DNA of 64,000 bases from a virus: positions 1 through 64,000 of IMG/VR virus record IMGVR_UViG_3300044675_005482, one strand, 5' to 3'. Below are positions 1 through 64,000 of the stretch, one piece after another. Under the pieces are notes generated by a model, which was not told the DNA's origin, ran no database searches, and was given only the letters and a program-made list of their open reading frames with translations. Positions within the stretch are counted from its first letter, which is position 1, and each line of letters starts with the position of its first letter. Made by a program: the position numbers and the translations under genes.

Positions 1-33
1 TGCATGTTTACATTATACACCCATACAAACACA

Positions 34-65
34 AAACCCAATCAGAGGCGGATCCGATTGGGTTT
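34..65 (-). terminator. Intrinsic terminator-like hairpin ending the minus-strand operon
   Basis: Minus strand AAACCCAATCGGA-TCCGCC-TCTGATTGGGTTT (13-bp stem with one G-U) followed by TGTGTTT. Confidence 0.65.
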
Positions 66-154
66 ATGTAGTATATTACTATACGTTATACTGGGAACAT
101 CTCTGCTCTACCAGCACTGCTTAATTGTAAAATAGTTATTTTACAAAGTCAATA

Positions 155-352
155 CTATGCGTCGAAATTAATTACGCCTTTTGAAGCTAATGTATCATAG
201 AGACCACCACACATTTGGATTAACTGTGGTTCCATTTCTAGGATATACTTCTCAAGATCCGCAAGCTTTACGCCTTCTTGATTTACTGCTGCAAGACGAT
301 TGTCGTTATTGATCTTTTCGACCATCATCAAGACTACTTGTTCCTTTGTCAT
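155..352 (-). CDS. Hypothetical protein (65 aa)
   Basis: Start overlaps the upstream stop (TAATG); GAGG SD upstream. Confidence 0.7.
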   Translation of the reverse strand: MTKEQVVLMMVEKINNDNRLAAVNQEGVKLADLEKYILEMEPQLIQMCGGLYDTLASKGVINFDA

Positions 353-567
353 TATATTTCCTCTTCATTGTTAGGGACGAACGAAGGGACTGGTCCCAAT
401 AAGTAACCCTTCTCATGATATTCTACCATTTTTGATGTATCTTCGCTACCCACCAATTTGTTAGATATTAAAGTTAATAAGTCATATATTCTATGAAGCA
501 TTATATATGTAACTAGGGGAAGGTTGTCTTCTAGATTGCTGCTTTCTTTATTCTGGTCTTCCTGCAT
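352..567 (-). CDS. Hypothetical protein (71 aa)
   Basis: Tightly packed ORF in the minus-strand operon. Confidence 0.7.
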   Translation of the reverse strand: MQEDQNKESSNLEDNLPLVTYIMLHRIYDLLTLISNKLVGSEDTSKMVEYHEKGYLLGPVPSFVPNNEEEI

Positions 568-667
568 CGAGCCAAAATACCTCTCTACCCATAGAGTCGG
601 TTATAGGAATTTCCTTAGACTCTCTTGAACACATACAAGATTCTGATGTGCACTGTTCTTCACTCAT
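548..667 (-). CDS. Small hypothetical protein, 39 aa (MSEEQCTSESCMCSRESKEIPITDSMGREVFWLDAGRPE), not in the ORF track
   Basis: ATGA overlap with the stop of 664..1755; GAGG SD upstream; fills the intergenic gap. Confidence 0.6.
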   Translation of the reverse strand: MSEEQCTSESCMCSRESKEIPITDSMGREVFWLDAGRPE

Positions 668-1755
668 AAATCAATTGCCTCTCTAATTAGATGATTGCTA
701 GATGTTTCTAAGTAATTAATTATATCATTTGAGTCTTCATCTAGATAGATGCTTTTTATAATGCCGTCATTTCTTCCAGACTGCCAGTGATATACCCCGT
801 ACTCCTCCATTGTAGAGGTGTGTATTGATATTATCTTAGTATTATTTGTTGCAAGCATTGGTACTACCAGACTGCTGCCAACCATAGATATTATATATTC
901 AGCAGAGGAACATATTTTTATTTGATTATTAAAGCTATGATTTTCTAGGTAAAATATTTCAAACCCTTTAGAATGCAGGTAGTCATACAGTAATTCATAA
1001 TTATTCCACCCTCTTCCGTATACATGGTAGTTTCTAGCTAAAAAAATTTTTTTACCAGGTATAGGATCTTTAACTATTTCTTTAAAATATTCTCTTAAAG
1101 AGTCAAACCTAAACGCACTTCCGAGTTTATGATTGTATACCCATGGTATATCGTATATACAGCTTTCAAAAGATAAATATGATTTATAAAGTTTAGCTGG
1201 ACACGCAATGCTTTTCCCCCAAGGATCATTTATACCGTATTCGCAAATATAAAATAGGTACACACTTTTTGCCGATATCGTTTTATGCATGTTTTCTGGA
1301 TCATTATGTAAAATAATATAATCAATGCCATTATCTTTAAAAAAAGAACTTACGTGATGATCTACCTTTGTTGAAATTTTTTCTTGCATTGATCTTCTAG
1401 ACTGTATAAGTAAAACTTTAAAATTTTCATTATTTTTTTTAAGTTCTAATATTTTAGGAAATTGCTCTACTACAGTATGGAAAAAAGCACTGGGCTCTTG
1501 AAATAAAACAATATTTTCATCGTAATGAATATCTCCAACAACATTGTTGTTTAAAACTACTGGAACTGGAACTGGAGATTTCACATTGCTTCTGTCTGGC
1601 ACAAGGCTTATAAGCGGGTTAGAAACTTTTAAATAAAAGCCACGGTTATTTTCGACCAACTTTTCAACATTAGGAGTTTTTTCTATTTCTTTTAAAAAAT
1701 TTATTCTGGACTCTTTGTTGGCAACAGATATTCCCTTAATATTTCCCAGAGCCAT
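664..1755 (-). CDS. Glycosyltransferase family 61 (DUF563)-like
   Basis: FFH motif; KKIFLAR..R..N; GFEIFYLEN.SF..QI; AEYII..VGSSL, typical of the GT61 C-terminal domain. Confidence 0.75.
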   Translation of the reverse strand: MALGNIKGISVANKESRINFLKEIEKTPNVEKLVENNRGFYLKVSNPLISLVPDRSNVKSPVPVPVVLNNNVVGDIHYDENIVLFQEPSAFFHTVVEQFPKILELKKNNENFKVLLIQSRRSMQEKISTKVDHHVSSFFKDNGIDYIILHNDPENMHKTISAKSVYLFYICEYGINDPWGKSIACPAKLYKSYLSFESCIYDIPWVYNHKLGSAFRFDSLREYFKEIVKDPIPGKKIFLARNYHVYGRGWNNYELLYDYLHSKGFEIFYLENHSFNNQIKICSSAEYIISMVGSSLVVPMLATNNTKIISIHTSTMEEYGVYHWQSGRNDGIIKSIYLDEDSNDIINYLETSSNHLIREAIDL

Positions 1756-2899
1756 GAATCCACCTCAAAGTTGTTTTGTTATCAGATGTTTCAAAGTAAT
1801 CTATAATAGAATTTCCATCAGGATCGCAGTACACCGTCTTTGCGTCAATATCATATCTAGCCGATTGATTAAAGTATATTCCAAAGTCTTGGCTTTTATC
1901 TGTATGTATAATAAATAGCTGGGTGTTAGGATTACAAAACATTACATTAATAAAAGAACTGCCTACCAAAGCAACTACACACTCTGCCTGAGTCACATAT
2001 GATATTTGTTCCATCATAGAAAGGTTTTCTTGATACAAAATTTCAAAGTTTTTATTTCTCATATAATTAGTTATTAAATCTGAGTTCTCAATGCTTCTAT
2101 CCATGAACTTTTTAGTATCACGAGTAATAAATATTTTTTTGCCAGGTACCGTATCTTTTATAGCGGGTTTAAAATTTCTTTTTAAAATCTCATAAGAGTC
2201 GGCAGCAAGCAAATTGGTATAATAGAATAAAGGCAATATTTGATAGCAGTTCTTTATATGCAAATCTTTATGTCGTTGCCCATAGTTCTTGTCATTCCCT
2301 CTTAATCCAGTTGTGTTGTGATATAGGTGGCTCATTTCAATACCAAGACCTAGATCGGAGTAATAAAATACATAGCCTGAGTTAGATGAAAAATTATGAT
2401 ATGCCGCATTAGTGTTAATTGTTTTACATTCATACTTTATCTCAAAATGATCTAAAAAGTCTTTCCAGTATTTTAAACTAACTCCTGTATCTTCAGAGCT
2501 TTCTGCTGGGTCGAGTAGGAAACTTGGGAAGACACCGTCTTTTGTATTTTCATGAGATGTGAGTACAACTTTAAAATCTTCATTTTGTTCTCTAAGGGTT
2601 AAAATTAATGGCATGTTTTCTAAAACATCGTGGAAGTATTTTCTTGTTAATGGAAGAACTAAAATGTTGTCGTCTATATGGTTTTCTAATTTTTTAAAAT
2701 CGTAAATAACTCCAGGACTAGTTCCATTGTGCTTTAAGGCAAAAGAATATGCTGGATTTTTTATTTTTAGCCAAAAACCTAGATTTCCGTAGTTTCCAAA
2801 TTTTTCTACAAACGGATTCTCTTCCATAAAAGACTTTAAAAATAATTCTTTTTCTTCAGGGTCTATTATAGACATACCTTTTAATTCGCCAAGTGCCAC
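1736..2899 (-). CDS. Glycosyltransferase family 61 (DUF563)-like, paralogue of 664..1755
   Basis: YFH; KKIFITR..RSIEN; FEILYQENLSMMEQI; AECVVALVGSSFINVMFC; shares the MALGxxKG N-terminus with its neighbour. Confidence 0.8.
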   Translation of the reverse strand: MALGELKGMSIIDPEEKELFLKSFMEENPFVEKFGNYGNLGFWLKIKNPAYSFALKHNGTSPGVIYDFKKLENHIDDNILVLPLTRKYFHDVLENMPLILTLREQNEDFKVVLTSHENTKDGVFPSFLLDPAESSEDTGVSLKYWKDFLDHFEIKYECKTINTNAAYHNFSSNSGYVFYYSDLGLGIEMSHLYHNTTGLRGNDKNYGQRHKDLHIKNCYQILPLFYYTNLLAADSYEILKRNFKPAIKDTVPGKKIFITRDTKKFMDRSIENSDLITNYMRNKNFEILYQENLSMMEQISYVTQAECVVALVGSSFINVMFCNPNTQLFIIHTDKSQDFGIYFNQSARYDIDAKTVYCDPDGNSIIDYFETSDNKTTLRWIHGSGKY

Positions 2900-3106
2900 T
2901 TACATATCCTTTATTTTTTTTACCAAATTACTATAAACTTCAATTCCAATATTATTTTTATAATTGCACGATAGGCAGTAGAGATATATTTTATCTTCGT
3001 TATCCTGATTACATAGGAGAAGACCTTGATCCATTGGGCATTCAAGCAACGGAACAAGGCCTTCCCTTGATAAGGCTATGTACTTAGATACATACTGTAT
3101 CTGCAT
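2900..3106 (-). CDS. Small Zn-ribbon-like protein
   Basis: CPMD...CLSC motif. Confidence 0.6.
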   Translation of the reverse strand: MQIQYVSKYIALSREGLVPLLECPMDQGLLLCNQDNEDKIYLYCLSCNYKNNIGIEVYSNLVKKIKDM

Positions 3107-3111
3107 TTATC

Positions 3112-3669
3112 CTACTTCTTTACATCAGTTGGGAATTGCAAAAGCCATTCCTTAGCCTTCGGGGTCAGACCCTTCCAGCTGGACCAATCTTCACCGCCAT
3201 TGGTCATATAGTACGTTATCTCTGCGTTTGTTACTGGGTCGAATAACTCTCTGTTACTCTTTAGGTCGAATTTCTCAAGTCTTTCAGGACCGAGATCTCC
3301 TAACATGTTAATCTGGAAAATTCCGTAGGAACTATCTCCAGTTTTCCTATTCCCGTTATATGCAAGCGGTCTTCCATTAGATTCACGCTTTGCTATTGAC
3401 CAAGCTTTCTTAAGGCCTAGTCCTTCGAATCCTACAGTCTCAAGCAATAGTTTTAGCTCTTCGTCTGTAAGCATCTCAGATGGCTTGTAAATCTCTTTAC
3501 TAAAACTATCTAAGACTTCTTGCTTTAATTGGGCTTCAGTTTTCACTAAAGGTTTTACTTCTAAGGCTTGGACTGGCTGTACAGGAAACATAAATAATGT
3601 TATCATTACTATTGTAACCACGTTATGAGCCAAGTCGCTAACCTGTTGTTTTATTTTCTCCATTGGCAT
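3112..3669 (-). CDS. Lytic transglycosylase / lysozyme-like protein with N-terminal hydrophobic segment
   Basis: RESNG catalytic Glu, SYGIFQINM, FDPVTNA, GG.DWS.W; start moved to ATG 3669 behind a GAGGAGG SD. Confidence 0.8.
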   Translation of the reverse strand: MPMEKIKQQVSDLAHNVVTIVMITLFMFPVQPVQALEVKPLVKTEAQLKQEVLDSFSKEIYKPSEMLTDEELKLLLETVGFEGLGLKKAWSIAKRESNGRPLAYNGNRKTGDSSYGIFQINMLGDLGPERLEKFDLKSNRELFDPVTNAEITYYMTNGGEDWSSWKGLTPKAKEWLLQFPTDVKK

Positions 3670-3696
3670 TTCCTCCTCTAGAGATAACGAACTACA

Positions 3697-3726
3697 ATCA
3701 TAACATTGATTGGATAAGCCTGTCAA
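3697..3726 (-). promoter_or_regulatory. Sigma70-type promoter for the minus-strand operon
   Basis: TTGACA-N18-TATGAT with a TG extended -10. Confidence 0.65.
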
Positions 3727-3748
3727 CCTGGTCAACTAAAAGGAAAAT

Positions 3749-4741
3749 ATGGATATTTCGTTCTCAACGCCTAAAGTAAACCTAACTAATAGCACGGGAT
3801 ACGGCTATGCAACGTGGCACATTATAGAATCTTTAAAAAAATTAGGACATAATGTTCCATTTCAAGATTATCGGGCACCAATCCAATTAAATTTTGCACA
3901 ACCATTTCAATATAAGCTACATAGAGATCAATATCAAATTAGTTATACTCCGTGGGAGTCAACAGTTGTTCCACAAAATTGGTTTCCAATGCTTGAATAC
4001 TGTGATGAAATATGGACAACATCGGACTGGTGTGCCAACGTATTTGAAGACAACGGAATGAAAAACGTAAAGGTTTATGCACACGGGATAGACTCTGTTT
4101 GGACTCCATTAAGAAGACAAGATGATGGAGTTATTAAATTCCTTCATGTTGGAGAACCAGCACCAAGAAAAGCTGGACAAATGGCTGTCAATGCCTTCAT
4201 AGAACTGTTTGGAAATAATCCAAATTATCATTTAACAATTAAGGCATATAACAATAACACAACAAGAATATTTAATAACTTTTCGGATAAAGAAATTATT
4301 GGTTTGCCAGATGCAATGTATAATAATATAACCGTTCTTCCAGATGAAATAGAAGAAGAAGATTTAATAAAACTTTATCATGACCACGACGTTTTACTGT
4401 ATCCAAGCTACGGAGAAGGTTTTGGATTTATCCCGCTTCAAGCTTTAGCAACTGGCATGCCAACAATTTGCACAGAAGCATGGGCACATTACGATAAATT
4501 TTTAGGACCACTGGCATTACGATCTACAATAGTAGATTCACCATTTTCAAATCTTCCTGGAAAAGTTTATGAGCCAAACTATAAACACCTACTTGAGCTT
4601 ATGAAAGATGTCGCTTTAAATTTTAATGCATACTCAGGTTTTTATTTTGCACAAGCCCCTAAAATACATAAAGAATACAACTGGGTCCAGTTGACTAAGA
4701 ATGCATTTGATCCAGTAATAAAAAAAATTAATAACCCCTAG
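3749..4741 (+). CDS. GT-B glycosyltransferase (GT4-like)
   Basis: GYG, PWE, RK, PSYGEGFGFIPLQALATGMP (E-x7-E/Q motif). Confidence 0.85.
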   Translation: MDISFSTPKVNLTNSTGYGYATWHIIESLKKLGHNVPFQDYRAPIQLNFAQPFQYKLHRDQYQISYTPWESTVVPQNWFPMLEYCDEIWTTSDWCANVFEDNGMKNVKVYAHGIDSVWTPLRRQDDGVIKFLHVGEPAPRKAGQMAVNAFIELFGNNPNYHLTIKAYNNNTTRIFNNFSDKEIIGLPDAMYNNITVLPDEIEEEDLIKLYHDHDVLLYPSYGEGFGFIPLQALATGMPTICTEAWAHYDKFLGPLALRSTIVDSPFSNLPGKVYEPNYKHLLELMKDVALNFNAYSGFYFAQAPKIHKEYNWVQLTKNAFDPVIKKINNP

Positions 4742-4818
4742 ACCGCTAACAAAAAGTTTGATACACTAGAGCTTCATTCAAAAAATTATAACCGCAAGGC
4801 GGAGAAAAGGTATTATAT

Positions 4819-6753
4819 ATGTCAAAGACTATTGCTAACCCATATGAAAATTTTATTGCGCTATCTCGATATGCGAGATGGATTCCAGAAGAGAATCGTC
4901 GTGAGACATGGGGAGAAACAGTAGACAGATACTTTTCTTTTATGTTGGATCATTTAAAAGAAAATCACAATTACATTCCAGATGAGAAGCTTGTAGCGGA
5001 ATTAAAAGACGGTGTATTCCAAAGAAACGTCATGCCATCCATGCGCTCTGTAATGACTGCAGGAGCTGCATTAGAAAGAGACAACGTGGCTGGATACAAC
5101 TGCTCATTTGTCCCTGTAGATTCACCACGCTCATTTGATGAAACAATGTATATCTTGATGTGCGGCACTGGAGTTGGATTCTCTGTTGAATACAAGTATG
5201 TTAATAAGCTTCCTTCCGTCCCAGACTCATTTGATAAGACAGATACAGTTATTGTTGTTGAAGATTCAAAGCAAGGTTGGGCTAAGGCATACCGTGAACT
5301 ACTTGCATTGCTTTGGACAGGTCACATTCCAGCAATTGATGTTTCTAAGGTTAGACCTGCTGGTGCACGTCTTAAGACAATGGGCGGACGCTCATCTGGC
5401 CCACAGCCACTTGTAAATCTTTTCGATTTTACTATCGCAAAGTTTAAAAATGCAGCTGGTCGTCAACTTAAGCCTATTGAAGCACATGACATTATGTGTA
5501 AGATTGGTGAAGTTGTTGTTGTAGGTGGAGTACGTCGCTCAGCAATGATTTCTCTGTCTAACATTAATGATATTGAAATGGCAGCAGCAAAGTCTGGTAA
5601 CTGGTGGGAGAATAATACTCAACGTGCACTTTCAAATAACTCTGTTGCTTATTCACGCAAGCCAGAGATGGAACAATTTATAGCAGAATGGAAAAACCTT
5701 TATGATTCAAAGTCAGGAGAACGAGGTATATACAATGTGGCCGCAGCTCAAGCCCAAGCAGCCAAGTATGGAAGAAGAGATCCAGATATTCACTATGGAA
5801 CTAACCCGTGCTCAGAGATTATCCTACGTCCTTACCAGTTTTGTAATCTTTCAGAAGTCGTATTACGTGAAAAAGATACAAACGAAGATGTCGCAAATAA
5901 AGTACGCCTTGCAACAATCCTTGGGACTTGGCAATCAACCCTAACAGACTTTAAGTATCTACGTAAAATTTGGAAAGACAACACAGAAGAAGAAAGACTA
6001 CTTGGAGTTTCATTAACAGGACAATTTGGACACAAGTTTTTTTCTGGAAAGCAAGGTCTGGATAAGCTAGAGGACACTCTATCTAGACTTCGTGAATATG
6101 CTCGTGAAATAAATACAGAAGAGGCTGGGAAAATTGGGATTCCTGAGTCTGCAGCTATTACATGTGTAAAGCCTTCTGGAACAGTATCTCAATTGGTCGG
6201 GGTATCTTCAGGAATGCATCCATGGCATTCACCATATTACATTAGAACAGTTCGTGGCTCAAAGGGTGATCCAATTTCTACTTTCTTAAAGGAAGTTGGA
6301 ATTCCAGTTGAAGATGACGTAATGAAGCCAAATGACACTTACGTATTTTCATTTCCAGTAAAAGCTCCAGAAGGTGCAATTGTTAGAAATGACTTAACGG
6401 CACTTGATCACCTAAACACTTGGCTTGTTTATCAACGTGCATGGTGTGAGCACAAGCCTTCAATTACAGTATCTGTAAAGGAAGAAGAATGGATGGAAGT
6501 TGGAGCTTGGGTATATAAGCATTTTGACGAAGTGTCTGGAATTTCATTCCTGCCTCATTCAGATCACACATACAAGCAAGCGCCATACCAAGAAGTTGAT
6601 AAGGCAGAGTACGATGCACTTGTTGCAAAGATGCCAAAAGATATTAGATGGGAAGATTTATCTTTCTATGAGACAGAAGATGGCACTTCTACCAACGCCA
6701 CCCTCGCTTGTACTTCAGACGGAAATTGCGAGATTGTAGATATATCAGCTTAA
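4819..6753 (+). CDS. nrdJ: Class II (adenosylcobalamin-dependent) ribonucleotide reductase
   Basis: YNCSF, GTGVG, VVVGGVRRSA, TNPCSEI, CNLSE, TCVKPSGT, C-terminal CTSDGNC. Confidence 0.93.
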   Translation: MSKTIANPYENFIALSRYARWIPEENRRETWGETVDRYFSFMLDHLKENHNYIPDEKLVAELKDGVFQRNVMPSMRSVMTAGAALERDNVAGYNCSFVPVDSPRSFDETMYILMCGTGVGFSVEYKYVNKLPSVPDSFDKTDTVIVVEDSKQGWAKAYRELLALLWTGHIPAIDVSKVRPAGARLKTMGGRSSGPQPLVNLFDFTIAKFKNAAGRQLKPIEAHDIMCKIGEVVVVGGVRRSAMISLSNINDIEMAAAKSGNWWENNTQRALSNNSVAYSRKPEMEQFIAEWKNLYDSKSGERGIYNVAAAQAQAAKYGRRDPDIHYGTNPCSEIILRPYQFCNLSEVVLREKDTNEDVANKVRLATILGTWQSTLTDFKYLRKIWKDNTEEERLLGVSLTGQFGHKFFSGKQGLDKLEDTLSRLREYAREINTEEAGKIGIPESAAITCVKPSGTVSQLVGVSSGMHPWHSPYYIRTVRGSKGDPISTFLKEVGIPVEDDVMKPNDTYVFSFPVKAPEGAIVRNDLTALDHLNTWLVYQRAWCEHKPSITVSVKEEEWMEVGAWVYKHFDEVSGISFLPHSDHTYKQAPYQEVDKAEYDALVAKMPKDIRWEDLSFYETEDGTSTNATLACTSDGNCEIVDISA

Positions 6754-6762
6754 TGGTAGAAT
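6734..6762 (+). promoter_or_regulatory. Sigma70-type promoter upstream of the holin
   Basis: TTGTAG-N17-TAGAAT with TG extension. Confidence 0.55.
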
Positions 6763-6822
6763 ATATAGTATTGGGATAAGATCCCAAAATTCTAGGGCAC
6801 AATGTCCAAGAAGGAGAATAAG

Positions 6823-7050
6823 ATGAAAAAAGATCTTAACAAGGATGGAAAGGTTACAATGACAGAGGAAATTTTAGCAGCGCTTGGAACATATGCGAGA
6901 GCATTTCTTTCAGCAGCTATTGCTCTTTACATGACTGGCAATACAAATCCAAGAGATTTGCTGATGGGCGGAATCGCAGCCGTAGCTCCAGTAATTCTTA
7001 AGGCTCTTAGCCCAAGTAACAAAGAATTTGGCTTTAAGTCAGACAAGTAA
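6823..7050 (+). CDS. Putative holin (two TM segments); alternative in-frame start at 6802
   Basis: AAGGAG SD before ATG 6823; TYARAFLSAAIAL and GGIAAVAPVILKALSP..KEFG resemble actinophage holins. Confidence 0.65.
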   Translation: MKKDLNKDGKVTMTEEILAALGTYARAFLSAAIALYMTGNTNPRDLLMGGIAAVAPVILKALSPSNKEFGFKSDK

Positions 7051-7061
7051 TTAATCTAGAT

Positions 7062-7103
7062 TAGGAACGCTCCTGTGCTAAAATTAGTACAGGAGTTTTC
7101 CTA
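7062..7103 (+). terminator. Long hairpin after the holin, overlapping a TGnTAAAAT element
   Basis: TAGGAA-cg-CTCCTGTGCTA-aaat-TAGTACAGGAG-tt-TTCCTA. Confidence 0.5.
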
Positions 7104-7120
7104 TTTAGGAGTACTAGTAA

Positions 7121-7468
7121 ATGGCAGGACAAAAGAATTTTGAAGTAGATCAAAATGCTACTTTTACATTTATTGTTGAATACAAAGACAATAATGATAC
7201 ACCCATAGACTTGACAGGTGCAAGCGCTAAAATGCAGGTTCGTGATAGTAAAGGCGGACAGAAGTTGGCATTTTCACTAACATCTCCAGGTGGTGGTATC
7301 ACTATAGATCCACTCTTAGGCAAATTAACTATTAAAATAACTCCTACTCAAACAAACAAGTTGTTTTATCCAAAGTCAGAATATGATATTATGTTAACTG
7401 ATTCAAATGCTAATAAGATAAAATTATTAGAAGGATATATGACGCTGAGTAGGAGTGTAACCATTTAA
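7121..7468 (+). CDS. Virion structural protein (BppU N-terminal-like Ig fold)
   Basis: QNATF..PIDLTGASAKMQVR..YDI pattern common in phage fibre adaptors. Confidence 0.6.
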   Translation: MAGQKNFEVDQNATFTFIVEYKDNNDTPIDLTGASAKMQVRDSKGGQKLAFSLTSPGGGITIDPLLGKLTIKITPTQTNKLFYPKSEYDIMLTDSNANKIKLLEGYMTLSRSVTI

Positions 7469-7935
7469 TGGCTGAAAAGGTAATAGTAAACGAAGAAGTA
7501 AATTCTGTAGTTGTAAGAGAAACAATCAATCAGATCAATGTCGCATCTCCTGGGCCACAAGGCCCAAGAGGAAAAACTATTCTTAATGGTTTAGGTTCCC
7601 CAGCAGACAACCTCGGACTAGAGGGAGATTTTTATTATGATAAAAATACCACTAGATTCTATGGTCCAAAGCTTTCAGATCTTACCTGGGCAAATGCTAC
7701 TAACTACCTGCTAAGCACAATGACATTAACCTATTCGTGGGAGATGGCTCAAGTTGCTGGACCTGTAAATGGATCATACTCTGTAATAATAAATCACAAC
7801 ATGGGCTATAACCCAAATGTTACTATCAAGTCGTCAGCTGGCGACATATTAGAAACTGGAATAGACTATAATAGTATAAATAGAATCACACTGACAATGG
7901 CACAACCTTTCGCAGGTACAGCCTACTTGTCATAA
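7468..7935 (+). CDS. Fibre-associated protein with a short collagen-like segment
   Basis: PGPQGPRG; GLEGDFYYD; HNMGYNPNV. Confidence 0.6.
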   Translation: MAEKVIVNEEVNSVVVRETINQINVASPGPQGPRGKTILNGLGSPADNLGLEGDFYYDKNTTRFYGPKLSDLTWANATNYLLSTMTLTYSWEMAQVAGPVNGSYSVIINHNMGYNPNVTIKSSAGDILETGIDYNSINRITLTMAQPFAGTAYLS

Positions 7936-7947
7936 GGGAGAAAGAAC

Positions 7948-9417
7948 ATGGCAAGAAAATATTTAGTAAGCGTTGACCTCAATAAAAATGAGTTACAAAA
8001 CGCCCGAATTCAAAATTTAGGATCAGCACCATCATCACCAGTAGCTGGTCAAATATACTTTAACACATCAGATCATTTCCTATATTTTTATAGCGGATCT
8101 GAATGGCTTAGAGCATCAGGTGACTTTGGTGCAGGCGGACTAACAACAGACTTAACATTTGGCAATACTGCTTCAGACGGAACTTCTACATCTGTTGCAA
8201 GAGCTGACCATACACACTCAATACCAGACGTTCTAGGAACATCTGGTCAAATTAATGTAGCAAAAGCTAGCGTTTCAGGCGACGCAACAATTTCCCTTAT
8301 TGATTCTGGAGCTACAGCAGGTACATATGGCGCTTCAGATAAAACCTTAACAGCAACAGTTGATTCAAAGGGTAGAATAACAGCTATATCTGAATCAGCA
8401 ATTAGCATTGCAACATCTCAAGTAAATGATCTTCAAGAATATATTGAGGACAAGGTTGGTAACCTAGTTGTTGCTGGAGAAGGCATTGATGTAACTTATG
8501 ACGACGCATCAGGACACTTTACTATTGATGCAGAAATTGCAACTGATACAAATCGTGGTGTTGCAAGTTTTGACCCTACAGATTTTACAGTAACATCAGG
8601 CAATGTGGTTCTAAATGCAGAAAGAGTTCAAGACATTGTTGGCGGAATGGTCACATCTCCAAATACAGAGTCTGGAATTTCAGTTACATATGACGATGTA
8701 AATGGAAAGCTAGATTTTGATACAAATGACTTTACCATTACTCTTACAGGAGATGTAACAGGTTCTGGAACAGTAACAGATCTTGGAAATGTAAGTTTTG
8801 CAACTACAATTCAGCCAAACTCAGTTGCTCTTGGCACAGATACAACTGGTGATTATGTTGCTGGCATATCTGGAACCGCAAATGAGATTGTTGTTACAAA
8901 TTCTGGCGGAGAAGGATCAAGCGTAACAATTGGTCTTCCAGATGATGTAACAATTGGCGGACACCTCACAGTTAATGGAAATCTTGATGTAATAGGATCA
9001 ATTAACTCAATAAACTCAACACAGGTAAATATTTCTGATAATAAGATTAACTTGAACTCCGATATGGATGAGCAAGCTACACCAATCTTAGATGCAGGTA
9101 TTATTGTTCACCGTGGTATTGAGAATGACGCTCTTCTAACATGGAACGAAACAGCAGATCAATGGCAAATAGGACTAGATACTGGTCCGCAACATGCTAT
9201 TGCAAGAAAGTATTCTGCATTAATTGGTGACGGGTCTCTAACAAGCTACCCAGTAACACACAATTTAAATACAAGAGATGTAACAGTTGAAGTATATGAT
9301 GTTGCAAATTATGCAACTGTAGAAACTGACATTGTAAGAACTTCTGAAAATGTTGTCACTATATCATTTGCGGTGGCTCCTTCAGCAGGATCATATAAGG
9401 TAGTAATAGTAGGGTAA
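7948..9417 (+). CDS. Tail/head fibre protein
   Basis: GQIYFN, AGTYG..TVDSKGRIT, ITLTGDVTG, DNKINLN, THNLNT fibre motifs. Confidence 0.75.
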   Translation: MARKYLVSVDLNKNELQNARIQNLGSAPSSPVAGQIYFNTSDHFLYFYSGSEWLRASGDFGAGGLTTDLTFGNTASDGTSTSVARADHTHSIPDVLGTSGQINVAKASVSGDATISLIDSGATAGTYGASDKTLTATVDSKGRITAISESAISIATSQVNDLQEYIEDKVGNLVVAGEGIDVTYDDASGHFTIDAEIATDTNRGVASFDPTDFTVTSGNVVLNAERVQDIVGGMVTSPNTESGISVTYDDVNGKLDFDTNDFTITLTGDVTGSGTVTDLGNVSFATTIQPNSVALGTDTTGDYVAGISGTANEIVVTNSGGEGSSVTIGLPDDVTIGGHLTVNGNLDVIGSINSINSTQVNISDNKINLNSDMDEQATPILDAGIIVHRGIENDALLTWNETADQWQIGLDTGPQHAIARKYSALIGDGSLTSYPVTHNLNTRDVTVEVYDVANYATVETDIVRTSENVVTISFAVAPSAGSYKVVIVG

Positions 9418-9419
9418 TT

Positions 9420-9725
9420 GTGTCTAGAAAATTTCTAACCCCAATTACATTAGCGCTATTAGAGGAAAATCCAGCTAATCCAATTGCTGGCCAAATTTAT
9501 TATAATACCGCAGAACAAACAATCAAAGCCTACAATGGAGTTGTTTGGTATGATGTAGCTGGACCTAAAGAAATTTTGGAGCACAGTCACGGACAAGATG
9601 GCGCTGTAGATGAAGTATTATTTGCAGACTATGTAGATGAAGATAGAGTTTTTGCAAACTCTGGAAACATTAATTCAAATTTTATAGATGATTATATAGA
9701 TGGAGGTAATGCAAGTGGCAATTAG
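9420..9725 (+). CDS. Small fibre-associated protein (GTG start)
   Basis: N-terminus resembles 7948 (xRK(F/Y)L..PxAGQIY.NT). Confidence 0.6.
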   Translation: MSRKFLTPITLALLEENPANPIAGQIYYNTAEQTIKAYNGVVWYDVAGPKEILEHSHGQDGAVDEVLFADYVDEDRVFANSGNINSNFIDDYIDGGNASGN

Positions 9726-12700
9726 AATTCAATTACGTAGAGATATAGCAGCAAACTGGACATCTTTTAATCCAATTCTCCGTGCAGGAGAAATTGGTGT
9801 TGAAACAGACACTCAAAGAATTAAAATTGGTGATGGCTCAGGAACATGGTCATCAAGACCTTATATCAACGTACTTCCATCAGAACTTACAGAACTATCT
9901 CAAGATGCCGTAAACCAGGCTCTAACGGCTGGAAACGGCATTACAAAGGTATACGATGACAATGCCAATACACTTACCCTATCTGTAGACACATCAGTAA
10001 TTGCTAATAAGACATATGTTGACACAGCCGTATCTAACTTAATTGATGCCGCTCCAGCACTTTTAGACACATTAAATGAATTAGCTGCAGCAATTGGAGA
10101 CGACGCCAACTTTGTAACAACAATAACAAGTAATATTGCTACTGCAAAGTCTGAAGCAATATCAACATCTAATGCATACACAGACACCAGAGAGCTTGCA
10201 GAAGTACTTGCTAGAAATGCCGCAATATTAGTAGCTATAAACGCTCTCACAACATCGGATATTGAAGAAGGATCAAATCTTTACTTTACTGCAGAAAGAG
10301 CACAGGATGCTGTAAATGATGCTTTAATTGCTGGAAATGGAATTACAAAGGTTTACGATGATAATTCAAATACAATAACATTATCTATAACAAATTCAGT
10401 AATAGCCGAAGCAGCACAAGATGCCGTTAACGATGCATTTGTAGCAGGAACTGCTCTTACAAAAACATATGATGACGTAAATAATACAATATCAATAGAT
10501 TTAGATAATACAACAGTTGCGCCTGGAACCTACGGATCTCAAACAAAAATTCCTAGCTTTACAGTTGATGCTCAAGGTAGATTAACTGAAGCATCAGAAA
10601 CAGATGTAGCAACAACACTTACAGTTAATGGAGATACTGGAACAACTGGTATATCCTTGCTCACAGAGTCTCTGCAGGTTTCTGGCGGAGAAGGAATTAA
10701 TATTGATGTAACAAATAACGAAATTACAATATCTGGTGAAGACGCTTCTGACACAAATAAAGGTATAGCATCATTTAATTCAACAGACTTTACTGTATCA
10801 TCTGGAAACGTATCTTTGAATAAAGACCCAGTCATTACACTTTCAGGAGATGTAACTGGAACTGGAACAATGACCAACCTTGGTAGCGTAAATATAACTA
10901 CTACAATAGAAAATAATTCTATTACACTTGGAACTGATACAGTCGGAAATTATGTAGCGGGAATAGCTGGAACAACAAATGAAATTGAAGTTACTGGATC
11001 TGGATCTGAAACAGCGTCTGTTCAAATAGGACTTCCTTCTGACGTAAGTATTACAAATGATTTGCATGTTGGAAATAACTTAGAAATCATGGGTAACTTA
11101 ACAGTTAATGGTACAACAACAACAATTAACTCATCAACTATTTCTGTGGACGATAAGTTTATTGAGCTTGGAGCTATTACAACACCAACAGATATTACTG
11201 CTGACGGCGGAGGTATTTCTCTTAAAGGAACTACAGATAAGCACCTTTATTGGTACAATACAACAGATGCTTGGACATCTTCAGAAAACATTGATATTCA
11301 TACTGGAAGAGCATTCATGGTTAATGAAGTTCCAGTGCTTACAGCAGACTCAGTCCTTAATATTCAAAAAGATAATTTAGGTAAAATCACACAAAAGGTT
11401 GCTGCTGATTTCTTCTCAAACCAAGTTCTAAGAAACGGTGAGATTGGATTTGAGACAGATACCCTGCAAATGAAAATTGGCGACGGAGTAAAATCTTGGG
11501 CCCAGCTAGAATATATAACAGTTACTCCAGACGGACTTCAGAATAATCTTGGAGACTATATTCCATTGTCAGATCTAGGTGTTGAAGATGGTGCAGTAAA
11601 GTTTGATAGCAACGGAAATGCTTTAATATTAAATAATATTATATTAAATTCCGATCATACTGGAGCACCACAATCAGGTACATTTAGCGGAATTACTGTA
11701 GAAAGAGGAACCTCTATTGATGCCTCTATTTTGTGGGACGAAACACAAGATAAGTGGGTAATGTCAGAAGACAATGGAAATTCAGTAAACCCAATAGCAT
11801 CAACAACATATGTTTCACAGTCTTTGGGCGGACATAATGAGTCTACAACTGGAATTCACGGAATATCAAACACCGCAGACCTTGTATATGATATTGATTT
11901 AAATTTAGCAATAACAGCATCTGAAAACATTTTAGAGGCATACACAGATACTCAGATTACAACACATAATACAGATACAACAAACGTTCATGGTATTACA
12001 GACACGGCTCAGCTAGTTACAAACGCTATTTTAAGCTCAAATATTCAAACAACAATTGATTATGTTGACTCAAGCGTTGCGGATCTTGGTATAGATGTTG
12101 CTAGTAATTTATCTCTACATGCCACCGATACAACTGGAATACATGGGATTACAGATACATCCGAATTAGCATATTTAGCAGATGTTTCAGCAGCTGCATC
12201 AACTGCAGCTTCAGAATTATCACTGCATTCTAATGACACAACAAACATTCATGGAATTGCCAATACCGCAGACCTTGCAACAAAGACATACGCTGATGCA
12301 TCATCAGCCGCAGCTTTAGTTTCAGCTAATTCATATACTGATGGAGAAATAACTCAATTAGAACAAAATGTTGCTGCCGACTTGACAACACTTCAATCAT
12401 CAATGGAAGACTATACAGATTACGGTATAGGACAAGAAGTTATTGCCAGAAATTCTGCAATTGCAACTTCTACTTCTAATCACAATAGCTCTACAACTTC
12501 AGTTCACGGTATTGCAGATACAGCAGCACTTGCTACAAAAACATATGCTGATAATGCGGTATCTACACACGAATCAGATACAACAAACATCCACGGAATT
12601 GCAAACACTGCTGATTTAGCAACTAAAACATATGCAGATTCTTCTTCTTCAACCGCCGCTGGATCAGCACAGAGCGCTGCACAAACATACGCAGACGGAG

Positions 12701-13896
12701 TGGTAGATACTCATAGACTAGATACTACAGATGTCCACGGAATATCAAATACAGCTAATTTAGTATACACATCAGATGCAAGACTTATAGATATGAGAAC
12801 CCCAGCTGATTTATCTGTAACAACTGAAAAAATAGTTAATCTTGCCGTAACCAACGATAAACTTGCGGGATCAATAGCACAATCTAAGATTACAAATCTT
12901 GAAACAGATTTAGGGTTAAAGGCACCAGCAGCAAGCCCAACATTTACTGGTTCAATAACAATGCCAGGAATAATTTCTGTTGTAGATCCTTCAGAAGCAA
13001 TTGTTTCAGTAGATTTATCTAATTTGCAAGACTTAACTGGAACAATTACTAGCCTACTTAATTTAAAATCAGATTTATCTAGCCCTACATTTACTGGAAC
13101 TCCATTAGCGCCAACAGCTACTTCTGGAACCAATACAACACAAATTGCAACAACAGAATTTGTTACCACTAGCATAAATGATTTAATTAATGCCGCACCA
13201 GGAGCGCTAGATACTCTTGACGAGCTTGCAGCAGCCTTAGGAGATGATGCAAATTTTGCAACAACAATAACATCTTCAATTGCCCTAAAAGCTCCGTTAG
13301 CATCTCCAACATTTACTGGCACTGTAATTCTTCCAAATTCAACAATTACAGAAGCTATGATAAGCGACGGATCTATTACAAATGCTAAGATTAGCGCAAG
13401 CGCAGCAATAGATCAATCAAAGATTTCAGGGTTGGCTACTTCCCTGAATTTAAAGGCAAATCTTGCCTCTCCAACATTTACTGGAACAGTAACAGTACCA
13501 ACACCAGTAAATCCAACAGATGCCGTAACTAAAGCATATGTTGACTCTGGAGCTCAAGACATAATTCCTTTAGATAATTTAAATAGTCAGTTTAACGGAG
13601 CCGAATCTCGGTTCCTGCCAAAATTCAATAACACCAAGGTAGATATAACAAACCCACTTCGACTTTTGATATCCATTAATGGTATAATTCAAATACTAGG
13701 AAATCAAGATAATCATTGGTTATCTCCGATATCGCAGGACGGGTTCTTTGTAGATTCCGACGGTTATTTGAACTTTGGTGAACCAGTACCAAAAGGATCT
13801 ACATTTGATGGAAGAGTAATGGGTGGTCCAACTACCAACTCTCTCAAAAAATCTCAGTATCCGTTTAGACCAATAGACATATTATTAGGAGCGTAA
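9715..13896 (+). CDS. Long fibre protein with two Mtd_N-like domains and His-pair repeats
   Basis: IQLRRD.AANW..NP.L..GEIG.ETDT..KIGDG (second partial copy near 11420-11515); AAP.xLDTL.ELAAA.GDDANF x2; SPTFTG repeats; GTG start behind GGAGG. Confidence 0.8.
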   Translation: MAIRIQLRRDIAANWTSFNPILRAGEIGVETDTQRIKIGDGSGTWSSRPYINVLPSELTELSQDAVNQALTAGNGITKVYDDNANTLTLSVDTSVIANKTYVDTAVSNLIDAAPALLDTLNELAAAIGDDANFVTTITSNIATAKSEAISTSNAYTDTRELAEVLARNAAILVAINALTTSDIEEGSNLYFTAERAQDAVNDALIAGNGITKVYDDNSNTITLSITNSVIAEAAQDAVNDAFVAGTALTKTYDDVNNTISIDLDNTTVAPGTYGSQTKIPSFTVDAQGRLTEASETDVATTLTVNGDTGTTGISLLTESLQVSGGEGINIDVTNNEITISGEDASDTNKGIASFNSTDFTVSSGNVSLNKDPVITLSGDVTGTGTMTNLGSVNITTTIENNSITLGTDTVGNYVAGIAGTTNEIEVTGSGSETASVQIGLPSDVSITNDLHVGNNLEIMGNLTVNGTTTTINSSTISVDDKFIELGAITTPTDITADGGGISLKGTTDKHLYWYNTTDAWTSSENIDIHTGRAFMVNEVPVLTADSVLNIQKDNLGKITQKVAADFFSNQVLRNGEIGFETDTLQMKIGDGVKSWAQLEYITVTPDGLQNNLGDYIPLSDLGVEDGAVKFDSNGNALILNNIILNSDHTGAPQSGTFSGITVERGTSIDASILWDETQDKWVMSEDNGNSVNPIASTTYVSQSLGGHNESTTGIHGISNTADLVYDIDLNLAITASENILEAYTDTQITTHNTDTTNVHGITDTAQLVTNAILSSNIQTTIDYVDSSVADLGIDVASNLSLHATDTTGIHGITDTSELAYLADVSAAASTAASELSLHSNDTTNIHGIANTADLATKTYADASSAAALVSANSYTDGEITQLEQNVAADLTTLQSSMEDYTDYGIGQEVIARNSAIATSTSNHNSSTTSVHGIADTAALATKTYADNAVSTHESDTTNIHGIANTADLATKTYADSSSSTAAGSAQSAAQTYADGVVDTHRLDTTDVHGISNTANLVYTSDARLIDMRTPADLSVTTEKIVNLAVTNDKLAGSIAQSKITNLETDLGLKAPAASPTFTGSITMPGIISVVDPSEAIVSVDLSNLQDLTGTITSLLNLKSDLSSPTFTGTPLAPTATSGTNTTQIATTEFVTTSINDLINAAPGALDTLDELAAALGDDANFATTITSSIALKAPLASPTFTGTVILPNSTITEAMISDGSITNAKISASAAIDQSKISGLATSLNLKANLASPTFTGTVTVPTPVNPTDAVTKAYVDSGAQDIIPLDNLNSQFNGAESRFLPKFNNTKVDITNPLRLLISINGIIQILGNQDNHWLSPISQDGFFVDSDGYLNFGEPVPKGSTFDGRVMGGPTTNSLKKSQYPFRPIDILLGA
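11833..12762 (+). repeat. Seven HxxxTTxxHGIxxTxxL protein repeats
   Basis: e.g. HNESTTGIHGISNTADL, HNTDTTNVHGITDTAQL, HESDTTNIHGIANTADL. Confidence 0.85.
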
Positions 13897-13900
13897 GCAC

Positions 13901-16900
13901 ATGGCAAGAAAAGTACTTTTGGAGACACATTACACATTTTCTCCAACCACAAAGACATTAGTAATCCCAAAGGCAATCCCAAGAGAAAGATTGCTTCTTA
14001 TAACAAACGTAACACAGAATCAGGTAATCTATAACTTCTCTGACGCATCACTCAGCGCTACATCATACGTAGCACTTGAGCAGAATGGCACAGAGACCAC
14101 AACTATTGTATTTAACTACAATACAGCATCAATGCTATCAACAGACAAGATTTCTGTAACCATTGATGACTATGAGGAGACATTTACTCCAACAGAATCA
14201 ATGTTGGATCCAACAAACAAGTTTAGAGTAACACAGCCACAAGCCCTCATTGATACAGATTTTGAATACGGTACACAGGTTTCTAAATGGGAAAATTTAT
14301 CTCTTTATAACAACAAGCCATTTGCATACGCTTCACCAACACCTATTCAGAATATTGGTTCAATTACATTTCCTACATCTTCAGCAACAGTTACAGTTGC
14401 ACTAACATCTGGAGTAGGTCCAGCAAACGGAACACCAATTACCGTTCAAGATACTTATATCACAGCAGCAAATGGAAACTATGTTGTAGAAACTGGCGGA
14501 GGAACCTCATCTTTCACATATACAGCATCAGCAAAAAATCCAAGCGCTAACATTCAGTCTATCCTAGATCCAAATAAGACAGCAATTTATACATCTCAAA
14601 TATTTACTGGAGCTAGAGTCGGATTTATTCCCGTAGTAAGCTATTCATCAAATAGAATTGATGTAACTACCACTGTAGACCACGGTCTTGCACTGGGTAA
14701 CGAAATTGTTGTAACTGGAATGACAGCTACCACAAACGCTCCAAATGGAAACTTTGTTGTAGCAACAATTCTTTCACCAACAAGATTTGCTTATTTTGCA
14801 AACGCTGTTCCAACAGGAACATTGGGTGGTCCAACAGCTATTTATGTAAGACCACAAGGAGTATTCTTGCACAGACCAGCAGACGGTGGAGTTATTTTCG
14901 GAACTCAAGCTGGATCAAACTACGGAGAAGCTTATCGTCAAACACGTCGTTACTTTAGATATCAGTCAGGTAAAGGCATTCAAATGTCTTCAGGTACAAT
15001 TCTAAAGCCATACGCAGGTATTGACTCAATTACTTCTTCAGGAACAACAGTAACTGTTGTAACAAAAGAAAAGCACTGTATCCAGCCAGGAACAATCATT
15101 AAGATTGGCGGTTGCGATCAGGCAGCATATAACGGAACATTCGTTATTAACAATATCTTAGGATATAACAGATTCTCATACACAGCACTATCTACGCCAA
15201 CAAGCGCAATTGCTACAGGAAACCCATTTGCTTCAATTGAATCTTGGTATGGATGCCAGAACAGACTAGGTTTGTTTGATAATCAGAATGGCGTGTTCTT
15301 TGAGTATGACGGAACAAAGCTTTATGCTGTCCGTAGAAACTCAACAACACAATTATCTGGTAAGGTAAACGTAACATTCGGTTCAGATGTAGTAACACAA
15401 TCTGCAGCAGAATTTCCAACATATATGAATAAGCAACTTATTCCAGGAGACTCAATTGTTATTAGAGGACAATCATACAAGGTTTCTTCAATTACAAATG
15501 ATACTACAATGAAGATTTCTCCAGCTTATAGAGGAGCAACAGCTTCATTATGTATCTATTCAAAGACAATTGATACAAGAATTCCTCAAGATCAATTCAA
15601 TATGGATAAAGCAGACGGAACAGGTCCATCACAGTACACAATGGATCTTTCAAAGATGCAGATGTTCTACATTGACTACACTTGGTACGGAGCAGGATTT
15701 ATCCGTTGGGGTGTAAGAGGTCCTAAGGGTAACATTATTTATTTACACAAGATGCAAAATAACAATGTTAATACAGAGGCATACATGCGCTCAGGTAACC
15801 TTCCAGGACGTTATTCATCAACAACAAATCCTCCGTTTACAAGCGCAACAGACACTATTCTAACAAGCTCAACATCTATTCCAGTTAATAGTACAGAATC
15901 GTTTCCAACAGCGGGAACCTTATGTATTAGAAATGGTTCACAGTACGAGTACGTAAACTATTCAGGTAAAACAGCAACATCCTTTACTGGGTTAATTCGT
16001 GCAAGACAAGGAGCTTCTGGTGTCGTAATGACAATCGGCGCAGGAAACAATATCGGAACTATTTCCGATGGCCTAGTACTTGCAAAACTTCAAGTCGGTA
16101 TGAGAGCAATTAGCTCAGAGCTTCCAGATGAAGCATTTATTTCAGCAATTAATTATGACACAGGTGTTGTTACATTAAGTCAGCCAACAGTAACAGCAAA
16201 CCCTACAGTTAGCTTCCCTGCAATGGGTTCAGATGTTCCACTACAGTTCACTCTCGATCCATTCTCACCAACTTGTGTGGAACTAGCATTCCCATCATTT
16301 GCAGCAACAATTTCACACTGGGGAACATCTGTAATTATGGATGGTCGCTACGACGAAGATAAGTCTCTTATCTTTACTTATGGACAAAGAACTGCAACAT
16401 CAATTCCTGCTGGACAAACAAGAGCACTTCTTTCAATTCGATGTGCACCTTCTGCAGATAATGGTATCGCAGCATCATTTGGTGCTCGTGAAGTAGTCAA
16501 TAGAATGCAGCTAGCACTTAGAGCGCTAGATGTTACAGCATCAGCTGGTACAGGTACACCAACAATCCTTGTAACTGCAACTCTTAATGGATTACCTTCA
16601 AGCGCAACTACATGGACAAATGCAATTGGTAACGTAACAACCCTTGTCAACTCATCACTTGCACAGATTGCAGATTACTCTGGTACATCTACCACAATTA
16701 CTGGCGGAGAAGTAACTGGCGGATTCTTCTCTCAGGGAACAAACTCTGTTGATCTTTCAACTCTTCGTGACCTAGGAAACTCAATTCTTGGTGGAGGAGG
16801 AACAGTTTCTAACGCTGGAATTTTCCCAGACGGACCAGATGTGCTTACAATTTCTGTAACAAATCTTGGTTCATCAACAGCAAGCGTGTTCTCTCGTCTA

Positions 16901-16924
16901 TCATGGACAGAAGCATCAGCATAA
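13901..16924 (+). CDS. Large beta-rich virion structural protein
   Basis: Thr/Ser/Gly-rich; repeated small beta modules (H(G/C)x..G..I...G....NG.F.V); context among fibre genes. Confidence 0.65.
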   Translation: MARKVLLETHYTFSPTTKTLVIPKAIPRERLLLITNVTQNQVIYNFSDASLSATSYVALEQNGTETTTIVFNYNTASMLSTDKISVTIDDYEETFTPTESMLDPTNKFRVTQPQALIDTDFEYGTQVSKWENLSLYNNKPFAYASPTPIQNIGSITFPTSSATVTVALTSGVGPANGTPITVQDTYITAANGNYVVETGGGTSSFTYTASAKNPSANIQSILDPNKTAIYTSQIFTGARVGFIPVVSYSSNRIDVTTTVDHGLALGNEIVVTGMTATTNAPNGNFVVATILSPTRFAYFANAVPTGTLGGPTAIYVRPQGVFLHRPADGGVIFGTQAGSNYGEAYRQTRRYFRYQSGKGIQMSSGTILKPYAGIDSITSSGTTVTVVTKEKHCIQPGTIIKIGGCDQAAYNGTFVINNILGYNRFSYTALSTPTSAIATGNPFASIESWYGCQNRLGLFDNQNGVFFEYDGTKLYAVRRNSTTQLSGKVNVTFGSDVVTQSAAEFPTYMNKQLIPGDSIVIRGQSYKVSSITNDTTMKISPAYRGATASLCIYSKTIDTRIPQDQFNMDKADGTGPSQYTMDLSKMQMFYIDYTWYGAGFIRWGVRGPKGNIIYLHKMQNNNVNTEAYMRSGNLPGRYSSTTNPPFTSATDTILTSSTSIPVNSTESFPTAGTLCIRNGSQYEYVNYSGKTATSFTGLIRARQGASGVVMTIGAGNNIGTISDGLVLAKLQVGMRAISSELPDEAFISAINYDTGVVTLSQPTVTANPTVSFPAMGSDVPLQFTLDPFSPTCVELAFPSFAATISHWGTSVIMDGRYDEDKSLIFTYGQRTATSIPAGQTRALLSIRCAPSADNGIAASFGAREVVNRMQLALRALDVTASAGTGTPTILVTATLNGLPSSATTWTNAIGNVTTLVNSSLAQIADYSGTSTTITGGEVTGGFFSQGTNSVDLSTLRDLGNSILGGGGTVSNAGIFPDGPDVLTISVTNLGSSTASVFSRLSWTEASA

Positions 16925-16946
16925 TAGAAAATAAGGGGGACACAAA

Positions 16947-17450
16947 ATGTCTATACAAAAAGTAAAAATACCTTATAACGCTGAATTGTCTGTTAAAACA
17001 TTATCAGTTTCTGACGAAGTTGGTTTTAATGGTAACGTAACATTAGGTGGCAACATAAAGCTTACTGGGTCTCTAGATACGTCTAGCGGCTCAGTAAGCT
17101 TCACCGATGGAGTTCAGAGTAAACAAGGTGTCCCGTCTATAACAAAGATTAATCAAGTATATAATAACTACACTTTATCTGCTTCAGATTTAAGAGATTC
17201 TATAATCGAAATGAGTTTAAAAACTGCTGGAACAGTAACTATACCAGCAGACTCACCAGCATTGACTTTTCCAATAGGAACAACAATAGATATTATCCAA
17301 GCTAATAGCGGACAGATAACAATAGTTCCTGGAACTGGAGTAATTCTTAATGGAACCCCAGGATTTAAAATAAGATCACAGTGGTCTATTGTAACAATTT
17401 TAAAACGAGATGCGAATACCTGGTTGGTATTTGGCGACTTAACTGCGTAG
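16947..17450 (+). CDS. Fibre-associated structural protein
   Basis: TVTIP..FPIGT.I.IIQ..GQ..KIRSQWS..W..FGDL, a common phage fibre C-terminal module. Confidence 0.6.
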   Translation: MSIQKVKIPYNAELSVKTLSVSDEVGFNGNVTLGGNIKLTGSLDTSSGSVSFTDGVQSKQGVPSITKINQVYNNYTLSASDLRDSIIEMSLKTAGTVTIPADSPALTFPIGTTIDIIQANSGQITIVPGTGVILNGTPGFKIRSQWSIVTILKRDANTWLVFGDLTA

Positions 17451-17459
17451 GAGAACTAA

Positions 17460-19310
17460 ATGGGTAAAAAAGTTGGAATTCAAGCATCAGCCGCTGGAGA
17501 TTTTGAAGCGCCATTAGCGCCTCTTAATCCCGTAGCAACAGATGTTGGAACTAACAGACTTTTTAATAATGGAGCTGCTACAGTATCTTTTTCTATTGAC
17601 CCATTAAGTACAGTACCTACTGCCTTTGTAGTAACATCTAGCCCAGGAAACTTTACTGGAGAAGGATCAGCATCACCAATTACGGTTTCTGGATTACAAA
17701 GTAATGTAAATTACACATTTAAAGTAACTGCAAGCAATGCCAATGGAAACTCAGTAGAATCAGTTGCATCTAATCAAATATTGGTAACAACTGTTCCAGG
17801 TGTTCCAAGAACACCAAGCGCATCTTCTTCAACAGCAGATCAGGACACAGTGACATGGACTGCACCAGCAAATGATGGCGGAAAACCAATTGCAAGTTAT
17901 ACAGTTAGCTCAAGTGATACTTCTGCTCAATTACCAAAATCTATATTTAAGCAGATGTCTGGCGGTTCAGGACAAACAACTATTAACGTTGACGACAATG
18001 TTGGATTAGTAGTAGGCAATAAGGTTACTGGAATAGGAATTGGTACAAATGCAGCAATTCAAGCTATCAATGGAACAACAATAACATTAACTGTTGCAAA
18101 TTCTGGAAATGTTCCATTACAAGATGGTAAGTTTACAGATCATGCTGATACTCAAACAGGACCTATTTATTTAAATGCCACATCTCCATTAGTAATTTCA
18201 GAATTAGGTGGAACATCTCAGTCATATAACATTGTTGCTATTAATGCTAATGGAACTTCCGTTCCAGCAATTACATCACAAGTAACTACATTCTTTTCCC
18301 CACCACGCTTCTTTGGGCCACCAGCATTCTTTACGCCACCACAATTCTTTACGCCACCACAATTCTTTAGTCCTCCAAGCTTCTTTTCACCACCAAGCTT
18401 CTTTTCACCACCAGGATTCTTCTCTCCACCACGCTTCTTTTCACCACCAGGATTCTTCTCTCCACCACGCTTCTTCGGTCCTCCATTCTTCTTTGGGCCC
18501 CCAGTATTCTTTGGACCTCCAGTATTCTTTTCCCCACCTAGATTTTTCTCCCCACCAGGTTTCTTTTCACCACCAGTTTTCTTTGGTCCTCCACGATTCT
18601 TCGGCCCTCCAGGATTCTTCGGCCCTCCAGCATTCTTTACACCTCCACGCTTCTTCGGCCCCCCAGGATTCTTTGGCCCACCAGGGTTCTTCTCACCACC
18701 AAGATTCTTCTCACCACCTAGATTCTTCGGCCCACCAGGGTTCTTCTCACCACCAAGATTCTTCTCACCACCTAGATTTTGCATTCAAGAGGACACACCA
18801 GTTCTTACAAAAGACGGGTACAAAAAGGCAAAGGATATTTCTATTGGAGATACTCTATCAACACTTACTTTTGATGAAATAACACATGGAGCAGATAACT
18901 GTGCCTATGGGGTAGTTACAGTAGAGTGTTCAGAAATAGTAAACTCATGGTCTGTTGATGAATTAAAAAATTATAAGACGCTAGACTCCAAGGTTACTAA
19001 TATTTTAACTGAAACTCATTACAAAACTGTTGTTATTAATGACGATCAGACAAAAAGATTCTCTTTTAAAGAAGATGTTTTAATTCACAGAGACAATAAA
19101 TATGTTATTGTAACGGTTGAAAACCTTTCTGTAGGAGATTCGCTAGTTATTTATTCAGAAGGCTCTATTAGTTTAGTTCCAATAACTAGTTTAACATCTA
19201 TAAAAGAAAAAACAAATACAATTCTTTTCTATAGAGAGCCATACGGCATGATTGTTGCTGGAGGTATGCTTGCATACAATGGATGTCCAGTCCATATGTT
19301 GACTAACTAG
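17460..19310 (+). CDS. FN3-domain protein with 27x FF[S/G/T]PPx repeat and C-terminal Hint (Hedgehog/intein-like) domain
   Basis: FN3 motifs (GLQSNVNYTFKVTASNANG; WTAPANDGG.PI.SY); repeat aa 278-439; Hint block A CIQEDTPVLT.DG.K...ISIGD from C441; ENLSVGD; C-terminal AGGMLAYN. Confidence 0.85.
   Translation: MGKKVGIQASAAGDFEAPLAPLNPVATDVGTNRLFNNGAATVSFSIDPLSTVPTAFVVTSSPGNFTGEGSASPITVSGLQSNVNYTFKVTASNANGNSVESVASNQILVTTVPGVPRTPSASSSTADQDTVTWTAPANDGGKPIASYTVSSSDTSAQLPKSIFKQMSGGSGQTTINVDDNVGLVVGNKVTGIGIGTNAAIQAINGTTITLTVANSGNVPLQDGKFTDHADTQTGPIYLNATSPLVISELGGTSQSYNIVAINANGTSVPAITSQVTTFFSPPRFFGPPAFFTPPQFFTPPQFFSPPSFFSPPSFFSPPGFFSPPRFFSPPGFFSPPRFFGPPFFFGPPVFFGPPVFFSPPRFFSPPGFFSPPVFFGPPRFFGPPGFFGPPAFFTPPRFFGPPGFFGPPGFFSPPRFFSPPRFFGPPGFFSPPRFFSPPRFCIQEDTPVLTKDGYKKAKDISIGDTLSTLTFDEITHGADNCAYGVVTVECSEIVNSWSVDELKNYKTLDSKVTNILTETHYKTVVINDDQTKRFSFKEDVLIHRDNKYVIVTVENLSVGDSLVIYSEGSISLVPITSLTSIKEKTNTILFYREPYGMIVAGGMLAYNGCPVHMLTN
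18291..18776 (+). repeat. 27 tandem 18-nt units encoding FF[S/G/T]PP[R/G/S/Q/V/A/F]
   Basis: 486 nt = 27x18 with no indels; synonymous variation between units; nested near-exact 36-nt and 54-nt duplications. Confidence 0.97.
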
Positions 19311-19327
19311 ATATTAAATGCTAAAGT
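19299..19327 (+). promoter_or_regulatory. Sigma70-type promoter giving a probable leaderless mRNA for the oxygenase operon
   Basis: TTGACT-N17-TAAAGT (TG extended), 6 nt before ATG 19334, no SD. Confidence 0.7.
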
Positions 19328-19333
19328 AGTAAC

Positions 19334-19948
19334 ATGAATAAAATAGAAATATTCCCAGGAATATGGAAATTCGAGAATGTCTTTGACAAGTCATTTGATA
19401 TAGTAAATAAAATTGAAAAAGCTGTATCAAAAGGAGAATGCTCTTGGGCTAAAGCTCAAGTTGGTTTGGAAGAAACAGACACAGAATATAGAGACTGCTA
19501 CGACTTTAAGCTAAGCGACCTTGGAAAAGACCATAAAGTTTATAAGCATGTTTATGAATCTCAAAAGCCATACGTAGATGCATATTGTGATTACTACCAA
19601 ATAAAAATGGGATTTTGGGAATGGACCAATGTTGTTAAATATGGGCCAGGTCAATATTTTAAAGAGCATGCCGATCATGGCTGGTCTTATGTATCTACAG
19701 TTTCATTAGTATCTTATCCAAACGATGACTATGTTGGAGGAGAATTAGCTTTTCCAAAATTAAAAATATTTGAAAAGCCAAAGGCTGGGGATCTTTATAT
19801 ATTCCCATCTACTTATTTGTTTTCTCACGTAGCAATGCCAGTAAGGTCTGGCACTAAGTATTCATTTGTAACAATGCTAGATTATAATGATGATACTCAT
19901 ACTGTAGAGTATGAAGAATATATAGACAGAAAGTATGGTATTAAATAA
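19334..19948 (+). CDS. 2OG-Fe(II) oxygenase, prolyl-4-hydroxylase-like
   Basis: KY..GQ.F.EHAD; Y.NDDY.GGEL.F; FPS..FSH...V.SGTKYS. Confidence 0.9.
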   Translation: MNKIEIFPGIWKFENVFDKSFDIVNKIEKAVSKGECSWAKAQVGLEETDTEYRDCYDFKLSDLGKDHKVYKHVYESQKPYVDAYCDYYQIKMGFWEWTNVVKYGPGQYFKEHADHGWSYVSTVSLVSYPNDDYVGGELAFPKLKIFEKPKAGDLYIFPSTYLFSHVAMPVRSGTKYSFVTMLDYNDDTHTVEYEEYIDRKYGIK

Positions 19949-20646
19949 TGTTTTCTCCAAATGCGGAATATCTACATTACGGAATTGTTGTTTATAGAGA
20001 TGTTTTTACAAAAGAAATGGACCTTGTAAACAGGCTGGAAAAATCTTTAAGTAAAAGCGAAGGAAAATATCAGTGGAATCAATCTCAAACTGGGTATGCA
20101 CATACAGACCTTAAGTACAGAGATGCCCATGATTTTAAAATTAAAAGAAATGACGACGATAGCCTAATGCTATCAATGCAATATGTAAGCAAAGAAGACA
20201 GAAAAGAGGCCGAGCTTGAGCTAGAAAAAATTTGGGAAGACTCATATACTGCACAACTAAAGCCAGTAGAAGAATACCGAAATGCTTTTGGTCTTGCTCC
20301 ATTAAACTATTGGGAATCATTTAACTTTGTTAAGTATGGCCCAAACCAGCATTTCCAAGTTCATTCAGATCACGGATATTCATATATTTGTGTTCTTTCT
20401 TCAGTCGGATATATTAATGATGATTATGAAGGCGGAGAACTCTTCTTTGATAAGTTTAACTTAAAAATTAAGCCTAAGGCTGGAGACTTGTATCTTTTCC
20501 CATCGTCATATATATATTCGCACTCTGCAATGCCAGTAACTAGCGGAACAAAATATTCTATAGTAACAATGCTTGATTATCTTGAGGCCCCACATACTCC
20601 AGATTATCGTGAAATTGAAAAAAGATATACTGAAGGTTATGTATAA
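19948..20646 (+). CDS. 2OG-Fe(II) oxygenase, prolyl-4-hydroxylase-like (close paralogue of 19334)
   Basis: HSD; YINDDYEGGELFF; FPSSYIYSH; GTKYS. Confidence 0.9.
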   Translation: MFSPNAEYLHYGIVVYRDVFTKEMDLVNRLEKSLSKSEGKYQWNQSQTGYAHTDLKYRDAHDFKIKRNDDDSLMLSMQYVSKEDRKEAELELEKIWEDSYTAQLKPVEEYRNAFGLAPLNYWESFNFVKYGPNQHFQVHSDHGYSYICVLSSVGYINDDYEGGELFFDKFNLKIKPKAGDLYLFPSSYIYSHSAMPVTSGTKYSIVTMLDYLEAPHTPDYREIEKRYTEGYV

Positions 20647-21358
20647 AATACAGGCATACAGAGCAGCTGAAAATTACGCTACCTTAGCCCCTCTTGGGGT
20701 TAAGAGAGATTGGATGGAGCAAACACATGAAAGACATGCTTATACCTGTTTTCCAGTAACTCTTACAAATGGGATGGGCTGGAGTCTTTCTTTCCCAGAA
20801 GATATAACATTTGTATGGGATGGCAAATCTGATTCATCTAAAGATCATGTTAAAATTTTAGCTGGGCATAAATATTGTTATACAGAAAGAGCTAATGCAA
20901 CTATTAGCTTTAAAACTGGATTAACATTTAGAACAGAGGACAACGTTAGCTTACTAGGCATGCCAGCACCAAACTATTTTATTGATGGTGCTCAACCATT
21001 TACTACCGTAATTAGCACTTCATTTTTTACAGCAGAGTTTCCAGTAGCATGGAGAATTACAAAACCATATACCCCAATAACAATTCCAGCAGGATACCCA
21101 GTAATATCACTATTGCCAATATCTCTTAAAAACTTACAGGATTCAGAAATAGATATAGTCCCAATTAAGGATATGCCAAGATCCCCATATGCTGATCAAT
21201 ATAATCAAACAGACCATATTAAGTTTGTATCAAAAGTAGCTGAAGAAGGAAAATGGACTAATTTTTACCGTGATGCAGTGGACTATATGGGAAATAAATT
21301 AGGACAGCATGAAGTTAAAAGCTTAAAGCTTAAAGTTAATGGAGGAGATAATGCCTAA
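20639..21358 (+). CDS. DUF6065-like protein
   Basis: KRDWM..T..RHAY.CFP...NGMGW; WRIT.P; IPAG.P....PI; start moved to ATG 20639, which overlaps the upstream stop. Confidence 0.6.
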   Translation: MYKIQAYRAAENYATLAPLGVKRDWMEQTHERHAYTCFPVTLTNGMGWSLSFPEDITFVWDGKSDSSKDHVKILAGHKYCYTERANATISFKTGLTFRTEDNVSLLGMPAPNYFIDGAQPFTTVISTSFFTAEFPVAWRITKPYTPITIPAGYPVISLLPISLKNLQDSEIDIVPIKDMPRSPYADQYNQTDHIKFVSKVAEEGKWTNFYRDAVDYMGNKLGQHEVKSLKLKVNGGDNA

Positions 21359-22091
21359 AATTAAATTTGGGTCTGCAAGGCCATACAATAATCAAGAAGA
21401 ATTTAAAGAGTTGGCTCCAGCTCCTATTAAAAAATTTATGCCAGAATGGTGGAATAAGGCAACAAAATACTGGCTTGGTGACGATGGAGAATACATTCCA
21501 GCTCAATATCCTCATCAAGAGCCAGAAGAAAGATCACTTGGTTTTAAATCATGCCCAGCATTATTAGATGTGTTTAGTACTGGATACACACTGCTTACTC
21601 CTACCGACATAATGTTTGTTCAATATGAAGGCGAACCTTATATGAAAATTGATGAGCAGTTTAAAGATTTTTGTGATGCAAGGCATGCAATGCCACAATT
21701 TGTTAATCCAGCAGGATACCATGCAAAACATTTTCATTGGTGGCCAAATTGGGGAATAGAATTGCCTACTGGATATAGCGCATTAATTACAAGCCCGTTA
21801 AATAGGTTCGATTTACCTTTTTTAACCGTGGCTGGTATAATTGACAGTGATAGGTATCCTATGCCAGGATTAACTCCATTTTTCCTAAAAGAAGGATTTT
21901 CTGGACTAGTCCCAAAGGGAACTCCGTATGCACAGATTATTCCAATTAAAAGAGAAGACTGGGAGTCGGAGCACATTTATTATACAACACAACAGATGTA
22001 TGATAGGCATGAAGAAACAACAAAAAAATATAGAGTCGCTTTCGGCGGCATTTATAAAATGAAAACGTGGATAAAAAAGAATTATAACTAG
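21351..22091 (+). CDS. DUF6065-like protein (distant paralogue of 20639)
   Basis: MPEWW; KSCPALLD..TGY; PLNRFDLPF..GIIDSD; VPKGTPYAQIIPIKRE.W; GGAGG SD before ATG 21351. Confidence 0.55.
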   Translation: MPKIKFGSARPYNNQEEFKELAPAPIKKFMPEWWNKATKYWLGDDGEYIPAQYPHQEPEERSLGFKSCPALLDVFSTGYTLLTPTDIMFVQYEGEPYMKIDEQFKDFCDARHAMPQFVNPAGYHAKHFHWWPNWGIELPTGYSALITSPLNRFDLPFLTVAGIIDSDRYPMPGLTPFFLKEGFSGLVPKGTPYAQIIPIKREDWESEHIYYTTQQMYDRHEETTKKYRVAFGGIYKMKTWIKKNYN

Positions 22092-22100
22092 GAGATAAAA

Positions 22101-22826
22101 ATGGCATTTGAAAGTACAATTAGCGCAGACAATATACAAAACTATGACGCTTTAATAGAAGGCAAAAACGTAAGAACTGCTAGAAAGTCTATTACGCCGT
22201 CTGGATATTTTGGTGAGGGTCCAGAAATGATTGGCGAAATTGAAAACTTTCTTACAGAAGAAGAATGCGACTTCCTCGAAGACTTTGCTAGAAACAATAA
22301 GATTTGGGATGTTACAGAATCTCATTACAATGAAAATGGAACAATAATCTATGATCACCGTCCATGGGAAAATAGAGTTGCAACTCTTAACACATTAGAG
22401 AAAGCAAATCCAGAAGTAGTTAAAATGCTACGTGAAATTATTGCAAGACTTAAGCCAGAAATTGAAAAGTTTTTTAATGTGGCTGAAGCAGAACCAACAA
22501 ACCCAGCAATTGTAAGATGGCCAGTTGGCACTTTTCAGTTTCCGCATGCAGACAAAGAGCTGCATGAGGGTCCAGATGCTGGAACGGAAAATGATTTTCC
22601 ATGGTATGACCTAGGAACCATATTTTATTTAAACGATGATTTTGAAGGTGGAGAGCTTCATTTCCCTAGACAGCAAATTGCATTTAAGCCAAAAAGACGT
22701 GCAGTATACTTTTTCCCAGGAGACAAGAACTACATTCATGGAGTAGACAAAGTAACGGCTGGAACAAGATATACATCACCATGGTTTTGGACAATTAGAC
22801 AACTAACAAAGGAAAACAATGCTTAA
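22101..22826 (+). CDS. 2OG-Fe(II) oxygenase, prolyl-4-hydroxylase-like
   Basis: ENFLTEEEC; PHAD; YLNDDFEGGELHF; YIHGV..V..GTRY. Confidence 0.9.
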   Translation: MAFESTISADNIQNYDALIEGKNVRTARKSITPSGYFGEGPEMIGEIENFLTEEECDFLEDFARNNKIWDVTESHYNENGTIIYDHRPWENRVATLNTLEKANPEVVKMLREIIARLKPEIEKFFNVAEAEPTNPAIVRWPVGTFQFPHADKELHEGPDAGTENDFPWYDLGTIFYLNDDFEGGELHFPRQQIAFKPKRRAVYFFPGDKNYIHGVDKVTAGTRYTSPWFWTIRQLTKENNA

Positions 22827-23559
22827 TCCAGAATTAATAGAAAAGTATCCTGGCATCAAGGAGTGGAAAGATGACGTATACACAATAGAAAATTTTATAA
22901 CGGAACAAGAATCTGAAGCTATGATTAAATATTTAGAATCTTTAGTTAGCAGTGGCAGATTAAAATGGAATCAGATTTCTTTTTACGACTCATTTGCTAT
23001 GGGGTTTTGGGACTCAGATCCAACTCTACCAGAATTTGGATTGCCAGAAGATTACTTTAACAGATTAAAATTTAGATTTAAAAAAGCTGGAGAAGATATT
23101 TTTGGTCATAAGTTTGCAGAGATTAGCTATCATGCACAGAAGTGGATAGAAGGAGCATTTGCTGACTTCCATTCAGATAATTCTAAAGATGGAAAGCCAA
23201 CAGCATTTGAAAGAAGTCGATATGCTGGATTCTTGTATTTAAATGATGATTTTGAGGGTGGAATATTAAACTTTCAACACTATGACATTGCAATAAAACC
23301 TCAAGTTGGACTTATAGCAATATTTAAAGGCGGTCATGGAAACGAGCATGAGGTTACTCAAGTTAAAAATATTAAACGTGAAAGATACACCATAGGTTCA
23401 TTTTGGGATGATGCTAGAATGGAATATACAGATGAGCAAAGACAACGCTGGGCAGATGAACTAGCTGAAACTAGAAAAGAACAAGACGTCCAATATGATG
23501 AGTGGGCTAAAGATAAAGAAATTGGCAATGTTCCAGTTTATAAAGGAAAAGGTGAATAA
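22819..23559 (+). CDS. 2OG-Fe(II) oxygenase, prolyl-4-hydroxylase-like
   Basis: FHSD; YLNDDFEGG; NEHEV; ERYT. Confidence 0.9.
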   Translation: MLNPELIEKYPGIKEWKDDVYTIENFITEQESEAMIKYLESLVSSGRLKWNQISFYDSFAMGFWDSDPTLPEFGLPEDYFNRLKFRFKKAGEDIFGHKFAEISYHAQKWIEGAFADFHSDNSKDGKPTAFERSRYAGFLYLNDDFEGGILNFQHYDIAIKPQVGLIAIFKGGHGNEHEVTQVKNIKRERYTIGSFWDDARMEYTDEQRQRWADELAETRKEQDVQYDEWAKDKEIGNVPVYKGKGE

Positions 23560-24224
23560 TGTATATATATGCTAAGGATATAGAAAAAGATGTTGAAATA
23601 CTAGAAGGAAAAATATTCATCTTCAAAGATGCAATTAGTAATACCAGTTTAATTCACGAAGAGCTAGACAGCATAGATGAAAATTACGAAGACGAGACTA
23701 GCCCAAGACAAATTGGTCCATGGATTGAATGGAAATCAAATGATGATGACACAGTGTATGGAAAGCAAAAGGTTGGACTATTTACTTTTAGCAAAGAAGT
23801 ATCGAAGATGTCATTTGGAGACAAGATGGCCAAAGACCTTTGTGACACTGTGTTAAAGTGTGCAACAGGTTTATCTGAGGCATATTTTAAAACATTAAAT
23901 ATAGAAGAAGTACCACACCTTCCAGAAAGATTTGAAATAAAAGTTTACGATACTGGCACCGACATGGGAGCCCATTATGATAGACATCCATTTCCAAACA
24001 ACGAAACAATTTTGTCTGCAGTAATTTATCTAAATGATGATTACGAGGGCGGAGAGCTTCATTTCCACAACCAAGATATTACAATTAAGCCAGAAGCTGG
24101 AACGGTTATATTTTTCCCATCTACTGAAGATTTTACACACTCTTCAAAGAAAATAGAGTCTGGTAAAAAACATGCAATCCCGCTATTCTTTTACAAAAAT
24201 CCAGAAAATCCACAAAATAATTAG
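23559..24224 (+). CDS. 2OG-Fe(II) oxygenase, prolyl-4-hydroxylase-like
   Basis: MGAHYD; YLNDDYEGGELHF; FPS..FTH; SGKK. Confidence 0.9.
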   Translation: MYIYAKDIEKDVEILEGKIFIFKDAISNTSLIHEELDSIDENYEDETSPRQIGPWIEWKSNDDDTVYGKQKVGLFTFSKEVSKMSFGDKMAKDLCDTVLKCATGLSEAYFKTLNIEEVPHLPERFEIKVYDTGTDMGAHYDRHPFPNNETILSAVIYLNDDYEGGELHFHNQDITIKPEAGTVIFFPSTEDFTHSSKKIESGKKHAIPLFFYKNPENPQNN

Positions 24225-24232
24225 GGGGACGT

Positions 24233-25972
24233 ATGTCTTATCAATTAAAGGTTATACAAGATAACCCAATAGGGTTTTGGCCTTTAGACGAATCTTCTGG
24301 GACTATTGCCGCAGATAGATCTGGTTGTGGAAACAATGGCGCTTATGTTGGTACCATGATTTCAAATATGCTTCCCTTAATTCCTGGAGGACAATCAGGT
24401 ACAAAAATAACAAACACCTCTTATGTTACTTTACCAATATTAAACAATTACTATGGCGCTACAACAACTGCTGGAATGGCCACAAAGTACACAAGCGATA
24501 ATGATTTTACGCTAGAGCTGTGGATATCTCCACAAATTTATTCAACGTCTATTACCCCATTACTTGCAGATGTGACAAATAATATAGGGTTATTTTGGGA
24601 AAACGGAGACATAGTATTTAAGGTAGATTCTCAAGAGGTAAGGTGTCCAGTAACATATTCTAAAAAGTCACTCCACCTCGTTGGTCTATATACAACAAAT
24701 TCAATATCTATTTATATAGACGGAGTACTTGCAAGCTCTAAATCAATTGTGGACTTTAAATTTACAAATACAAACTTTTCTTTAAATATAGGACCAACAA
24801 CGATATCTTCAGATTCGTTTATAGTAGATGCACCAGCAGTATACAGATATTCTTTGCCATATAAATCAATATTAAAGCACCATGTAGATGGCAGCTTTTC
24901 AGGATCAGCAATACAAGTTGTTTTCCCAGACGAAGGAGTTTTATTTTCTGGCACAGACGCATACATTAAATCTCAATTTGAATATACATACCCAATAAAA
25001 AAACAATGGGAAGACCTGGTTGATGAAAACACTTATTACGATCCAATAAATAAATATATATCTTTCTATCCATCTACTGGGCCAAAGACATTTGTTTATG
25101 AGGACTCATTTTTATTACCTTCACAAATTGGAATTGCTACATCTAAAATTGAATGGAGAAACGATTTAGGTATATCTGTTGAGTCAAGCTCAGATGGGAC
25201 TACGTACACTGCTTGTGTAAATGGGGAGCCACTACCTCAATATAAAGTTGGATCTTTTTCTTCATCTGGAACCGTATACTTTAGAATAACAATGACAACT
25301 GCAGATTCAAGTAAGTTCTTGCCAAGATTATCATTTTTTTCTATTACATTTTATTCCGATAGAACTCTGTATGCTGACAACTATGGAGATTCAATTTCTT
25401 CTGCATCTAACTATAATTTAGGGGCACTAAACTACCCAGTACTTTCAAGAAACTACATGGGCGGGATAAGGCCAGAAAATGGAACTGGATTTGATATTAA
25501 TACCCTGTCATCAATAAAGTCATTAGAGATGATATATACACCAATAGCAACAGGCGTTGCAAATACCTTGATCCATGTCCCAGATTCTCCAATATCAGAA
25601 TTAAGTTGGACATCTGCTGGAGTAATTACTAAAACCAATATAAGCAAAATTTATATTAACAATGTCGACATTTCTGCACAAGCTAATATATCCAATTATT
25701 TGGTTGCTGGACAGCCACATCACATTGTAGTAGTCTTTACAAGCCCAGTGTCTACTAAAATAAAGATAAACTACAAGACTTCTGGTGGAAGCAATAACCT
25801 ATATAAGAATATTGCTCTATATCAAAAAGAAATAACTCAAGCTATATGCGCTGAGCATTATAATCTTTATACTGGAAGGCCATCAGCAAGCATATCTGAA
25901 AGCGTCATAACCCTGACAGATCCTGCAGTAAGTTATTATAATAACGACTGGGTTGTTATCCAGTCAGTATAA
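24233..25972 (+). CDS. LamG/concanavalin A-like domain virion protein
   Basis: DNPIGFWPLDE.SG..A.D.SG; FTLELWI; HLVG..IYIDG; D.PAVY. Confidence 0.75.
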   Translation: MSYQLKVIQDNPIGFWPLDESSGTIAADRSGCGNNGAYVGTMISNMLPLIPGGQSGTKITNTSYVTLPILNNYYGATTTAGMATKYTSDNDFTLELWISPQIYSTSITPLLADVTNNIGLFWENGDIVFKVDSQEVRCPVTYSKKSLHLVGLYTTNSISIYIDGVLASSKSIVDFKFTNTNFSLNIGPTTISSDSFIVDAPAVYRYSLPYKSILKHHVDGSFSGSAIQVVFPDEGVLFSGTDAYIKSQFEYTYPIKKQWEDLVDENTYYDPINKYISFYPSTGPKTFVYEDSFLLPSQIGIATSKIEWRNDLGISVESSSDGTTYTACVNGEPLPQYKVGSFSSSGTVYFRITMTTADSSKFLPRLSFFSITFYSDRTLYADNYGDSISSASNYNLGALNYPVLSRNYMGGIRPENGTGFDINTLSSIKSLEMIYTPIATGVANTLIHVPDSPISELSWTSAGVITKTNISKIYINNVDISAQANISNYLVAGQPHHIVVVFTSPVSTKIKINYKTSGGSNNLYKNIALYQKEITQAICAEHYNLYTGRPSASISESVITLTDPAVSYYNNDWVVIQSV

Positions 25973-26033
25973 TTTGAACATTGTCCTGACAAAATCTGGA
26001 CTTATGCTATAAAGAATGGTAAAATGTTAGTCT

Positions 26034-26375
26034 ATGGATATCAAAAAGCTAAATCATAAAGTATTAGATGAAGAGTCAACTCTTGGAATATATGTCTGGG
26101 AGATGCCCGACGGAAGATGGATTGGAGACGACGATGGCAACTTTCTTTCGATCACGTCAAAAAAAGGCAATAGATCCAGAATCGATGCTTTGGCTAGAGA
26201 AGTACGCACATTCGGTATATACGAAGGTGGGCCTAAATTTCTTTCCGCTAGGCGGAAAATCAGCGACGAAGAGTTTGAGCATCAGAAGCAAAGACTCGAT
26301 TGGGGATTAGTTCCAGATCCACTGGATATTGGAAACTATAAAGATGAAATGAAAAAACTAAGAGGTGGAAGATAA
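26034..26375 (+). CDS. Hypothetical protein preceding the portal
   Basis: TGGACT-N17-TAAAAT upstream; TAATG coupling to the portal. Confidence 0.75.
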   Translation: MDIKKLNHKVLDEESTLGIYVWEMPDGRWIGDDDGNFLSITSKKGNRSRIDALAREVRTFGIYEGGPKFLSARRKISDEEFEHQKQRLDWGLVPDPLDIGNYKDEMKKLRGGR

Positions 26376-27961
26376 TGCAATTTATTGAAGATGAAGATGG
26401 ATCAGATAACACAGTTAGCATTTCTAATGTTGCAGACTGGATGAAATTTACTGCACCGTCAGCAGTTGCAGATACAGACCCTTTTAATGTAGACGGAGAT
26501 GACCTAAAAAAGATTAACGGTCTTGGATCAACTTTCCGTAGAAAAATGGGTAGAGATATCCAAAAAAGATTTATTGGACAAGAAGGAACTGGAACACAGC
26601 AGAACCTATTAGCACAAGCCGTCACTGGCTATGCAATGTTTGACCTAATTGAGCCACCGTACAACCTTGAGTATCTTTCAAAAATTTATGAAGTATCGCC
26701 ATACAACTATTCAGCAATTAATGCCAAGGTCTCTAACATTGTTGGTCTTGGATATTCATTTATTGAAACAAGCAAAACAAATGACGCCTTAGACACCATA
26801 ACAGATGAAAAGCAGTTAGAGCGAGCAAGAAAAAAGATTAATAGAATTAAGCAGGATCTAGAAGAATGGCTAGAGTCAGTAAACGAAGAAGAAACATTTA
26901 CTGAGACATTAATAAAGGCCTATGTAGACCTAGAAGCAACTGGCAATGGATATATTGAAATTGGTAGAACAGTAGCTGGAAATATTGGATACATTGGACA
27001 TATTCCAGCAAAGACAATGAGAGTACGCAGATTACGTGATGGCTTTATTCAATTGCTTTACGGAAAGGCTGTTTACTTCCGCAACTTTGGAGACACCGAA
27101 ACAGAGAATCCTATTGCTGGTCAAGAAGATCGTCCAAATGAAGTTATTCATTTAAAGAAGTACACTCCTACAAATAATTATTATGGAATTCCAGACATTA
27201 TTGCAGCACAAAATGCAATGGCTGGAAACGAGTTTGCTGGCAAGTATAACCTAGACTACTTTGAAAACAAGGCGGTACCAAGATATATTATTACAGTAAA
27301 AGGAGCAAAGCTTTCAACAGAGTCAGAAAGAAAATTACTTGAATTTTTCCAGGTAGGTCTAAAGGGCAAGAATCATAGATCTCTATATATTCCGCTACCT
27401 CCAGATTCACCAGACTCAAAGGTTGAATTTAAGATGGAGCCAGTTGAGGCTGGAGTTCAAGAAGGCTCATTTAATACATACAGACTTTCCAACAGAGACG
27501 AAATCCTCCTTGCCCATAGAGTCCCAATTAATAAAGTTGGAACCCCAGCTGGAGTTAATTTAGCGGTTGCTAGAGATGCTGATAAAACATTTAGAGAGCA
27601 AGTCTGTGGACCAGCTCAAAATAATTTAGCCAAGAAATTAAATAAAATTATTGAAGAAAAGACAGATGCACTTCTTCTTAAATTTAATGAGTTGACCTTG
27701 ACTGACGAAGATACTCAATCTAAAATTGATGAGAGATATTTGCGTATGCAGGTAATTACTCCTAATGAGGTTAGAATTAGAAAGGGTATGATTCCTATTG
27801 AAGGTGGAGACCAGGTAGTGGATTTAAAGGCTGATGCAGCCGCTGAACAATCTGCCCAAGCTGGTAAAACTAGAGCCAGAGATTCCGAAAGATCCGCCGC
27901 TTCCCCAGATAAATCTGGCGAAGGCAGAAATGCAAAAGGCGACGGACGTCAGGTAGGATAA
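26375..27961 (+). CDS. Portal protein
   Basis: DLEATGNGYIE; EVIHLK..YYGIPD; YFENKAVP; AHRVP; ITPNEVR..GM.P..GGD. Confidence 0.92.
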   Translation: MQFIEDEDGSDNTVSISNVADWMKFTAPSAVADTDPFNVDGDDLKKINGLGSTFRRKMGRDIQKRFIGQEGTGTQQNLLAQAVTGYAMFDLIEPPYNLEYLSKIYEVSPYNYSAINAKVSNIVGLGYSFIETSKTNDALDTITDEKQLERARKKINRIKQDLEEWLESVNEEETFTETLIKAYVDLEATGNGYIEIGRTVAGNIGYIGHIPAKTMRVRRLRDGFIQLLYGKAVYFRNFGDTETENPIAGQEDRPNEVIHLKKYTPTNNYYGIPDIIAAQNAMAGNEFAGKYNLDYFENKAVPRYIITVKGAKLSTESERKLLEFFQVGLKGKNHRSLYIPLPPDSPDSKVEFKMEPVEAGVQEGSFNTYRLSNRDEILLAHRVPINKVGTPAGVNLAVARDADKTFREQVCGPAQNNLAKKLNKIIEEKTDALLLKFNELTLTDEDTQSKIDERYLRMQVITPNEVRIRKGMIPIEGGDQVVDLKADAAAEQSAQAGKTRARDSERSAASPDKSGEGRNAKGDGRQVG

Positions 27962-28015
27962 ACTTTACTCGACCACTATTTGCGTTAGGTCATATAACAG
28001 TATAAAATAAAGCAT

Positions 28016-29341
28016 ATGAATATCGAAAAATCATATTGGTCATCCAATGGAGAAAATATCCATCTTTCCGTTCCTTTCACAAAGGTTAACAGAGAGAAGA
28101 GAACAGTATCGGGTTTTGCAACATTAGACAATGTTGATCAAACAGGAGATGTCGTTACATCAGAAGCAAGCATGAAAGCATTTGAAAGCTTCCGTGGAAA
28201 TCTTCGTGAGATGCACACACCACTTGCAGTTGGTAAGGTAGTTTCTTTTAAGCCAGAAACTTACTATGATCCAGCATCAAAAGAATTTTACAGCGGAGTC
28301 TATGTAGATGCATACATCTCTAAGGGCGCACAAGATACATGGGAAAAAGTTCTAGACGGAACTCTATCTGGTTTTTCAATTGGCGGAAAGATTAATGAGT
28401 CAGATAATGAAGTTAACAAGTCAACAGGTAAGTCTGTAAGATTTATCAAGGACTACGATCTATTAGAGCTTTCAATTGTTGATTCACCAGCAAACGAGCT
28501 TTGCAACATTTTGTCAATTTCAAAGGTTAATGGACAATTAGTCTTTAAGGGAATTGCAGCAGACGTAGTTACAGAAAATATTTTTTATTGTGAAGAAAGT
28601 GATTCTGTTTTTATCTCAACAGAAAAAACTTATACATCTCCAGTTACTGGAAAGAACACCGAACTAATCGGCTGGGTAGAAAGTAACGATGTTAATAAAT
28701 CAAAAGAGATAGATAAGATTCTTGATTCATTTAAGCAATCAAGATTGTCGTTGCCTGATACACAAACAATTGCAAAACAGGCAAACGCAGAAGGAGGTAA
28801 TGAAGTGTCAGAAAACACAGAAAACGTAGTTGCAGAAGATGCAGTAGCACCAGAAGCAGCCGTAGAAGAAACATCAGTTGTTGCTGAAGAAGCACCAGCT
28901 GAGGCTCCTGCAGAAGATGCAGTAGCAGACGCTCCTGCCGAAACTCTGGAAAAAGCAGCCGACGTATCAGAAGTTGAGGTTGATGAACCTGATTTTGCAA
29001 AGATGCTAGGCGACATTAAAAACTTTTTCTCAGAAACTGTAAACAAGTCAGCAGAACTAAGTGCTGCTCAGGTTTCAGCAATCAAGGATTCAGTAGAGTC
29101 CCTAACAAAGAGTGTTGAAACAAAGATTACAGAATTGGCAGAACAAAACGCAACGCTTTCAAAGGCAGTTGCAGATATCAACAGCACACTCAACGGAGTT
29201 GAGAAGCGTGTTGACGCAGTTGAATCAGATACTGCAATTAAGAAGTCCAGTGACCTTGGCGGGTCTCAGGAAGTTTTACAAAAATCAAAATCAACTTGGA
29301 ACGGTTCTTTCCTCGGTTCCGTACACGAATTAATCAAATAA
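28016..29341 (+). CDS. Prohead protease fused to scaffold
   Basis: R.V.GFAT...D..GD; REMH; GFSIGG; ELSIVD.PAN; acidic Ala/Pro linker and coiled-coil C-terminus; TTGCGT-N17-TAAAAT promoter. Confidence 0.88.
   Translation: MNIEKSYWSSNGENIHLSVPFTKVNREKRTVSGFATLDNVDQTGDVVTSEASMKAFESFRGNLREMHTPLAVGKVVSFKPETYYDPASKEFYSGVYVDAYISKGAQDTWEKVLDGTLSGFSIGGKINESDNEVNKSTGKSVRFIKDYDLLELSIVDSPANELCNILSISKVNGQLVFKGIAADVVTENIFYCEESDSVFISTEKTYTSPVTGKNTELIGWVESNDVNKSKEIDKILDSFKQSRLSLPDTQTIAKQANAEGGNEVSENTENVVAEDAVAPEAAVEETSVVAEEAPAEAPAEDAVADAPAETLEKAADVSEVEVDEPDFAKMLGDIKNFFSETVNKSAELSAAQVSAIKDSVESLTKSVETKITELAEQNATLSKAVADINSTLNGVEKRVDAVESDTAIKKSSDLGGSQEVLQKSKSTWNGSFLGSVHELIK
28805..29341 (+). CDS. Nested in-frame scaffold protein (internal GTG start)
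   Basis: AAGGAGGT at 28791-28798, 6 nt before an in-frame GTG at the start of the acidic region. Confidence 0.65.
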   Translation: MSENTENVVAEDAVAPEAAVEETSVVAEEAPAEAPAEDAVADAPAETLEKAADVSEVEVDEPDFAKMLGDIKNFFSETVNKSAELSAAQVSAIKDSVESLTKSVETKITELAEQNATLSKAVADINSTLNGVEKRVDAVESDTAIKKSSDLGGSQEVLQKSKSTWNGSFLGSVHELIK

Positions 29342-29355
29342 GGTAGGTGAAATAA

Positions 29356-30405
29356 ATGAGTAATGAATTATTAGAAAAGGCAGCAGCAGCTGGAACTACA
29401 GCTACTGGTACTTTTGCTTCCGCAACTGGCGGAACAGGAGTGCACCGTGCATCAGAAAATGGTAACGGTGGTTTGCTAAACCCAGAACAATCAGCTAGAT
29501 TTCTAGATTATATGTTCGATGCTACCGTAATTGGTAAGGTCGCCCGTACAGTCCGAATGAAGGCAGATACAACAGAGATTGATCGTATGTCAGTAGGCGA
29601 GAAGCTTATGAAGCTTGCGTCAGAAGGCGAAGATACTTCTGCAAATTCAGCAGTAACTTTCTCAAAGATCTCTCTAACAACAAAGAAGCTTCGTTTAGAT
29701 TGGGAGCTTTCAACAGAATCTCTAGAAGACAACATCGAGGGTGCAGATCTTGAAGATCACATTGCACGTTTGATGGCAACACAGGCAGGTAACGATATCG
29801 AAGATGTAATTCTTAACGGAAATACAGCACTATCTTCAGACAATCTTTACAAGTCATTTGATGGTGCAGTTAAGAAGGCTAAGGCTAACGGTCACGTTGT
29901 CGATGCTGCAGGTGCGGGAATTTCTCGTGCAGTATTTAACTCAGCACTTAAGGCACTTCCACGTAAGTACAAGCAACGTCGTACAGACCTTCGCTTCCTT
30001 TCAGGATCAAACTTGATCCAGGATTACCTATACTCAACATCACAAAACATCCAGAATGTTAACCCACAGGATATCGCTTCAGGCATCATCCGTGGAGATG
30101 TTGCTCCTCTAGGTGGCCCAGCAGGATACGTAGCTCCATACGCTTTCGGTATTCCAATCGTTGAAGTTCCACTTCTTAAGGAGACACAGACTGGTGATTA
30201 TTCACTAGCAGCTGGAGACCACGGAGACATCCACTTAACATTCCCAAATAACGTTGTTATTGGTGTTAAGCGTGACGTAACTGTTTATCGTTTCTTCTGG
30301 CCAAAGAAGGACTCAATCGAATACACAATGTTTACTCGTGTTGGCGTTCAAATCGAACAAGCTGACGCATGGGTAGTCGTTAAGAACGTTAAGGTCGCTT
30401 CCTAA
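29356..30405 (+). CDS. Major capsid protein (HK97 fold)
   Basis: GGLLNPEQ; ELSTESLEDN; GNDIED..LNG; strong codon bias; follows the protease. Confidence 0.92.
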   Translation: MSNELLEKAAAAGTTATGTFASATGGTGVHRASENGNGGLLNPEQSARFLDYMFDATVIGKVARTVRMKADTTEIDRMSVGEKLMKLASEGEDTSANSAVTFSKISLTTKKLRLDWELSTESLEDNIEGADLEDHIARLMATQAGNDIEDVILNGNTALSSDNLYKSFDGAVKKAKANGHVVDAAGAGISRAVFNSALKALPRKYKQRRTDLRFLSGSNLIQDYLYSTSQNIQNVNPQDIASGIIRGDVAPLGGPAGYVAPYAFGIPIVEVPLLKETQTGDYSLAAGDHGDIHLTFPNNVVIGVKRDVTVYRFFWPKKDSIEYTMFTRVGVQIEQADAWVVVKNVKVAS

Positions 30406-30424
30406 TTAGGAAATAGGCTTGCAA

Positions 30425-30460
30425 GAAAGGCCCCCAATTAATTTTGGGGGCTTTTCATTT
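30425..30460 (+). terminator. Intrinsic terminator after the major capsid gene
   Basis: GAAAGGCCCCCAA-ttaatt-TTGGGGGCTTTTC followed by ATTT. Confidence 0.85.
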
Positions 30461-30507
30461 TAATTTAATAATGCTATAATTGCTTTACCTAGAAAAAGGA
30501 GATCTAC

Positions 30508-30909
30508 ATGTCATTTGATACATTAAAAGTATCTGAATTAAAAAAGGTCGCTGAAGATTTCGGCGTGGATACAAACGGTCTAAAGAACAAAGCAGACGTA
30601 ATAGCGGCACTATCAGAAGAAGGCGTTAGTTGGTCTGTATACGAGAAGACAACCCAGAGCCTAAAAGATATAGCAGAAGAAGATAAGATTGAAGTATTGC
30701 CTAAGTTTGATCCAAATAAGGCGCAAGCACCAGACACAGTCTTGGTTAGAATGGATAGAGCAAACTTTAGATACGATATTATGGGATACACTTTTACCAA
30801 GGACCACCCATTTGTTGCTATGAATGAAAAAGATGCACAAAACATCTTTGATGTTGAAGAAGGATTTAGAGTAGCAACTCCAAAAGAAGTACAGGAATTT
30901 TATAGCTAA
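30508..30909 (+). CDS. Protein with N-terminal HeH/Rho-N-like helical motif
   Basis: LKVSELKKVAEDFGV...KADVIAAL; TGCTATAAT promoter and AGGAG SD. Confidence 0.65.
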   Translation: MSFDTLKVSELKKVAEDFGVDTNGLKNKADVIAALSEEGVSWSVYEKTTQSLKDIAEEDKIEVLPKFDPNKAQAPDTVLVRMDRANFRYDIMGYTFTKDHPFVAMNEKDAQNIFDVEEGFRVATPKEVQEFYS

Positions 30910-30931
30910 GCAATAACTGGGGGTAAGATCA

Positions 30932-31915
30932 ATGGCAGAAATATTAGTAGGGACAAACTCACCAATATCACACCAAGTATTTTGGTATGGTGATGTAGTA
31001 GATGCAGACAATCTTCCAACTGTTAGAATATATGACACTACAGAAGACCCAGCCATATCGCCTCCAATAAGCCCTCTTACTCTTTTGCAAACTATTACTT
31101 CCGTTAAAGATGAGACAAACATCGGATTATACAATGTTTACTTGCCATTAACATTAGTCAATAGAAATAGAACTTTAAAGCTAGAGTGGAATTATTCTGT
31201 AGGCGGAATTAATGCAACCAAGACACACGATCTATTTGTAGTAACTCCGTACACAGACCTAGCACAGGCTTTCCAGTCTATTGGTTTAAGTTCTGATCCT
31301 TCAGACCCAATGTACAAAACGTTTAAAGAATTAAAGGCAGCAGAAAGATATGCTCGCAAAAAGATAGAAAACTATACGGGACAATCATTTTCTTTATACG
31401 ATGATATTCAAATTGTATATGGTGCTGGCTCGGACATATTGCCATTGTCATATAAGCTAAACGATTTACACGAGCTTTATGTAAATGATATCCTTTTGTA
31501 TGATTCTTTAAATGAAATTAATAACTGGGGATACAATGTTCAGATTTCTGAAACTGGATACGGCATAAGAGTTAATCGTGCCAATATGCTAGACAACACA
31601 GTATATGTTGCCAATGGAATGGTTCCGCCATCAATTAATGATTATGGTAGTGGAGTATTTAGAGACGGCGTAAAGTATAAGGTTGCTGGTAGATTTGGAT
31701 GGGATAAAGTTCCAGACGAAGTAGAACTAGCTTGTATTGAATTAATGAAGGACTTCTTCTCTACCGACAAAGAATGGAGAAATAAATACATAAAGTCAAT
31801 TCAGACATTTGATTGGAATTTTGATTACAATTCACTTGCATTTAGTGGCACTGGTAACCTACATGTAGACCAGCTTTTGTCTGAATACGTTATAACCAAG
31901 TCGGTAATAATATAA
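30932..31915 (+). CDS. Head-tail adaptor/connector
   Basis: A..KIENYTGQSF; GRFGW..VP.EV..A; GTGN..VD.LL; position. Confidence 0.75.
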   Translation: MAEILVGTNSPISHQVFWYGDVVDADNLPTVRIYDTTEDPAISPPISPLTLLQTITSVKDETNIGLYNVYLPLTLVNRNRTLKLEWNYSVGGINATKTHDLFVVTPYTDLAQAFQSIGLSSDPSDPMYKTFKELKAAERYARKKIENYTGQSFSLYDDIQIVYGAGSDILPLSYKLNDLHELYVNDILLYDSLNEINNWGYNVQISETGYGIRVNRANMLDNTVYVANGMVPPSINDYGSGVFRDGVKYKVAGRFGWDKVPDEVELACIELMKDFFSTDKEWRNKYIKSIQTFDWNFDYNSLAFSGTGNLHVDQLLSEYVITKSVII

Positions 31916-32344
31916 ATGAACAATTTAATAGATTCATTAATGTCAATGAAGTTGGACGTATATCGACAAATTGACTCACAAGATCCAAATACTGGAGCTA
32001 TTGTAAAGGAATGGATTTTTTATAAAACCATCAGCTGCCATGCAAAAGGGGTTATAAGTAATACAGCTACAGCAAGAGGCAGCGATAGACAGACATTTGA
32101 TAATAGATATAGAAACGAACAGGTAGTCCAATTAAGAACTGCTGAAAGATTAACGGCTAGAGAAAAAATAACTAATATCCGTGATTCAGAAAACAAGGTA
32201 ATTTGGACAGAGATCGATTACCCAAACGATACTCCAACTGTATTTGAAATAATTGGAACAACTCCTATAACAGATCCATTCGGCAAAACCGTAGGATTTA
32301 ATTCATCTGTAAAGAGATCGGAGAACCAGCAAATTGGATTCTAG
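31916..32344 (+). CDS. Head closure (stopper) protein
   Basis: Size, position and beta-rich pattern. Confidence 0.6.
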   Translation: MNNLIDSLMSMKLDVYRQIDSQDPNTGAIVKEWIFYKTISCHAKGVISNTATARGSDRQTFDNRYRNEQVVQLRTAERLTAREKITNIRDSENKVIWTEIDYPNDTPTVFEIIGTTPITDPFGKTVGFNSSVKRSENQQIGF

Positions 32345-33119
32345 TCAAATGTTAATTCAGGCATCCAGCGGTCTAGAAAGACTGATGGTTGGAAACCGTG
32401 ATAAGGCTATATTTAAAGATAGCACAGTCGCACAGGTGTCTGCATTTGTATACTATGAGGCTAGCGTAATATCCAAGTTAACAAAAAATAAAGCATTTCA
32501 AAATAAATTTAGTAAGTTAATCTTTGATCAAATAAACAAAGATTTTCCAGCATATATAGATTCACAAGCAAGAGTAAAGCCTAAATCACTTCACCATGTT
32601 TATGAATGGAAAAAGGCTGGACAACCAACTGCAAGACTATTTAAATTAAATAGGTTATCTCAAAATGGACTTTCATTTTCTTTTAATTATGAATTTTTAC
32701 CGTCTAGAAGTGCAGTGCCAACTAAGATGACTGGGAAAAAGCATGTGTTTGCAAACAAGGCTTCTGTTATGGAAAAAGGAGAGCCCATAATAATTGCTCC
32801 AAGGTCATCTGAGAGGCTTGTGTTCAATATGGATGGTGTAACCGTATTTATGCCAATAGGGGCCTCAGTGACCGTTAGAAGGCCTGGTGGAAGCTCTGTA
32901 AAGAACTTCTTTGACTTACAGTATTCAAGATATTTTAGTGGGCAATTAGTTAATGAATCTATTAAAAAATCTGGCTTTCAAAAAATGTTTAGTGGCTCAA
33001 TGGCAAAGGCTTTAAAGCTTCCAGGAAATATTAAAAGAATTCAATATTCATTTTCTAGTAATTCTATAAGGTCACAGGCAGACACGTCTTTGACTCAGGC
33101 ATTTGGAGGCTCACTATGA
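32334..33119 (+). CDS. Neck / tail-completion protein
   Basis: Basic protein between the stopper and tail terminator; LHHVYEW, ME.G. Confidence 0.55.
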   Translation: MDSSQMLIQASSGLERLMVGNRDKAIFKDSTVAQVSAFVYYEASVISKLTKNKAFQNKFSKLIFDQINKDFPAYIDSQARVKPKSLHHVYEWKKAGQPTARLFKLNRLSQNGLSFSFNYEFLPSRSAVPTKMTGKKHVFANKASVMEKGEPIIIAPRSSERLVFNMDGVTVFMPIGASVTVRRPGGSSVKNFFDLQYSRYFSGQLVNESIKKSGFQKMFSGSMAKALKLPGNIKRIQYSFSSNSIRSQADTSLTQAFGGSL

Positions 33120-33628
33120 CAGTAGATTATAAATTAGATGCGGCGGTTGAGCTAAGAAAGTACCTTTGGGATCAATTGCTAACAATAGGAATATTAGAGG
33201 ATAGAGACTATTATTCAGATAATATAGGAAAAGAAATTGTTCCTATTATTCCAGTACAACAGGCTCCAGAGCTAAATCAATTTTTAAGCGGAAAGACTCA
33301 TATAGTCTATGACAAGATAGGCATGTCATATGAAGACAACTGGGCAATATGTTGTGAGCAAATATTGTTTACAATTTATTCTACAGATGTCTCACAGGTT
33401 AATCAAATTAGAAACTTTATGACTGACCTATTTAGAAGAATGGACGAATCAGCTAAAGACGTAAATCTTTGGCCTGGGGTATCTGACAAGTTTAAGTTCT
33501 ACAGCATCTTTATATCTGAGATATCTCCAACAACTCCATCAGATGAGTTAAAGGGCTTCCTTTCAGCCGACGTCATTCTTGAGGTCAAGTACGCAAGAAT
33601 ATCTGACATTAATGGTCGATTTGTATAG
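33116..33628 (+). CDS. Tail terminator-like protein
   Basis: Position before the tail tube; size. Confidence 0.6.
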   Translation: MTVDYKLDAAVELRKYLWDQLLTIGILEDRDYYSDNIGKEIVPIIPVQQAPELNQFLSGKTHIVYDKIGMSYEDNWAICCEQILFTIYSTDVSQVNQIRNFMTDLFRRMDESAKDVNLWPGVSDKFKFYSIFISEISPTTPSDELKGFLSADVILEVKYARISDINGRFV

Positions 33629-33728
33629 AGTTTGCCTTTGGGCGCATTATACACTAGAATTAGACAAGAGGAACGGCCTAGCCAGCCAAAACAATTTAAT
33701 ATTATTTTTTTAATAGGAGGTAGAAACA

Positions 33729-34391
33729 ATGTCATTTAACAATGCGAAAAATATCCTTGTAGGAGCATCACCACTTTTCATTTCTGAAAAGGACTCAACA
33801 CAGTCAGGTTATGTAGTACAGGAGCCAGGAACAGCTGCAGCAGCAGCATATGTATCTGGTCAGTCATACACAAAGACTTTAAATGATCTTAATGGTACAA
33901 AGTATCGTAACGTAGGTTATACAAATAACGGTCTTCAGATCACATACAACCCAACATACGATTCAGTAACAGTAGATCAGCTTCTTGATACAGCTAAGCT
34001 GTTCAAGTCTGCAATGGAAGTTATGATTGCAACTGAAATGTCAGAAGGTACTCTAGAGAACATCCTAGTTGTATTTGGACAAAAGGCAGACACATTAGCA
34101 ACAACTGGTACAGGACTAACTAAGGTAGATACACTAGGTCTTGAAGCAGGTGCACTTGGTAATGAGCCAACAGAGCGCCAGCTAATTGCAGTAGGTGCAG
34201 CTCCAACTGCAGATGCTACACAAACAGAGCGTATTTACTATGCACGTCGAGTATTGTCTGTACAACAGTCACAGTTCTCACTTGCACGTAATACACCAAC
34301 AACATTCCCAGTAACCTTCCGTCTTCTTCCAGACGCAGCTTACACAGGAGCAGAATACGGTAAGATTATTGACCGAGTTCTAACAGTTTAA
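33729..34391 (+). CDS. Major tail tube protein
   Basis: NILVGA; VGYT..G; VDQ; PVTFRLLP; TTGCCT-N17-TAGAAT promoter at 33632-33660 and AGGAGG SD. Confidence 0.85.
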   Translation: MSFNNAKNILVGASPLFISEKDSTQSGYVVQEPGTAAAAAYVSGQSYTKTLNDLNGTKYRNVGYTNNGLQITYNPTYDSVTVDQLLDTAKLFKSAMEVMIATEMSEGTLENILVVFGQKADTLATTGTGLTKVDTLGLEAGALGNEPTERQLIAVGAAPTADATQTERIYYARRVLSVQQSQFSLARNTPTTFPVTFRLLPDAAYTGAEYGKIIDRVLTV

Positions 34392-34405
34392 TTTATTAAG
34401 CTTAG

Positions 34406-34439
34406 GAAGGCCTCCAGTAAAATGGGGGCCTTTCTGTTT
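34406..34439 (+). terminator. Intrinsic terminator after the tail tube gene
   Basis: GAAGGCCTCCA-gtaaaa-TGGGGGCCTTTC-TGTTT. Confidence 0.75.
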
Positions 34440-34495
34440 GTAGTGGTAATATCTATATGTTATAATAATTGAGACTAGATCCTAGGAGGATTAAA

Positions 34496-34828
34496 TTGGC
34501 AACAACAGTATATGACGTAGAAGAAATTACTCTACAAAATGGTGCTACAGCTAAGCTGAAGCCACTATCAATTAAAGAACTTAGAAAGTTTATGGTCGCC
34601 ATTCAAAGAACTGGCGAAGCAACTACAGAAGATGAAACATTAGATATTCTAATTGATGCTTGTGCAGTAGCACTTGAAAAACAACTACCAGAGTTGGTAG
34701 CAAATAGAGATTTACTAGAAGATGCATTAGACGTACCAACAATAAATCGCATACTTGAAGTATGTGGTGGTATTAAGTTGGACGACCCAAACCTACTAGC
34801 GGCAGCGGTTCTGGCTGGTCAGAACTAG
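34496..34828 (+). CDS. Tail assembly chaperone (G-like), TTG start
   Basis: AGGAGG SD at 34484-34489; lies between tail tube and tape measure. Confidence 0.85.
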   Translation: MATTVYDVEEITLQNGATAKLKPLSIKELRKFMVAIQRTGEATTEDETLDILIDACAVALEKQLPELVANRDLLEDALDVPTINRILEVCGGIKLDDPNLLAAAVLAGQN

Positions 34829-35157
34829 ACTTAGCCGCTTTAGAAGGGGAAGTTTTTCTTTTAGGACACTGGAAGAATTACGAAGAACTAGAAGAAAACA
34901 TTTCAATGCCAGAGTTAATACAAACATTGAAATCAATAAAGCAGAAAGAGTCGGAAGAAAGAAAGTTTCTAGCAGGAATGCAAGGAATAGATCTAGATAT
35001 CGATGAAAATAAAAAAGAAGGTCCTACCTTTGAAGACGTTAGAAGAAAAGCTTTAGGTATACAAGCAGATTCATCTGATGTGGTTTCATTACAAGGACAA
35101 ATAGCTGCAGAAGCAGGATTTGGAATTGGTGCAGGGCTAGGATATTCTAAGGAGTAA
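34777..35157 (+). CDS. Tail chaperone T segment (expressed as a GT frameshift fusion 34496..35157)
   Basis: The -1 frame reads PTSGSGSGWSELDLAALEGEVFLLGHWKNYEELEENISMPEL..., well upstream of the track's ATG 34906. Confidence 0.8.
   Translation, partial: VGRPKPTSGSGSGWSELDLAALEGEVFLLGHWKNYEELEENISMPELIQTLKSIKQKESEERKFLAGMQGIDLDIDENKKEGPTFEDVRRKALGIQADSSDVVSLQGQIAAEAGFGIGAGLGYSKE
34786..34792 (+). other. Programmed -1 ribosomal frameshift slippery site C-CCA-AAC
   Basis: X XXY YYZ heptamer in register with the G frame; the -1 frame is open 34777-35157. Confidence 0.85.
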
Positions 35158-35160
35158 TAG

Positions 35161-38100
35161 ATGGCTGAAGAACAAGTAAGAACCAGAATTACCGCAGATG
35201 CGGATTTTTCTGGTCTTATTGCAGATGTTCACAAAGTAACAGCGTCACTATCCAAGTTACAGGAAAAGATTGCATCATCAAACAAAATGTTTGCAAACCA
35301 AATTGCTGTAATGAATCGATCATTTTCCGATACTTTAAGAAGCACTGGACAGTTCTCCACACACTTTGTAAGCTTAAATTCTGATGTAGAAAAGTTTGGA
35401 AAGCAATTAGATTCTGGACAGCTTAAGCTTAATCAATACTACAAGACAATGCAGGGTCACACAAGAACTTCTGGTGGTCTCATAAGAGAACTTGCAAAAC
35501 AGCAAGTAGCATTACAAAACTCAATTATTCAACCCCTTGGCAGAAATGCTCAGGGGTTGATGCAATTTAACGTACAAGTACCAAGAGGATTAAACGAGGT
35601 AAAAAATAAGGCTGCTCTTGCTAGACAAGAATTGCAGATTATGAATAAAGTTGTTCAACAGGGAGCTGGTCAATTAATCAACTGGGGTAAAAATACTCAG
35701 TGGGCTGGTCGTCAGTTAACTGTAGGACTTACGCTTCCTCTAGCAGCATTTGGTAAAGCCGCAGCAGATGCTTTTAGAACTGCAGATCAAGAACTAACAA
35801 GACTTACAAAGGTTTACGGAGACACTGCTGGATCTACGGCAGAAGAATTGGGAAGAGTAAGAAAAGAAGTTGAAGATACAGCAAAGGCTTTATCACAAAA
35901 CTTAGGAGCATCTTATAGAGAAACACTGGCTCTAGGTGCTGATATTGCAGCAACTGGACAGACTGGCCAACAACTTATCGCATCTATTGAAGAAACTACA
36001 AGACTAGCAGTGCTTGGAGAAGTAGACAGAGGCGAAGCAATGAAAGCTACGCTTGCAATTCAGTCAGCATTTAAGCAAAACACAGAAGAGCTCACAGAAT
36101 CAATTAACTTTCTTAACGCAGTTGAAAACCAAACATCAACAAGCCTTGCAGATTTAGTAGAAGCAATTCCTAAAGCTGGACCAGTAATTCAAGGACTTGG
36201 TGGAAGCGTTCAAGATTTAGCTCTTTACCTAACAGCAATGCGTGAAGGTGGAATTAACGCATCAGAAGGTGCAAATGCATTGAAATCAGGTTTAGCGTCT
36301 TTAATTAACCCAACAAAGGTTGCAGTCGGACAGTTTAAAGAATTCGGAATAGACCTTCTTGGTATTGTTAACGAAAATGCTGGAAGCACAACGGACATGC
36401 TACTTGCACTACAAGCAGCACTTGACAACCTAGATCCATTAAAGAAACAGCAAGCAATTGAAAACCTATTCGGCAAGTTCCAGTTCGCAAGAATGAACGC
36501 TTTGTTTGAGAATCTAGGAAAGCAAGGTAGCCAGACTCTTCAAGTCCTAGATTTAATGAAAGCAAGCACAGATGAGCTCGGAGCATTAGCAGATCGAGAA
36601 TTAACAGCCGTAACTGAATCCGCATCTGGTAGATACAACCGTGCAGTAGAAGGATTAAAGGCGCAACTTGCTGGAATTGGAGAAGCTTTTCTTAATATTA
36701 ATACAACATTAATTAATGTTGTAACTAAGGTTTTAGAGTTTGTACAAAATATGCCAAAGCCATTAAAGCAAGTGCTAACATTATTTGGCGGATTAACAGC
36801 AGTAGCTGGTCCACTTATTATGTTAACTGGTGTACTTGCTAACTTCTTTGGATACATAATCAAGGGCGTATTCCACATGAAGGCCCTTCTTAAAGGCGGA
36901 GAAGGATGGAAATATTTAACTCCAGAAATTTTAGCAGCTGAAAAAGCTGGAAGCTTAATAGAACAAACACTTTATAGCGACGCTAAAGCAGCAGGCGTTT
37001 TACAACTAGCATTAAGAAATCTTATTGATGAATTTTCAGTACTAGAAGCAAAGGCTGCTTCGGGATCTATTTCTGTTGCACCAGCAGTCAGAACAATGGC
37101 TGGAAACATGGTTCAAGAAGCAGGTGCAGGAGCAAGAATGGTTGATAAGAACCATCCTCTTGTTGGACCAGCATACTCTAGAGCAAGTTCTCATATGAAT
37201 CCTAGAGGAACAATGTCTGAGACAGAAAGATTAAATCAGACATTCTTTGGAATGGTTCCTGGATCAATTCCTGTAAATCAAAAGATTGGCGCTAATCCAC
37301 AAATTTATGCGGAGTCAGATCTTCCAAATATTCCAGGCTTAACTAGAATTAACGGAGCATCAACTGGTATAGTTGCTTCAGAAGCAGGCAAGTGGCATGC
37401 AATGATGGCGACACTTGGAATGCAATCACAACAAGAAATTGCTGAGTTAAAGAAATCAATTGCTGCAACTGGAGTTGCAAGCCAACAGTTCATGTCAATA
37501 TTCGATGATGTTTTGCCAGCAGTTTCTGGAATAACAAGAAATGCTGCAATTGAATCACGAGCTATTATCGCTCAATTAGAAGCAGGCGCAATGAATGTTC
37601 AGCAGGCTAGAGCAGAGATTATTGCTTTAAATGCTAGAACAGAAGCTTTGATTGCAGAAACAACAATGGCTCAGGCTCGTGGAATGGGTAGAACATTAAA
37701 CCCAACAATGATTCCTACATTAGATCAGCCAGTAGTTAATGCTACTGGAAAGTCTAATATGCGTGAATTGTTTAAAAAGAGTAAGACAAAAGACTTTATT
37801 GATAAGATTGCACGTAGCCTAGGAGTAAGAACTTCTGGAGCAGGATATAATATTGAAACAACTATTCCAAAAAGATTTGCTAAAGGTGGAGTTGTATACA
37901 GAGCAGAAGGAAGCGATGGTCCAGAGTTTAAGCCAATGGGAACTGATACTGTTCCAGCAATGCTTACTCCTGGAGAGTTTGTTGTTAAAGCAGATGCAGT
38001 AACTCCAGAAACATTACCTTATCTTAAGGCACTAAATGATTCTGGTGCAGGCAAAGACTTTATGCCCGCAGCAATGATGTGGCAAGGCACCGATGCAAAT

Positions 38101-41100
38101 CAAGCACTGGCTGGTAATAGACCTTCAATTAATTTAACTGGAGAATTTTTAGCCAACGATATGAGGCAACTGCACTCCAGAGGCTTGCATCCAATGGCTT
38201 TGCTATACGATCAAGGAGTAAGACTTGGTTACGATAAAGTTCAATTGCAGAAAGCTTTAAACGCAGCATACAATGAGCTTACATCTACATTTGCAGCAAA
38301 GGGATCTACAAAAATAAATTCAAGATACTTTGAAGTTGCTGCTAATAATATTGCTATGAAGCATTTAAAAACTGTCACTAGATATAGTCCAGCTATGAAG
38401 AGACAGGCTAGAATGGCAGAAGAGCTAATGTTTATTGGACATCAAAGAGATGCAAGAGGCAAGGGCGAACTTAAGGGTTCAAGAAGATCAGTTGGTTTTG
38501 ATGGACAAAAAATTCCTAAGCATCTAACTGGAACTTCAAGTGGTTTTTCTGGTGGACAAAATGCAGCACACTTTGCTTTAGCTCAAGAGCTTTACGATAC
38601 ACCAGCAGATAATTTATATAAAGGTCCATTGGGTAGCGGAAGTACTTTGACCAAAGTATTTGGTGCAGAAAGAGGACACATAGGTCCTAAAGTTTCTCCA
38701 TCAAGATGGAATGTACTTCTTGAAACTGTAAGAAGAAAGTCTAGATTTGCTCCAATAGCACCAGATGAAAGATCTATTGCCCTAACAAATAAATGGAGAC
38801 GTGGATACTCAAAGGGTGGAATGGTTTACATGGCAGGCGGTGGACTTGTTCCAAAGACACAGTATCTTGCAAAGGGAGACACTGTAAAAAATGCATTCCA
38901 AACTGGATTCCAGTCTGGTAAAACAGGTCCAGAAGGCGGACCTTCAGAAATGGGTAACACAGCAGCATTTGGTACTGGTATGGCATTACAGATGGGTGGA
39001 ATGTATACTGGCGGAAGCATGGGAACTGGAATGATGGCAGCAGGCACAGCAATGCAGATGCTACCTATGTTGCAGATGTTAAAGCCAGCATTAGGACAAC
39101 TTAAAAATATTACAGGAATGGTTACACTATTTGGCAAGGTTGCTGGAAATGCATTTAGAATTGCTGGAATGGCTGTTAAGTTCTTTACTGGTCCAATTGG
39201 AATAGCCTCATTAGCATTAGGCGCATTATTTATGGCGTACAGAAAAATAACAAGCATAATTAAAGAAAATAGAAGAGAGCAAGCATTACTTAATGGAATG
39301 ACTGCAAAGGGTGCAAAAGAAGCAGGCATATCTTACGAGACAATGACTGATAAGTTAAAGCGTGTTAATGCTGAGCTTAAGCTTCAAAGAGAAAAGGGAC
39401 TGCTTTCGTATGAGGCAACAACTAGCTCTGGAGTATCTGGCTTAACATTAACAATTGCAGAATTAAAAGAATTAAAGAAGACCGCAAAAGAAACAATGCC
39501 AGAGTTACTGGGAACATTTAATAGCATAGATTCATCTAAGGTTAATGATTTAGCTGCAAACTTGAAAGCCCAGTTTGTTGCTGGAGGAATGAGTGTACAA
39601 GATGCAACCAATAAGATTTATGCATTAATTGAAGCATCGAATAAAGCAGGCCAAGGCTTTGACGCAATAGCTCAAAAGGGTTTCCAGCAAATTATAGATA
39701 AGTCTTCAGCAGCAGCCTTTACTGTAAAAGCACTTGCTACAAATATAAGAGAGCTAGAAGCGGGAACAAGCGATGTAGATTCTGCAGCATTTGCCGCAAA
39801 TGTTGACTCTGTAATAGGATCACTAGATGCAGCCGTTCAATCATTAGTTGGAACTAAAGATGCAACAGGAGAAAAGATAACACAGACTCAGGCGCTAGCA
39901 ATGCAGTATCAGAAGCTTGTTGAGTTAGGCGTAAAAGATAATGAAATTGGGGAAATTGGTTTAAAGAATTTAAAGAAAGAAAGACCAGAGCTAGCATCTA
40001 TTCTTAAAGCTACAGATACAATAGGCGGAATGTATGCAAAATGGAGATTAACTTTAGCTGGCATTCAGGTTGATTTAAGAAATATTAATTCTGAAACAGC
40101 AATTGGTATGGCTATGTATCAAGATGCCCTTAACTTGGCTGGAGATCAAATTGAGTCTGGGCAAGTTGCTTCAAGGTCTTTAGGTAAAGCTGCAGCAGCT
40201 TCAAATAAATTAAAGAACGAAATTAAAACTGGACAAGATCTAATCAAAAAGGCATCTGATTCAGAAGCTGGAATGAATAGAAAACAAATTAAAGCAATCA
40301 ATGACAAAATTGCTGCAATTAAAAAAGAGGCAGATGCTAAAAGAAAAGCAATGTCTGATTCATTAGAAGCAGAAAATATAGAATTAGAGCTACAAAAACT
40401 TCAACTAGAAGCTCAATCTGCCTTAGCTCGTGGAGACAGAGATGCATATGCTCAAGCTCAGCTAAGCATACAGCAGTTAGTCAATGAGCGTCATGCCACA
40501 GAATCTTTAAATAAAGTCAAAGAAAATGAAGACAAGGCTGTTGAAGCGCAACAAAAGTTGCTCGATGCCGACGCAGAAAAGAAAGCTAGACAGCAAGAAG
40601 CTATAGCTGGTGCAGGAAAGAGCGTAGAGAATAAAGCAGAAGTTCAAAAACAAATAGATGACATAATGAACACACTAACCGCACTTGCACAAAGACAAAG
40701 AACCAACGACCTTGTTAAAGATAAAAACAAAAGAGAGACAGAAGACAAGGCTATTAAGGGCGACTTTAATAAGGTTTTAGAGTTGCTTGAAAAATCATCT
40801 AATGCGGTTCAAAATGAATTTACTTCTTATGTGGATCCTAAGACTGATAAAAGAGTAGTAGGTAAAGAGTATAAGTTCCCTAAGCAAGGAACCGTTACAA
40901 TGGGTGGAGCAGATTCTGCATTCCAGTCTTTAGTAGATGAAGTAACTTCTCAAGGCCAAACAAACTATGCTAAAATGGTAAAAGATCTTGGAGGAGGAGC
41001 AACACTTAAAGACATAGTAAAAGCAATGGGCGGAAGCGTTGCTGCAACTAAAACTCTTACCACTGCAGATGTTTTGGCAGCTACTGGCGATAAAGACATT

Positions 41101-41601
41101 AACTCTGCAAAAAAGGGAAAGGCAGCTGGAGCAAATAAGGGAGATCTTACCGATGATGCAAGAGAAGATATTATTGATAAGTTTAAATTAGAAGAAGGCG
41201 ATACTTTTACTTATGATGGAAGAACCTATGTAGTTAAAAGAGGAGAGTCTGGCTGGATGCGCTCTAGGGCAGTAAAGAGAGCTGGCGGAGGAAGATTTGT
41301 ACCTGGACAAACATATACTGTAAATGATGGCATGAAGACAGAGGGTATTAGATTTGATATGCCTGGAACAGTTTATCCTAACATTAACACTGCTCCAAGA
41401 TATAATATTCCTACAAGTGGAATTAATGGAATGAGAGGCGGTGCAAATAATGCATCTTCTTCAAATTGTGTGTATAATATTAATATTGAATTAAATGGAA
41501 CCAATGTCACAGCAGACGATGTAATGAGAAAGTTTGAGCAAAAGATGCAACTTGTTGGTGCAAAAGAGGGAAGAAATAAAACCTATGGAGGTAACGTATG
41601 A
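35161..41601 (+). CDS. Tape measure protein (2146 aa)
   Basis: Ala/Gly-rich helical; TP901-type core (ANALKS..LINP; LFG); GTDTVPAMLTPGEFVV; hydrophobic segments. Confidence 0.92.
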   Translation: MAEEQVRTRITADADFSGLIADVHKVTASLSKLQEKIASSNKMFANQIAVMNRSFSDTLRSTGQFSTHFVSLNSDVEKFGKQLDSGQLKLNQYYKTMQGHTRTSGGLIRELAKQQVALQNSIIQPLGRNAQGLMQFNVQVPRGLNEVKNKAALARQELQIMNKVVQQGAGQLINWGKNTQWAGRQLTVGLTLPLAAFGKAAADAFRTADQELTRLTKVYGDTAGSTAEELGRVRKEVEDTAKALSQNLGASYRETLALGADIAATGQTGQQLIASIEETTRLAVLGEVDRGEAMKATLAIQSAFKQNTEELTESINFLNAVENQTSTSLADLVEAIPKAGPVIQGLGGSVQDLALYLTAMREGGINASEGANALKSGLASLINPTKVAVGQFKEFGIDLLGIVNENAGSTTDMLLALQAALDNLDPLKKQQAIENLFGKFQFARMNALFENLGKQGSQTLQVLDLMKASTDELGALADRELTAVTESASGRYNRAVEGLKAQLAGIGEAFLNINTTLINVVTKVLEFVQNMPKPLKQVLTLFGGLTAVAGPLIMLTGVLANFFGYIIKGVFHMKALLKGGEGWKYLTPEILAAEKAGSLIEQTLYSDAKAAGVLQLALRNLIDEFSVLEAKAASGSISVAPAVRTMAGNMVQEAGAGARMVDKNHPLVGPAYSRASSHMNPRGTMSETERLNQTFFGMVPGSIPVNQKIGANPQIYAESDLPNIPGLTRINGASTGIVASEAGKWHAMMATLGMQSQQEIAELKKSIAATGVASQQFMSIFDDVLPAVSGITRNAAIESRAIIAQLEAGAMNVQQARAEIIALNARTEALIAETTMAQARGMGRTLNPTMIPTLDQPVVNATGKSNMRELFKKSKTKDFIDKIARSLGVRTSGAGYNIETTIPKRFAKGGVVYRAEGSDGPEFKPMGTDTVPAMLTPGEFVVKADAVTPETLPYLKALNDSGAGKDFMPAAMMWQGTDANQALAGNRPSINLTGEFLANDMRQLHSRGLHPMALLYDQGVRLGYDKVQLQKALNAAYNELTSTFAAKGSTKINSRYFEVAANNIAMKHLKTVTRYSPAMKRQARMAEELMFIGHQRDARGKGELKGSRRSVGFDGQKIPKHLTGTSSGFSGGQNAAHFALAQELYDTPADNLYKGPLGSGSTLTKVFGAERGHIGPKVSPSRWNVLLETVRRKSRFAPIAPDERSIALTNKWRRGYSKGGMVYMAGGGLVPKTQYLAKGDTVKNAFQTGFQSGKTGPEGGPSEMGNTAAFGTGMALQMGGMYTGGSMGTGMMAAGTAMQMLPMLQMLKPALGQLKNITGMVTLFGKVAGNAFRIAGMAVKFFTGPIGIASLALGALFMAYRKITSIIKENRREQALLNGMTAKGAKEAGISYETMTDKLKRVNAELKLQREKGLLSYEATTSSGVSGLTLTIAELKELKKTAKETMPELLGTFNSIDSSKVNDLAANLKAQFVAGGMSVQDATNKIYALIEASNKAGQGFDAIAQKGFQQIIDKSSAAAFTVKALATNIRELEAGTSDVDSAAFAANVDSVIGSLDAAVQSLVGTKDATGEKITQTQALAMQYQKLVELGVKDNEIGEIGLKNLKKERPELASILKATDTIGGMYAKWRLTLAGIQVDLRNINSETAIGMAMYQDALNLAGDQIESGQVASRSLGKAAAASNKLKNEIKTGQDLIKKASDSEAGMNRKQIKAINDKIAAIKKEADAKRKAMSDSLEAENIELELQKLQLEAQSALARGDRDAYAQAQLSIQQLVNERHATESLNKVKENEDKAVEAQQKLLDADAEKKARQQEAIAGAGKSVENKAEVQKQIDDIMNTLTALAQRQRTNDLVKDKNKRETEDKAIKGDFNKVLELLEKSSNAVQNEFTSYVDPKTDKRVVGKEYKFPKQGTVTMGGADSAFQSLVDEVTSQGQTNYAKMVKDLGGGATLKDIVKAMGGSVAATKTLTTADVLAATGDKDINSAKKGKAAGANKGDLTDDAREDIIDKFKLEEGDTFTYDGRTYVVKRGESGWMRSRAVKRAGGGRFVPGQTYTVNDGMKTEGIRFDMPGTVYPNINTAPRYNIPTSGINGMRGGANNASSSNCVYNINIELNGTNVTADDVMRKFEQKMQLVGAKEGRNKTYGGNV

Positions 41602-42071
41602 CTATAGAGTATTTACCTAGAGGTTCAATTCTTAGCATAGAGGCCAAGGATCTTCTTGCAACCCCAGCTGGAACAACATTAATTTGGAACAAAGTTACAG
41701 AACATAATAGAAGCGAATTGTCAGTGTCTGTTGAGCGTATTGAAAGATCAAGCAGAACCTCAAATGGAACATTGCGTAAAAACTTTATAGCCGATAAGAG
41801 AAAGTTTTCAACATCTTGGACCATGCTTCCTTCATACAGAACTTTAACTGTAGACGGAGCTTGGGGAGCTGAAGACATCAGATCTTTTTATCTATCAGAT
41901 GCTGGTAAAGGTGCATTTAACATTAAAATAAATTTAGCAAAAACAGGCACTGATCAAACATCTTCTGGGTTTGAGTTGGCTACAGTTGTAATTAGCTCAT
42001 GCAGTTTTACTGTAGTTAAAAGAGGACTTCAACCATACTGGAATGTTTCACTGGATATGGATGAGGTCTAA
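41598..42071 (+). CDS. Distal tail (Dit)-like protein
   Basis: Directly after the tape measure; R..NGTLR..KR.F..SW. Confidence 0.65.
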   Translation: MTIEYLPRGSILSIEAKDLLATPAGTTLIWNKVTEHNRSELSVSVERIERSSRTSNGTLRKNFIADKRKFSTSWTMLPSYRTLTVDGAWGAEDIRSFYLSDAGKGAFNIKINLAKTGTDQTSSGFELATVVISSCSFTVVKRGLQPYWNVSLDMDEV

Positions 42072-43960
42072 TGATATCAGCATCCACAGAAGCCAAGACG
42101 GTACTTGAGCAAAGTACAACACTAAATACAAAAATTGGCTGTACTCTAGAATACAACATGAACAGTCTAGTAGACAACATTGTTGTTTCTGGACTAGACA
42201 TAACAGCTTCAGACGGAAGCAAACCATTTAAAAAACTTTTCCCAGTAGACTCTATTATTAAAGCATACAGACCAATTGGTGCTGGTATTAAATATGCAAT
42301 ATCTGGTGACGTAGCTCTTAACAGCTATAGAAATCCAAAATCAATATCCTATCCTATTGCTTATAGAACGTATTATCCAGGTGCAGATACAAAATACAAA
42401 TACTATATAACAGGTAAATCAACTGCGCTTAATGTTATTATTAATTATCCAAAAACAATATTGGCTAATAAAATAGTTGCTAGATTTGAGATATCACATT
42501 CAACGCCATCAACATGGACAATGTCTATAAATGAAGCACAAATAGCAACTGGCACGTCAGCAGACATAAAGGCCTTTGCATCTGGAGTATATGATTCTGG
42601 AACATTAACTTTACATTACAACGGAACATCTTGGTCAACAACAGAGCCTTCAGTTCCAGCCGCACCAGTTAGCTTAACTAGCGTTAGGTTACAGGCTCCA
42701 GGAGTTTCAAATAAATATATTGGTTTAATTGAACTTTCTCCTAGATGGGTTGTAGATGTATCAGACAGAATATCAAACTTTTCAATTTCTAAAGAGTCTT
42801 CTAGCGGGGCAGACGACATATTCCCAGTAGGTAAAGTAACTGCTAACTCAATATCAATGGGATTAATATCGTATGAAGATCAGAGAAAGGTTCAAACATT
42901 TGACAAAACCGATACGTTTGACGCATCAAAAATTTATTTGTATAAGCAAATTGAAGTAAAGCCTTTTGTTAAAATATACCACAGCGCAGGAACACTTACA
43001 GATTCAGATGGCCAATACGAAAAAATTAAACAGGGTCTATTTTACTTAGACACATGGTCAACAAGTGAGTTTGGGGAAATAGATCTTAGTGCATTAGACT
43101 CAGCTAAAATTTTACAGGAAACTCTTTGCCCATCATTATTATGTGAAGGGTACTCTGTTCCTGGAATTATAAGAAGGCTTTTAGATTCAGTTGGTTTTAC
43201 CAATTACAATATTAATTTACTTTCTACAGAATCATCTCCTCTAACACCAAGATTTTGGTGGTCTGATGACAATAAGACGATGTGGCAAGCAATTCAAGAA
43301 ATTTGTAGAGACGCTCAAATAACAGCTGTTTTTGATGAAAACAATATTTTGCAATTTTACACAAGGGACTATATCTTTAATTCCGCAAGACCAGTTGATT
43401 GGTCATTTAGATATAGTTCAAGTGGATTAAATCTACCTAACATAATGTCTTTAAGCAAAACAGAATTACCGTCAGCAAATCAAATTAAAGTTTTGTGGAA
43501 TAGTGTTACAACAAACGAATACTCAGGCTCAGCACAACCACTATGGCAATCTTCTAAGGGATGGATGAGTGCACTTTCGCTAGATCAAAACTTACTTACT
43601 TCTGACACACAGGGATCTTATATTAAGCTAAGCGCTATAACCGTTAATGAATATGAAGCTGGAAAAGTTATTGAAGAGTATAGCGGGTATCTAGTAATTG
43701 ATTCTGAAATTATAGAATATGACGGTGTAGAATATGAGTATACAACAGAAACTGGACAAAAATTTCAAGTTGTAGTTCAAAGTGATTCTGATGTTTTAAA
43801 GTTTTTAGGACTAGGCGCAGTCGGTTCAGACAAGTATGTAAGAACTGGAAGAGTTAGAATTAAAACAAGAGGTGCATTTGGAACAACTGTTGAAAATCAT
43901 TATGCAGCAGCACAAAATATAATTGATTCTTGGGAAGGATACGAAGTTAAATGGGTGTAA
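42071..43960 (+). CDS. Tail tip / hub protein, N-terminal part
   Basis: G.FY.D.W..ALDSAK.LQ; W.AIQEI..FDENN.LQF. Confidence 0.7.
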   Translation: MISASTEAKTVLEQSTTLNTKIGCTLEYNMNSLVDNIVVSGLDITASDGSKPFKKLFPVDSIIKAYRPIGAGIKYAISGDVALNSYRNPKSISYPIAYRTYYPGADTKYKYYITGKSTALNVIINYPKTILANKIVARFEISHSTPSTWTMSINEAQIATGTSADIKAFASGVYDSGTLTLHYNGTSWSTTEPSVPAAPVSLTSVRLQAPGVSNKYIGLIELSPRWVVDVSDRISNFSISKESSSGADDIFPVGKVTANSISMGLISYEDQRKVQTFDKTDTFDASKIYLYKQIEVKPFVKIYHSAGTLTDSDGQYEKIKQGLFYLDTWSTSEFGEIDLSALDSAKILQETLCPSLLCEGYSVPGIIRRLLDSVGFTNYNINLLSTESSPLTPRFWWSDDNKTMWQAIQEICRDAQITAVFDENNILQFYTRDYIFNSARPVDWSFRYSSSGLNLPNIMSLSKTELPSANQIKVLWNSVTTNEYSGSAQPLWQSSKGWMSALSLDQNLLTSDTQGSYIKLSAITVNEYEAGKVIEEYSGYLVIDSEIIEYDGVEYEYTTETGQKFQVVVQSDSDVLKFLGLGAVGSDKYVRTGRVRIKTRGAFGTTVENHYAAAQNIIDSWEGYEVKWV

Positions 43961-45750
43961 ACACAACTACTCTTGAAGGAATTATGGCTGCATCTTGGGG
44001 CAGATTTTATGATGTTGATAGAACGCCAACCGCACCAACACCAGCACAACTTGCAATTCCATGGATATCTGCAGTTCCAACCTCACCAACAGAAGCTACA
44101 ATTATTATTATGACTCCTTCAGTAACACCAGGGAGTTATCGTGGAGACATTACTCGTGGAAGTTCTTTTAGCGGACCAGACAGAACCTTCAATGATGCTG
44201 ATGGAATATTTACAGTTACTGGATTAACTCCAGGAGAAACATACAGAATAAGAGCTGCTTGCCATGCATCAAATCCAGCAATATACGGTGCATATGCATA
44301 TGAAAGTTTTACTATGCCAAAACCTGCAACAGTTGCAAGCGTTGGAACAACAATTGCTGGAGTAAATATTCCGAATAACACACCAGCGCCTACTGTATCA
44401 CCAACAGACACTGGAGCGCAAAACAACACAGTAGAAGTGCCAGACGGTAATCCAACTGTCCCTGCCCCTACTGGAAGCTATAATGCTGTTGTTGGAAATA
44501 GACAAGTCACCAGATCTTTGTTTAAAGTTACTAATAACTCAAAGGTTAAAGACATATATTCAATTGCAATGAAGGATTTAAATATAAGTAAGACATCCAC
44601 GCACTACGCATTTGGAGCAGGATTATTTTTTCAAAGCAGCGTAACTAATACAGAGGCCGAAGGAGGATTCGGTATATTTGTAGACAATAGCGGAATGAAT
44701 GGATATTTCTTAATGATGCAAACAACTACAAATACATCAGTGCATGGTGAAAAAGAAGTAAAAATACTAAAGGTTGTAAATGGGTCAAAGACAGTTTTAG
44801 CAGACAGCCAAAGTTCTGCAACTAAAAGTGTTAACGGAGTTGTTGGGGCAAAAAATTATAAGGTAGACATTAAGGTAAAAGTAACTCCAACCACTGTAGT
44901 TTTAGATGTATATATTAATAACTTTAAAATATCAGCAGTAGACAGCAATGCATCTGGAACAACAGATCCAAAGAAGCTAGTTCTTCCAGTTACATCTAAA
45001 ATTGCAATGCTTTCATCAGTAGGAACAGCAAGCTTTGATTATGTATACGCAATCCCAATTGATGAAAATCAGTATAATACTGGAGTTATGCAAAATGTAT
45101 ATAACGGACAGTTTGCATCAACATCCCTTAACTTTCTTTACGGAGAAAAAGTTTTAAGCAATTTTAACAAAACAGAATTGCCTGGAGGAAAACTAGAGGA
45201 GTTTGGAACAGTAGCAAGAGAACTTAGAAAAGTTTCTGTAAAGTACCCAGAAAGACCTGGATATCCTCTTTATCCAACTTTAGGAATTAATAAATATGTA
45301 CAGGTGCTTGGCAGCAGGCTCTCCTCATTTGGAGCTGAAATTTATTTAATAAATAATGCTGGAACCTATGTGCCTGTAGATGATGGACAAACTTATTCAT
45401 TTAGCGTTCTAGGAAACTATGTTGTAACAACTGGACAGCATGAATACACAGATTCATCAATAAATGAATTTAGTACACCAGAGCCAGCAATATTTGAGTC
45501 ATTGTGGATTCAAAATGAGAGTGATGCAAAAAAGCTTTCAGAGTGGATAAAGACACAATGGTCAAAGCAGCAGCTTGTTATTAATATGCAGGTTGCTTCT
45601 AATCCTTTAATTAGCGTCGGAGACGTTATATCAATTAATTACCCAGACAATAATTTAGACGGGACAAAGAAGTTTATTGTAACAAACGTAAGCAACGCAT
45701 TTGATCAAGGCTTAGAAACATCTATAACGGCTAGATCTATATATACATAG
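43951..45750 (+). CDS. Tail tip protein with FN3-like and lectin-like domains and hub C-terminal motif
   Basis: GLTPGETYRIRA; WIQNE..A..L; NPLISVGD.I.I.Y. Confidence 0.7.
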   Translation: MGVNTTTLEGIMAASWGRFYDVDRTPTAPTPAQLAIPWISAVPTSPTEATIIIMTPSVTPGSYRGDITRGSSFSGPDRTFNDADGIFTVTGLTPGETYRIRAACHASNPAIYGAYAYESFTMPKPATVASVGTTIAGVNIPNNTPAPTVSPTDTGAQNNTVEVPDGNPTVPAPTGSYNAVVGNRQVTRSLFKVTNNSKVKDIYSIAMKDLNISKTSTHYAFGAGLFFQSSVTNTEAEGGFGIFVDNSGMNGYFLMMQTTTNTSVHGEKEVKILKVVNGSKTVLADSQSSATKSVNGVVGAKNYKVDIKVKVTPTTVVLDVYINNFKISAVDSNASGTTDPKKLVLPVTSKIAMLSSVGTASFDYVYAIPIDENQYNTGVMQNVYNGQFASTSLNFLYGEKVLSNFNKTELPGGKLEEFGTVARELRKVSVKYPERPGYPLYPTLGINKYVQVLGSRLSSFGAEIYLINNAGTYVPVDDGQTYSFSVLGNYVVTTGQHEYTDSSINEFSTPEPAIFESLWIQNESDAKKLSEWIKTQWSKQQLVINMQVASNPLISVGDVISINYPDNNLDGTKKFIVTNVSNAFDQGLETSITARSIYT

Positions 45751-45769
45751 GAAATGGTATAATGATAAA

Positions 45770-46168
45770 ATGGTAAGTAAAAGAATATCGACCACTGGTG
45801 TTGGCACTACAGCACCAATAACCCTTTATTCCAATTCCCCAGAAAATACTGACCTAGCCCCAAATTTTAAAGTCATTATTCCTGGCAATGTAATTGGCCC
45901 AATGTTCTCATCTTCAGCGGACCTAGAAGCTACGGAGCTTGAGGGTGAAGTACAGGTTGAGGTAGAGACAGAAGGGGATGAAACTGTTGTTGAAGGCGGA
46001 AACTCTGTATCAACATTTGCTGTACCAAACTCTAGCGATATAAGTATTCTGTCAAATTCAGTTGTATATGATGCTAGTGGCCAGCCAAGCGTTACTGCAG
46101 TATTTAAGATTAAAAATTCTAGTGGAAAAACACTAAAAGGAATAAATGTGAGGGTACAATCATTATGA
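45770..46168 (+). CDS. Tail-region hypothetical protein
   Basis: TGGTATAAT 6 nt upstream of the ATG. Confidence 0.65.
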   Translation: MVSKRISTTGVGTTAPITLYSNSPENTDLAPNFKVIIPGNVIGPMFSSSADLEATELEGEVQVEVETEGDETVVEGGNSVSTFAVPNSSDISILSNSVVYDASGQPSVTAVFKIKNSSGKTLKGINVRVQSL

Positions 46169-47076
46169 TAACTAAATTTGGAAAAAGATTCTTAACTAGC
46201 TATATTGCTGGCAACGTCGGCTTTGCTCAAAAGGATATCGCTTTGGGTATTGGAACAACAGAGCCTAATGGCAAGGGTAAAGATACAAGACTAGATTTTG
46301 AATTTTATAGATTGCCAGCAACACTAGGAAGCATTGATATTTCACAAACTGGCGTTGATCCAGAAAATGAGCCAATCTTTTCATATACAGCAATTTATAA
46401 AGCTACAATTCCACAAGATATTGCTGGAGTAATATCAGAAGTTGGTTTGTATCCAGGAGCAAGAACCTCAAATAATAACTTCGATAGTAAGTTTCTAACA
46501 GATTTTGAAAATAATTTATTGTGGTCAGATGGATCTAACAATCCTGTATTAAGACCAAATGAAGTTTCTCCAGAATTTACAGCGAGAATTGGCGAGAACA
46601 TGGTTCAATATAATGTGGTTGCTAGCTCTACAAAAGAATATACAAACGCATTAGTCCTATATGATATATCTGGATACAGCGTAAATGATACACTTTCAAT
46701 TGCATATAAAAAGAATGATAACAACTTGTCTAAGATAAGAGTCAAACTTTACAGTTCAGATACTGCTTACTGCTGGGTTGATTTTACTCCATTGACTGGA
46801 ACTGGTGACAGAATTCAATCAACAACATTAAACAATCTTTTTTCAAACGTTACTGCAACGGCTCCAGACTTAACAGCAATTACTAAGATAGGTGTTGAAG
46901 TTACAGCTGGATCTGGCGGCAACACAGAGGTTCACTTTGACGGAATCAGAATCAATGACGAGGATACCTTTGACCCTTCATATGGAATGATTAGCAGATC
47001 TTTGTTATCGACACCTTTAGTAAAGCCATCTGGTAGACCAGTAGATATAGAATACAAACTGGTATTAGGATTCTAA
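46165..47076 (+). CDS. Baseplate / tail-tip protein
   Basis: MIT..GKR..IALGIG..L.FE.YR..ISEVGLY pattern typical of fibre-attachment N-termini. Confidence 0.6.
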   Translation: MITKFGKRFLTSYIAGNVGFAQKDIALGIGTTEPNGKGKDTRLDFEFYRLPATLGSIDISQTGVDPENEPIFSYTAIYKATIPQDIAGVISEVGLYPGARTSNNNFDSKFLTDFENNLLWSDGSNNPVLRPNEVSPEFTARIGENMVQYNVVASSTKEYTNALVLYDISGYSVNDTLSIAYKKNDNNLSKIRVKLYSSDTAYCWVDFTPLTGTGDRIQSTTLNNLFSNVTATAPDLTAITKIGVEVTAGSGGNTEVHFDGIRINDEDTFDPSYGMISRSLLSTPLVKPSGRPVDIEYKLVLGF

Positions 47077-49011
47077 ATGACAGATACTTTAAACGCTGGA
47101 GGCAAGATTGTACCTAAAGATCTTGCTGTTGCTACGCAACCAGATGTAGATAAAAATTTTTTTACAGCATCCGTAAAGGGTTTAAAGCTTTCTAAAACTT
47201 ATGCAATTCAGTTTCAATGGGTAGAGTCAGATGGCAAGTTAAGCGATTGGTCTACCTCTTATGTTTTTACAACATCAAATGAATCTGCTCCTGCAGTTCC
47301 ATCATCAACAGTTCCTTCAACTGGAAGCGGTGGAATTCCAGTTACTCTTTCTACTTTCCCAACAAACGCCAAGAGAGTAGACGTTTATGTAATAGGTGGA
47401 ATATTTGGCATAGGTAAAGTTGCTTATTCATTTTCAACAGCTGGAACAAATATTATTTCTGCGCCAGGCGGAACTTATGTTGTTGAACTAAGATCAGTAT
47501 CCCCAACTGGAGTCACAAGTACAGTTGGAGAAAGCTTTACAATTACTGTTGCAGATATTGGTGGCGAAGTAATTGCAGCACCAACTAACCCTAATGGATT
47601 TACTGCTTCAAGAATCCTTGCTGGCGTACAGCTAAGCTGGGCTGGAACATATGCTAACGGAACATTTACGGGATTTGAAGCAATTAAAGTTTTTGCTGGA
47701 ACCTCAACAAGTGCAACACCTGGAACATATATTGAGGTTGGAGTTTTAACTGGCAACAATGTAAAAAATACAATTACAATTCCAGTAGATGGAACATATG
47801 TTAAATATGGTCAAGCAACTTATCTTCATGCAGCCGCAGTAAATAAAAATGGAACTGTTGGAACAATACAGGCAAACGTTGCTTCAGTTGCACTTGGGCC
47901 AGGAAAAGCAACAGATGCAGACATTAATGATGGCGCAGTTGTTATTTCTAAATTGGCATCAGATGTTCTTACAGTTGGAAACTTAAAAGCTGGAGACATT
48001 AATGCTACATCTTATATTCGTGCTGGGTCAAAGGCAGTTGATGGAACTGGAGCAAGAGTAGAAATTTCTAGCTCAACAATATCACAAAGCGGATCAAATG
48101 TTTTACCTGGATTTTATATTTATGGATCAACAGGCACTCCAGTACTTTCTGCGCCACTTGGCGGAGGATTATCTATTACAGGTTCTGGAACATTTACTGG
48201 AAATATTAGCGGAGCAAGCGGAGAATTTACAGGAGACCTTGGAGCAAGTGGCGGTAACTTTACAGTAAGAAGCGGAATCATGACAGCGCTTGCTGGCTCA
48301 ATTGGCGGATGGGTAATTAATAGCCAAGCATTAAAAAATTCAGCAGTAACGTTCCCAAACATTATGCTTGACCCAAGCAACGCTAAAATTGAATTAAGAC
48401 AAACGGCATCTAATTCAAGCGATACTGGAAATTCTATAAAAATGGACACATCTTCTGGATTAAGAATTGGAACTAGCGGATCTCCTAAATTTACAGTAGA
48501 TATGGCTGGCAACATGGTTGCACAAGATGCAACGCTATATGGAAAAATTATTACAACTGGAACAAGCCCAGTCGGGGCTTCTGGTACATTAACCATAGAT
48601 TCTGGATTTATTGATCATACAAGCTATTTGTATATTAGATCAGGGTCATTTGCTGCAATAAGCGCAAATGGTTTATTTCAAGCAAGTGCCGCTGACGGTA
48701 CAGACGCATCTAACCTATATCTTTATCCAAACGAAGTAATTATTGGAACTGGTGGCGCTACTGGAGATGTACAATTAAGAATGGGAGCGGTTGGAACCCC
48801 ATCTGGATTTACTGGGTGGTATGCAAACGGAATAGATATAAATCTTGAGCCAACAGGTAACAATGGTACTATTGGCAGAACAGTTACATTATTTGCTGGT
48901 CAGCTTAGGGCTGGCAGAGCTTTGCATACAGGTGCGGCAACTTCATCTGCTGGAATTGAAGCAGTAGTGTTTGGTTCAAATGTTGGCGACCTTTACTTTA
49001 GTACGGCGTGA
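47077..49011 (+). CDS. Tail fibre/spike protein
   Basis: FN3-like N-terminus; Gly-rich beta-helix (GTFTGNISGASG; GSIGGW). Confidence 0.7.
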   Translation: MTDTLNAGGKIVPKDLAVATQPDVDKNFFTASVKGLKLSKTYAIQFQWVESDGKLSDWSTSYVFTTSNESAPAVPSSTVPSTGSGGIPVTLSTFPTNAKRVDVYVIGGIFGIGKVAYSFSTAGTNIISAPGGTYVVELRSVSPTGVTSTVGESFTITVADIGGEVIAAPTNPNGFTASRILAGVQLSWAGTYANGTFTGFEAIKVFAGTSTSATPGTYIEVGVLTGNNVKNTITIPVDGTYVKYGQATYLHAAAVNKNGTVGTIQANVASVALGPGKATDADINDGAVVISKLASDVLTVGNLKAGDINATSYIRAGSKAVDGTGARVEISSSTISQSGSNVLPGFYIYGSTGTPVLSAPLGGGLSITGSGTFTGNISGASGEFTGDLGASGGNFTVRSGIMTALAGSIGGWVINSQALKNSAVTFPNIMLDPSNAKIELRQTASNSSDTGNSIKMDTSSGLRIGTSGSPKFTVDMAGNMVAQDATLYGKIITTGTSPVGASGTLTIDSGFIDHTSYLYIRSGSFAAISANGLFQASAADGTDASNLYLYPNEVIIGTGGATGDVQLRMGAVGTPSGFTGWYANGIDINLEPTGNNGTIGRTVTLFAGQLRAGRALHTGAATSSAGIEAVVFGSNVGDLYFSTA

Positions 49012-49016
49012 TATAA

Positions 49017-52000
49017 ATGGCTACCTGGCAAAAAAAATCTACAGGATGGGTTGAAATACTTTCTATATTTAGAAAGACAAGCACTAGTGCATGGACAGAG
49101 ATACAAAACGTTTGGAGAAAAACTTCTACTGGCTGGGTAAAGGTTTTTACAAGAACTAATCTGCCTGGAATAACAACATTCCCTAGAGTACGAGATGTCA
49201 ATGGAAATAACATTGATAACAACATATACATTGCAAACGTAGGCGATACTCTGTACGGGTATAGAGGAGTTTGGTCCAATACTCCAACCTCATATGAAGA
49301 TAGATGGGCTTGGAGTTCATTTGCAGGAGGACCGTATTCTTTATTTAGTCCTTCACAAATAAATACTACATTACCTACAACTGTTTCCTGGGATGATAGA
49401 TATATTGTATATCAGGTAAGAGCTACTAATGCTTCTGGTACTTCGGAATGGGTTTCAAGTGCTAACGAAGCACATTTAATTAAATATCCTCCTTTTATAT
49501 CCAGCGCAACAATAACAAAAAATGGCGTAGATGTTGGCGGAACAGCAAAGCTAAAGCCAGGAGACGCTTTAGTTGGAGCATGGGTTGAAGATACAGCAAC
49601 AGATACAATTTCTAGTAGCTATGCTTATGAATGGACTTACTCTAATGGAACAGCAGCTGCAAATGATAATGGAACAAAATTTTATACAATATCAGCTGCC
49701 GATGTTGGAAAGTCTTTAATTTTTAAAGTTACAGGAACTAATACTGGTGGTACAGATTTTGCTTCAAGCACACCAACTGCAGTAATAGAAGAAGCTTTAG
49801 CCGTATACAGCTTCAGCTTTGGAAACACATTATATGTTGGTACAAATGGATACATCGGTGTTGATTCTGGATCTTCAAGCACTGGAGTTCCAGCAACAGG
49901 AAGAAATTTAAATATTATGGGCGGTAAAGATTGGCAGATGAGCACAATCTATTACTGGTCAAATGCAGATACATATGCAGTTAGATATGACGGTTATGAA
50001 TATCAAAAGGGTGGACAAGAAGCTTTTAGAGTAACATACCAAGCTAAATTTTATACCAATCAAAACTACGTAGACTATAAAATTATTAGATGGGGATCAA
50101 GCTTAACAATGTCTCCGACTGCTTTTGGTATGTACGCAAATGGCTCATTAGTTGCTAACACATATTCGGGACCATTTGTTTATAGTCCTGGAGTTACAAT
50201 GCGTGTTTATTATGATGGAAGTATTCCAACAGCTTATGTTGGATTTACAGAGATTCCAGCAGCAGTACCAAATGATGCAATGCTAAATGCTGGTGCAGTA
50301 TCATCTGGATCTGCAGATGATGGTTATTTAACTTTATCTACTGCAGCAAATCAATATAATCCACCAACATTAACATCTGTAAGTGCATCTTCCACTGGTA
50401 CTTCTATTTCTGCAACATTTACAACTGGAGCTGATTATAACGGACATAATTATGTAATTAGGACTGGATCACACTTTGGAACTCTTATAAATAGTGGAAG
50501 CTCATTTAGCGGTGCTTTTGCGTATGATAACCTTTCTGGAGGAACTACATATTATGTTACGCTTACACCATTTAACTCTCAATCACAAACTGGCTCATCA
50601 TCTCAATTTAGTGTAACAACCTCAAGTAATCCTGGAGCATTTAGCGTTAACAGCGGAAGTAAATTTAAGCCACCAACGTCATTTGGAACTAGAACAGTTA
50701 CTGTTGGATGGTCAACATCACTAAATGGCCCCAATTATGAAGTTCAATTAGAAGGTAGTAGTGATGGATCTACGTGGGCAATATGTACTGGAAGATGGCC
50801 AGGAAACACAGTAGATACAACATTAAGTTTAGCTGGATCTCCTTACTTTACAACAACTTCAATAACAATAACAAATGTTCAATATTTTAAATTTTACCGT
50901 GCTACTGCAAGAGCAAGAAATTCAAGTTTTGATTCTGCTTCTGCAGCATACTCAAATGGCGGAACTTCTACAAGCCTTCAATACTATCAGTTAGCTGGAG
51001 AAAATCCAGGAACTCCAGGAATTGGAACAATAACTTTAGGTAAAACTTCTGCATCAATACCATGGACATTTCCAACAAATACTGGATCCAACTTTATTGA
51101 TTGGGTACAGTTTTCGTTAGATAACTCTACATTTAATAATGATTTTACTACACCATATGCATTTACTGGTTTAACAGCAGGAACAGCATATACGTTATAT
51201 TATAGATCATTAAACTATGATGGGCTTTTTTCTTCTACTCTAACAAGCTCATTCACAACACTTGCACTTCAACCACCAAATACTCCAGCCGCACCAACTG
51301 CTGGAACAACCAACAATACAAGTATTGCATGGAGCTGGTCTGCTCCAACAGTAGACTCAACACACTTAGCAGCTACTGGATATGAATATGCTCATACACA
51401 GTCTGCATCAACACCAACAAGTGGTTGGACGGCAACAACGGCTACATCTGTTACCATAACAGGGCTTTCTCAAAATACAACATATCATATGCATATTAGA
51501 GCAACAAACGCTGACGGAACTAGCGGATCAAGTAGTGCTTCTAAGACAACCACAAATGTAGTTGCAACAAGCTATACTGTTACTTATAGTGGAAATGGAA
51601 ATACTGGAGGTACTGCTCCAACTGCACATTCAACTACAAGCTCATTAACAATTAAGGCCCTGCCTTCACCAGCCTTTACAAGAACAAACTGTACGCTTGG
51701 ATCGGGATGGAATACGGCTGCAAATGGAAGCGGAACAAATATTGCAGCTGGAGACACATATACACCTACAGCAAATATTACTCTGTATGCAAAATGGACT
51801 GCAAATTCTGTATCAGCAGCAGCTCCAGCAAACTTTACATTCGTTGGAAATATTAACAACAACACTCAAAAGCAGTGGAGCTGGAGTGCTCAAACATCTG
51901 TTACAGGTGGAACGGCAAATGGCTACAGGTGGCAGCTAACAACAACAAACCCAAACGTTGCTGGATGGAACGGGGTATTTACAGAAGGTACTCAAACGGC

Positions 52001-52121
52001 AACATCCCGTACTATTTCTGTTGCAAATGCTTCTTCAAACCCTAGATGGATGAGAGTATGTGTAAATATAACAGACGGCCTTGGGGCTGCAAAAAATGGA
52101 TCATTTACTCTATGGAAATAG
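49017..52121 (+). CDS. Multi-FN3/Ig protein with InlB B-repeat (Listeria-Bacteroides repeat)-like domain
   Basis: GLTAGTAYTLY, GLSQNTTYHMHIRATN; YTVTYSGNG..GWNTAANGSG..TLYAKW. Confidence 0.75.
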   Translation: MATWQKKSTGWVEILSIFRKTSTSAWTEIQNVWRKTSTGWVKVFTRTNLPGITTFPRVRDVNGNNIDNNIYIANVGDTLYGYRGVWSNTPTSYEDRWAWSSFAGGPYSLFSPSQINTTLPTTVSWDDRYIVYQVRATNASGTSEWVSSANEAHLIKYPPFISSATITKNGVDVGGTAKLKPGDALVGAWVEDTATDTISSSYAYEWTYSNGTAAANDNGTKFYTISAADVGKSLIFKVTGTNTGGTDFASSTPTAVIEEALAVYSFSFGNTLYVGTNGYIGVDSGSSSTGVPATGRNLNIMGGKDWQMSTIYYWSNADTYAVRYDGYEYQKGGQEAFRVTYQAKFYTNQNYVDYKIIRWGSSLTMSPTAFGMYANGSLVANTYSGPFVYSPGVTMRVYYDGSIPTAYVGFTEIPAAVPNDAMLNAGAVSSGSADDGYLTLSTAANQYNPPTLTSVSASSTGTSISATFTTGADYNGHNYVIRTGSHFGTLINSGSSFSGAFAYDNLSGGTTYYVTLTPFNSQSQTGSSSQFSVTTSSNPGAFSVNSGSKFKPPTSFGTRTVTVGWSTSLNGPNYEVQLEGSSDGSTWAICTGRWPGNTVDTTLSLAGSPYFTTTSITITNVQYFKFYRATARARNSSFDSASAAYSNGGTSTSLQYYQLAGENPGTPGIGTITLGKTSASIPWTFPTNTGSNFIDWVQFSLDNSTFNNDFTTPYAFTGLTAGTAYTLYYRSLNYDGLFSSTLTSSFTTLALQPPNTPAAPTAGTTNNTSIAWSWSAPTVDSTHLAATGYEYAHTQSASTPTSGWTATTATSVTITGLSQNTTYHMHIRATNADGTSGSSSASKTTTNVVATSYTVTYSGNGNTGGTAPTAHSTTSSLTIKALPSPAFTRTNCTLGSGWNTAANGSGTNIAAGDTYTPTANITLYAKWTANSVSAAAPANFTFVGNINNNTQKQWSWSAQTSVTGGTANGYRWQLTTTNPNVAGWNGVFTEGTQTATSRTISVANASSNPRWMRVCVNITDGLGAAKNGSFTLWK

Positions 52122-52153
52122 TATAATCATATGAGATATGTTATAATTACAAT

Positions 52154-52375
52154 ATGAGAGACTTTACGCATATATCTAATGAAGATAAAATAAGCATTAT
52201 AAACGGAAGAATTAGAAATTTAGAATGGAATCTTTATAATTTAGAGGCTGGACTAGTAGAAGAAAATGCTAGAGAAAATATAATATCTGAAAATGTTACT
52301 AATATAACTAATGAAATATTAGAGACTAAAAGATGTATAGAGGCTTTAGAGGTAGAGCTAAATAGCTTAATCTAG
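52154..52375 (+). CDS. Small coiled-coil protein
   Basis: EDKISIIN...YNLE..ENA; TGTTATAAT 6 nt upstream. Confidence 0.65.
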   Translation: MRDFTHISNEDKISIINGRIRNLEWNLYNLEAGLVEENARENIISENVTNITNEILETKRCIEALEVELNSLI

Positions 52376-52422
52376 GTATTGCCTAAAATTTACTAAAATG
52401 CTATAATAAAGAAGGAGGAAAG

Positions 52423-52650
52423 ATGACAACATTAACAAAAGAAGAAAAGATTAATATAATCAATTCTCATAAAAGAAGTCTTTTGTATTCTCAATATAAT
52501 CTAGAAGTAGATCTTATACAAGAAAATGCAAAGACCACAGTAGATCCAGAAAATTTGGCTGTAATTAATAACCAGATTGCTGAATCTCAAAAGCAGATAG
52601 ATGCTCTAACTGCTGAGGCAACTAGACTTACAAACTTAACAGAAGCATAG
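52423..52650 (+). CDS. Small coiled-coil protein, paralogue of 52154
   Basis: EEKINIIN...YNLE..ENA; TTGCCT-N17-TATAAT promoter; AGGAGG SD. Confidence 0.7.
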   Translation: MTTLTKEEKINIINSHKRSLLYSQYNLEVDLIQENAKTTVDPENLAVINNQIAESQKQIDALTAEATRLTNLTEA

Positions 52651-52656
52651 GATACA

Positions 52657-52854
52657 ATGACAAACAGCAATCCAGAAAAATTTGAATTAGTCATAACTGC
52701 CTTGCAGCAAAGAATAGGTGAACTTGTCTCAAACTATGAGACTCAAATTGCTATTCTTCGTGCAGACCTTACTCAATTAGTAAAAGAAAAGGAATCAAAA
52801 GATGGGGCTATTCAAGAGTACTCAGACTCCCTTAATAATCTCACAGCCAACTAA
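52657..52854 (+). CDS. Small coiled-coil protein
   Basis: ALQQRIGEL..YE..IA.LRA. Confidence 0.65.
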   Translation: MTNSNPEKFELVITALQQRIGELVSNYETQIAILRADLTQLVKEKESKDGAIQEYSDSLNNLTAN

Positions 52855-53200
52855 TTTCCCATCTGGCATAGCAGTTAAAACAGACAAGAATACATATTGG
52901 ATTAAAGATTCTAAAAGGTATAAGTTAATATCTGACCGTGCTGCAAACTCATGGTCATTTACAACTGTTAATGCCACAGAAGAAGCTTTATCTAGCACAA
53001 AGCTTGTTGGCAAGCTAGGATTTAGAGATGGAACCTTGATAAAAAACATCTCAGATGGTAAAATGTATTTAGTATCACAGAATAAACTAAGACACATTTC
53101 TGACCCAGATCTATTTTTAAAATATGGTTTAGACAGATCAAAGGTTATAGAAGTATCTGATGCAGAAATTAAGTCACATGATTTAGGAGAAAATTTATAA
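52802..53200 (+). CDS. Hypothetical protein with an internal two-fold repeat
   Basis: G..vK...Y.I...K...ISD occurs twice. Confidence 0.65.
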   Translation: MGLFKSTQTPLIISQPTNFPSGIAVKTDKNTYWIKDSKRYKLISDRAANSWSFTTVNATEEALSSTKLVGKLGFRDGTLIKNISDGKMYLVSQNKLRHISDPDLFLKYGLDRSKVIEVSDAEIKSHDLGENL

Positions 53201-53622
53201 TGGCATTTAATGATGGAGAGCCTTTAGACGCTGCAAAGCTTGGGGCATTAGAGCTACAGATTAATAATCTAAGCGCTAATATACCAAAGATTGGTGCATC
53301 TACTACAAATGTTACTGTAAATAATCAGACAGTCCAGCAAGCAAATATTCCACAAATAGTAGGAAATGCATTTGGAGAACCATGGGCATTAAAATTAGGA
53401 CACAATACTAAAGACTTTCAGTTTCCAGGAACTGGATTAAATAGCATTCCTAAGGCAGTGATTCTTACTACAAGACACGGTGGGTCTAAGAATGTTTGGA
53501 CTCCAGCGGTAGGTACAAAAACTGGAAGCATAACACAATCTGGTTTTACGGCACACGTATTCTTGCCAAGTGGTTGTACTCCACACAATATCTATATCAG
53601 CTATATGGCAATCTGCTACTAG
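53200..53622 (+). CDS. Small fibre-tip / H-type lectin-like protein
   Basis: F.DGEPLD..KL; F....P..V..T; IT.SGF; ISYMA. Confidence 0.5.
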   Translation: MAFNDGEPLDAAKLGALELQINNLSANIPKIGASTTNVTVNNQTVQQANIPQIVGNAFGEPWALKLGHNTKDFQFPGTGLNSIPKAVILTTRHGGSKNVWTPAVGTKTGSITQSGFTAHVFLPSGCTPHNIYISYMAICY

Positions 53623-53689
53623 TTGACAACACAAGTTAATATGTTACACTTACGGTGTAACATCAAAGTCACGCACCCGTGACTTTTTT
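53623..53689 (+). promoter_or_regulatory. Promoter with overlapping palindrome and downstream terminator-like hairpin
   Basis: TTGACA-N16-TACACT; ATGTTACAC-N5-GTGTAACAT; AAAGTCACG-cacc-CGTGACTTTTTT. Confidence 0.6.
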
Positions 53690-53705
53690 CGTATAAAGGC
53701 GAACA

Positions 53706-54506
53706 ATGAGCAACGATTTAAAGTGGATGCTTTCATCCGACCAGCAGTTTCCGTATCAAGACGACAAGATGATTGCCCTATGGTTTAAGGTAATGAAATG
53801 GTTCAAGCCAGACGTTGTAGACTATCTTGGCGATACAGATGACCAAGCTTGCTACAGCAAGTATACAGAAGGAAGATCGGCTGAGTTTTTAAACTATCAC
53901 AAGACAGAAAGCGGAGACCTCATTGTTCCAATGATGCGTCACGAAGCAAAGGGTGCAAGAGATTTCTATGCAAAGACAAGAGACATGCTTCCAGATGCTC
54001 AATTATTTTCTGCTTTAGGTAATCACGACATTAGAGTATTTAATTATGTAGATGCAAAGCTTCCAGAGTATATTAGCGAAGTAACTCCAGAATCTTTGTG
54101 GAGCCTTGACTCTTTAGGATACGAATACATTTATTACAATGAACTTCCTAAGCGCCGCTTTGGAGACATACATGTACACCATGGACTTTCTGTTTCAGCA
54201 ACTGGTGCTGTTAGAAAAGACATGGAAGATTTACAGGTTTCATTAATTCGTGGCCACTCACACAGAATTGCTTCGCATATGGTAACATATGAACTTAGAA
54301 ATAATGGAGAGGGAGAAACTCTGCGTGGCTATGAAATTGGACATATGTGTGATGAAAAGAGTGATGGCATGAAGTATAGCCAGCATCATGACTGGCAAAA
54401 GGGGTTTGCAGTTGCACATATTGTAAACGACTATCCACACATTCAAATGATTCACGTATCCCCAGACTACTCATGCGTAGTGGATGGAAAGGTGTTTACT
54501 TTATAA
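53706..54506 (+). CDS. Calcineurin-like metallophosphoesterase
   Basis: SDQQ, GDTDD, GNHD, HHG, GHSH motifs. Confidence 0.85.
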   Translation: MSNDLKWMLSSDQQFPYQDDKMIALWFKVMKWFKPDVVDYLGDTDDQACYSKYTEGRSAEFLNYHKTESGDLIVPMMRHEAKGARDFYAKTRDMLPDAQLFSALGNHDIRVFNYVDAKLPEYISEVTPESLWSLDSLGYEYIYYNELPKRRFGDIHVHHGLSVSATGAVRKDMEDLQVSLIRGHSHRIASHMVTYELRNNGEGETLRGYEIGHMCDEKSDGMKYSQHHDWQKGFAVAHIVNDYPHIQMIHVSPDYSCVVDGKVFTL

Positions 54507-54691
54507 TGTGGTGCCAAAAATGTAATGGCAGGGTTTTTGTAGATAGAGTATTTTCACAAAAATTACATATGGAGCTATTCTGCATAATGTGTGGAAAGCG
54601 TTGGATGATTAATAAGGAAACGAGTGCTTTCGGTAAATGGCTAGATCAAAAAGAAACGGCAAATCAAAAAGCTTACGGTATTTCTTCCTAA
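54506..54691 (+). CDS. Zn-ribbon protein
   Basis: CQKC.G...CIMCG; TAATG coupling. Confidence 0.7.
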   Translation: MWCQKCNGRVFVDRVFSQKLHMELFCIMCGKRWMINKETSAFGKWLDQKETANQKAYGISS

Positions 54692-55116
54692 ACGATAAGA
54701 TACATAAGGTATTAAAGCTTTCAAGGTCTAAAGACGAATTGGTTGCTTGGTGCTATCCAGACAAAAAAAGATATATGTACTCCTATTCTCAAGTTAAAAA
54801 GCATATGGAGAATGCATACGATCTAACTGAAGTTGGATCAATGCTGGGCAAGCACAGAGTAACCATACTTGATTATATACTTGAAGGAAAGATCGTTGCC
54901 CCACAGAAAGTTTATCCAATAGGCAATCCAGAAAGCACATGGTCAAAGTATATGTTTAATCAAAAAGACATATACGGATTACATGAGTTTATTTTAGATT
55001 CAGGGCATGCTTCAAACATGCCTTCTAAAATAGAATTAACAGCGCTTCTCAAACACAACATTATATTGTATACTAAGACCGAATCGGGATTCGTACCAGT
55101 ATGGAAGGCGGAGTAG
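54637..55116 (+). CDS. Putative DNA-binding (HTH-like) protein
   Basis: YDLTEVGSMLGKHRVTILDYILEGKI resembles an excisionase/MerR-type HTH. Confidence 0.55.
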   Translation: MARSKRNGKSKSLRYFFLNDKIHKVLKLSRSKDELVAWCYPDKKRYMYSYSQVKKHMENAYDLTEVGSMLGKHRVTILDYILEGKIVAPQKVYPIGNPESTWSKYMFNQKDIYGLHEFILDSGHASNMPSKIELTALLKHNIILYTKTESGFVPVWKAE

Positions 55117-55229
55117 TGGAAAAGGGAAGAACTGTTAACTGTGAGCTTTGTGGAAGAGACATAGAAGTTCGTTGGGGAATATTTGCTAACGAAACATTAT
55201 CAAGACATAAGAAGGCGGAACATAAATGA
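55116..55229 (+). CDS. 37-aa C2H2-type zinc-finger microprotein (MEKGRTVNCELCGRDIEVRWGIFANETLSRHKKAEHK), not in the ORF track
   Basis: GTG overlaps the upstream TAG; TGA overlaps the next ATG; CxxC...LxRHxxxxH. Confidence 0.7.
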   Translation: MEKGRTVNCELCGRDIEVRWGIFANETLSRHKKAEHK

Positions 55230-55429
55230 CAACGAAGGTAAAAGTAGACCTGTCTTTTACAAGAAATCTTGGGAACTATGAAAGCATTAAAATTGGAATA
55301 GGTATTGAAGATGATGTACGACAAGGTGAGAATGTTGATGCTGCAACAGAACGTGTATACAAATTTGTTGAAGATAAGCTAATCCAAAAAACTCGTGAGG
55401 TAGAAGAGGAGCTTAAGGGTGGCAAATGA
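55226..55429 (+). CDS. Hypothetical phage protein
   Basis: T.NLGNYES motif; coupled ORF. Confidence 0.7.
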   Translation: MTTKVKVDLSFTRNLGNYESIKIGIGIEDDVRQGENVDAATERVYKFVEDKLIQKTREVEEELKGGK

Positions 55430-55742
55430 TAGATCTCCATATATCTTAATGTCAATGTATCAGGCACTATATAAAGAAAGATATGGCACTGAGCCACGAA
55501 TGAATAAGTTTCGTGAGAAGTGGGCTATGCAAGATGTTATTGATAGTGTAGGATTAGATCGTGCAAAAGAGATACTGTCGTACTACTTTACACTGCCAAA
55601 GGGTGGCCACCCACTCCAATTCTTTCTGTATAACTTTGATAGAATAGATGCAGCTATTTCAGAGGCTGAAAAAGATAAAGAACGTCGTCGTTTGTTATTA
55701 GAGGAAACGAAAAATTTAGTTGAAAGAGGCGGCATAGAGTGA
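55419..55742 (+). CDS. Hypothetical protein upstream of the helicase
   Basis: Overlaps both neighbours. Confidence 0.65.
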   Translation: MANDRSPYILMSMYQALYKERYGTEPRMNKFREKWAMQDVIDSVGLDRAKEILSYYFTLPKGGHPLQFFLYNFDRIDAAISEAEKDKERRRLLLEETKNLVERGGIE

Positions 55743-56986
55743 ATACAGAAGCAACATTAATTTCTGCTGTATGTAAGAATAAAGATATTAGCACATTGCT
55801 GGCAGATAACGTAGACGAACTCTTTACATCGCATAGAGACATCTGGGAAGGTTTAAAATCTTATTACTATAAGTTTAAAGCTGTACCAGAAGCTGGTGTG
55901 CTGCTTGAAAAGTTTAAAGATTTTGAGATTGACCCAAACGCAAAAGCTGAGACTGGATACTATTTAGACAAACTAAAGAACGAGTATCTAACTAATAGGC
56001 TAAAGAATATTATTCTTAAGAGCGGCTCAATGCTTAAAGAAGATGCAGCATCTAGAGTTCTTGAGCAAATGCAAGTTCAGTTATCTTCTCTTAGCAAATT
56101 TACTAGCAATGTTAGAGATTTAGATGTTACTGATATTGAAAATGCTACAAAGCACTTTGAGGCGGTAAAGCTTAGGTCTGCTGAAATGGGTGGATCTCCA
56201 GGAATTAAAACTGGGTTTGAAGCTATTGATTTAGCATACCCAACTGGTATGGCTCCTGGACACCTTATAGTTGCTATTGGTTGGCCAGGCCGTGGTAAGA
56301 CATGGTTTACATCCTACCTCGCATGCAAGGCTTGGGAACAGGGATTCAAGCCAATGATTGTTTCACTTGAAATGTCACCAGAAAATATGCGTGACCGTAT
56401 ATTTACAATGTTAGGCTCTGGACTATTTCGTGCAAGTGATTTGTCAAAGGGTGACATTAACATTGACGATTTCCGTTCTTGGGGTAAAAAAAGATTTGAT
56501 GAAAAGAATGGATTCGTTCTTGTATCAAATGAGGGAATGGCAGAAGTTACTCCTGCAACTATTCAGGGTAAGATTGATCAGCACAAACCAGACTTAGTTA
56601 TTTTAGATTATCATCAGCTGTTTTCAGATAATAAAAAATCTATGGGTGCTACAGAGCGTAACATGAATATCTCTCGTGAGTTTAAAATGTTAGCAATGAG
56701 CAATAACATTCCTATTATTGATATTACTGCAGCAACTATGGACGATGTATCAGATCAGGATAATCCTCCGATGCTATCTCAGGTTGCTTGGTCTAAGGCT
56801 ATTGAATACGATGCTGATATGGCTATTGCAATTCATAAATATACTGGAACAAATATGGTTGAGGTGGTTTCAAGAAAGAATCGTCACGGCCAAGAGTTTG
56901 GCATGTATCTAGATTGGGATATCAACCGTGGTATTGTCAAAGAGATTTACGAAAATCCTTTTGCGAATGACGCACAAAAGAATTAA
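55739..56986 (+). CDS. dnaB: Replicative DNA helicase (DnaB family)
   Basis: IKTGF; Walker A GWPGRGKT; SLEM; ILDY; IEYDAD; KNRHG. Confidence 0.92.
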   Translation: MNTEATLISAVCKNKDISTLLADNVDELFTSHRDIWEGLKSYYYKFKAVPEAGVLLEKFKDFEIDPNAKAETGYYLDKLKNEYLTNRLKNIILKSGSMLKEDAASRVLEQMQVQLSSLSKFTSNVRDLDVTDIENATKHFEAVKLRSAEMGGSPGIKTGFEAIDLAYPTGMAPGHLIVAIGWPGRGKTWFTSYLACKAWEQGFKPMIVSLEMSPENMRDRIFTMLGSGLFRASDLSKGDINIDDFRSWGKKRFDEKNGFVLVSNEGMAEVTPATIQGKIDQHKPDLVILDYHQLFSDNKKSMGATERNMNISREFKMLAMSNNIPIIDITAATMDDVSDQDNPPMLSQVAWSKAIEYDADMAIAIHKYTGTNMVEVVSRKNRHGQEFGMYLDWDINRGIVKEIYENPFANDAQKN

Positions 56987-57269
56987 AAGATTTCAGGTTG
57001 ATGTCGAGTTTGGTGATAATGCACAGATTATAAGCTTAAGGCCTCAGTACGAAAATTTGTTAGTGCACGACATGAGGTCAAAGGGATACGTTAGGGTACT
57101 TGACATAGACCCAGCGTTTTCGGTAGAATTTACAGGTGAAACATGGAAGTTCTTAATGACTCTTCATGGCGTATACGTAGGAAAGAAGAAGGCATGGCAA
57201 TCGGAGGGTATAATACAAAGCAAGTTGATACCACGCAATATTCCCCAGCACACATTAAGTCAATATTAA
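56967..57269 (+). CDS. Hypothetical protein
   Basis: ORF bridging helicase and primase; likely start MTHKRIK. Confidence 0.6.
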   Translation: MTHKRIKRFQVDVEFGDNAQIISLRPQYENLLVHDMRSKGYVRVLDIDPAFSVEFTGETWKFLMTLHGVYVGKKKAWQSEGIIQSKLIPRNIPQHTLSQY

Positions 57270-58192
57270 AATCAATTGGCTTAGAGATAGTTGGAGAAAC
57301 CAACAACGATTTCCTATGCTACTGCCCATTTCATTCAAATAGACATACATCAAGCTTTAGCGTAAGTCGTGAGAAAGGCGCTTTTATTTGTTTTAATCCA
57401 GCATGTGGAGAAGCTGGAACCTTATTAGATTTAGTTAAAAGAACAATGCAGAAGAATGATTTTGAGTCTATGAGGTTTATATCCTCAAAAGAAACAGAGG
57501 CATTAGAAAACTTTGATGAGCTACTTAATGATGCAGTATCAGACAAGCCTGTATTTGAAGAGTTTCCTTATGAAACCTTAGTTAAATTAAATGATGATTT
57601 GGTTACTGAATGGAAAGCCCAAAGGTACTTTGAGTCCAGAGGAATTACTATGGAGTCTGGAAAGTATTTTAATTTAGGGTATTCAAAAAATATGGACATG
57701 GTTACAGTGCCAGTTCACAGTCCAGACGGAATGCCAATTGGTATTGTAGGAAGATCAATAGAAGGAAAGTCATTTAAAAACAGCACAAACTTACCTAAAA
57801 GCAAAACTCTTTTTAATATTCACCGTGCTAAAAAGATTGGCGGAAATGTAATAGTTGTGGAGTCTAGCTTTGATGCAATCCGTGTGCATCAGGCTGGCTT
57901 CCCAAACGTTGTTGCTACCCTTGGTGGCTTTTTGTCAACAGAGCAACAGCATTTACTAAACAGATATTTTAATAAGATATTAATAATGACAGACTCAGAT
58001 TTAGCTGGCAGGCAATTAGGCTTAAGCATAGCTAATAAATTAAAGATGAAAGACCTCTTGTGGGCTTCTTACGAATATGGTAAGATATATCCACATGATG
58101 CAAAAGATGTGGGCGATATGACTGATGAAGAGATTAAAGCCTGTATTAAAAACGCTGTATCCGATATAGAATACAGATCCTGGAACTCGTGA
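57194..58192 (+). CDS. dnaG: DNA primase (CHC2 Zn finger + TOPRIM)
   Basis: CPFH..S..CF..C; GR; VES.FD; D.D.AG; KDVGD. Confidence 0.9.
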   Translation: MAIGGYNTKQVDTTQYSPAHIKSILKSIGLEIVGETNNDFLCYCPFHSNRHTSSFSVSREKGAFICFNPACGEAGTLLDLVKRTMQKNDFESMRFISSKETEALENFDELLNDAVSDKPVFEEFPYETLVKLNDDLVTEWKAQRYFESRGITMESGKYFNLGYSKNMDMVTVPVHSPDGMPIGIVGRSIEGKSFKNSTNLPKSKTLFNIHRAKKIGGNVIVVESSFDAIRVHQAGFPNVVATLGGFLSTEQQHLLNRYFNKILIMTDSDLAGRQLGLSIANKLKMKDLLWASYEYGKIYPHDAKDVGDMTDEEIKACIKNAVSDIEYRSWNS

Positions 58193-58244
58193 TATAATAC
58201 AAATACAGATGGATTTACACCATCAATTACACAAGGAGATATAA

Positions 58245-58916
58245 ATGAGTATAGTAAAAGGTCTAAAAGACTTAAACAAGGCACTAGATAAGCCAACATA
58301 CAGTGGCGGAGATGAAAACAAAGGTCGCTGGCTAAAGATTGAAGATGGCGAAAGCGTAAAGATCCGTTTCTTGCAGGAACTAGATCCAGATTCACCAACA
58401 TATAATGACAAGCTTGGTTGCGGATTTATCGCATTAGAGCACACAAACCCAAAGGATTACCGTCGTAAGGCTCTAGACACAATGGAGACCGAAGGCCGTG
58501 ACTGGGCAAACGAACAGCATCGTAAGGATCCAAAGGCTGGCTGGAAGGCAAAGACACGCCTTTACATCAACGTATTAGTAGATGACGGCAAGGAAGAACC
58601 ATACGTTGCAATCCTTTCACAAGGCACAAGTGGAAAAACAATCACACCTACTCTTATTGAGTATGCTGGCGAAATTGGAAGCATTACTAATCTGATGTGG
58701 CGCATTAAGCGTAATGGGCTTAAGACAGATACAAGTTACACAATCATTCCACTCGCAAAGGATGAGACCCCATTTGATTTCTCAGGTCTAGAATTGTTTG
58801 ATCTTGAGAAGACAGCAGTCAGACACGTTCCATATGCAGAGCAGGAAGCTTTTTATATGGGCGAAGGCGGAAGCGCAGAAGAGTCTTCTTCTACAAGCAG
58901 CAGCCTAGACTGGTAA
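58245..58916 (+). CDS. Single-stranded DNA-binding protein (gp32-like)
   Basis: DGES.KIRFL; KR.G..T.Y; acidic Ser-rich tail ending DW; position. Confidence 0.75.
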   Translation: MSIVKGLKDLNKALDKPTYSGGDENKGRWLKIEDGESVKIRFLQELDPDSPTYNDKLGCGFIALEHTNPKDYRRKALDTMETEGRDWANEQHRKDPKAGWKAKTRLYINVLVDDGKEEPYVAILSQGTSGKTITPTLIEYAGEIGSITNLMWRIKRNGLKTDTSYTIIPLAKDETPFDFSGLELFDLEKTAVRHVPYAEQEAFYMGEGGSAEESSSTSSSLDW

Positions 58917-58924
58917 CATTAAAT

Positions 58925-58968
58925 AATAGGGCCAGTCTATTGACTGGCCCTATTGTATTTAGTAGAAT
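58925..58968 (+). terminator. Terminator hairpin overlapping the -35 of the next promoter
   Basis: AATAGGGCCAGTC-tatt-GACTGGCCCTATT; TTGACT(58940)-N17-TAGAAT, 6 nt before ATG 58975. Confidence 0.75.
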
Positions 58969-58974
58969 AGCAAC

Positions 58975-59181
58975 ATGATATCATACGAAATACCAGATCC
59001 ATTTACTACATTTGTTACTAAAAAGTATCAAAACTATACTGGAATGGCTTATGATTTCTTTGCCAGAGAATGGCATTTAAAGTGTGCTTGTTGCAAAGAG
59101 GATCTATATGCACCAAACAAAAAGCTTATGACAAAGATTAGACTTTATCATACTAGAAACGAATGCACAGGCGGATATTAA
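58975..59181 (+). CDS. Small Cys/His protein
   Basis: CACC...H...C; TAATG coupling to dnaE. Confidence 0.65.
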   Translation: MISYEIPDPFTTFVTKKYQNYTGMAYDFFAREWHLKCACCKEDLYAPNKKLMTKIRLYHTRNECTGGY

Positions 59182-62100
59182 TGAGTTTTACGCACTTACA
59201 CGTTCACTCCTATTATTCATTAATGGATGGACTTAACTCACCTAAAGAATTATGTCAGGCAGCGCTAGATGCTGGACAAACTGCAATTGCAATCACAGAC
59301 CATGGTACTCTCTCGTCACACAGAGATATGCAGATTGCTGCAAAGGAAATTGGCATTAAGCCGATTCTTGGTGTTGAAGCGTACATTTCTCCAACAGATA
59401 GGTTTGACAAGTCTTCTAAAACAGACAAGAGTATTCAAGCCTATAACCATATTATTTTGCTAGCTAAAAATAAGACTGGGTTGGAGAATATTAATATCCT
59501 GCAAGAGCTTGCCTGGAACGAAGGCTTTTATCATAAGCCACGTATTGACAGAGAGGTATTAAAAGAATATGCTGAAGGTATTATTGTATTGTCTGGATGC
59601 CTTAATGGGCTTATCTCTAAGTGCATCGAAAGGAGCGAGTTTTCTGAGGCTAAACTTATTCTCAAAGACTTTAAGAAAACTTTCGGTGAAGATTTTTATA
59701 TTGAGGTTCAATCTCACAACCCGAAAGAGGTTAACGAAAAACTCTTAGAGTTGGCGGACGAGCTAAAGATTAAGGCGGTGGCAACAGGAGATGCTCACTT
59801 TGCTAAAGAAGAAGATAGAATTCTAGAAGAAGCCCTGCTCATTTTATCTACATCTCCAAAGGCAGACAAAGACACAGATTTTGATATGTCTAGAAACATG
59901 AAGAACATGTTAGATAGATTTAACTATCTTTATCCTGATCGTAGAATTTCATTCCAAGATATGAATCTATTTATCCAGAGTCGCTCTGAAATTGAGGCTG
60001 ACTTTAATAAGGCTGGAATTACTCGTAAGGATATTTACGATAATACAATAGAGATTACTAATAAAATTGGAGACTATGAATTCCATAGCGGACTAGACCT
60101 TCTACCAGTCCCAAAAACAGATGCTGATGAAAGACTAAGGTCCCTATCTGAAAAGGGCTTAGAGAGCCTTCAGAAGGCTTCAGACCCAATTTATATAGAG
60201 CGCCTAGAAGAAGAGCTCTCAGTAATTGCATCTAAAAACTTTGCATCTTACTTCCTTGTTGTAGCCGATATGATTAACTGGGCAAAAGAAAATGGCATTA
60301 AGGTTGGTCCAGGTCGTGGCTCTGCTGCTGGATCCTTAGTTTGTTATGCATTAGGAATTACAGATGTAGATCCAATTGAATATAACCTTTTGTTTTTCCG
60401 ATTTATTAATCCAGAGCGAAATGACTTTCCAGATATTGATACAGACTTTGAAGACCGTCGACGTAAAGAAGTTAAAGACTATTTAAAGAAAAGATTTAAG
60501 CATGTTGCTTCTATCTCTACATATACTTATTTTAAGGATAAGGGTGTAGTTAGAGATGCTGCTCGTGTATTTATGGTTCCGCTTCAAGAAGTTAACCGTG
60601 CAATGAAATCAATTGACACCTTTGAAGACTTTATGGAGTCTCCAAATACAAAAGAATTTAGAATGAAATACCCAGAAGTTGTTTGGCTTGCAGAGCGTTT
60701 ACGTGGACGCATTCGTTCTGTTGGAGTTCACGCTGCTGGAGTTGTGGTGGCAAAAGATGATCTTAGAAAGTATGCTCCAGTAGAATCTCGTGCAGATGCT
60801 AATGACGATGTATCTGGACGTATCCCAGTTGTTGCATATGATATGGATACAGTTGCAGATATCGGACTTATTAAGCTTGATGCACTTGGACTTAAGACTT
60901 TGTCTGTTATATCAGATACTTTGTCATCAATTAAAAAGAGAACTGGCAAAGATATTAATCTTTCTAGTCTTAAGTTAGACGATCCAAAAGTCTACAAGAT
61001 GCTAAGCGATGGTTATACCAAGGGAGTTTTCCAGGCAGAAGCAACCCCATACACCAATTTGCTTATCAAGATGGGTGTGGATAAGTTTGAAGACCTTGTT
61101 GCATCAAACGCTTTGGTAAGACCAGGAGCTATGAACACGGTTGGAGCAGCTTACATTGACAGAAAAAATGGTAAAGAGGCTGTTGATTTTAGCCATTTGA
61201 TTATGAAAGAGTTTACCGAAAACACATATGGTGTTATTATATATCAAGAGCAGGTTATGCAAGCCTGTGTGTATTTAGGTGGCATGTCTTGGTCAGAGGC
61301 TGATAAGGTCCGCAAGATTATTGGAAAGAAAAAGGATGCAAAAGAGTTCGACCAGTTCAAAGATCAATTTATTGATGGGGCTTCAAAACACATTACTAAG
61401 AAAAAAGCAGAGCAGCTATGGCACGACTTTGAAGCTCATGCTGGATATTCTTTCAACCGTTCTCACGCTGTTGCTTATTCTATGCTTAGCTATTATACTG
61501 CTTGGCTTAAGTCCTATTATCCTCTTGAGTTCATGTTTTCAGTTCTTAAAAACGAAAACGATAAAGATGCGAGAACAGAATATTTAATTGAGTCTAAGAG
61601 ACTAGGCATTAAAGTAAAGCTTCCACATGTAAATGAGTCTGAGATGTACTTCTCTTTAAAAAATGACTCGATTGTTTTTGGTTTAGCTGAGATTAAATTT
61701 ATTTCAGACAACATTGCAAATAAAATAATAGAAAAGAGGCCATATAAAAACTATGATGACTTTATTGAAAAATCATCGCAAAAAGGTAGCGGTATTAACA
61801 GCAGGGCTGTCTCTGCTCTTAATGCCATCGGTGGTGCGGCGTTTGATGATAATCCAAGACAAGGTAACGAAAAAGACAACTACTACGAATACCTAGGCAT
61901 ACCAACATTTAATTTGGACCTACCTCCAAGAATTAAATCTCAAGCACGACCTATTTCTGAATTTGATGATCTAGGTTCGTTTGTAATGTTTGGAATGGTA
62001 AAGGCAATTAAAAGAGGAACTGGCTGGGCCAGAGTAGAGCTTGTTGATGAAACAGGATCTATTGGACTATTCCATACAGAGCAAACACAAATTGAGACTG

Positions 62101-62447
62101 GGCAAATGTACTTCATCCTTGTTGGAGATAATCGTATTGCCAGATACATTAAGGTTGGAGACATTGATCCCAAGTCCGACGATTTGTTTGTAGACTACCT
62201 GTATCGTAAGGAATATGATTTAGAAGAAGATGAATATATAGTTGTTAACTTTACTCCATACAAAACAAAAGCTGGCAAAATGATGAGCCACATAGTTTTG
62301 TCTAATGCAGATAAAGAATTAACTAGAGTAATTGTTTTTCCAACTATGTACAAAATGTCTTTAGCAAAGATGCGTGAAGGAATGAAGTGTAAGCTGGTTC
62401 TGTCAAAACTTGACGACGGAACTTTAAATGTTAAGGAGATACTATAA
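59181..62447 (+). CDS. dnaE: DNA polymerase III alpha subunit
   Basis: HLHVHS.YS..DG PHP domain; TDHG; GRGSAAGS; PDIDTD; YQEQVM; GYSFNRSHA; OB folds. Confidence 0.96.
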   Translation: MSFTHLHVHSYYSLMDGLNSPKELCQAALDAGQTAIAITDHGTLSSHRDMQIAAKEIGIKPILGVEAYISPTDRFDKSSKTDKSIQAYNHIILLAKNKTGLENINILQELAWNEGFYHKPRIDREVLKEYAEGIIVLSGCLNGLISKCIERSEFSEAKLILKDFKKTFGEDFYIEVQSHNPKEVNEKLLELADELKIKAVATGDAHFAKEEDRILEEALLILSTSPKADKDTDFDMSRNMKNMLDRFNYLYPDRRISFQDMNLFIQSRSEIEADFNKAGITRKDIYDNTIEITNKIGDYEFHSGLDLLPVPKTDADERLRSLSEKGLESLQKASDPIYIERLEEELSVIASKNFASYFLVVADMINWAKENGIKVGPGRGSAAGSLVCYALGITDVDPIEYNLLFFRFINPERNDFPDIDTDFEDRRRKEVKDYLKKRFKHVASISTYTYFKDKGVVRDAARVFMVPLQEVNRAMKSIDTFEDFMESPNTKEFRMKYPEVVWLAERLRGRIRSVGVHAAGVVVAKDDLRKYAPVESRADANDDVSGRIPVVAYDMDTVADIGLIKLDALGLKTLSVISDTLSSIKKRTGKDINLSSLKLDDPKVYKMLSDGYTKGVFQAEATPYTNLLIKMGVDKFEDLVASNALVRPGAMNTVGAAYIDRKNGKEAVDFSHLIMKEFTENTYGVIIYQEQVMQACVYLGGMSWSEADKVRKIIGKKKDAKEFDQFKDQFIDGASKHITKKKAEQLWHDFEAHAGYSFNRSHAVAYSMLSYYTAWLKSYYPLEFMFSVLKNENDKDARTEYLIESKRLGIKVKLPHVNESEMYFSLKNDSIVFGLAEIKFISDNIANKIIEKRPYKNYDDFIEKSSQKGSGINSRAVSALNAIGGAAFDDNPRQGNEKDNYYEYLGIPTFNLDLPPRIKSQARPISEFDDLGSFVMFGMVKAIKRGTGWARVELVDETGSIGLFHTEQTQIETGQMYFILVGDNRIARYIKVGDIDPKSDDLFVDYLYRKEYDLEEDEYIVVNFTPYKTKAGKMMSHIVLSNADKELTRVIVFPTMYKMSLAKMREGMKCKLVLSKLDDGTLNVKEIL

Positions 62448-62647
62448 TGTCAAGCGAAGAAGAAGTTATTGCCTCGCTCAGCACAAATAAGATATTGGTG
62501 GCAATCCTAGAGTCTTTGGGTAAAGTTTCAGTACCAACCCTGACATTTTTAGATGCTTCTAATGAGGATAAAGAATTAGTTATTGACTATGACGAGGAAG
62601 GCCCGTCATTTGTTTTTAGTGTAAAGGCAAAGCAAAATAATGGATAA
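62447..62647 (+). CDS. Hypothetical protein
   Basis: Coupled ORF with AAGGAG SD. Confidence 0.65.
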   Translation: MSSEEEVIASLSTNKILVAILESLGKVSVPTLTFLDASNEDKELVIDYDEEGPSFVFSVKAKQNNG

Positions 62648-62984
62648 CAGTTTAGTTACAGACTATGGATTAGATGCACTCTCTGCAGTACTTCATGAGA
62701 CCGCTATTGAAAAAGGTTTCTGGGATGGAGATTACAGTAATGACAAAATTGGAAACAAGTTAGCACTTGTTCATTCTGAAGTTACTGAAGTGCTTGAAGC
62801 AATTAGAAAGTCTAAGGGCAGCGAACATATTGTAGAAGAAATTGCAGATATTTTAATTAGAACATTAGATGTATACGCAGCAATGAGAAATGAAAATGTA
62901 GTTGTAGATAGTCTAGATGAAATTCTAAATAAAAAGATTAATATAAATAAAGATAGGCCAAGGCTTCACGGAAACCTATTTTAA
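62640..62984 (+). CDS. MazG-like nucleotide pyrophosphohydrolase
   Basis: LVHSEVTEVLEA..EEIADILIR.LD..K..N..RP..HG. Confidence 0.85.
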   Translation: MDNSLVTDYGLDALSAVLHETAIEKGFWDGDYSNDKIGNKLALVHSEVTEVLEAIRKSKGSEHIVEEIADILIRTLDVYAAMRNENVVVDSLDEILNKKININKDRPRLHGNLF

Positions 62985-63014
62985 ATGGTATACTAGGAGA
63001 AAGAAAAGGTTAAT

Positions 63015-64000
63015 ATGAAAATAGATATCGATAGTGTACTATCAAAATTAGATCCAAAAACAAGACAAAGAGTTCAATCAGCACAAGATGTAAAAGTAGA
63101 AAAGCAATTAACGCCAAGCATTGGTTTAAACATGGCGCTCAGAGGAGGACTTGGTTACGGTAGACAAGTTCTTGTATGGGGAAATAAGTCTGCTGGAAAG
63201 TCTTCTTTTTGCTTACAAATGATAGCCCTTGCACAAAAAGAAGGAAAGACTTGTGCATGGATTGATGCTGAGGCATCTTATGATCAGTCTTGGGCAGAAG
63301 CTTTAGGAGTTGATTCTTCTAAACTAATTTATTCACCAGCAAAAACTGTTAATGACATGGTAGATGTTGCTACAAAACTTATGGATGCAGGCGTAGACAT
63401 GATCGTTGTAGACTCAATATCTGCTTTGCTACCAGCCATCTACTTTGAAAAAGATGGAAATGAAATGAAAGATTTGCAAGACACTAAGCAAATCGGCGCT
63501 GAAGCAAAGGATATGACTCACGCAGTCAAAATGTTAAACTATGCAAACAAAAACACATTACTTGTTCTCATCTCACAACAACGAAATCAATTTGGATCTA
63601 TGCATGCTTCGCACATCCCCACAGGTGGCATGGCAGTCAAGTTCTTTTCTTCCACTGTCATTAAGCTCTGGTCGTCTGAGGCTGAAGCGAATGCTATTAA
63701 GGCTGGGATTAAAGTTGGCGACAAGATCATTGAGCAAAGAGTCGGAAGGCCAGTTAATTGGATTATTGATTACAACAAACTCGGCCCCCCAAATCTATCA
63801 GGACAATACGACTTTTACTACCAAGGGGAATCTCTTGGTGTAGATTATGTTGGAGAAACTTTAGATGTTGCTGAAATGGTTGGAGCAATTGAAAAGGGCG
63901 GAGCTTGGTATACTGTCAATGGAGAAAGACTTCAAGGACGTGCAAAAGCTGTTCAATATCTTCGTGATAATCCTGAAGTAGTTTTAAAACTACAGGAGGA
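63015..64000 (+). CDS. recA: RecA/UvsX-like recombinase (runs off the window end; not in the ORF track)
   Basis: Translated by hand: TPSIGLN.AL.GG..GR; Walker A GNKSAGKS; WIDAE; LGVD; IVVDSISAL; ISQ.R; TGG.A. Confidence 0.92.
   Translation, partial: MKIDIDSVLSKLDPKTRQRVQSAQDVKVEKQLTPSIGLNMALRGGLGYGRQVLVWGNKSAGKSSFCLQMIALAQKEGKTCAWIDAEASYDQSWAEALGVDSSKLIYSPAKTVNDMVDVATKLMDAGVDMIVVDSISALLPAIYFEKDGNEMKDLQDTKQIGAEAKDMTHAVKMLNYANKNTLLVLISQQRNQFGSMHASHIPTGGMAVKFFSSTVIKLWSSEAEANAIKAGIKVGDKIIEQRVGRPVNWIIDYNKLGPPNLSGQYDFYYQGESLGVDYVGETLDVAEMVGAIEKGGAWYTVNGERLQGRAKAVQYLRDNPEVVLKLQE

Follow-up and report, generated by a model that had tools for sequence, protein, structure and literature searches.

The window analysed here is a stretch of 64,000 nucleotides (positions 1 to 64,000 of IMG/VR record IMGVR_UViG_3300044675_005482) from a lake-water phage of ~114 kb. 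Its late structural operon contains a probable fibre cassette, placed ahead of the portal gene and of a LamG-like gene that is conserved; the genes given below with coordinates are all encoded on the plus strand. At the center of the cassette is an ORF of 616 aa (17460-19310) encoding two FN3 domains (17460-18290; Pfam fn3 E 6.7e-10 over two stretches, FN3 E 1.4e-8), exactly 27 contiguous in-register FF[S/G/T]PPx units (18291-18776; aa 278-439) with 54 Pro and 55 Phe, and a Phe-Cys junction followed by a C-terminal Hint-fold domain (18777-19310). Seven genes follow. The first begins 24 nt past the stop of the repeat gene, and the seven are separated by gaps of 10 nt or less or overlap. Five encode PF13640 2OG-Fe(II) oxygenases, namely OX1 (19334-19948), OX2 (19948-20646), OX3 (22101-22826), OX4 (22819-23559) and OX5 (23559-24224), while the other two encode the related proteins DFA (20633-21358) and DFB (21339-22091). 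Virion genes (tail fibre, phrog_5838 structural protein, portal, protease and capsid) lie on both flanks. The original prediction of 27 tandem units between FN3 and Hint domains, with a tightly spaced seven-gene block starting after 24 nt and inserted among virion genes, is borne out by the ORF analysis and gene coordinates.

Immediately 5' of the repeat gene, here and in nearly all related loci, lies up1 (16947-17450), which encodes 167 aa with a C-terminus resembling a tail-fibre tip. Its PHROG matches (E 1e-12 to 2e-6) are the C-termini of minor tail, tail fibre and virion structural proteins. The LamG_3 (ConA-like) gene (24233-25972; Pfam Laminin_G_3 E 5e-9) is the conserved 3' anchor of the variable cassette and is kept in 93 related loci. 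It is the last gene before a terminator/promoter pair (hairpin at 25946-25965; 11/12 promoter match at 25913-25942), and no convincing terminator was found within the cassette until past this gene. The assignment of the cassette to the late structural transcription unit is supported. Three further PF13640 genes are present elsewhere in the phage genome, so not every enzyme of this family is tied to the repeat. Three GT61 genes lie in a glycosylation island of the same genome, a point of resemblance to plant hydroxyproline-rich glycoproteins.

Within the repeat unit, position 3 is occupied by Ser (14), Gly (10) or Thr (3) and position 6 is free. Tandem Repeats Finder (TRF) reported 26.8 copies with a period of 18. 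Codons vary synonymously among the units, indicating selection at the protein level. Arrays in relatives range from 5 to 35 units, or consist of FFPP/FFP variants in distant relatives, and copy number drifts as it does in structural stalks. Across these proteins the invariant core is FF plus P(P) rather than S/G/T-P-P. Some relatives encode repeat proteins of 100-140 aa that are scarcely more than the repeat, and the C-terminal tips are modular.

The repeat ends in PPRF|C, and the next 177 aa form the Hint region. By sequence this region matches Hint_2 weakly (E 0.012), and profile searches of the PDB returned mini-inteins and a bacterial intein-like (BIL) domain (E 1.7e-4 to 1e-3). An AF2 model (pLDDT 84.6) was matched by Foldseek to BIL, Hedgehog and intein structures (E about 1e-6), the best being BIL2 of Tetrahymena BUBL, a Clostridium thermocellum BIL domain and Hedgehog 1at0. 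The Hint part is also 30% identical to the "tail protein, contains intein domain" of Phage NCTB. Cys1 and the terminal Asn are invariant in the alignment. Block B of this clade has SxxE in place of TxxH, and YN-GC stands where HN would end the domain; with neither the block B His nor the penultimate His present, self-cleavage is uncertain. The Hint fold proposed as part of the layout is thus present at this locus, but it is optional in the family, many relatives carrying Cys-rich or other unrelated tips instead.

All five oxygenases score above the curated PF13640 cut-off (E 1.3e-10 for OX1, 6.3e-13 for OX2 and 1.3e-13 for OX5), and each has the intact HxD...H plus K/R motif that had been reported for them. 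Across orthologues the motif residues are invariant in OX1 (H112, D114, H165, K175) and OX3 (H149, D151, H213, R223) and conserved in OX4 (H118, D120, H177, R189) and OX5 (H139, D141, H194, K204); for OX2 the motif was seen in its own sequence. The prediction that these enzymes are of the prolyl-hydroxylase kind agrees with profile comparisons, in which OX1, OX3, OX4 and OX5 were nearest to protein hydroxylases (E 1e-10 to 1e-5), including Bacillus anthracis P4H, human P3H1, PBCV-1 P4H and the mimivirus and human lysyl hydroxylases. The top PDB match was B. anthracis P4H for OX1 (6e-8) and human prolyl 3-hydroxylase 1 for OX4 (8e-10). OX3 matched P4H and P3H1, and OX5 matched a PKHD-type hydroxylase, the P4Hs of B. 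anthracis and PBCV-1, and the EF-Tu prolyl hydroxylase (4iw3). OX2 is linked to the group as a paralogue of OX1 that shares its Pfam and PHROG families (phrog_61, E 6e-25). The nearest solved relatives of the cassette oxygenases are protein prolyl and lysyl hydroxylases, whose clade has Pro-rich repeats as its classic substrates. The only AlkB or TET/JBP-type match among the cassette oxygenases was that of OX5 to Tet_JBP (E 0.006, below the cut-off). Cassettes contain 3-9 oxygenase paralogues, and OX3, the most conserved, is found in all variants.

The two remaining proteins had been described as DUF6065-like. This holds for DFA (PF19541, E 6.3e-33; phrog_7084, weakly); DFB is its distant paralogue (phrog_7084, E 7e-31), with which it has invariant W, C, G and P residues in common, but a Pfam search with DFB gave no match. 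A dUTPase fold can be added to the description. The AF2 model of DFA (pLDDT 92.8) matched dUTPases in Foldseek (E 1e-4), its top ten VIA-align matches (Z about 10) were all dUTPases, and DUF6065 accordingly has this fold. Herpesviruses have repurposed dUTPase folds without enzyme activity, and such herpesvirus proteins are among the structural matches of DFA. The acidic motif III Asp residues are missing from DFA. In DFB, a GIIDSD...AQIIP stretch is retained and can be aligned with dUTPase motifs III and IV; in hhalign against bacterial dUTPases this local match had an E of 0.06, which alone is not significant. At least three Alphaproteobacteria encode DUF6065 in fusion with a Cupin_8/JmjC 2OG oxygenase, which independently links this family to 2OG oxygenases of the protein type.

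The proposed co-occurrence of FFxPP, oxygenase and DUF6065 genes was confirmed in both directions, and the pairing of repeat gene and enzyme cluster was seen in related viral contigs numbering well over a hundred. A search of IMG/VR using only the DNA pattern gave 57 distinct FFxPP genes followed by 2.5 kb or more of visible sequence; an oxygenase gene lies within 3 kb downstream in 50 of them and a DUF6065 gene in 48. The seven without a downstream oxygenase are first copies of two-gene arrangements or have little sequence beyond the gene. In reverse, a Phe/Pro-repeat ORF lies directly upstream in all 39 distinct clusters that were found via OX3 and had visible upstream sequence (38 by script and one, L288, by eye). 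Of the sister phages that share the LamG-portal backbone, 31 carry both features and 15 carry neither; there is no mixed case. A LamG tree requires three to four gains or losses, and repeat and cluster switch together every time. The test rests on three independent pairs (p 0.25), and the co-switching could reflect linkage alone because the two are adjacent and move as one block. The association is kept in short repeat proteins without FN3 or Hint, with inverted oxygenase genes, with two repeat genes flanking the cluster, where FFPP/FFP replaces FFxPPx, and among phages whose portals are 46-58% identical. In GTDB representative genomes, genuine FFxPP arrays were found only in two contigs, both with the same module. 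Since the pairing recurs in related contigs, the enzymes most likely modify the fibre.

Several known systems resemble this cassette in part. PBCV-1 encodes a small P4H-type 2OG oxygenase (5c5t, matched by OX1, OX3 and OX5), the one characterised viral P4H; hydroxyproline was not detected in PBCV-1 virions (PMC7019647). Pro-rich tandem repeats of viral proteins were proposed as its substrates (Eriksson et al., 1999, as cited in PMC7019647). Only one such enzyme is encoded by PBCV-1, with no substrate gene next to it and no known role in vivo, whereas in the phage 3-9 paralogues are hard-wired beside one Phe/Pro repeat gene and DUF6065 partners. Among the nearest solved relatives, the collagen-type systems (B. 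anthracis P4H, 3itq/5hv0; the mimivirus collagen lysyl hydroxylase/glycosyltransferase, 6ax6; animal P4H, P3H1 and LH3) follow the same logic, in which a repetitive fibre protein is hydroxylated for stabilization or decoration. In contrast, PDI and peptide-substrate-binding domains are both absent here. The repeat lacks Gly-X-Y periodicity, and with one residue in three being Phe it would not be expected to form a collagen triple helix. Plant extensins and hydroxyproline-rich glycoproteins likewise have short Pro-Pro tandem repeats that form an extended rod if hydroxylated. The extensin-like fibre of the original prediction keeps its Pro-Pro repeat and fibre architecture, but the analogy is loose because FF and P(P) are what is conserved; Ser-Pro(3-5) is absent, and no Hyp-arabinosyltransferase-type enzyme is linked. 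Hedgehog and BIL domains also place a Hint fold starting with Cys right behind their cargo, whereas the phage domain has SxxE for TxxH, a YN-GC end and no C-extein to splice. T4-like cyanophages encode several oxygenase paralogues per genome with no known function (PMC3037559). They belong to the same PHROG/Pfam family (phrog_61, about 27% identity) and have been treated as auxiliary metabolic or DNA-repair genes without a known substrate gene, whereas here a candidate substrate gene lies immediately upstream.

Could the cluster belong to the fibre cassette and yet modify another target, the repeat gene being merely a structural neighbour? In the virion, candidates would be up1, the LamG protein and the large tail fibre. 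In the host, a protein of the surface or the cytoplasm could be the target, for instance a translation factor, which would recall the EF-Tu prolyl hydroxylase among the bacterial family relatives. Block-wise inheritance could explain the co-occurrence, up1 accompanies the cluster as constantly as the repeat gene does, and the three additional PF13640 genes fit as well. We regard this as unlikely, though not negligibly so, because the FF-P(P) repeat is the only invariant sequence feature across cassette variants besides the enzymes and up1, is kept even in the 100-140-aa proteins, and is of the Pro-rich type classic for this clade. Less credible again is a precursor that is processed like a RiPP, its hexapeptides hydroxylated, excised and perhaps cyclised to small Phe/Pro peptides. 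Many identical short units adjoin tailoring enzymes and the Hint domain could in principle give thioester chemistry, but the units have no spacer, copy number drifts like that of structural stalks, and the gene lies within the virion operon. The idea, raised in the original prediction, found no support because the FN3 N-termini and modular C-terminal tips are typical of fibres and no protease, cyclase or leader is present; we consider it very improbable.

An action on nucleotides, DNA or a small metabolite (for example, a hydroxylated base, nucleotide or free amino acid), with the repeat link incidental, draws on the dUTPase fold of the DUF6065 proteins, which could bind a nucleotide. It is consistent with the alignment of DFB to motifs III and IV, with the lack of a canonical dUTPase in the phage genome and with the DNA-repair or 2OG-related roles proposed for cyanophage oxygenases (PMC3037559). 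DFB-like genes unaccompanied by oxygenases are found in sister phages, in haloarchaeal viruses and in a cyanophage, and the HF2 homologue adjoins a ribonucleotide reductase gene. This reading is nevertheless improbable. The cluster lies in the late structural operon rather than a replication module and is missing from sister phages with the same virion backbone, and its oxygenases group with protein hydroxylases, not with AlkB or TET/JBP. DFA lacks the acidic motif III residues, the Pfam dUTPase model matches nothing in the genome even at E 10, and non-enzymatic dUTPase folds are known from herpesviruses. Several observations do count against a dedicated substrate: the paralogues outnumber the obvious target positions in FFP, the dUTPase fold and GIIDSD stretch suit a nucleotide substrate at least equally well, DFB-like genes exist apart from oxygenases, three PF13640 genes lie outside the cassette, repeat and cluster may switch together through linkage alone, and PBCV-1 virions yielded no hydroxyproline despite their viral P4H.

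On balance, we lean toward a swappable virion-fibre cassette in which a hydrophobic Phe/Pro stalk is hydroxylated by a dedicated battery of enzymes. This reading builds on the domain architecture, intact catalytic motifs, folds and co-occurrence established here, from which we infer the chemistry, the target residues and the role of the DUF6065 proteins. The fibre would be built of FN3 domains, a very hydrophobic Phe/Pro stalk and a variable C-terminal tip, here Hint. Late in infection, the oxygenases would hydroxylate the repeat in the cytoplasm, with proline as the likeliest target, possibly at two or more ring positions, and phenylalanine perhaps as another. Hydroxylation would turn the stalk into a soluble, rigid rod of the polyproline-II type. 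The DUF6065 proteins may assist the oxygenases, whether by adapting the substrate, aiding assembly or catalysing a second step. Hint may cleave at the Phe|Cys junction, either removing itself, as do the self-cleaving C-terminal chaperones of other phage fibres (Peptidase_S74, its counterpart by function), or leaving an activated C-terminus for ligation.

No published description of such a system was found in the literature. Viral protein hydroxylases are already known as a kind; what is new here is the two-way co-occurrence, the FF plus P(P) core, the optional Hint domain, the identity of the nearest hydroxylases, and the dUTPase fold of DUF6065 together with its fusion to an oxygenase.

The gene at 17460-19310 encodes a protein of 616 aa whose N-terminal part consists of two FN3 domains (Pfam E about 1e-9). 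Residues 278-439 (nt 18291-18776) are exactly 27 FFxPPx hexapeptides, contiguous and in register, with 54 Pro and 55 Phe in total. Position 3 of the hexapeptide is Ser in 14 units, Gly in 10 and Thr in three, and position 6 is free. The units differ by synonymous codons, which argues for selection on the peptide and not on the DNA. After the last unit, a single Phe is followed by the Cys that opens a C-terminal domain of 177 aa. Two ORFs overlying the array (18218-18784 on the minus strand and 18313-18882 on the plus strand) were dismissed as artefacts of its 18-nt periodicity. The original prediction had named collagen and plant extensin as substrates of this enzyme family and had expected an extensin-like fibre. 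It is not a (Gly-X-Y)n collagen, as the unit is FFxPPx with Gly at some x positions only, nor an extensin-type HRGP with Ser-Pro(3-5), as at most two Pro are consecutive.

Seven genes begin 24 nt past the stop codon of the repeat gene, with overlaps or gaps of no more than 10 nt between them. Five encode the oxygenases OX1 (19334-19948), OX2 (19948-20646), OX3 (22101-22826), OX4 (22819-23559) and OX5 (23559-24224), all on the plus strand. Each scores above the curated cut-off for PF13640 (2OG-FeII_Oxy_3; 30-52 bits against 27). The HxD...H motif and a Lys/Arg about 10 residues past the distal His are kept in the orthologue alignments of OX1, OX3, OX4 and OX5, the Lys being nearly invariant among OX5 orthologues, and the sequence of OX2 itself reads HSD...H...K, the same motif. 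The nearest solved relatives of the OX1, OX3, OX4 and OX5 profiles are protein hydroxylases (E 1e-10 to 1e-5). PDB matches of the oxygenase profiles include the prolyl 4-hydroxylases (P4H) of B. anthracis and PBCV-1, human prolyl 3-hydroxylase 1, mimivirus and human lysyl hydroxylases, and PiuC/PKHD-type hydroxylases. No member of the AlkB or TET/JBP families was matched above threshold by OX1-OX5. From this similarity to solved prolyl and lysyl hydroxylases, OX1-OX5 are predicted to be peptidyl-prolyl hydroxylases.

The original prediction had proposed to test whether FFxPP repeat genes and oxygenase/DUF6065 clusters co-occur across related phages, and they do so in both directions. A blind DNA-pattern scan of IMG/VR for four FFxPPx units returned more than 120 loci. 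For 57 distinct repeat genes, 2.5 kb or more of downstream sequence is visible. Within 3 kb, an oxygenase lies downstream of 50 of them and a DUF6065 gene downstream of 48; the others either come first in a two-tier arrangement or have little sequence past the gene. In the reverse direction, clusters were found via OX3, and a Phe/Pro-repeat ORF lies directly upstream in all 39 with visible upstream sequence. The clusters carry three to nine oxygenases, with a near-constant core of an OX3-like enzyme, OX1/2-like enzymes and the DUF6065 protein DFA; the second DUF6065-like protein, DFB, is often missing.

Sister phages fetched via the LamG gene (24233-25972), which lies downstream of the cluster, were counted where at least 8 kb was visible upstream. 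Both the repeat gene and the cluster are present in 31, neither is present in 15, and no mixed case was found. The slot upstream of the LamG and portal genes holds the whole cassette (the upstream gene up1, the repeat gene and the cluster) or none of it, and in cassette-negative sisters it is occupied by unrelated FN3 or fibre genes. One of these, L064, has two DFB-like genes and one distant oxygenase. The LamG tree needs three to four changes of cassette state, the repeat gene and the cluster switching together every time; a test of independent pairs on this tree had three pairs, too few for significance.

A megablast of the region and a tblastn of DFA against isolated phages gave no match, no cultured cassette-bearing phage was found, and the repeat protein matched isolated phages through its Hint part only, in Phage NCTB. 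In GTDB (one genome per species), the FFxPP pattern gave 34 matches, of which 32 were junk ORFs in simple repeats. The genuine arrays lie on two contigs, both with the same module and both in Bacteroidota MAGs (L109, a 78-kb contig of a Bacteroidia MAG, and L115, in a Bacteroidetes MAG). This is a weak hint of a Bacteroidota host, and binning by base composition is an alternative cause of the placement.

Comparison of the repeat proteins separates what is constant from what varies. The constant element is FF followed by P or PP, in the forms FFxPPx, FFPP, FFP and YFPP; at position 3 relatives have A, G, T, V or no residue. The number of units ranges from about 5 to 35, and near-identical phages differ (25 versus 28). 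The N-terminal FN3 part is absent from some relatives. The C-terminal tip may be a Hint domain, a Cys-rich knot, a set of 'WVRVGGxWK' repeats (in the proteins of L300 and L304) or another domain. The Cys-rich tips that replace Hint in five loci (L291, L308, L315, L316 and L327) are short, have 8-16 Cys and look like disulfide knots. One locus (L101) has two repeat genes, one on each side of a single cluster. This pattern of variation is that of a modular fibre with anchor, stalk and tip, in which the chemistry of the stalk is tied to the enzymes, and it argues against a RiPP precursor. The RiPP reading had been offered as an alternative in the original prediction and was set aside: the N-terminus is FN3, and no leader, cleavable cores, protease or cyclase was seen among the cassette genes.

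The tip of the window protein was assigned through profile and fold. As a single sequence, this region has no significant match in the PDB and matches Hint_2 weakly (E 0.012). With a profile built from 16 relatives, PDB matches appear to mini-inteins and to a bacterial intein-like domain (E 1.7e-4 to 1e-3). The AF2 model (pLDDT 84.6) has the Hint fold, with Foldseek matches (E about 1e-6, TM to target 0.6-0.78) to BIL2 of Tetrahymena BUBL, the C. thermocellum BIL, the Hedgehog autoprocessing domain and many mini-inteins. Cys1, directly after the last repeat, is invariant in the 16 aligned relatives, as is the terminal Asn of the domain in the alignment. In place of the block B TxxH, the window clade has S-x-x-E; the distant relative L101 keeps TxxH, as T-E-T-H. 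The window protein ends in Y-N-G-C plus 7 aa with no extein after it, and distant relatives (L101, L026, L100 and L325) end in H-N (H-N-K-stop). A splicing intein was rejected on the absence of a C-extein and on an end that is Y-N-G-C and not His-Asn followed by Cys/Ser/Thr. The missing extein and terminal arrangement mark the domain as a C-terminal module of the Hedgehog/BIL type. Whether the domain of the window clade would cleave itself is uncertain from these residues.

The two remaining genes of the cluster encode DFA (20633-21358) and DFB (21339-22091). DFA is a DUF6065 protein (PF19541; E 6e-33, 114.7 bits against a cut-off of 26.6). DFB has no Pfam match and belongs to phrog_7084, a family that DFA also touches; the two proteins are about 15% identical and have invariant W, C, G and P in common. 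The AF2 model of DFA (pLDDT 92.8) has the jelly-roll fold of trimeric dUTPases, with a Foldseek E of 1e-4 to dUTPases and VIA-align Z scores of 9.3-10 to seven of them. dUTPases take all of the top ten places among the VIA-align matches, and dUTPase-related proteins of herpesviruses and dCTP deaminases come next. The five dUTPase motifs are not conserved. DFA has lost the Asp residues of motif III, and 'GIIDSD...AQIIP' in DFB aligns with motifs III-IV only (hhalign E 0.06, not significant alone). A joint profile of DFA and DFB against PDB sequences matched dUTPase only (E 0.15).

DUF6065 proper was also found in bacteria: of 301 Alphaproteobacteria sampled, 30 have it as a conserved gene in single copy. 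At least three of these carry it as a fusion with a Cupin_8/JmjC 2OG-oxygenase domain at the C-terminus (Novosphingobium sp. Fuku2-ISO-50, L338:8181-9812, and also L345 and L348), an independent line of evidence that DUF6065 and 2OG oxygenases work together. Bacterial DUF6065 genes that stand alone had no consistent neighbours (RTX, PQQ dehydrogenase, MFS, TadE, MCP and CoA-transferase genes were seen). In Novosphingobium, the gene after the fusion encodes a PMT-type protein O-mannosyltransferase. DFB-like genes are conserved in haloarchaeal myoviruses of the HF1/HF2 type (L105 and about 48 other haloarchaeal virus records). The one in Halorubrum phage HF2 (L105, 48119-49003) lies between ribonucleotide reductase and tail genes, including one for a ConA-like virion protein, and has no oxygenase nearby; that of cyanophage Sf-CH8 has no Pfam-recognisable oxygenase adjoining. 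Lone DFB-like genes (26-35% identity) also occur beside other fibre-like ORFs in the cassette-negative sisters L041, L058, L063-L065 and L097.

The cassette lies within the structural genes of the phage. The window covers the first 64 kb of an IMG/VR record of 113,997 bp that is rated 100% complete. GC is about 37%. Near-identical DNA was found in metagenomes from lake water and freshwater, among them one sample besides the probable source. Upstream are genes for a 1398-aa tail fibre protein, a 1007-aa virion structural protein (phrog_5838) and up1 (16947-17450, plus strand; 167 aa), the C-terminus of which resembles a tail-fibre tip. Downstream are genes for the LamG_3 protein, a small conserved protein, the portal, the head protease and the capsid protein. 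The portal (26375-27961) is 57-58% identical to portals of Streptomyces siphophages of about 130 kb, even though the GC content of the window phage is 37%. These phages are also the only isolates with homologues of the LamG protein (23-28% identity). No convincing terminator/promoter pair occurs before 25913-25965, between the LamG gene and g26034, where a strong hairpin that reads as a terminator on both strands overlaps a sigma-70-like promoter (11/12). This pair is the predicted end of the fibre transcription unit, and its position only after the LamG gene places the enzymes in the late structural unit. Exact contigs from a metatranscriptome library that cover parts of OX2 and bridge the DFB/OX3 junction are a weak hint of transcription; RNA-library contigs cover five bins only, and DNA carry-over is possible.

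Just upstream of the structural block are a glycosyltransferase gene (phrog_2170; 3749-4741) and a ribonucleotide reductase gene (4819-6753). A glycosylation island at 71.5-80.6 kb of the full record, outside the window (L331:7501-19041 spans 71.5-83 kb), encodes a carbamoyltransferase, three GT61 glycosyltransferases and an NTP-transferase-HAD fusion, and two more PF13640 oxygenase genes follow it directly (80.8-83 kb). The island could decorate a hydroxylated fibre.

We infer that the oxygenases would hydroxylate the stalk in the cytoplasm late in infection, with proline as the target expected from family resemblance. Several distinct and conserved paralogues suggest that more than one position or residue may be modified, for example by 3- and 4-hydroxylation, or on Phe. 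The stalk is one third Phe and would otherwise be very insoluble; hydroxylation could both solubilise and stiffen a rod of the polyproline-II type, up to about 50 nm long (estimated from 162 residues at a rise of about 3.1 A). The DUF6065 proteins would act together with the oxygenases. The Hint domain would cut at Phe|Cys; the analogy is either with BIL/Hedgehog ligation chemistry or with other phage fibres, whose C-terminal chaperones cleave themselves.

Other substrates have to be weighed against the stalk. The enzymes could modify another virion protein or a host protein. The cluster could also act on nucleotides, a reading that draws on the dUTPase fold of DUF6065, on a genome that lacks a canonical dUTPase (the family model PF00692 had no match in the whole genome at E up to 10) and on the HF2 homologue beside ribonucleotide reductase. 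The position of the cluster in a late operon, the swapping of the cassette in and out among sister phages, and the affinities of the oxygenases to protein hydroxylases all speak against nucleotides. A further-reaching reading is possible but less likely than not. The cassette would then encode a type of virion fibre that has not been described before and is widespread among phages of fresh water, in which a dedicated multi-enzyme battery would produce a poly-hydroxylated aromatic/proline stalk. DUF6065 would be a repurposed dUTPase fold that partners 2OG protein hydroxylases generally, in bacteria as in phages, and Hint would activate the C-terminus of the stalk for cleavage or covalent attachment.

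Of the genes of aquatic phages that lack an explanation, multi-copy 2OG-Fe(II) oxygenase genes are some of the most common, and they are usually assigned to metabolism or DNA repair. In papers on cyanophages, related oxygenases have been treated in this way (PMC3037559). PBCV-1 and mimivirus already provide the general idea of a viral hydroxylase with a repetitive viral protein as its substrate. PBCV-1 has the only characterised viral P4H, and a caution for the stalk reading is that hydroxyproline was not detected in its virions (PMC7019647). In about 8.4 million papers and preprints, searches found DUF6065 nowhere mentioned and no account of hydroxylases coupled to a Phe/Pro-repeat fibre of a phage; searches on phage hydroxyproline fibres and on Hint domains in phage tails likewise gave no description of the cassette system. 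There is a substantial chance that the fibre chemistry is genuinely new.

The cassette is apparently the first case in which a candidate substrate is genetically hard-wired to phage 2OG-Fe(II) oxygenases. Through it, DUF6065 acquires a fold and a functional setting, that of 2OG oxygenases; it presents a Hint domain as a fibre tip module, and it may point to an unusual biomaterial, a polyhydroxylated Phe/Pro rod. It is exchanged among sisters at that end of the structural operon which serves host recognition, and so is probably relevant to host range or adsorption in lakes. If the further-reaching reading is true, virion-maturation enzymes would be encoded by at least some of the many phage genes now listed as '2OG-Fe(II) oxygenase auxiliary metabolic genes'.

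What the first reader, a model, noticed from the sequence alone, without database searches (positions are those of the whole stretch)
18780..19310. Non-canonical Hint domain fused precisely at the end of the repeat (PPRF|C)
SEEN: block A is clear (C441-IQEDTPVLTKDG.K...ISIGD). By manual alignment, block B TxxH reads S-F-K-E, the block F Asp appears absent, and the end is Y-N-G-C instead of H-N-[C/S/T], followed by a 7-aa tail. KNOWN: Hint domains perform an N-S acyl shift at Cys1, giving a thioester that is hydrolysed or ligated (cholesterol in Hedgehog); splicing needs the +1 nucleophile. INFERENCE: this domain cannot splice canonically. It may cleave itself off like an intramolecular chaperone, attach a nucleophile to or cyclise the repeat's C-terminus, or be a catalytically rewired scaffold.
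Basis: partly seen in the sequence, partly recalled or inferred. Interest (0 to 1): 0.8.

Follow-up and report, generated by a model that had tools for sequence, protein, structure and literature searches.

The report
Self-cleaving Hint cap on phage stalk
A tail-fibre-region protein of an uncultured phage ends in a genuine intein/Hedgehog-type (Hint) domain placed directly after a Phe-Pro repeat; it keeps its cutting cysteine but has rewired most other catalytic residues, so it most likely cuts itself off rather than splicing, and it belongs to a large phage family that I found described in no paper.

Summary

- Block B is S-F-K-E.
- Block F has neither Asp nor His (Leu and Gly instead).
- The end is Y-N-G-C plus 7 residues.

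These states are not unique to this gene. They define one derived clade (32 sequences) inside a family of about 140 phage Hint domains. All of these sit at the extreme C-terminus. All but the two Phage NCTB tail proteins follow an aromatic/proline repeat.

- Cys1 is present in all 107 alignable N-termini.
- The C-terminal motif drifts between clades: HN-x-K, YNGC, or no Asn at all.
- Sister phages encode the same FN3-repeat protein without the Hint domain.

The best reading is a BIL/Hedgehog-like N-terminal autocleavage that releases the repeat stalk (about 0.6). A thioester ligation or an inert scaffold cannot be excluded. No biochemistry exists.

This scan has met the family in at least 36 other genomes. 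New here are the typing of the family, the tree, and the link between Phe at -1 and the lost block B His. New variant of a known kind; interest 0.6.

The parts
17460..19310 (+). Whole gene, 616 aa: leader, FN3, FN3 with an insert, Phe-Pro repeat, Hint domain, short tail
   Evidence: ORF list and translation. Full-length AF2 model. Orthologues in 12 or more IMG/VR loci.
17517..17774 (+). FN3 domain 1 (residues 20-105)
   Evidence: Pfam fn3 at E 1.4e-8. AF2 pLDDT above 93.
17787..18284 (+). FN3-like domain 2 (residues 110-275), interrupted by a low-confidence insert at residues 160-232
   Evidence: AF2 strands at 117-151 and 244-262 with pLDDT above 90; the insert has pLDDT 30-38. The consensus of A2 lacks the insert.
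18291..18779 (+). 27 FF[SGT]PPx hexapeptide units ending in ...PPRF (residues 278-440); Phe440 is the -1 residue
   Evidence: TRF period 18, 26.8 copies. Translation. AF2 pLDDT 41-50 with no secondary structure as a monomer. The -1 residue is Phe in all close relatives.
18780..18782 (+). Cys441, which is Cys1 of the Hint domain (block A nucleophile)
   Evidence: Invariant column in 41 full-length proteins. C in 107 of 107 alignable N-termini and in 21 of 21 in the window's clade.
18780..19280 (+). Hint fold proper (residues 441-607, Cys1 to Asn167)
   Evidence: AF2 pLDDT 92.7. Foldseek and VIA-align matches to Hedgehog, BIL and intein structures. Profile hits to 2lwy and 2jmz.
18900..18929 (+). 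Sub-clade-specific Cys pair, Cys481 and Cys490 (C-x8-C), in an insertion between blocks A and B
   Evidence: Present in 15 sequences of the YNGC sub-clade. Model pLDDT 70-81 here. Function unknown.
19062..19073 (+). Block B equivalent, S-F-K-E (Ser535...Glu538), in place of TxxH
   Evidence: Profile alignment. Ser and Glu are each 32/32 in the clade. Across the family the His position is Q57, E50, H34.
19245..19247 (+). Gly596, at the position of the block F His of inteins (Asp in most of the family)
   Evidence: Alignment to 2lwy and 2jmz. Family counts are D69, G33, Q15. G is 32/32 in the clade.
19275..19286 (+). Block G equivalent, Y-N-G-C (Tyr606, Asn607, Gly608, Cys609)
   Evidence: Aligns with H-N-x-K in most of the family. 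In the clade: Y 28/32, N 27/32, C 18/32 (Tyr in 11).
19287..19310 (+). Seven-residue tail PVHMLTN plus the stop codon; not conserved
   Evidence: Tails after YNGC in relatives are 3-35 aa long and unrelated in sequence.
16947..17450 (+). Upstream neighbour: 167-aa protein resembling a tail-fibre C-terminus
   Evidence: PHROG minor tail, tail fibre and virion structural families, E 1e-12 to 2e-6. A tail-fibre-like gene lies immediately upstream in every related locus listed.
19334..24224 (+). Downstream cassette: five 2OG-FeII_Oxy_3 proteins, one DUF6065 protein and one related protein
   Evidence: Pfam. Nearest solved relatives are prolyl 4-hydroxylase, P3H1 and lysyl hydroxylase. The cassette follows the repeat protein in 41/51 Hint-bearing loci and 30/31 Hint-less loci.

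Best explanation
The C-terminal 176 residues are a BIL/Hedgehog-type autoprocessing Hint domain that acts only at its N-terminal junction.

Proposed mechanism, step by step:
1. Cys441 attacks the Phe440 carbonyl in an N-S acyl shift.
2. The resulting thioester is resolved, most simply by water. This frees the FN3-FN3-(FFxPPx)27 protein ending in ...PPRF, and a roughly 19-kDa Hint fragment.
3. The lost block B His is offset by the conserved Ser535/Glu538 pair and possibly by the bulky Phe at -1.
4. Asn607 and the C-terminal reaction are not needed.

Biologically, the domain is a removable cap on a sticky, probably hydroxylated, Pro/Phe stalk of a tail-fibre-associated virion protein. It would work like a propeptide or intramolecular chaperone.

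Shown: the fold, the architecture, the conservation pattern and the existence of Hint-less alleles. Inferred: that cleavage occurs, how the thioester is resolved, and the biological role.
For: The Hint fold is genuine.

Family architecture:
- The family holds 91 cluster representatives plus viral loci, giving 143 unique domains.
- The domain always lies at the extreme C-terminus. Except in the two Phage NCTB tail proteins, which have Gly runs before Cys1, it directly follows an aromatic/Pro repeat.

Conservation pattern:
- Cys1 is present in 107 of 107 alignable N-termini and is an invariant column in 41 full-length proteins.
- In the window's clade (32 sequences, 30-83% identity) only 18 of 176 positions are at least 95% conserved. 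These include Cys1, Ser95, Glu98 and Gly156. Tyr166, Asn167 and Cys169 are less constrained.
- The C-terminal motif varies by clade: HN-x-K, YN[GA][CY], or a protein that ends ...IVIS or ...LTIA with no Asn. Each non-HN type forms one supported clade (SH-aLRT 97 and 98). The constant requirement is therefore the N-terminal reaction.

Hint-less alleles:
- They share the N-terminus, the FN3 pair, the repeat and the gene neighbourhood.
- Some end ...PPRF plus 4 residues. That is almost exactly the product predicted from cleavage here.

Precedents:
- BIL domains cleave at their N- or C-terminus without ligating (PMC7765530).
- Large -1 side chains, Phe included, restore the N-S acyl shift in a block B His-to-Ala intein (PMC6333167). 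That mutant structure, 6fre, is among the best structural matches (Z 15.7).
- The -1 residue is Phe in all 12 close loci.
Against: - No cleavage has been shown for any member of the family.
- The block B His, the block F Asp and His, and the penultimate His are all missing here. Activity could be low or absent.
- The link between -1 bulk and a missing block B His is not general. Gln-type members often have Gly at -1 (12 of 47), and the Glu-type signal is confounded by shared ancestry.
- Simple self-removal does not explain why Lys at +1 or +2 is nearly invariant in HN-type members. It also does not explain why Tyr-Asn-Gly-Cys is so well kept in the window's sub-clade.
- Cys1 might be conserved for a disulfide with Cys609 rather than for catalysis.
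Confidence: 0.6

Rival explanations
1. Thioester ligation device. The Cys441 thioester is not hydrolysed. It is passed to a specific nucleophile: a Lys, hydroxylysine or hydroxyproline of a partner virion protein, a host envelope component, or Cys609 in cis. This would covalently anchor or cyclise the C-terminus of the stalk, as sortase does, or as Hedgehog cholesteroylation and BUBL BIL2 isopeptide ligation do.
For: - BIL2 of the Tetrahymena BUBL locus is the top structural match (Z 16.1). It is reported to form a Lys isopeptide and to conjugate its N-extein to other proteins (PMC8616854, section 2.4).
- A Lys at +1 or +2 is nearly invariant in HN-type family members. The equivalent position is Cys, Tyr or His in the window's clade, which hints at a functional residue next to the active site.
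- More than half of the Hint-less alleles end in Cys-rich tails. A reactive C-terminus of the stalk is therefore a recurring theme.
- Prolyl/lysyl-hydroxylase-like genes lie next door.
Against: - No acceptor has been identified.
- One whole clade ends at the position of the Asn, with no residues beyond it.
- Some Hint-less alleles have plain short tails, so a covalent link cannot be essential to the protein's role.
- There is no sterol-recognition-like or other adaptor region; the tail is 7 non-conserved residues.
Confidence: 0.18
2. Catalytically inert Hint scaffold. The domain stays attached as the distal knob of the stalk, as a binding or folding module. Cys441 would be kept for structure or for a disulfide, for example with Cys609 once the virion is in oxidising water.
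For: - Three of the four canonical catalytic His or Asp positions are replaced.
- The sub-clade has four conserved cysteines: 441, 481, 490 and 609.
- Cys-rich tails in Hint-less alleles suggest that a disulfide-stabilised cap would suffice.
Against: - Cys1 is also invariant in clades that have no second conserved Cys. Position +2 is Tyr in 11 of 32 clade members.
- The most constrained positions are those around the scissile bond (Cys1, block A, Ser95, Glu98), not a surface patch.
- Ser1 variants exist. That fits a nucleophile, not a disulfide.
Confidence: 0.17
3. True protein splicing or a decaying intein. Either the domain is an intein inserted near the end of a host gene and joins the repeat to the GC-PVHMLTN tail using Cys609, or it is an intein remnant on its way to loss.
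For: - Asn607 is kept in 27 of 32 clade members, and a Cys lies at +2.
- 30 of 54 family members reach E<=0.01 against the Pfam Intein_splicing model.
- Alleles with and without the domain coexist, as they do for inteins.
Against: - There is no +1 nucleophile.
- The would-be C-extein is 1-35 residues long and not conserved.
- No homing endonuclease is present, since the domain is only 168 aa.
- About 140 diverse members under purifying selection, all at the same architectural position, is not what decay looks like.
- An S-to-N shift from a +2 Cys would need an unfavourable large ring (inference).
Confidence: 0.05

Closest known systems
A-type bacterial intein-like (BIL) domains, e.g. the Clostridium thermocellum BIL (PDB 2LWY); Amitai 2003 and Dassa 2004 as summarised in PMC7765530
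   Same: - Best sequence-profile match (E 4.7e-9), with Z 15.6 and rmsd 1.7.
- Cys1 is present and there is no +1 nucleophile.
- Found in variable, non-conserved surface-type proteins.
- Documented to self-cleave rather than ligate.
- Most of this phage family keeps the His-Asn ending.
   Different: - Always at the extreme C-terminus and, apart from the Phage NCTB proteins, directly after an aromatic/Pro repeat.
- Found in phage genomes only, so far.
- The window's clade lacks the block B His and the penultimate His, which are SxxE and YN.
- It also carries a Gly where inteins have the block F His.
Hedgehog C-terminal autoprocessing (Hog/HhC) domain, PDB 1AT0 and 6TYY
   Same: - Top Foldseek hit (E 1.6e-6), with Z 15.1-15.3.
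- The Hint module forms the C-terminal part of the precursor.
- Only the N-terminal junction reacts, releasing the N-terminal product through a Cys1 thioester.
   Different: - No sterol-recognition region, only a 7-aa tail.
- The block B His is absent, and there is no equivalent of the cholesterol-activating Asp.
- Eukaryotic signalling protein versus phage virion protein.
- No evidence of a lipid adduct.
BIL2 of the Tetrahymena thermophila BUBL polyubiquitin locus (PDB 6Y75, 6TMM)
   Same: - Highest VIA-align Z (16.1).
- A Hint domain used by its host for ATP-independent processing or conjugation, forming a Lys isopeptide (PMC8616854).
   Different: - BIL2 is internal, lying between two ubiquitin-like domains.
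- It keeps its block B His (H69) and its terminal Asn.
- Here there is no C-terminal domain to donate a Lys.
Ssp DnaB M86 mini-intein, G(-1)F/H73A mutant (PDB 6FRE; PMC6333167)
   Same: Same combination of features: Phe at -1 and no block B His. That mutant still performs the N-S acyl shift and N-cleavage. Z 15.7.
   Different: It is an engineered mutant of a true splicing intein. Here the state is natural, conserved, and accompanied by Glu at the His position.
C-terminal intramolecular chaperone / autocleavage domains of phage tailspikes and fibres (Peptidase S74 type; reviewed around MYRF in PMC3742443 and PMC8326128)
   Same: Proposed role: a C-terminal domain of a phage fibre protein that helps assembly and then removes itself.
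   Different: Unrelated fold and chemistry (Ser-Lys dyad, obligate trimer). No sequence match was seen. This is an analogy only.
Tail and virion proteins with a C-terminal Hint domain in cultured jumbo phages (Phage NCTB BN7874_136 and _132; Dickeya phage AD1 gp108)
   Same: - Hint domain at the C-terminus of a tail-module protein, 25-33% identical to family members.
- Annotated as 'contains intein domain' or 'virion structural protein'.
   Different: - Canonical TxxH and HN motifs.
- Preceded by Gly runs or by collagen-like GXY repeats plus an Ig domain, not by Phe-Pro repeats.
- I found no functional study.

Membership tests
Hint superfamily (fold) | Horseshoe-like all-beta Hint fold with N- and C-termini adjacent | tested here: met
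   AF2 pLDDT 92.7. Foldseek probability 1.0 to Hedgehog, intein and BIL structures. VIA-align Z 15-16 over 129-138 residues, with model 1..167 aligned to intein 1..end.
Hint superfamily (motifs) | Block A: Cys or Ser as first residue | tested here: met
   Cys441. C in 107 of 107 alignable N-termini. Invariant column in A2.
Hint superfamily (motifs) | Block B TxxH | tested here: not met
   S-F-K-E here. Ser is acceptable at the Thr position, but His is replaced by Glu. His is present in only 34 of 143 family members.
Intein (protein splicing) | Block G His-Asn followed by Cys, Ser or Thr at +1 | tested here: not met
   Tyr-Asn-Gly-Cys: Asn is kept, His is lost, +1 is Gly, and Cys lies at +2.
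Intein (protein splicing) | Inserted in a conserved host protein with a functional C-extein; often carries a homing endonuclease | tested here: not met
   Only 9 residues (GC plus PVHMLTN) follow Asn607. In relatives the tails after YNGC are 3-35 aa and unrelated. The domain is 168 aa with no endonuclease insert.
Intein / Hint | Block F Asp (F:4) and His (F:13) | tested here: not met
   Leu589 and Gly596 at these positions. In the family, F:4 is variable and F:13 is Asp in 69 of 143.
A-type BIL domain | Hint domain in variable non-conserved proteins, Cys1 present, His-Asn at the end, no +1 nucleophile | tested here: inconclusive
   The family as a whole fits: HN in 77 of 143, no +1 C/S/T, best profile hit 2lwy. 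The window's own clade lacks the His of His-Asn. No A-type-specific model was available to score against.
Hedgehog Hog domain | Sterol-recognition region after the Hint module | tested here: not met
   The protein ends 9 residues after Asn607.
Hedgehog Hog domain | Autocleavage with transfer of the N-product to cholesterol | not testable with these tools
   Needs biochemistry.
Pretoxin HINT (PF07591) | Hint domain followed by a C-terminal toxin domain | tested here: not met
   Nothing follows the domain. Only 4 of 54 members touch PF07591 weakly.
Peptidase S74 intramolecular chaperone domain | Sequence match to the S74 / ICA domain | tested here: inconclusive
   No Pfam hit at E<=1, and the fold is Hint. 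The role may be analogous, but homology is not supported.

The most novel reading that the evidence does not exclude
The domain is a cis-acting, ATP-independent ligase. The Cys441 thioester at Phe440 is handed to an amine or hydroxyl on a partner virion protein, possibly a residue made by the adjacent prolyl/lysyl-hydroxylase-like enzymes, or to Cys609. This would covalently anchor, cross-link or cyclise a hydroxylated Phe-Pro stalk. It would amount to a phage-encoded, sortase-like or Hedgehog-like protein-tailoring system with collagen-style chemistry.
Probability: 0.12. Interest if true: 0.85.

Novelty: new variant of a known kind. Interest (0 to 1): 0.6.

Why it matters
Hint domains are known as inteins, Hedgehog processing domains, BIL domains and pretoxin modules. 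This finding adds a large, phage-borne family with a fixed architecture: a low-complexity aromatic/proline stalk, then Cys1, then a Hint domain, then the end of the protein.

Nature has already run the mutagenesis in this family:
- The block B position is His, Gln or Glu.
- The ending is HN-x-K, YNGC, or has no Asn.
- Alleles exist with no Hint domain at all.

[quoted passage not shown] It also offers compact self-cleaving tags that work with a bulky Phe at -1.

For phage biology, the family points to virion appendages that are processed, and probably hydroxylated, after translation.

Tried and rejected
- **Homotrimer prediction** of the Hint domain: no verdict, so it is not used as evidence either way.
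Contexts of distant homologues came from IMG/VR through the search for related loci instead.
- **The search for related loci with alignment A1** failed because no stretch was conserved enough.
- **The search for homologous proteins** on residues 441-616 returned nothing at E<=1e-5 in the 338-1078 aa length band. The exhaustive representative search had already found 91 relatives.
- **My first label, 'T4-like cyanomyophage'**, is rejected. It rested on patches of about 70% nucleotide identity in the upstream structural gene. The record is 114 kb, and its portal is 57-59% identical to those of Streptomyces phages. The host is unknown.
- **A general rule that a bulky -1 residue compensates for a missing block B His** is not supported across the family. 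I keep it only as a lead for this clade.
- **Pretoxin-HINT and classical intein readings** are rejected on architecture.
- **Literature searches** for Hint or BIL domains in phage tail or virion proteins and in cyanophages found no description of this family. Paywalled papers were not searched.
Full report
**What is there.** The window holds one uninterrupted ORF at 17460-19310 (+), 616 aa. A full-length AlphaFold model built on 41 homologues gives these parts:
- a short basic leader;
- an FN3 domain at residues 20-105 (Pfam fn3, 1.4e-8);
- a second FN3-like domain at 110-275, interrupted by a low-confidence insert at 160-232;
- a tract at residues 278-440 with pLDDT 41-50 and no secondary structure;
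- a confident domain at 441-610.

The low-confidence tract is the tandem array. TRF finds an 18-bp unit repeated 26.8 times at 18290-18772, which encodes 27 FF[SGT]PPx units. The last unit is cut short to ...PPRF.

**Is the end domain a Hint domain?** Yes.
- The window's sequence alone gives only a sub-threshold Pfam Hint_2 match over block A (E 0.019).
- An exhaustive phmmer search of 1.84 billion cluster representatives found 91 relatives.
- A profile of 54 of them hits the Clostridium thermocellum bacterial intein-like domain 2lwy (4.7e-9), the KlbA intein (2.5e-8) and many other inteins.
- 30 of the 54 reach E<=0.01 against Pfam Intein_splicing on their own.
- The domain model has pLDDT 92.7 and pTM 0.88.
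- Every top Foldseek match is a Hedgehog, intein or BIL structure (best 1AT0, E 1.6e-6).
- VIA-align gives Z 15-16, rmsd 1.7-2.4 over 129-138 residues. Model residues 1..167 run end to end against intein residues 1..last.

| Motif | Canonical | This protein |
|---|---|---|
| Block A | Cys1 | Cys441-Ile-Gln-Glu-Asp-Thr |
| Block B | T-x-x-H | Ser535-Phe-Lys-Glu538 |
| Block F, position 4 | Asp | Leu589 |
| Block F, position 13 | His | Gly596 |
| Block G | His-Asn | Tyr606-Asn607 |
| +1, +2 | Cys/Ser/Thr at +1 | Gly608, Cys609 |
| After that | C-extein | 7 residues, then stop |

**The family puts these oddities in context.** I pooled the 91 representatives with the Hint-bearing ORFs from 87 fetched phage loci, which gave 143 unique domains. 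In all of them the domain is the last thing in the protein, with 0-35 residues after it. In nearly all of those whose upstream sequence is present, it directly follows a short aromatic/proline tandem repeat. Repeat types include FFxPPx, FGFSPFxV, YSFTP, FPPFFPY and PPPVA. The two Phage NCTB tail proteins are the exception, with Gly runs before Cys1.

Position by position:
- Position 1 is Cys in all 107 sequences whose N-terminus aligns.
- A few variants start with Ser instead (P0086, L040, L050).
- The block B His position is Gln 57, Glu 50, His 34.
- The block F His position is Asp 69, Gly 33, Gln 15.
- The penultimate position is His 77, Tyr 29, Ile 14.

Four types emerge:
1. [ST]xxH + Asp + HN-(x)-K.
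2. SxxQ/E + Asp + HN-(x)-K.
3. SxxQ with the protein ending ...IVIS or ...LTIA, so there is no Asn and nothing after it.
4. The window's type: SxxE + Gly + YN[GA][CY].

On a maximum-likelihood tree, types 3 and 4 are each one supported clade among HN-bearing lineages (SH-aLRT 98 and 97). The tree is midpoint-rooted for drawing only. 'Derived' therefore assumes that the root lies outside these two clades.

Within the window's clade there are 32 unique sequences, 30-83% identical to the window. Only 18 of 176 positions are at least 95% conserved. They include Cys1 (21/21), Ser95 (32/32), Glu98 (32/32) and Gly156 (32/32). Tyr166 (28/32), Asn167 (27/32) and Cys169 (18/32, otherwise mostly Tyr) are looser.

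They belong to a clade rather than to this gene alone. The strongest constraint lies around the N-terminal scissile bond.

**Hint-less alleles.** Thirty-two of the fetched loci (L018 to L070 in part) had no Hint match. Of these, 31 encode the same protein, with the same N-terminal leader, two FN3 domains and Phe-Pro repeat, in the same gene neighbourhood. These alleles end differently:
- in a Cys-rich tail of 10-40 residues, in more than half of the distinct alleles (my tally of the listing);
- in a short plain tail, for example ...PPRF plus four residues;
- in an acidic tail.

The short-tailed form is almost exactly the product expected if the window's protein were cut before Cys441.

**Context.**
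- The record is a 113,997-bp IMG/VR virus genome with a single copy of the domain.
- Its portal is 57-59% identical to those of Streptomyces phages of about 127-131 kb.
- My first impression of a cyanomyophage came only from patches of about 70% nucleotide identity in the upstream 1007-aa structural gene, and I withdraw it. The host is unknown.
- The gene sits directly after tail-fibre-like genes (9700-13896, 13901-16924, 16947-17450).
- It sits directly before five 2OG-FeII_Oxy_3 genes plus a DUF6065 gene and one related gene.
- The nearest solved relatives of those oxygenases are Bacillus anthracis prolyl 4-hydroxylase, prolyl 3-hydroxylase 1 and lysyl hydroxylase LH3.
- A tail-fibre-like gene lies immediately upstream in every related locus I listed.
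- The cassette lies downstream in 41 of 51 Hint-bearing loci and 30 of 31 Hint-less loci that have room to show it. It therefore tracks the repeat, not the Hint cap.
- Cultured jumbo phages also carry C-terminal Hint domains on tail-module proteins: Phage NCTB has three, and Dickeya phage AD1 gp108 is a 'virion structural protein'. Those have canonical TxxH and HN motifs and lack Phe-Pro repeats.

**How it most likely works.** Four findings together point to a domain whose selected job is the reaction at its own N-terminus:
- the invariant Cys1;
- a C-terminal motif that is free to change, or to vanish;
- the absence of any conserved C-extein;
- the coexistence of capped and uncapped alleles.

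That reaction would be an N-S acyl shift at Phe440-Cys441 followed by resolution of the thioester. It would release the FN3-stalk protein and a roughly 19-kDa Hint fragment. BIL domains and the Hedgehog processing domain work this way (PMC7765530).

The missing block B His is the main worry. Friedel et al. showed that large side chains at -1, Phe among them, restore the N-S acyl shift and N-cleavage in a His73Ala Ssp DnaB intein (PMC6333167). The structure of that G(-1)F/H73A mutant is one of the closest matches to this model (6fre, Z 15.7). In all 12 close relatives the -1 residue is Phe.

I treat this as a plausible compensation for this clade, not as a family rule. Gln-type members often have Gly at -1, and the Glu-type signal is confounded by shared ancestry. 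The strictly conserved Glu538 may also take over part of the His role; this is inference.

Biologically, I read the domain as a removable cap on a sticky stalk that is probably hydroxylated. From my own knowledge, it is comparable to the C-propeptide of procollagen or to the self-cleaving chaperone domains of tailspikes. That role is inferred, not shown.

**What this does not explain.**
- Lys at +1 or +2 is nearly invariant in HN-type members.
- Tyr-Asn-Gly-Cys is tightly kept in the window's sub-clade.
- The same sub-clade has an extra conserved Cys pair (Cys481 and Cys490).

These leave room for a ligation reading. The top structural match, BUBL BIL2, makes a Lys isopeptide (PMC8616854). They also leave room for a redox or structural role of the cysteines. 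No experiment exists for any member of the family.

**Novelty.** I found no paper describing this family (only open literature was searched). The scan's own notes show that other agents met the same family in at least 36 other genomes and reached similar readings. Those notes are not independent evidence. I reached the points above before reading them.

Specific to this report are:
- the four-type classification and the tree;
- the demonstration that the window's SxxE/Gly/YNGC state is a single, conserved clade;
- the clade-level conservation ranking;
- the link to the Phe(-1)/His-less intein precedent.

I class it as a new variant of a known kind (BIL/Hog-type autoprocessing Hint domain), with interest 0.6.

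Noticed in passing
L020:7989-8978, L025:7989-8987, L026:4937-5878, L049:7992-8981 and others: Hint-less alleles of the same FN3-FN3-repeat protein end in Cys-rich tails of 10-40 aa, with 6-11 Cys in the four alleles cited here. These start right after the repeat and may be a disulfide or metal cap that stands in for the Hint domain. Other alleles end in short plain tails or in acidic tails.
   Followed up: partly
window 19334-24224; loci L014-L070: A cassette of prolyl/lysyl-hydroxylase-like 2OG oxygenases and DUF6065 genes follows the repeat protein in 41/51 Hint-bearing loci and 30/31 Hint-less loci. It tracks the Pro-rich repeat, not the Hint cap, which makes the repeat a candidate hydroxylation substrate.
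   Followed up: partly
L043:487-3144 and 7995-9323; L059:1539-4421 and 9627-10934; L060:7923-8837 and 8868-9797; L067, L069: Several phages carry two repeat-Hint proteins, one of about 300-450 aa and one of about 885-1106 aa, or two in tandem. The cap is therefore reused on different N-terminal bodies.
   Followed up: no
L040:7992-9248, L050:2104-3366, P0086: Rare variants start the Hint domain with Ser instead of Cys. L040 and L050 end ...VFD plus an acidic tail. That would give an oxyester rather than a thioester version.
   Followed up: no
L089:4017-5456 (Dickeya phage AD1 gp108); L001:4960-6480, 6480-6941, 8305-12219 (Phage NCTB): Cultured jumbo phages have canonical C-terminal Hint domains (TxxH, HN) on tail or virion proteins. 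AD1 gp108 combines collagen-like GXY repeats, an Ig-like domain and the Hint domain. NCTB has three Hint proteins in one tail module, one of them a free-standing 153-aa domain.
   Followed up: partly
window 13901-16924 versus 26375-27961: The 1007-aa structural gene shares patches of about 70% nucleotide identity with cyanophage virion genes (S-RSM4, S-PM2). The portal, in contrast, is 57-59% identical to those of Streptomyces phages. This suggests fibre-module exchange between distant phage groups.
   Followed up: partly
window 17937-18155 (residues 160-232): The second FN3-like domain carries a 73-residue Gly/Asn/Thr/Ile-rich insert. It is modelled at pLDDT 30-38 and is absent from the family consensus.
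   Followed up: no
P0042, P0047, P0048, P0059, P0061 and others: Eight of 54 aligned family members have PASTA domains, not FN3, ahead of the repeat-Hint cassette (Pfam).
   Followed up: no
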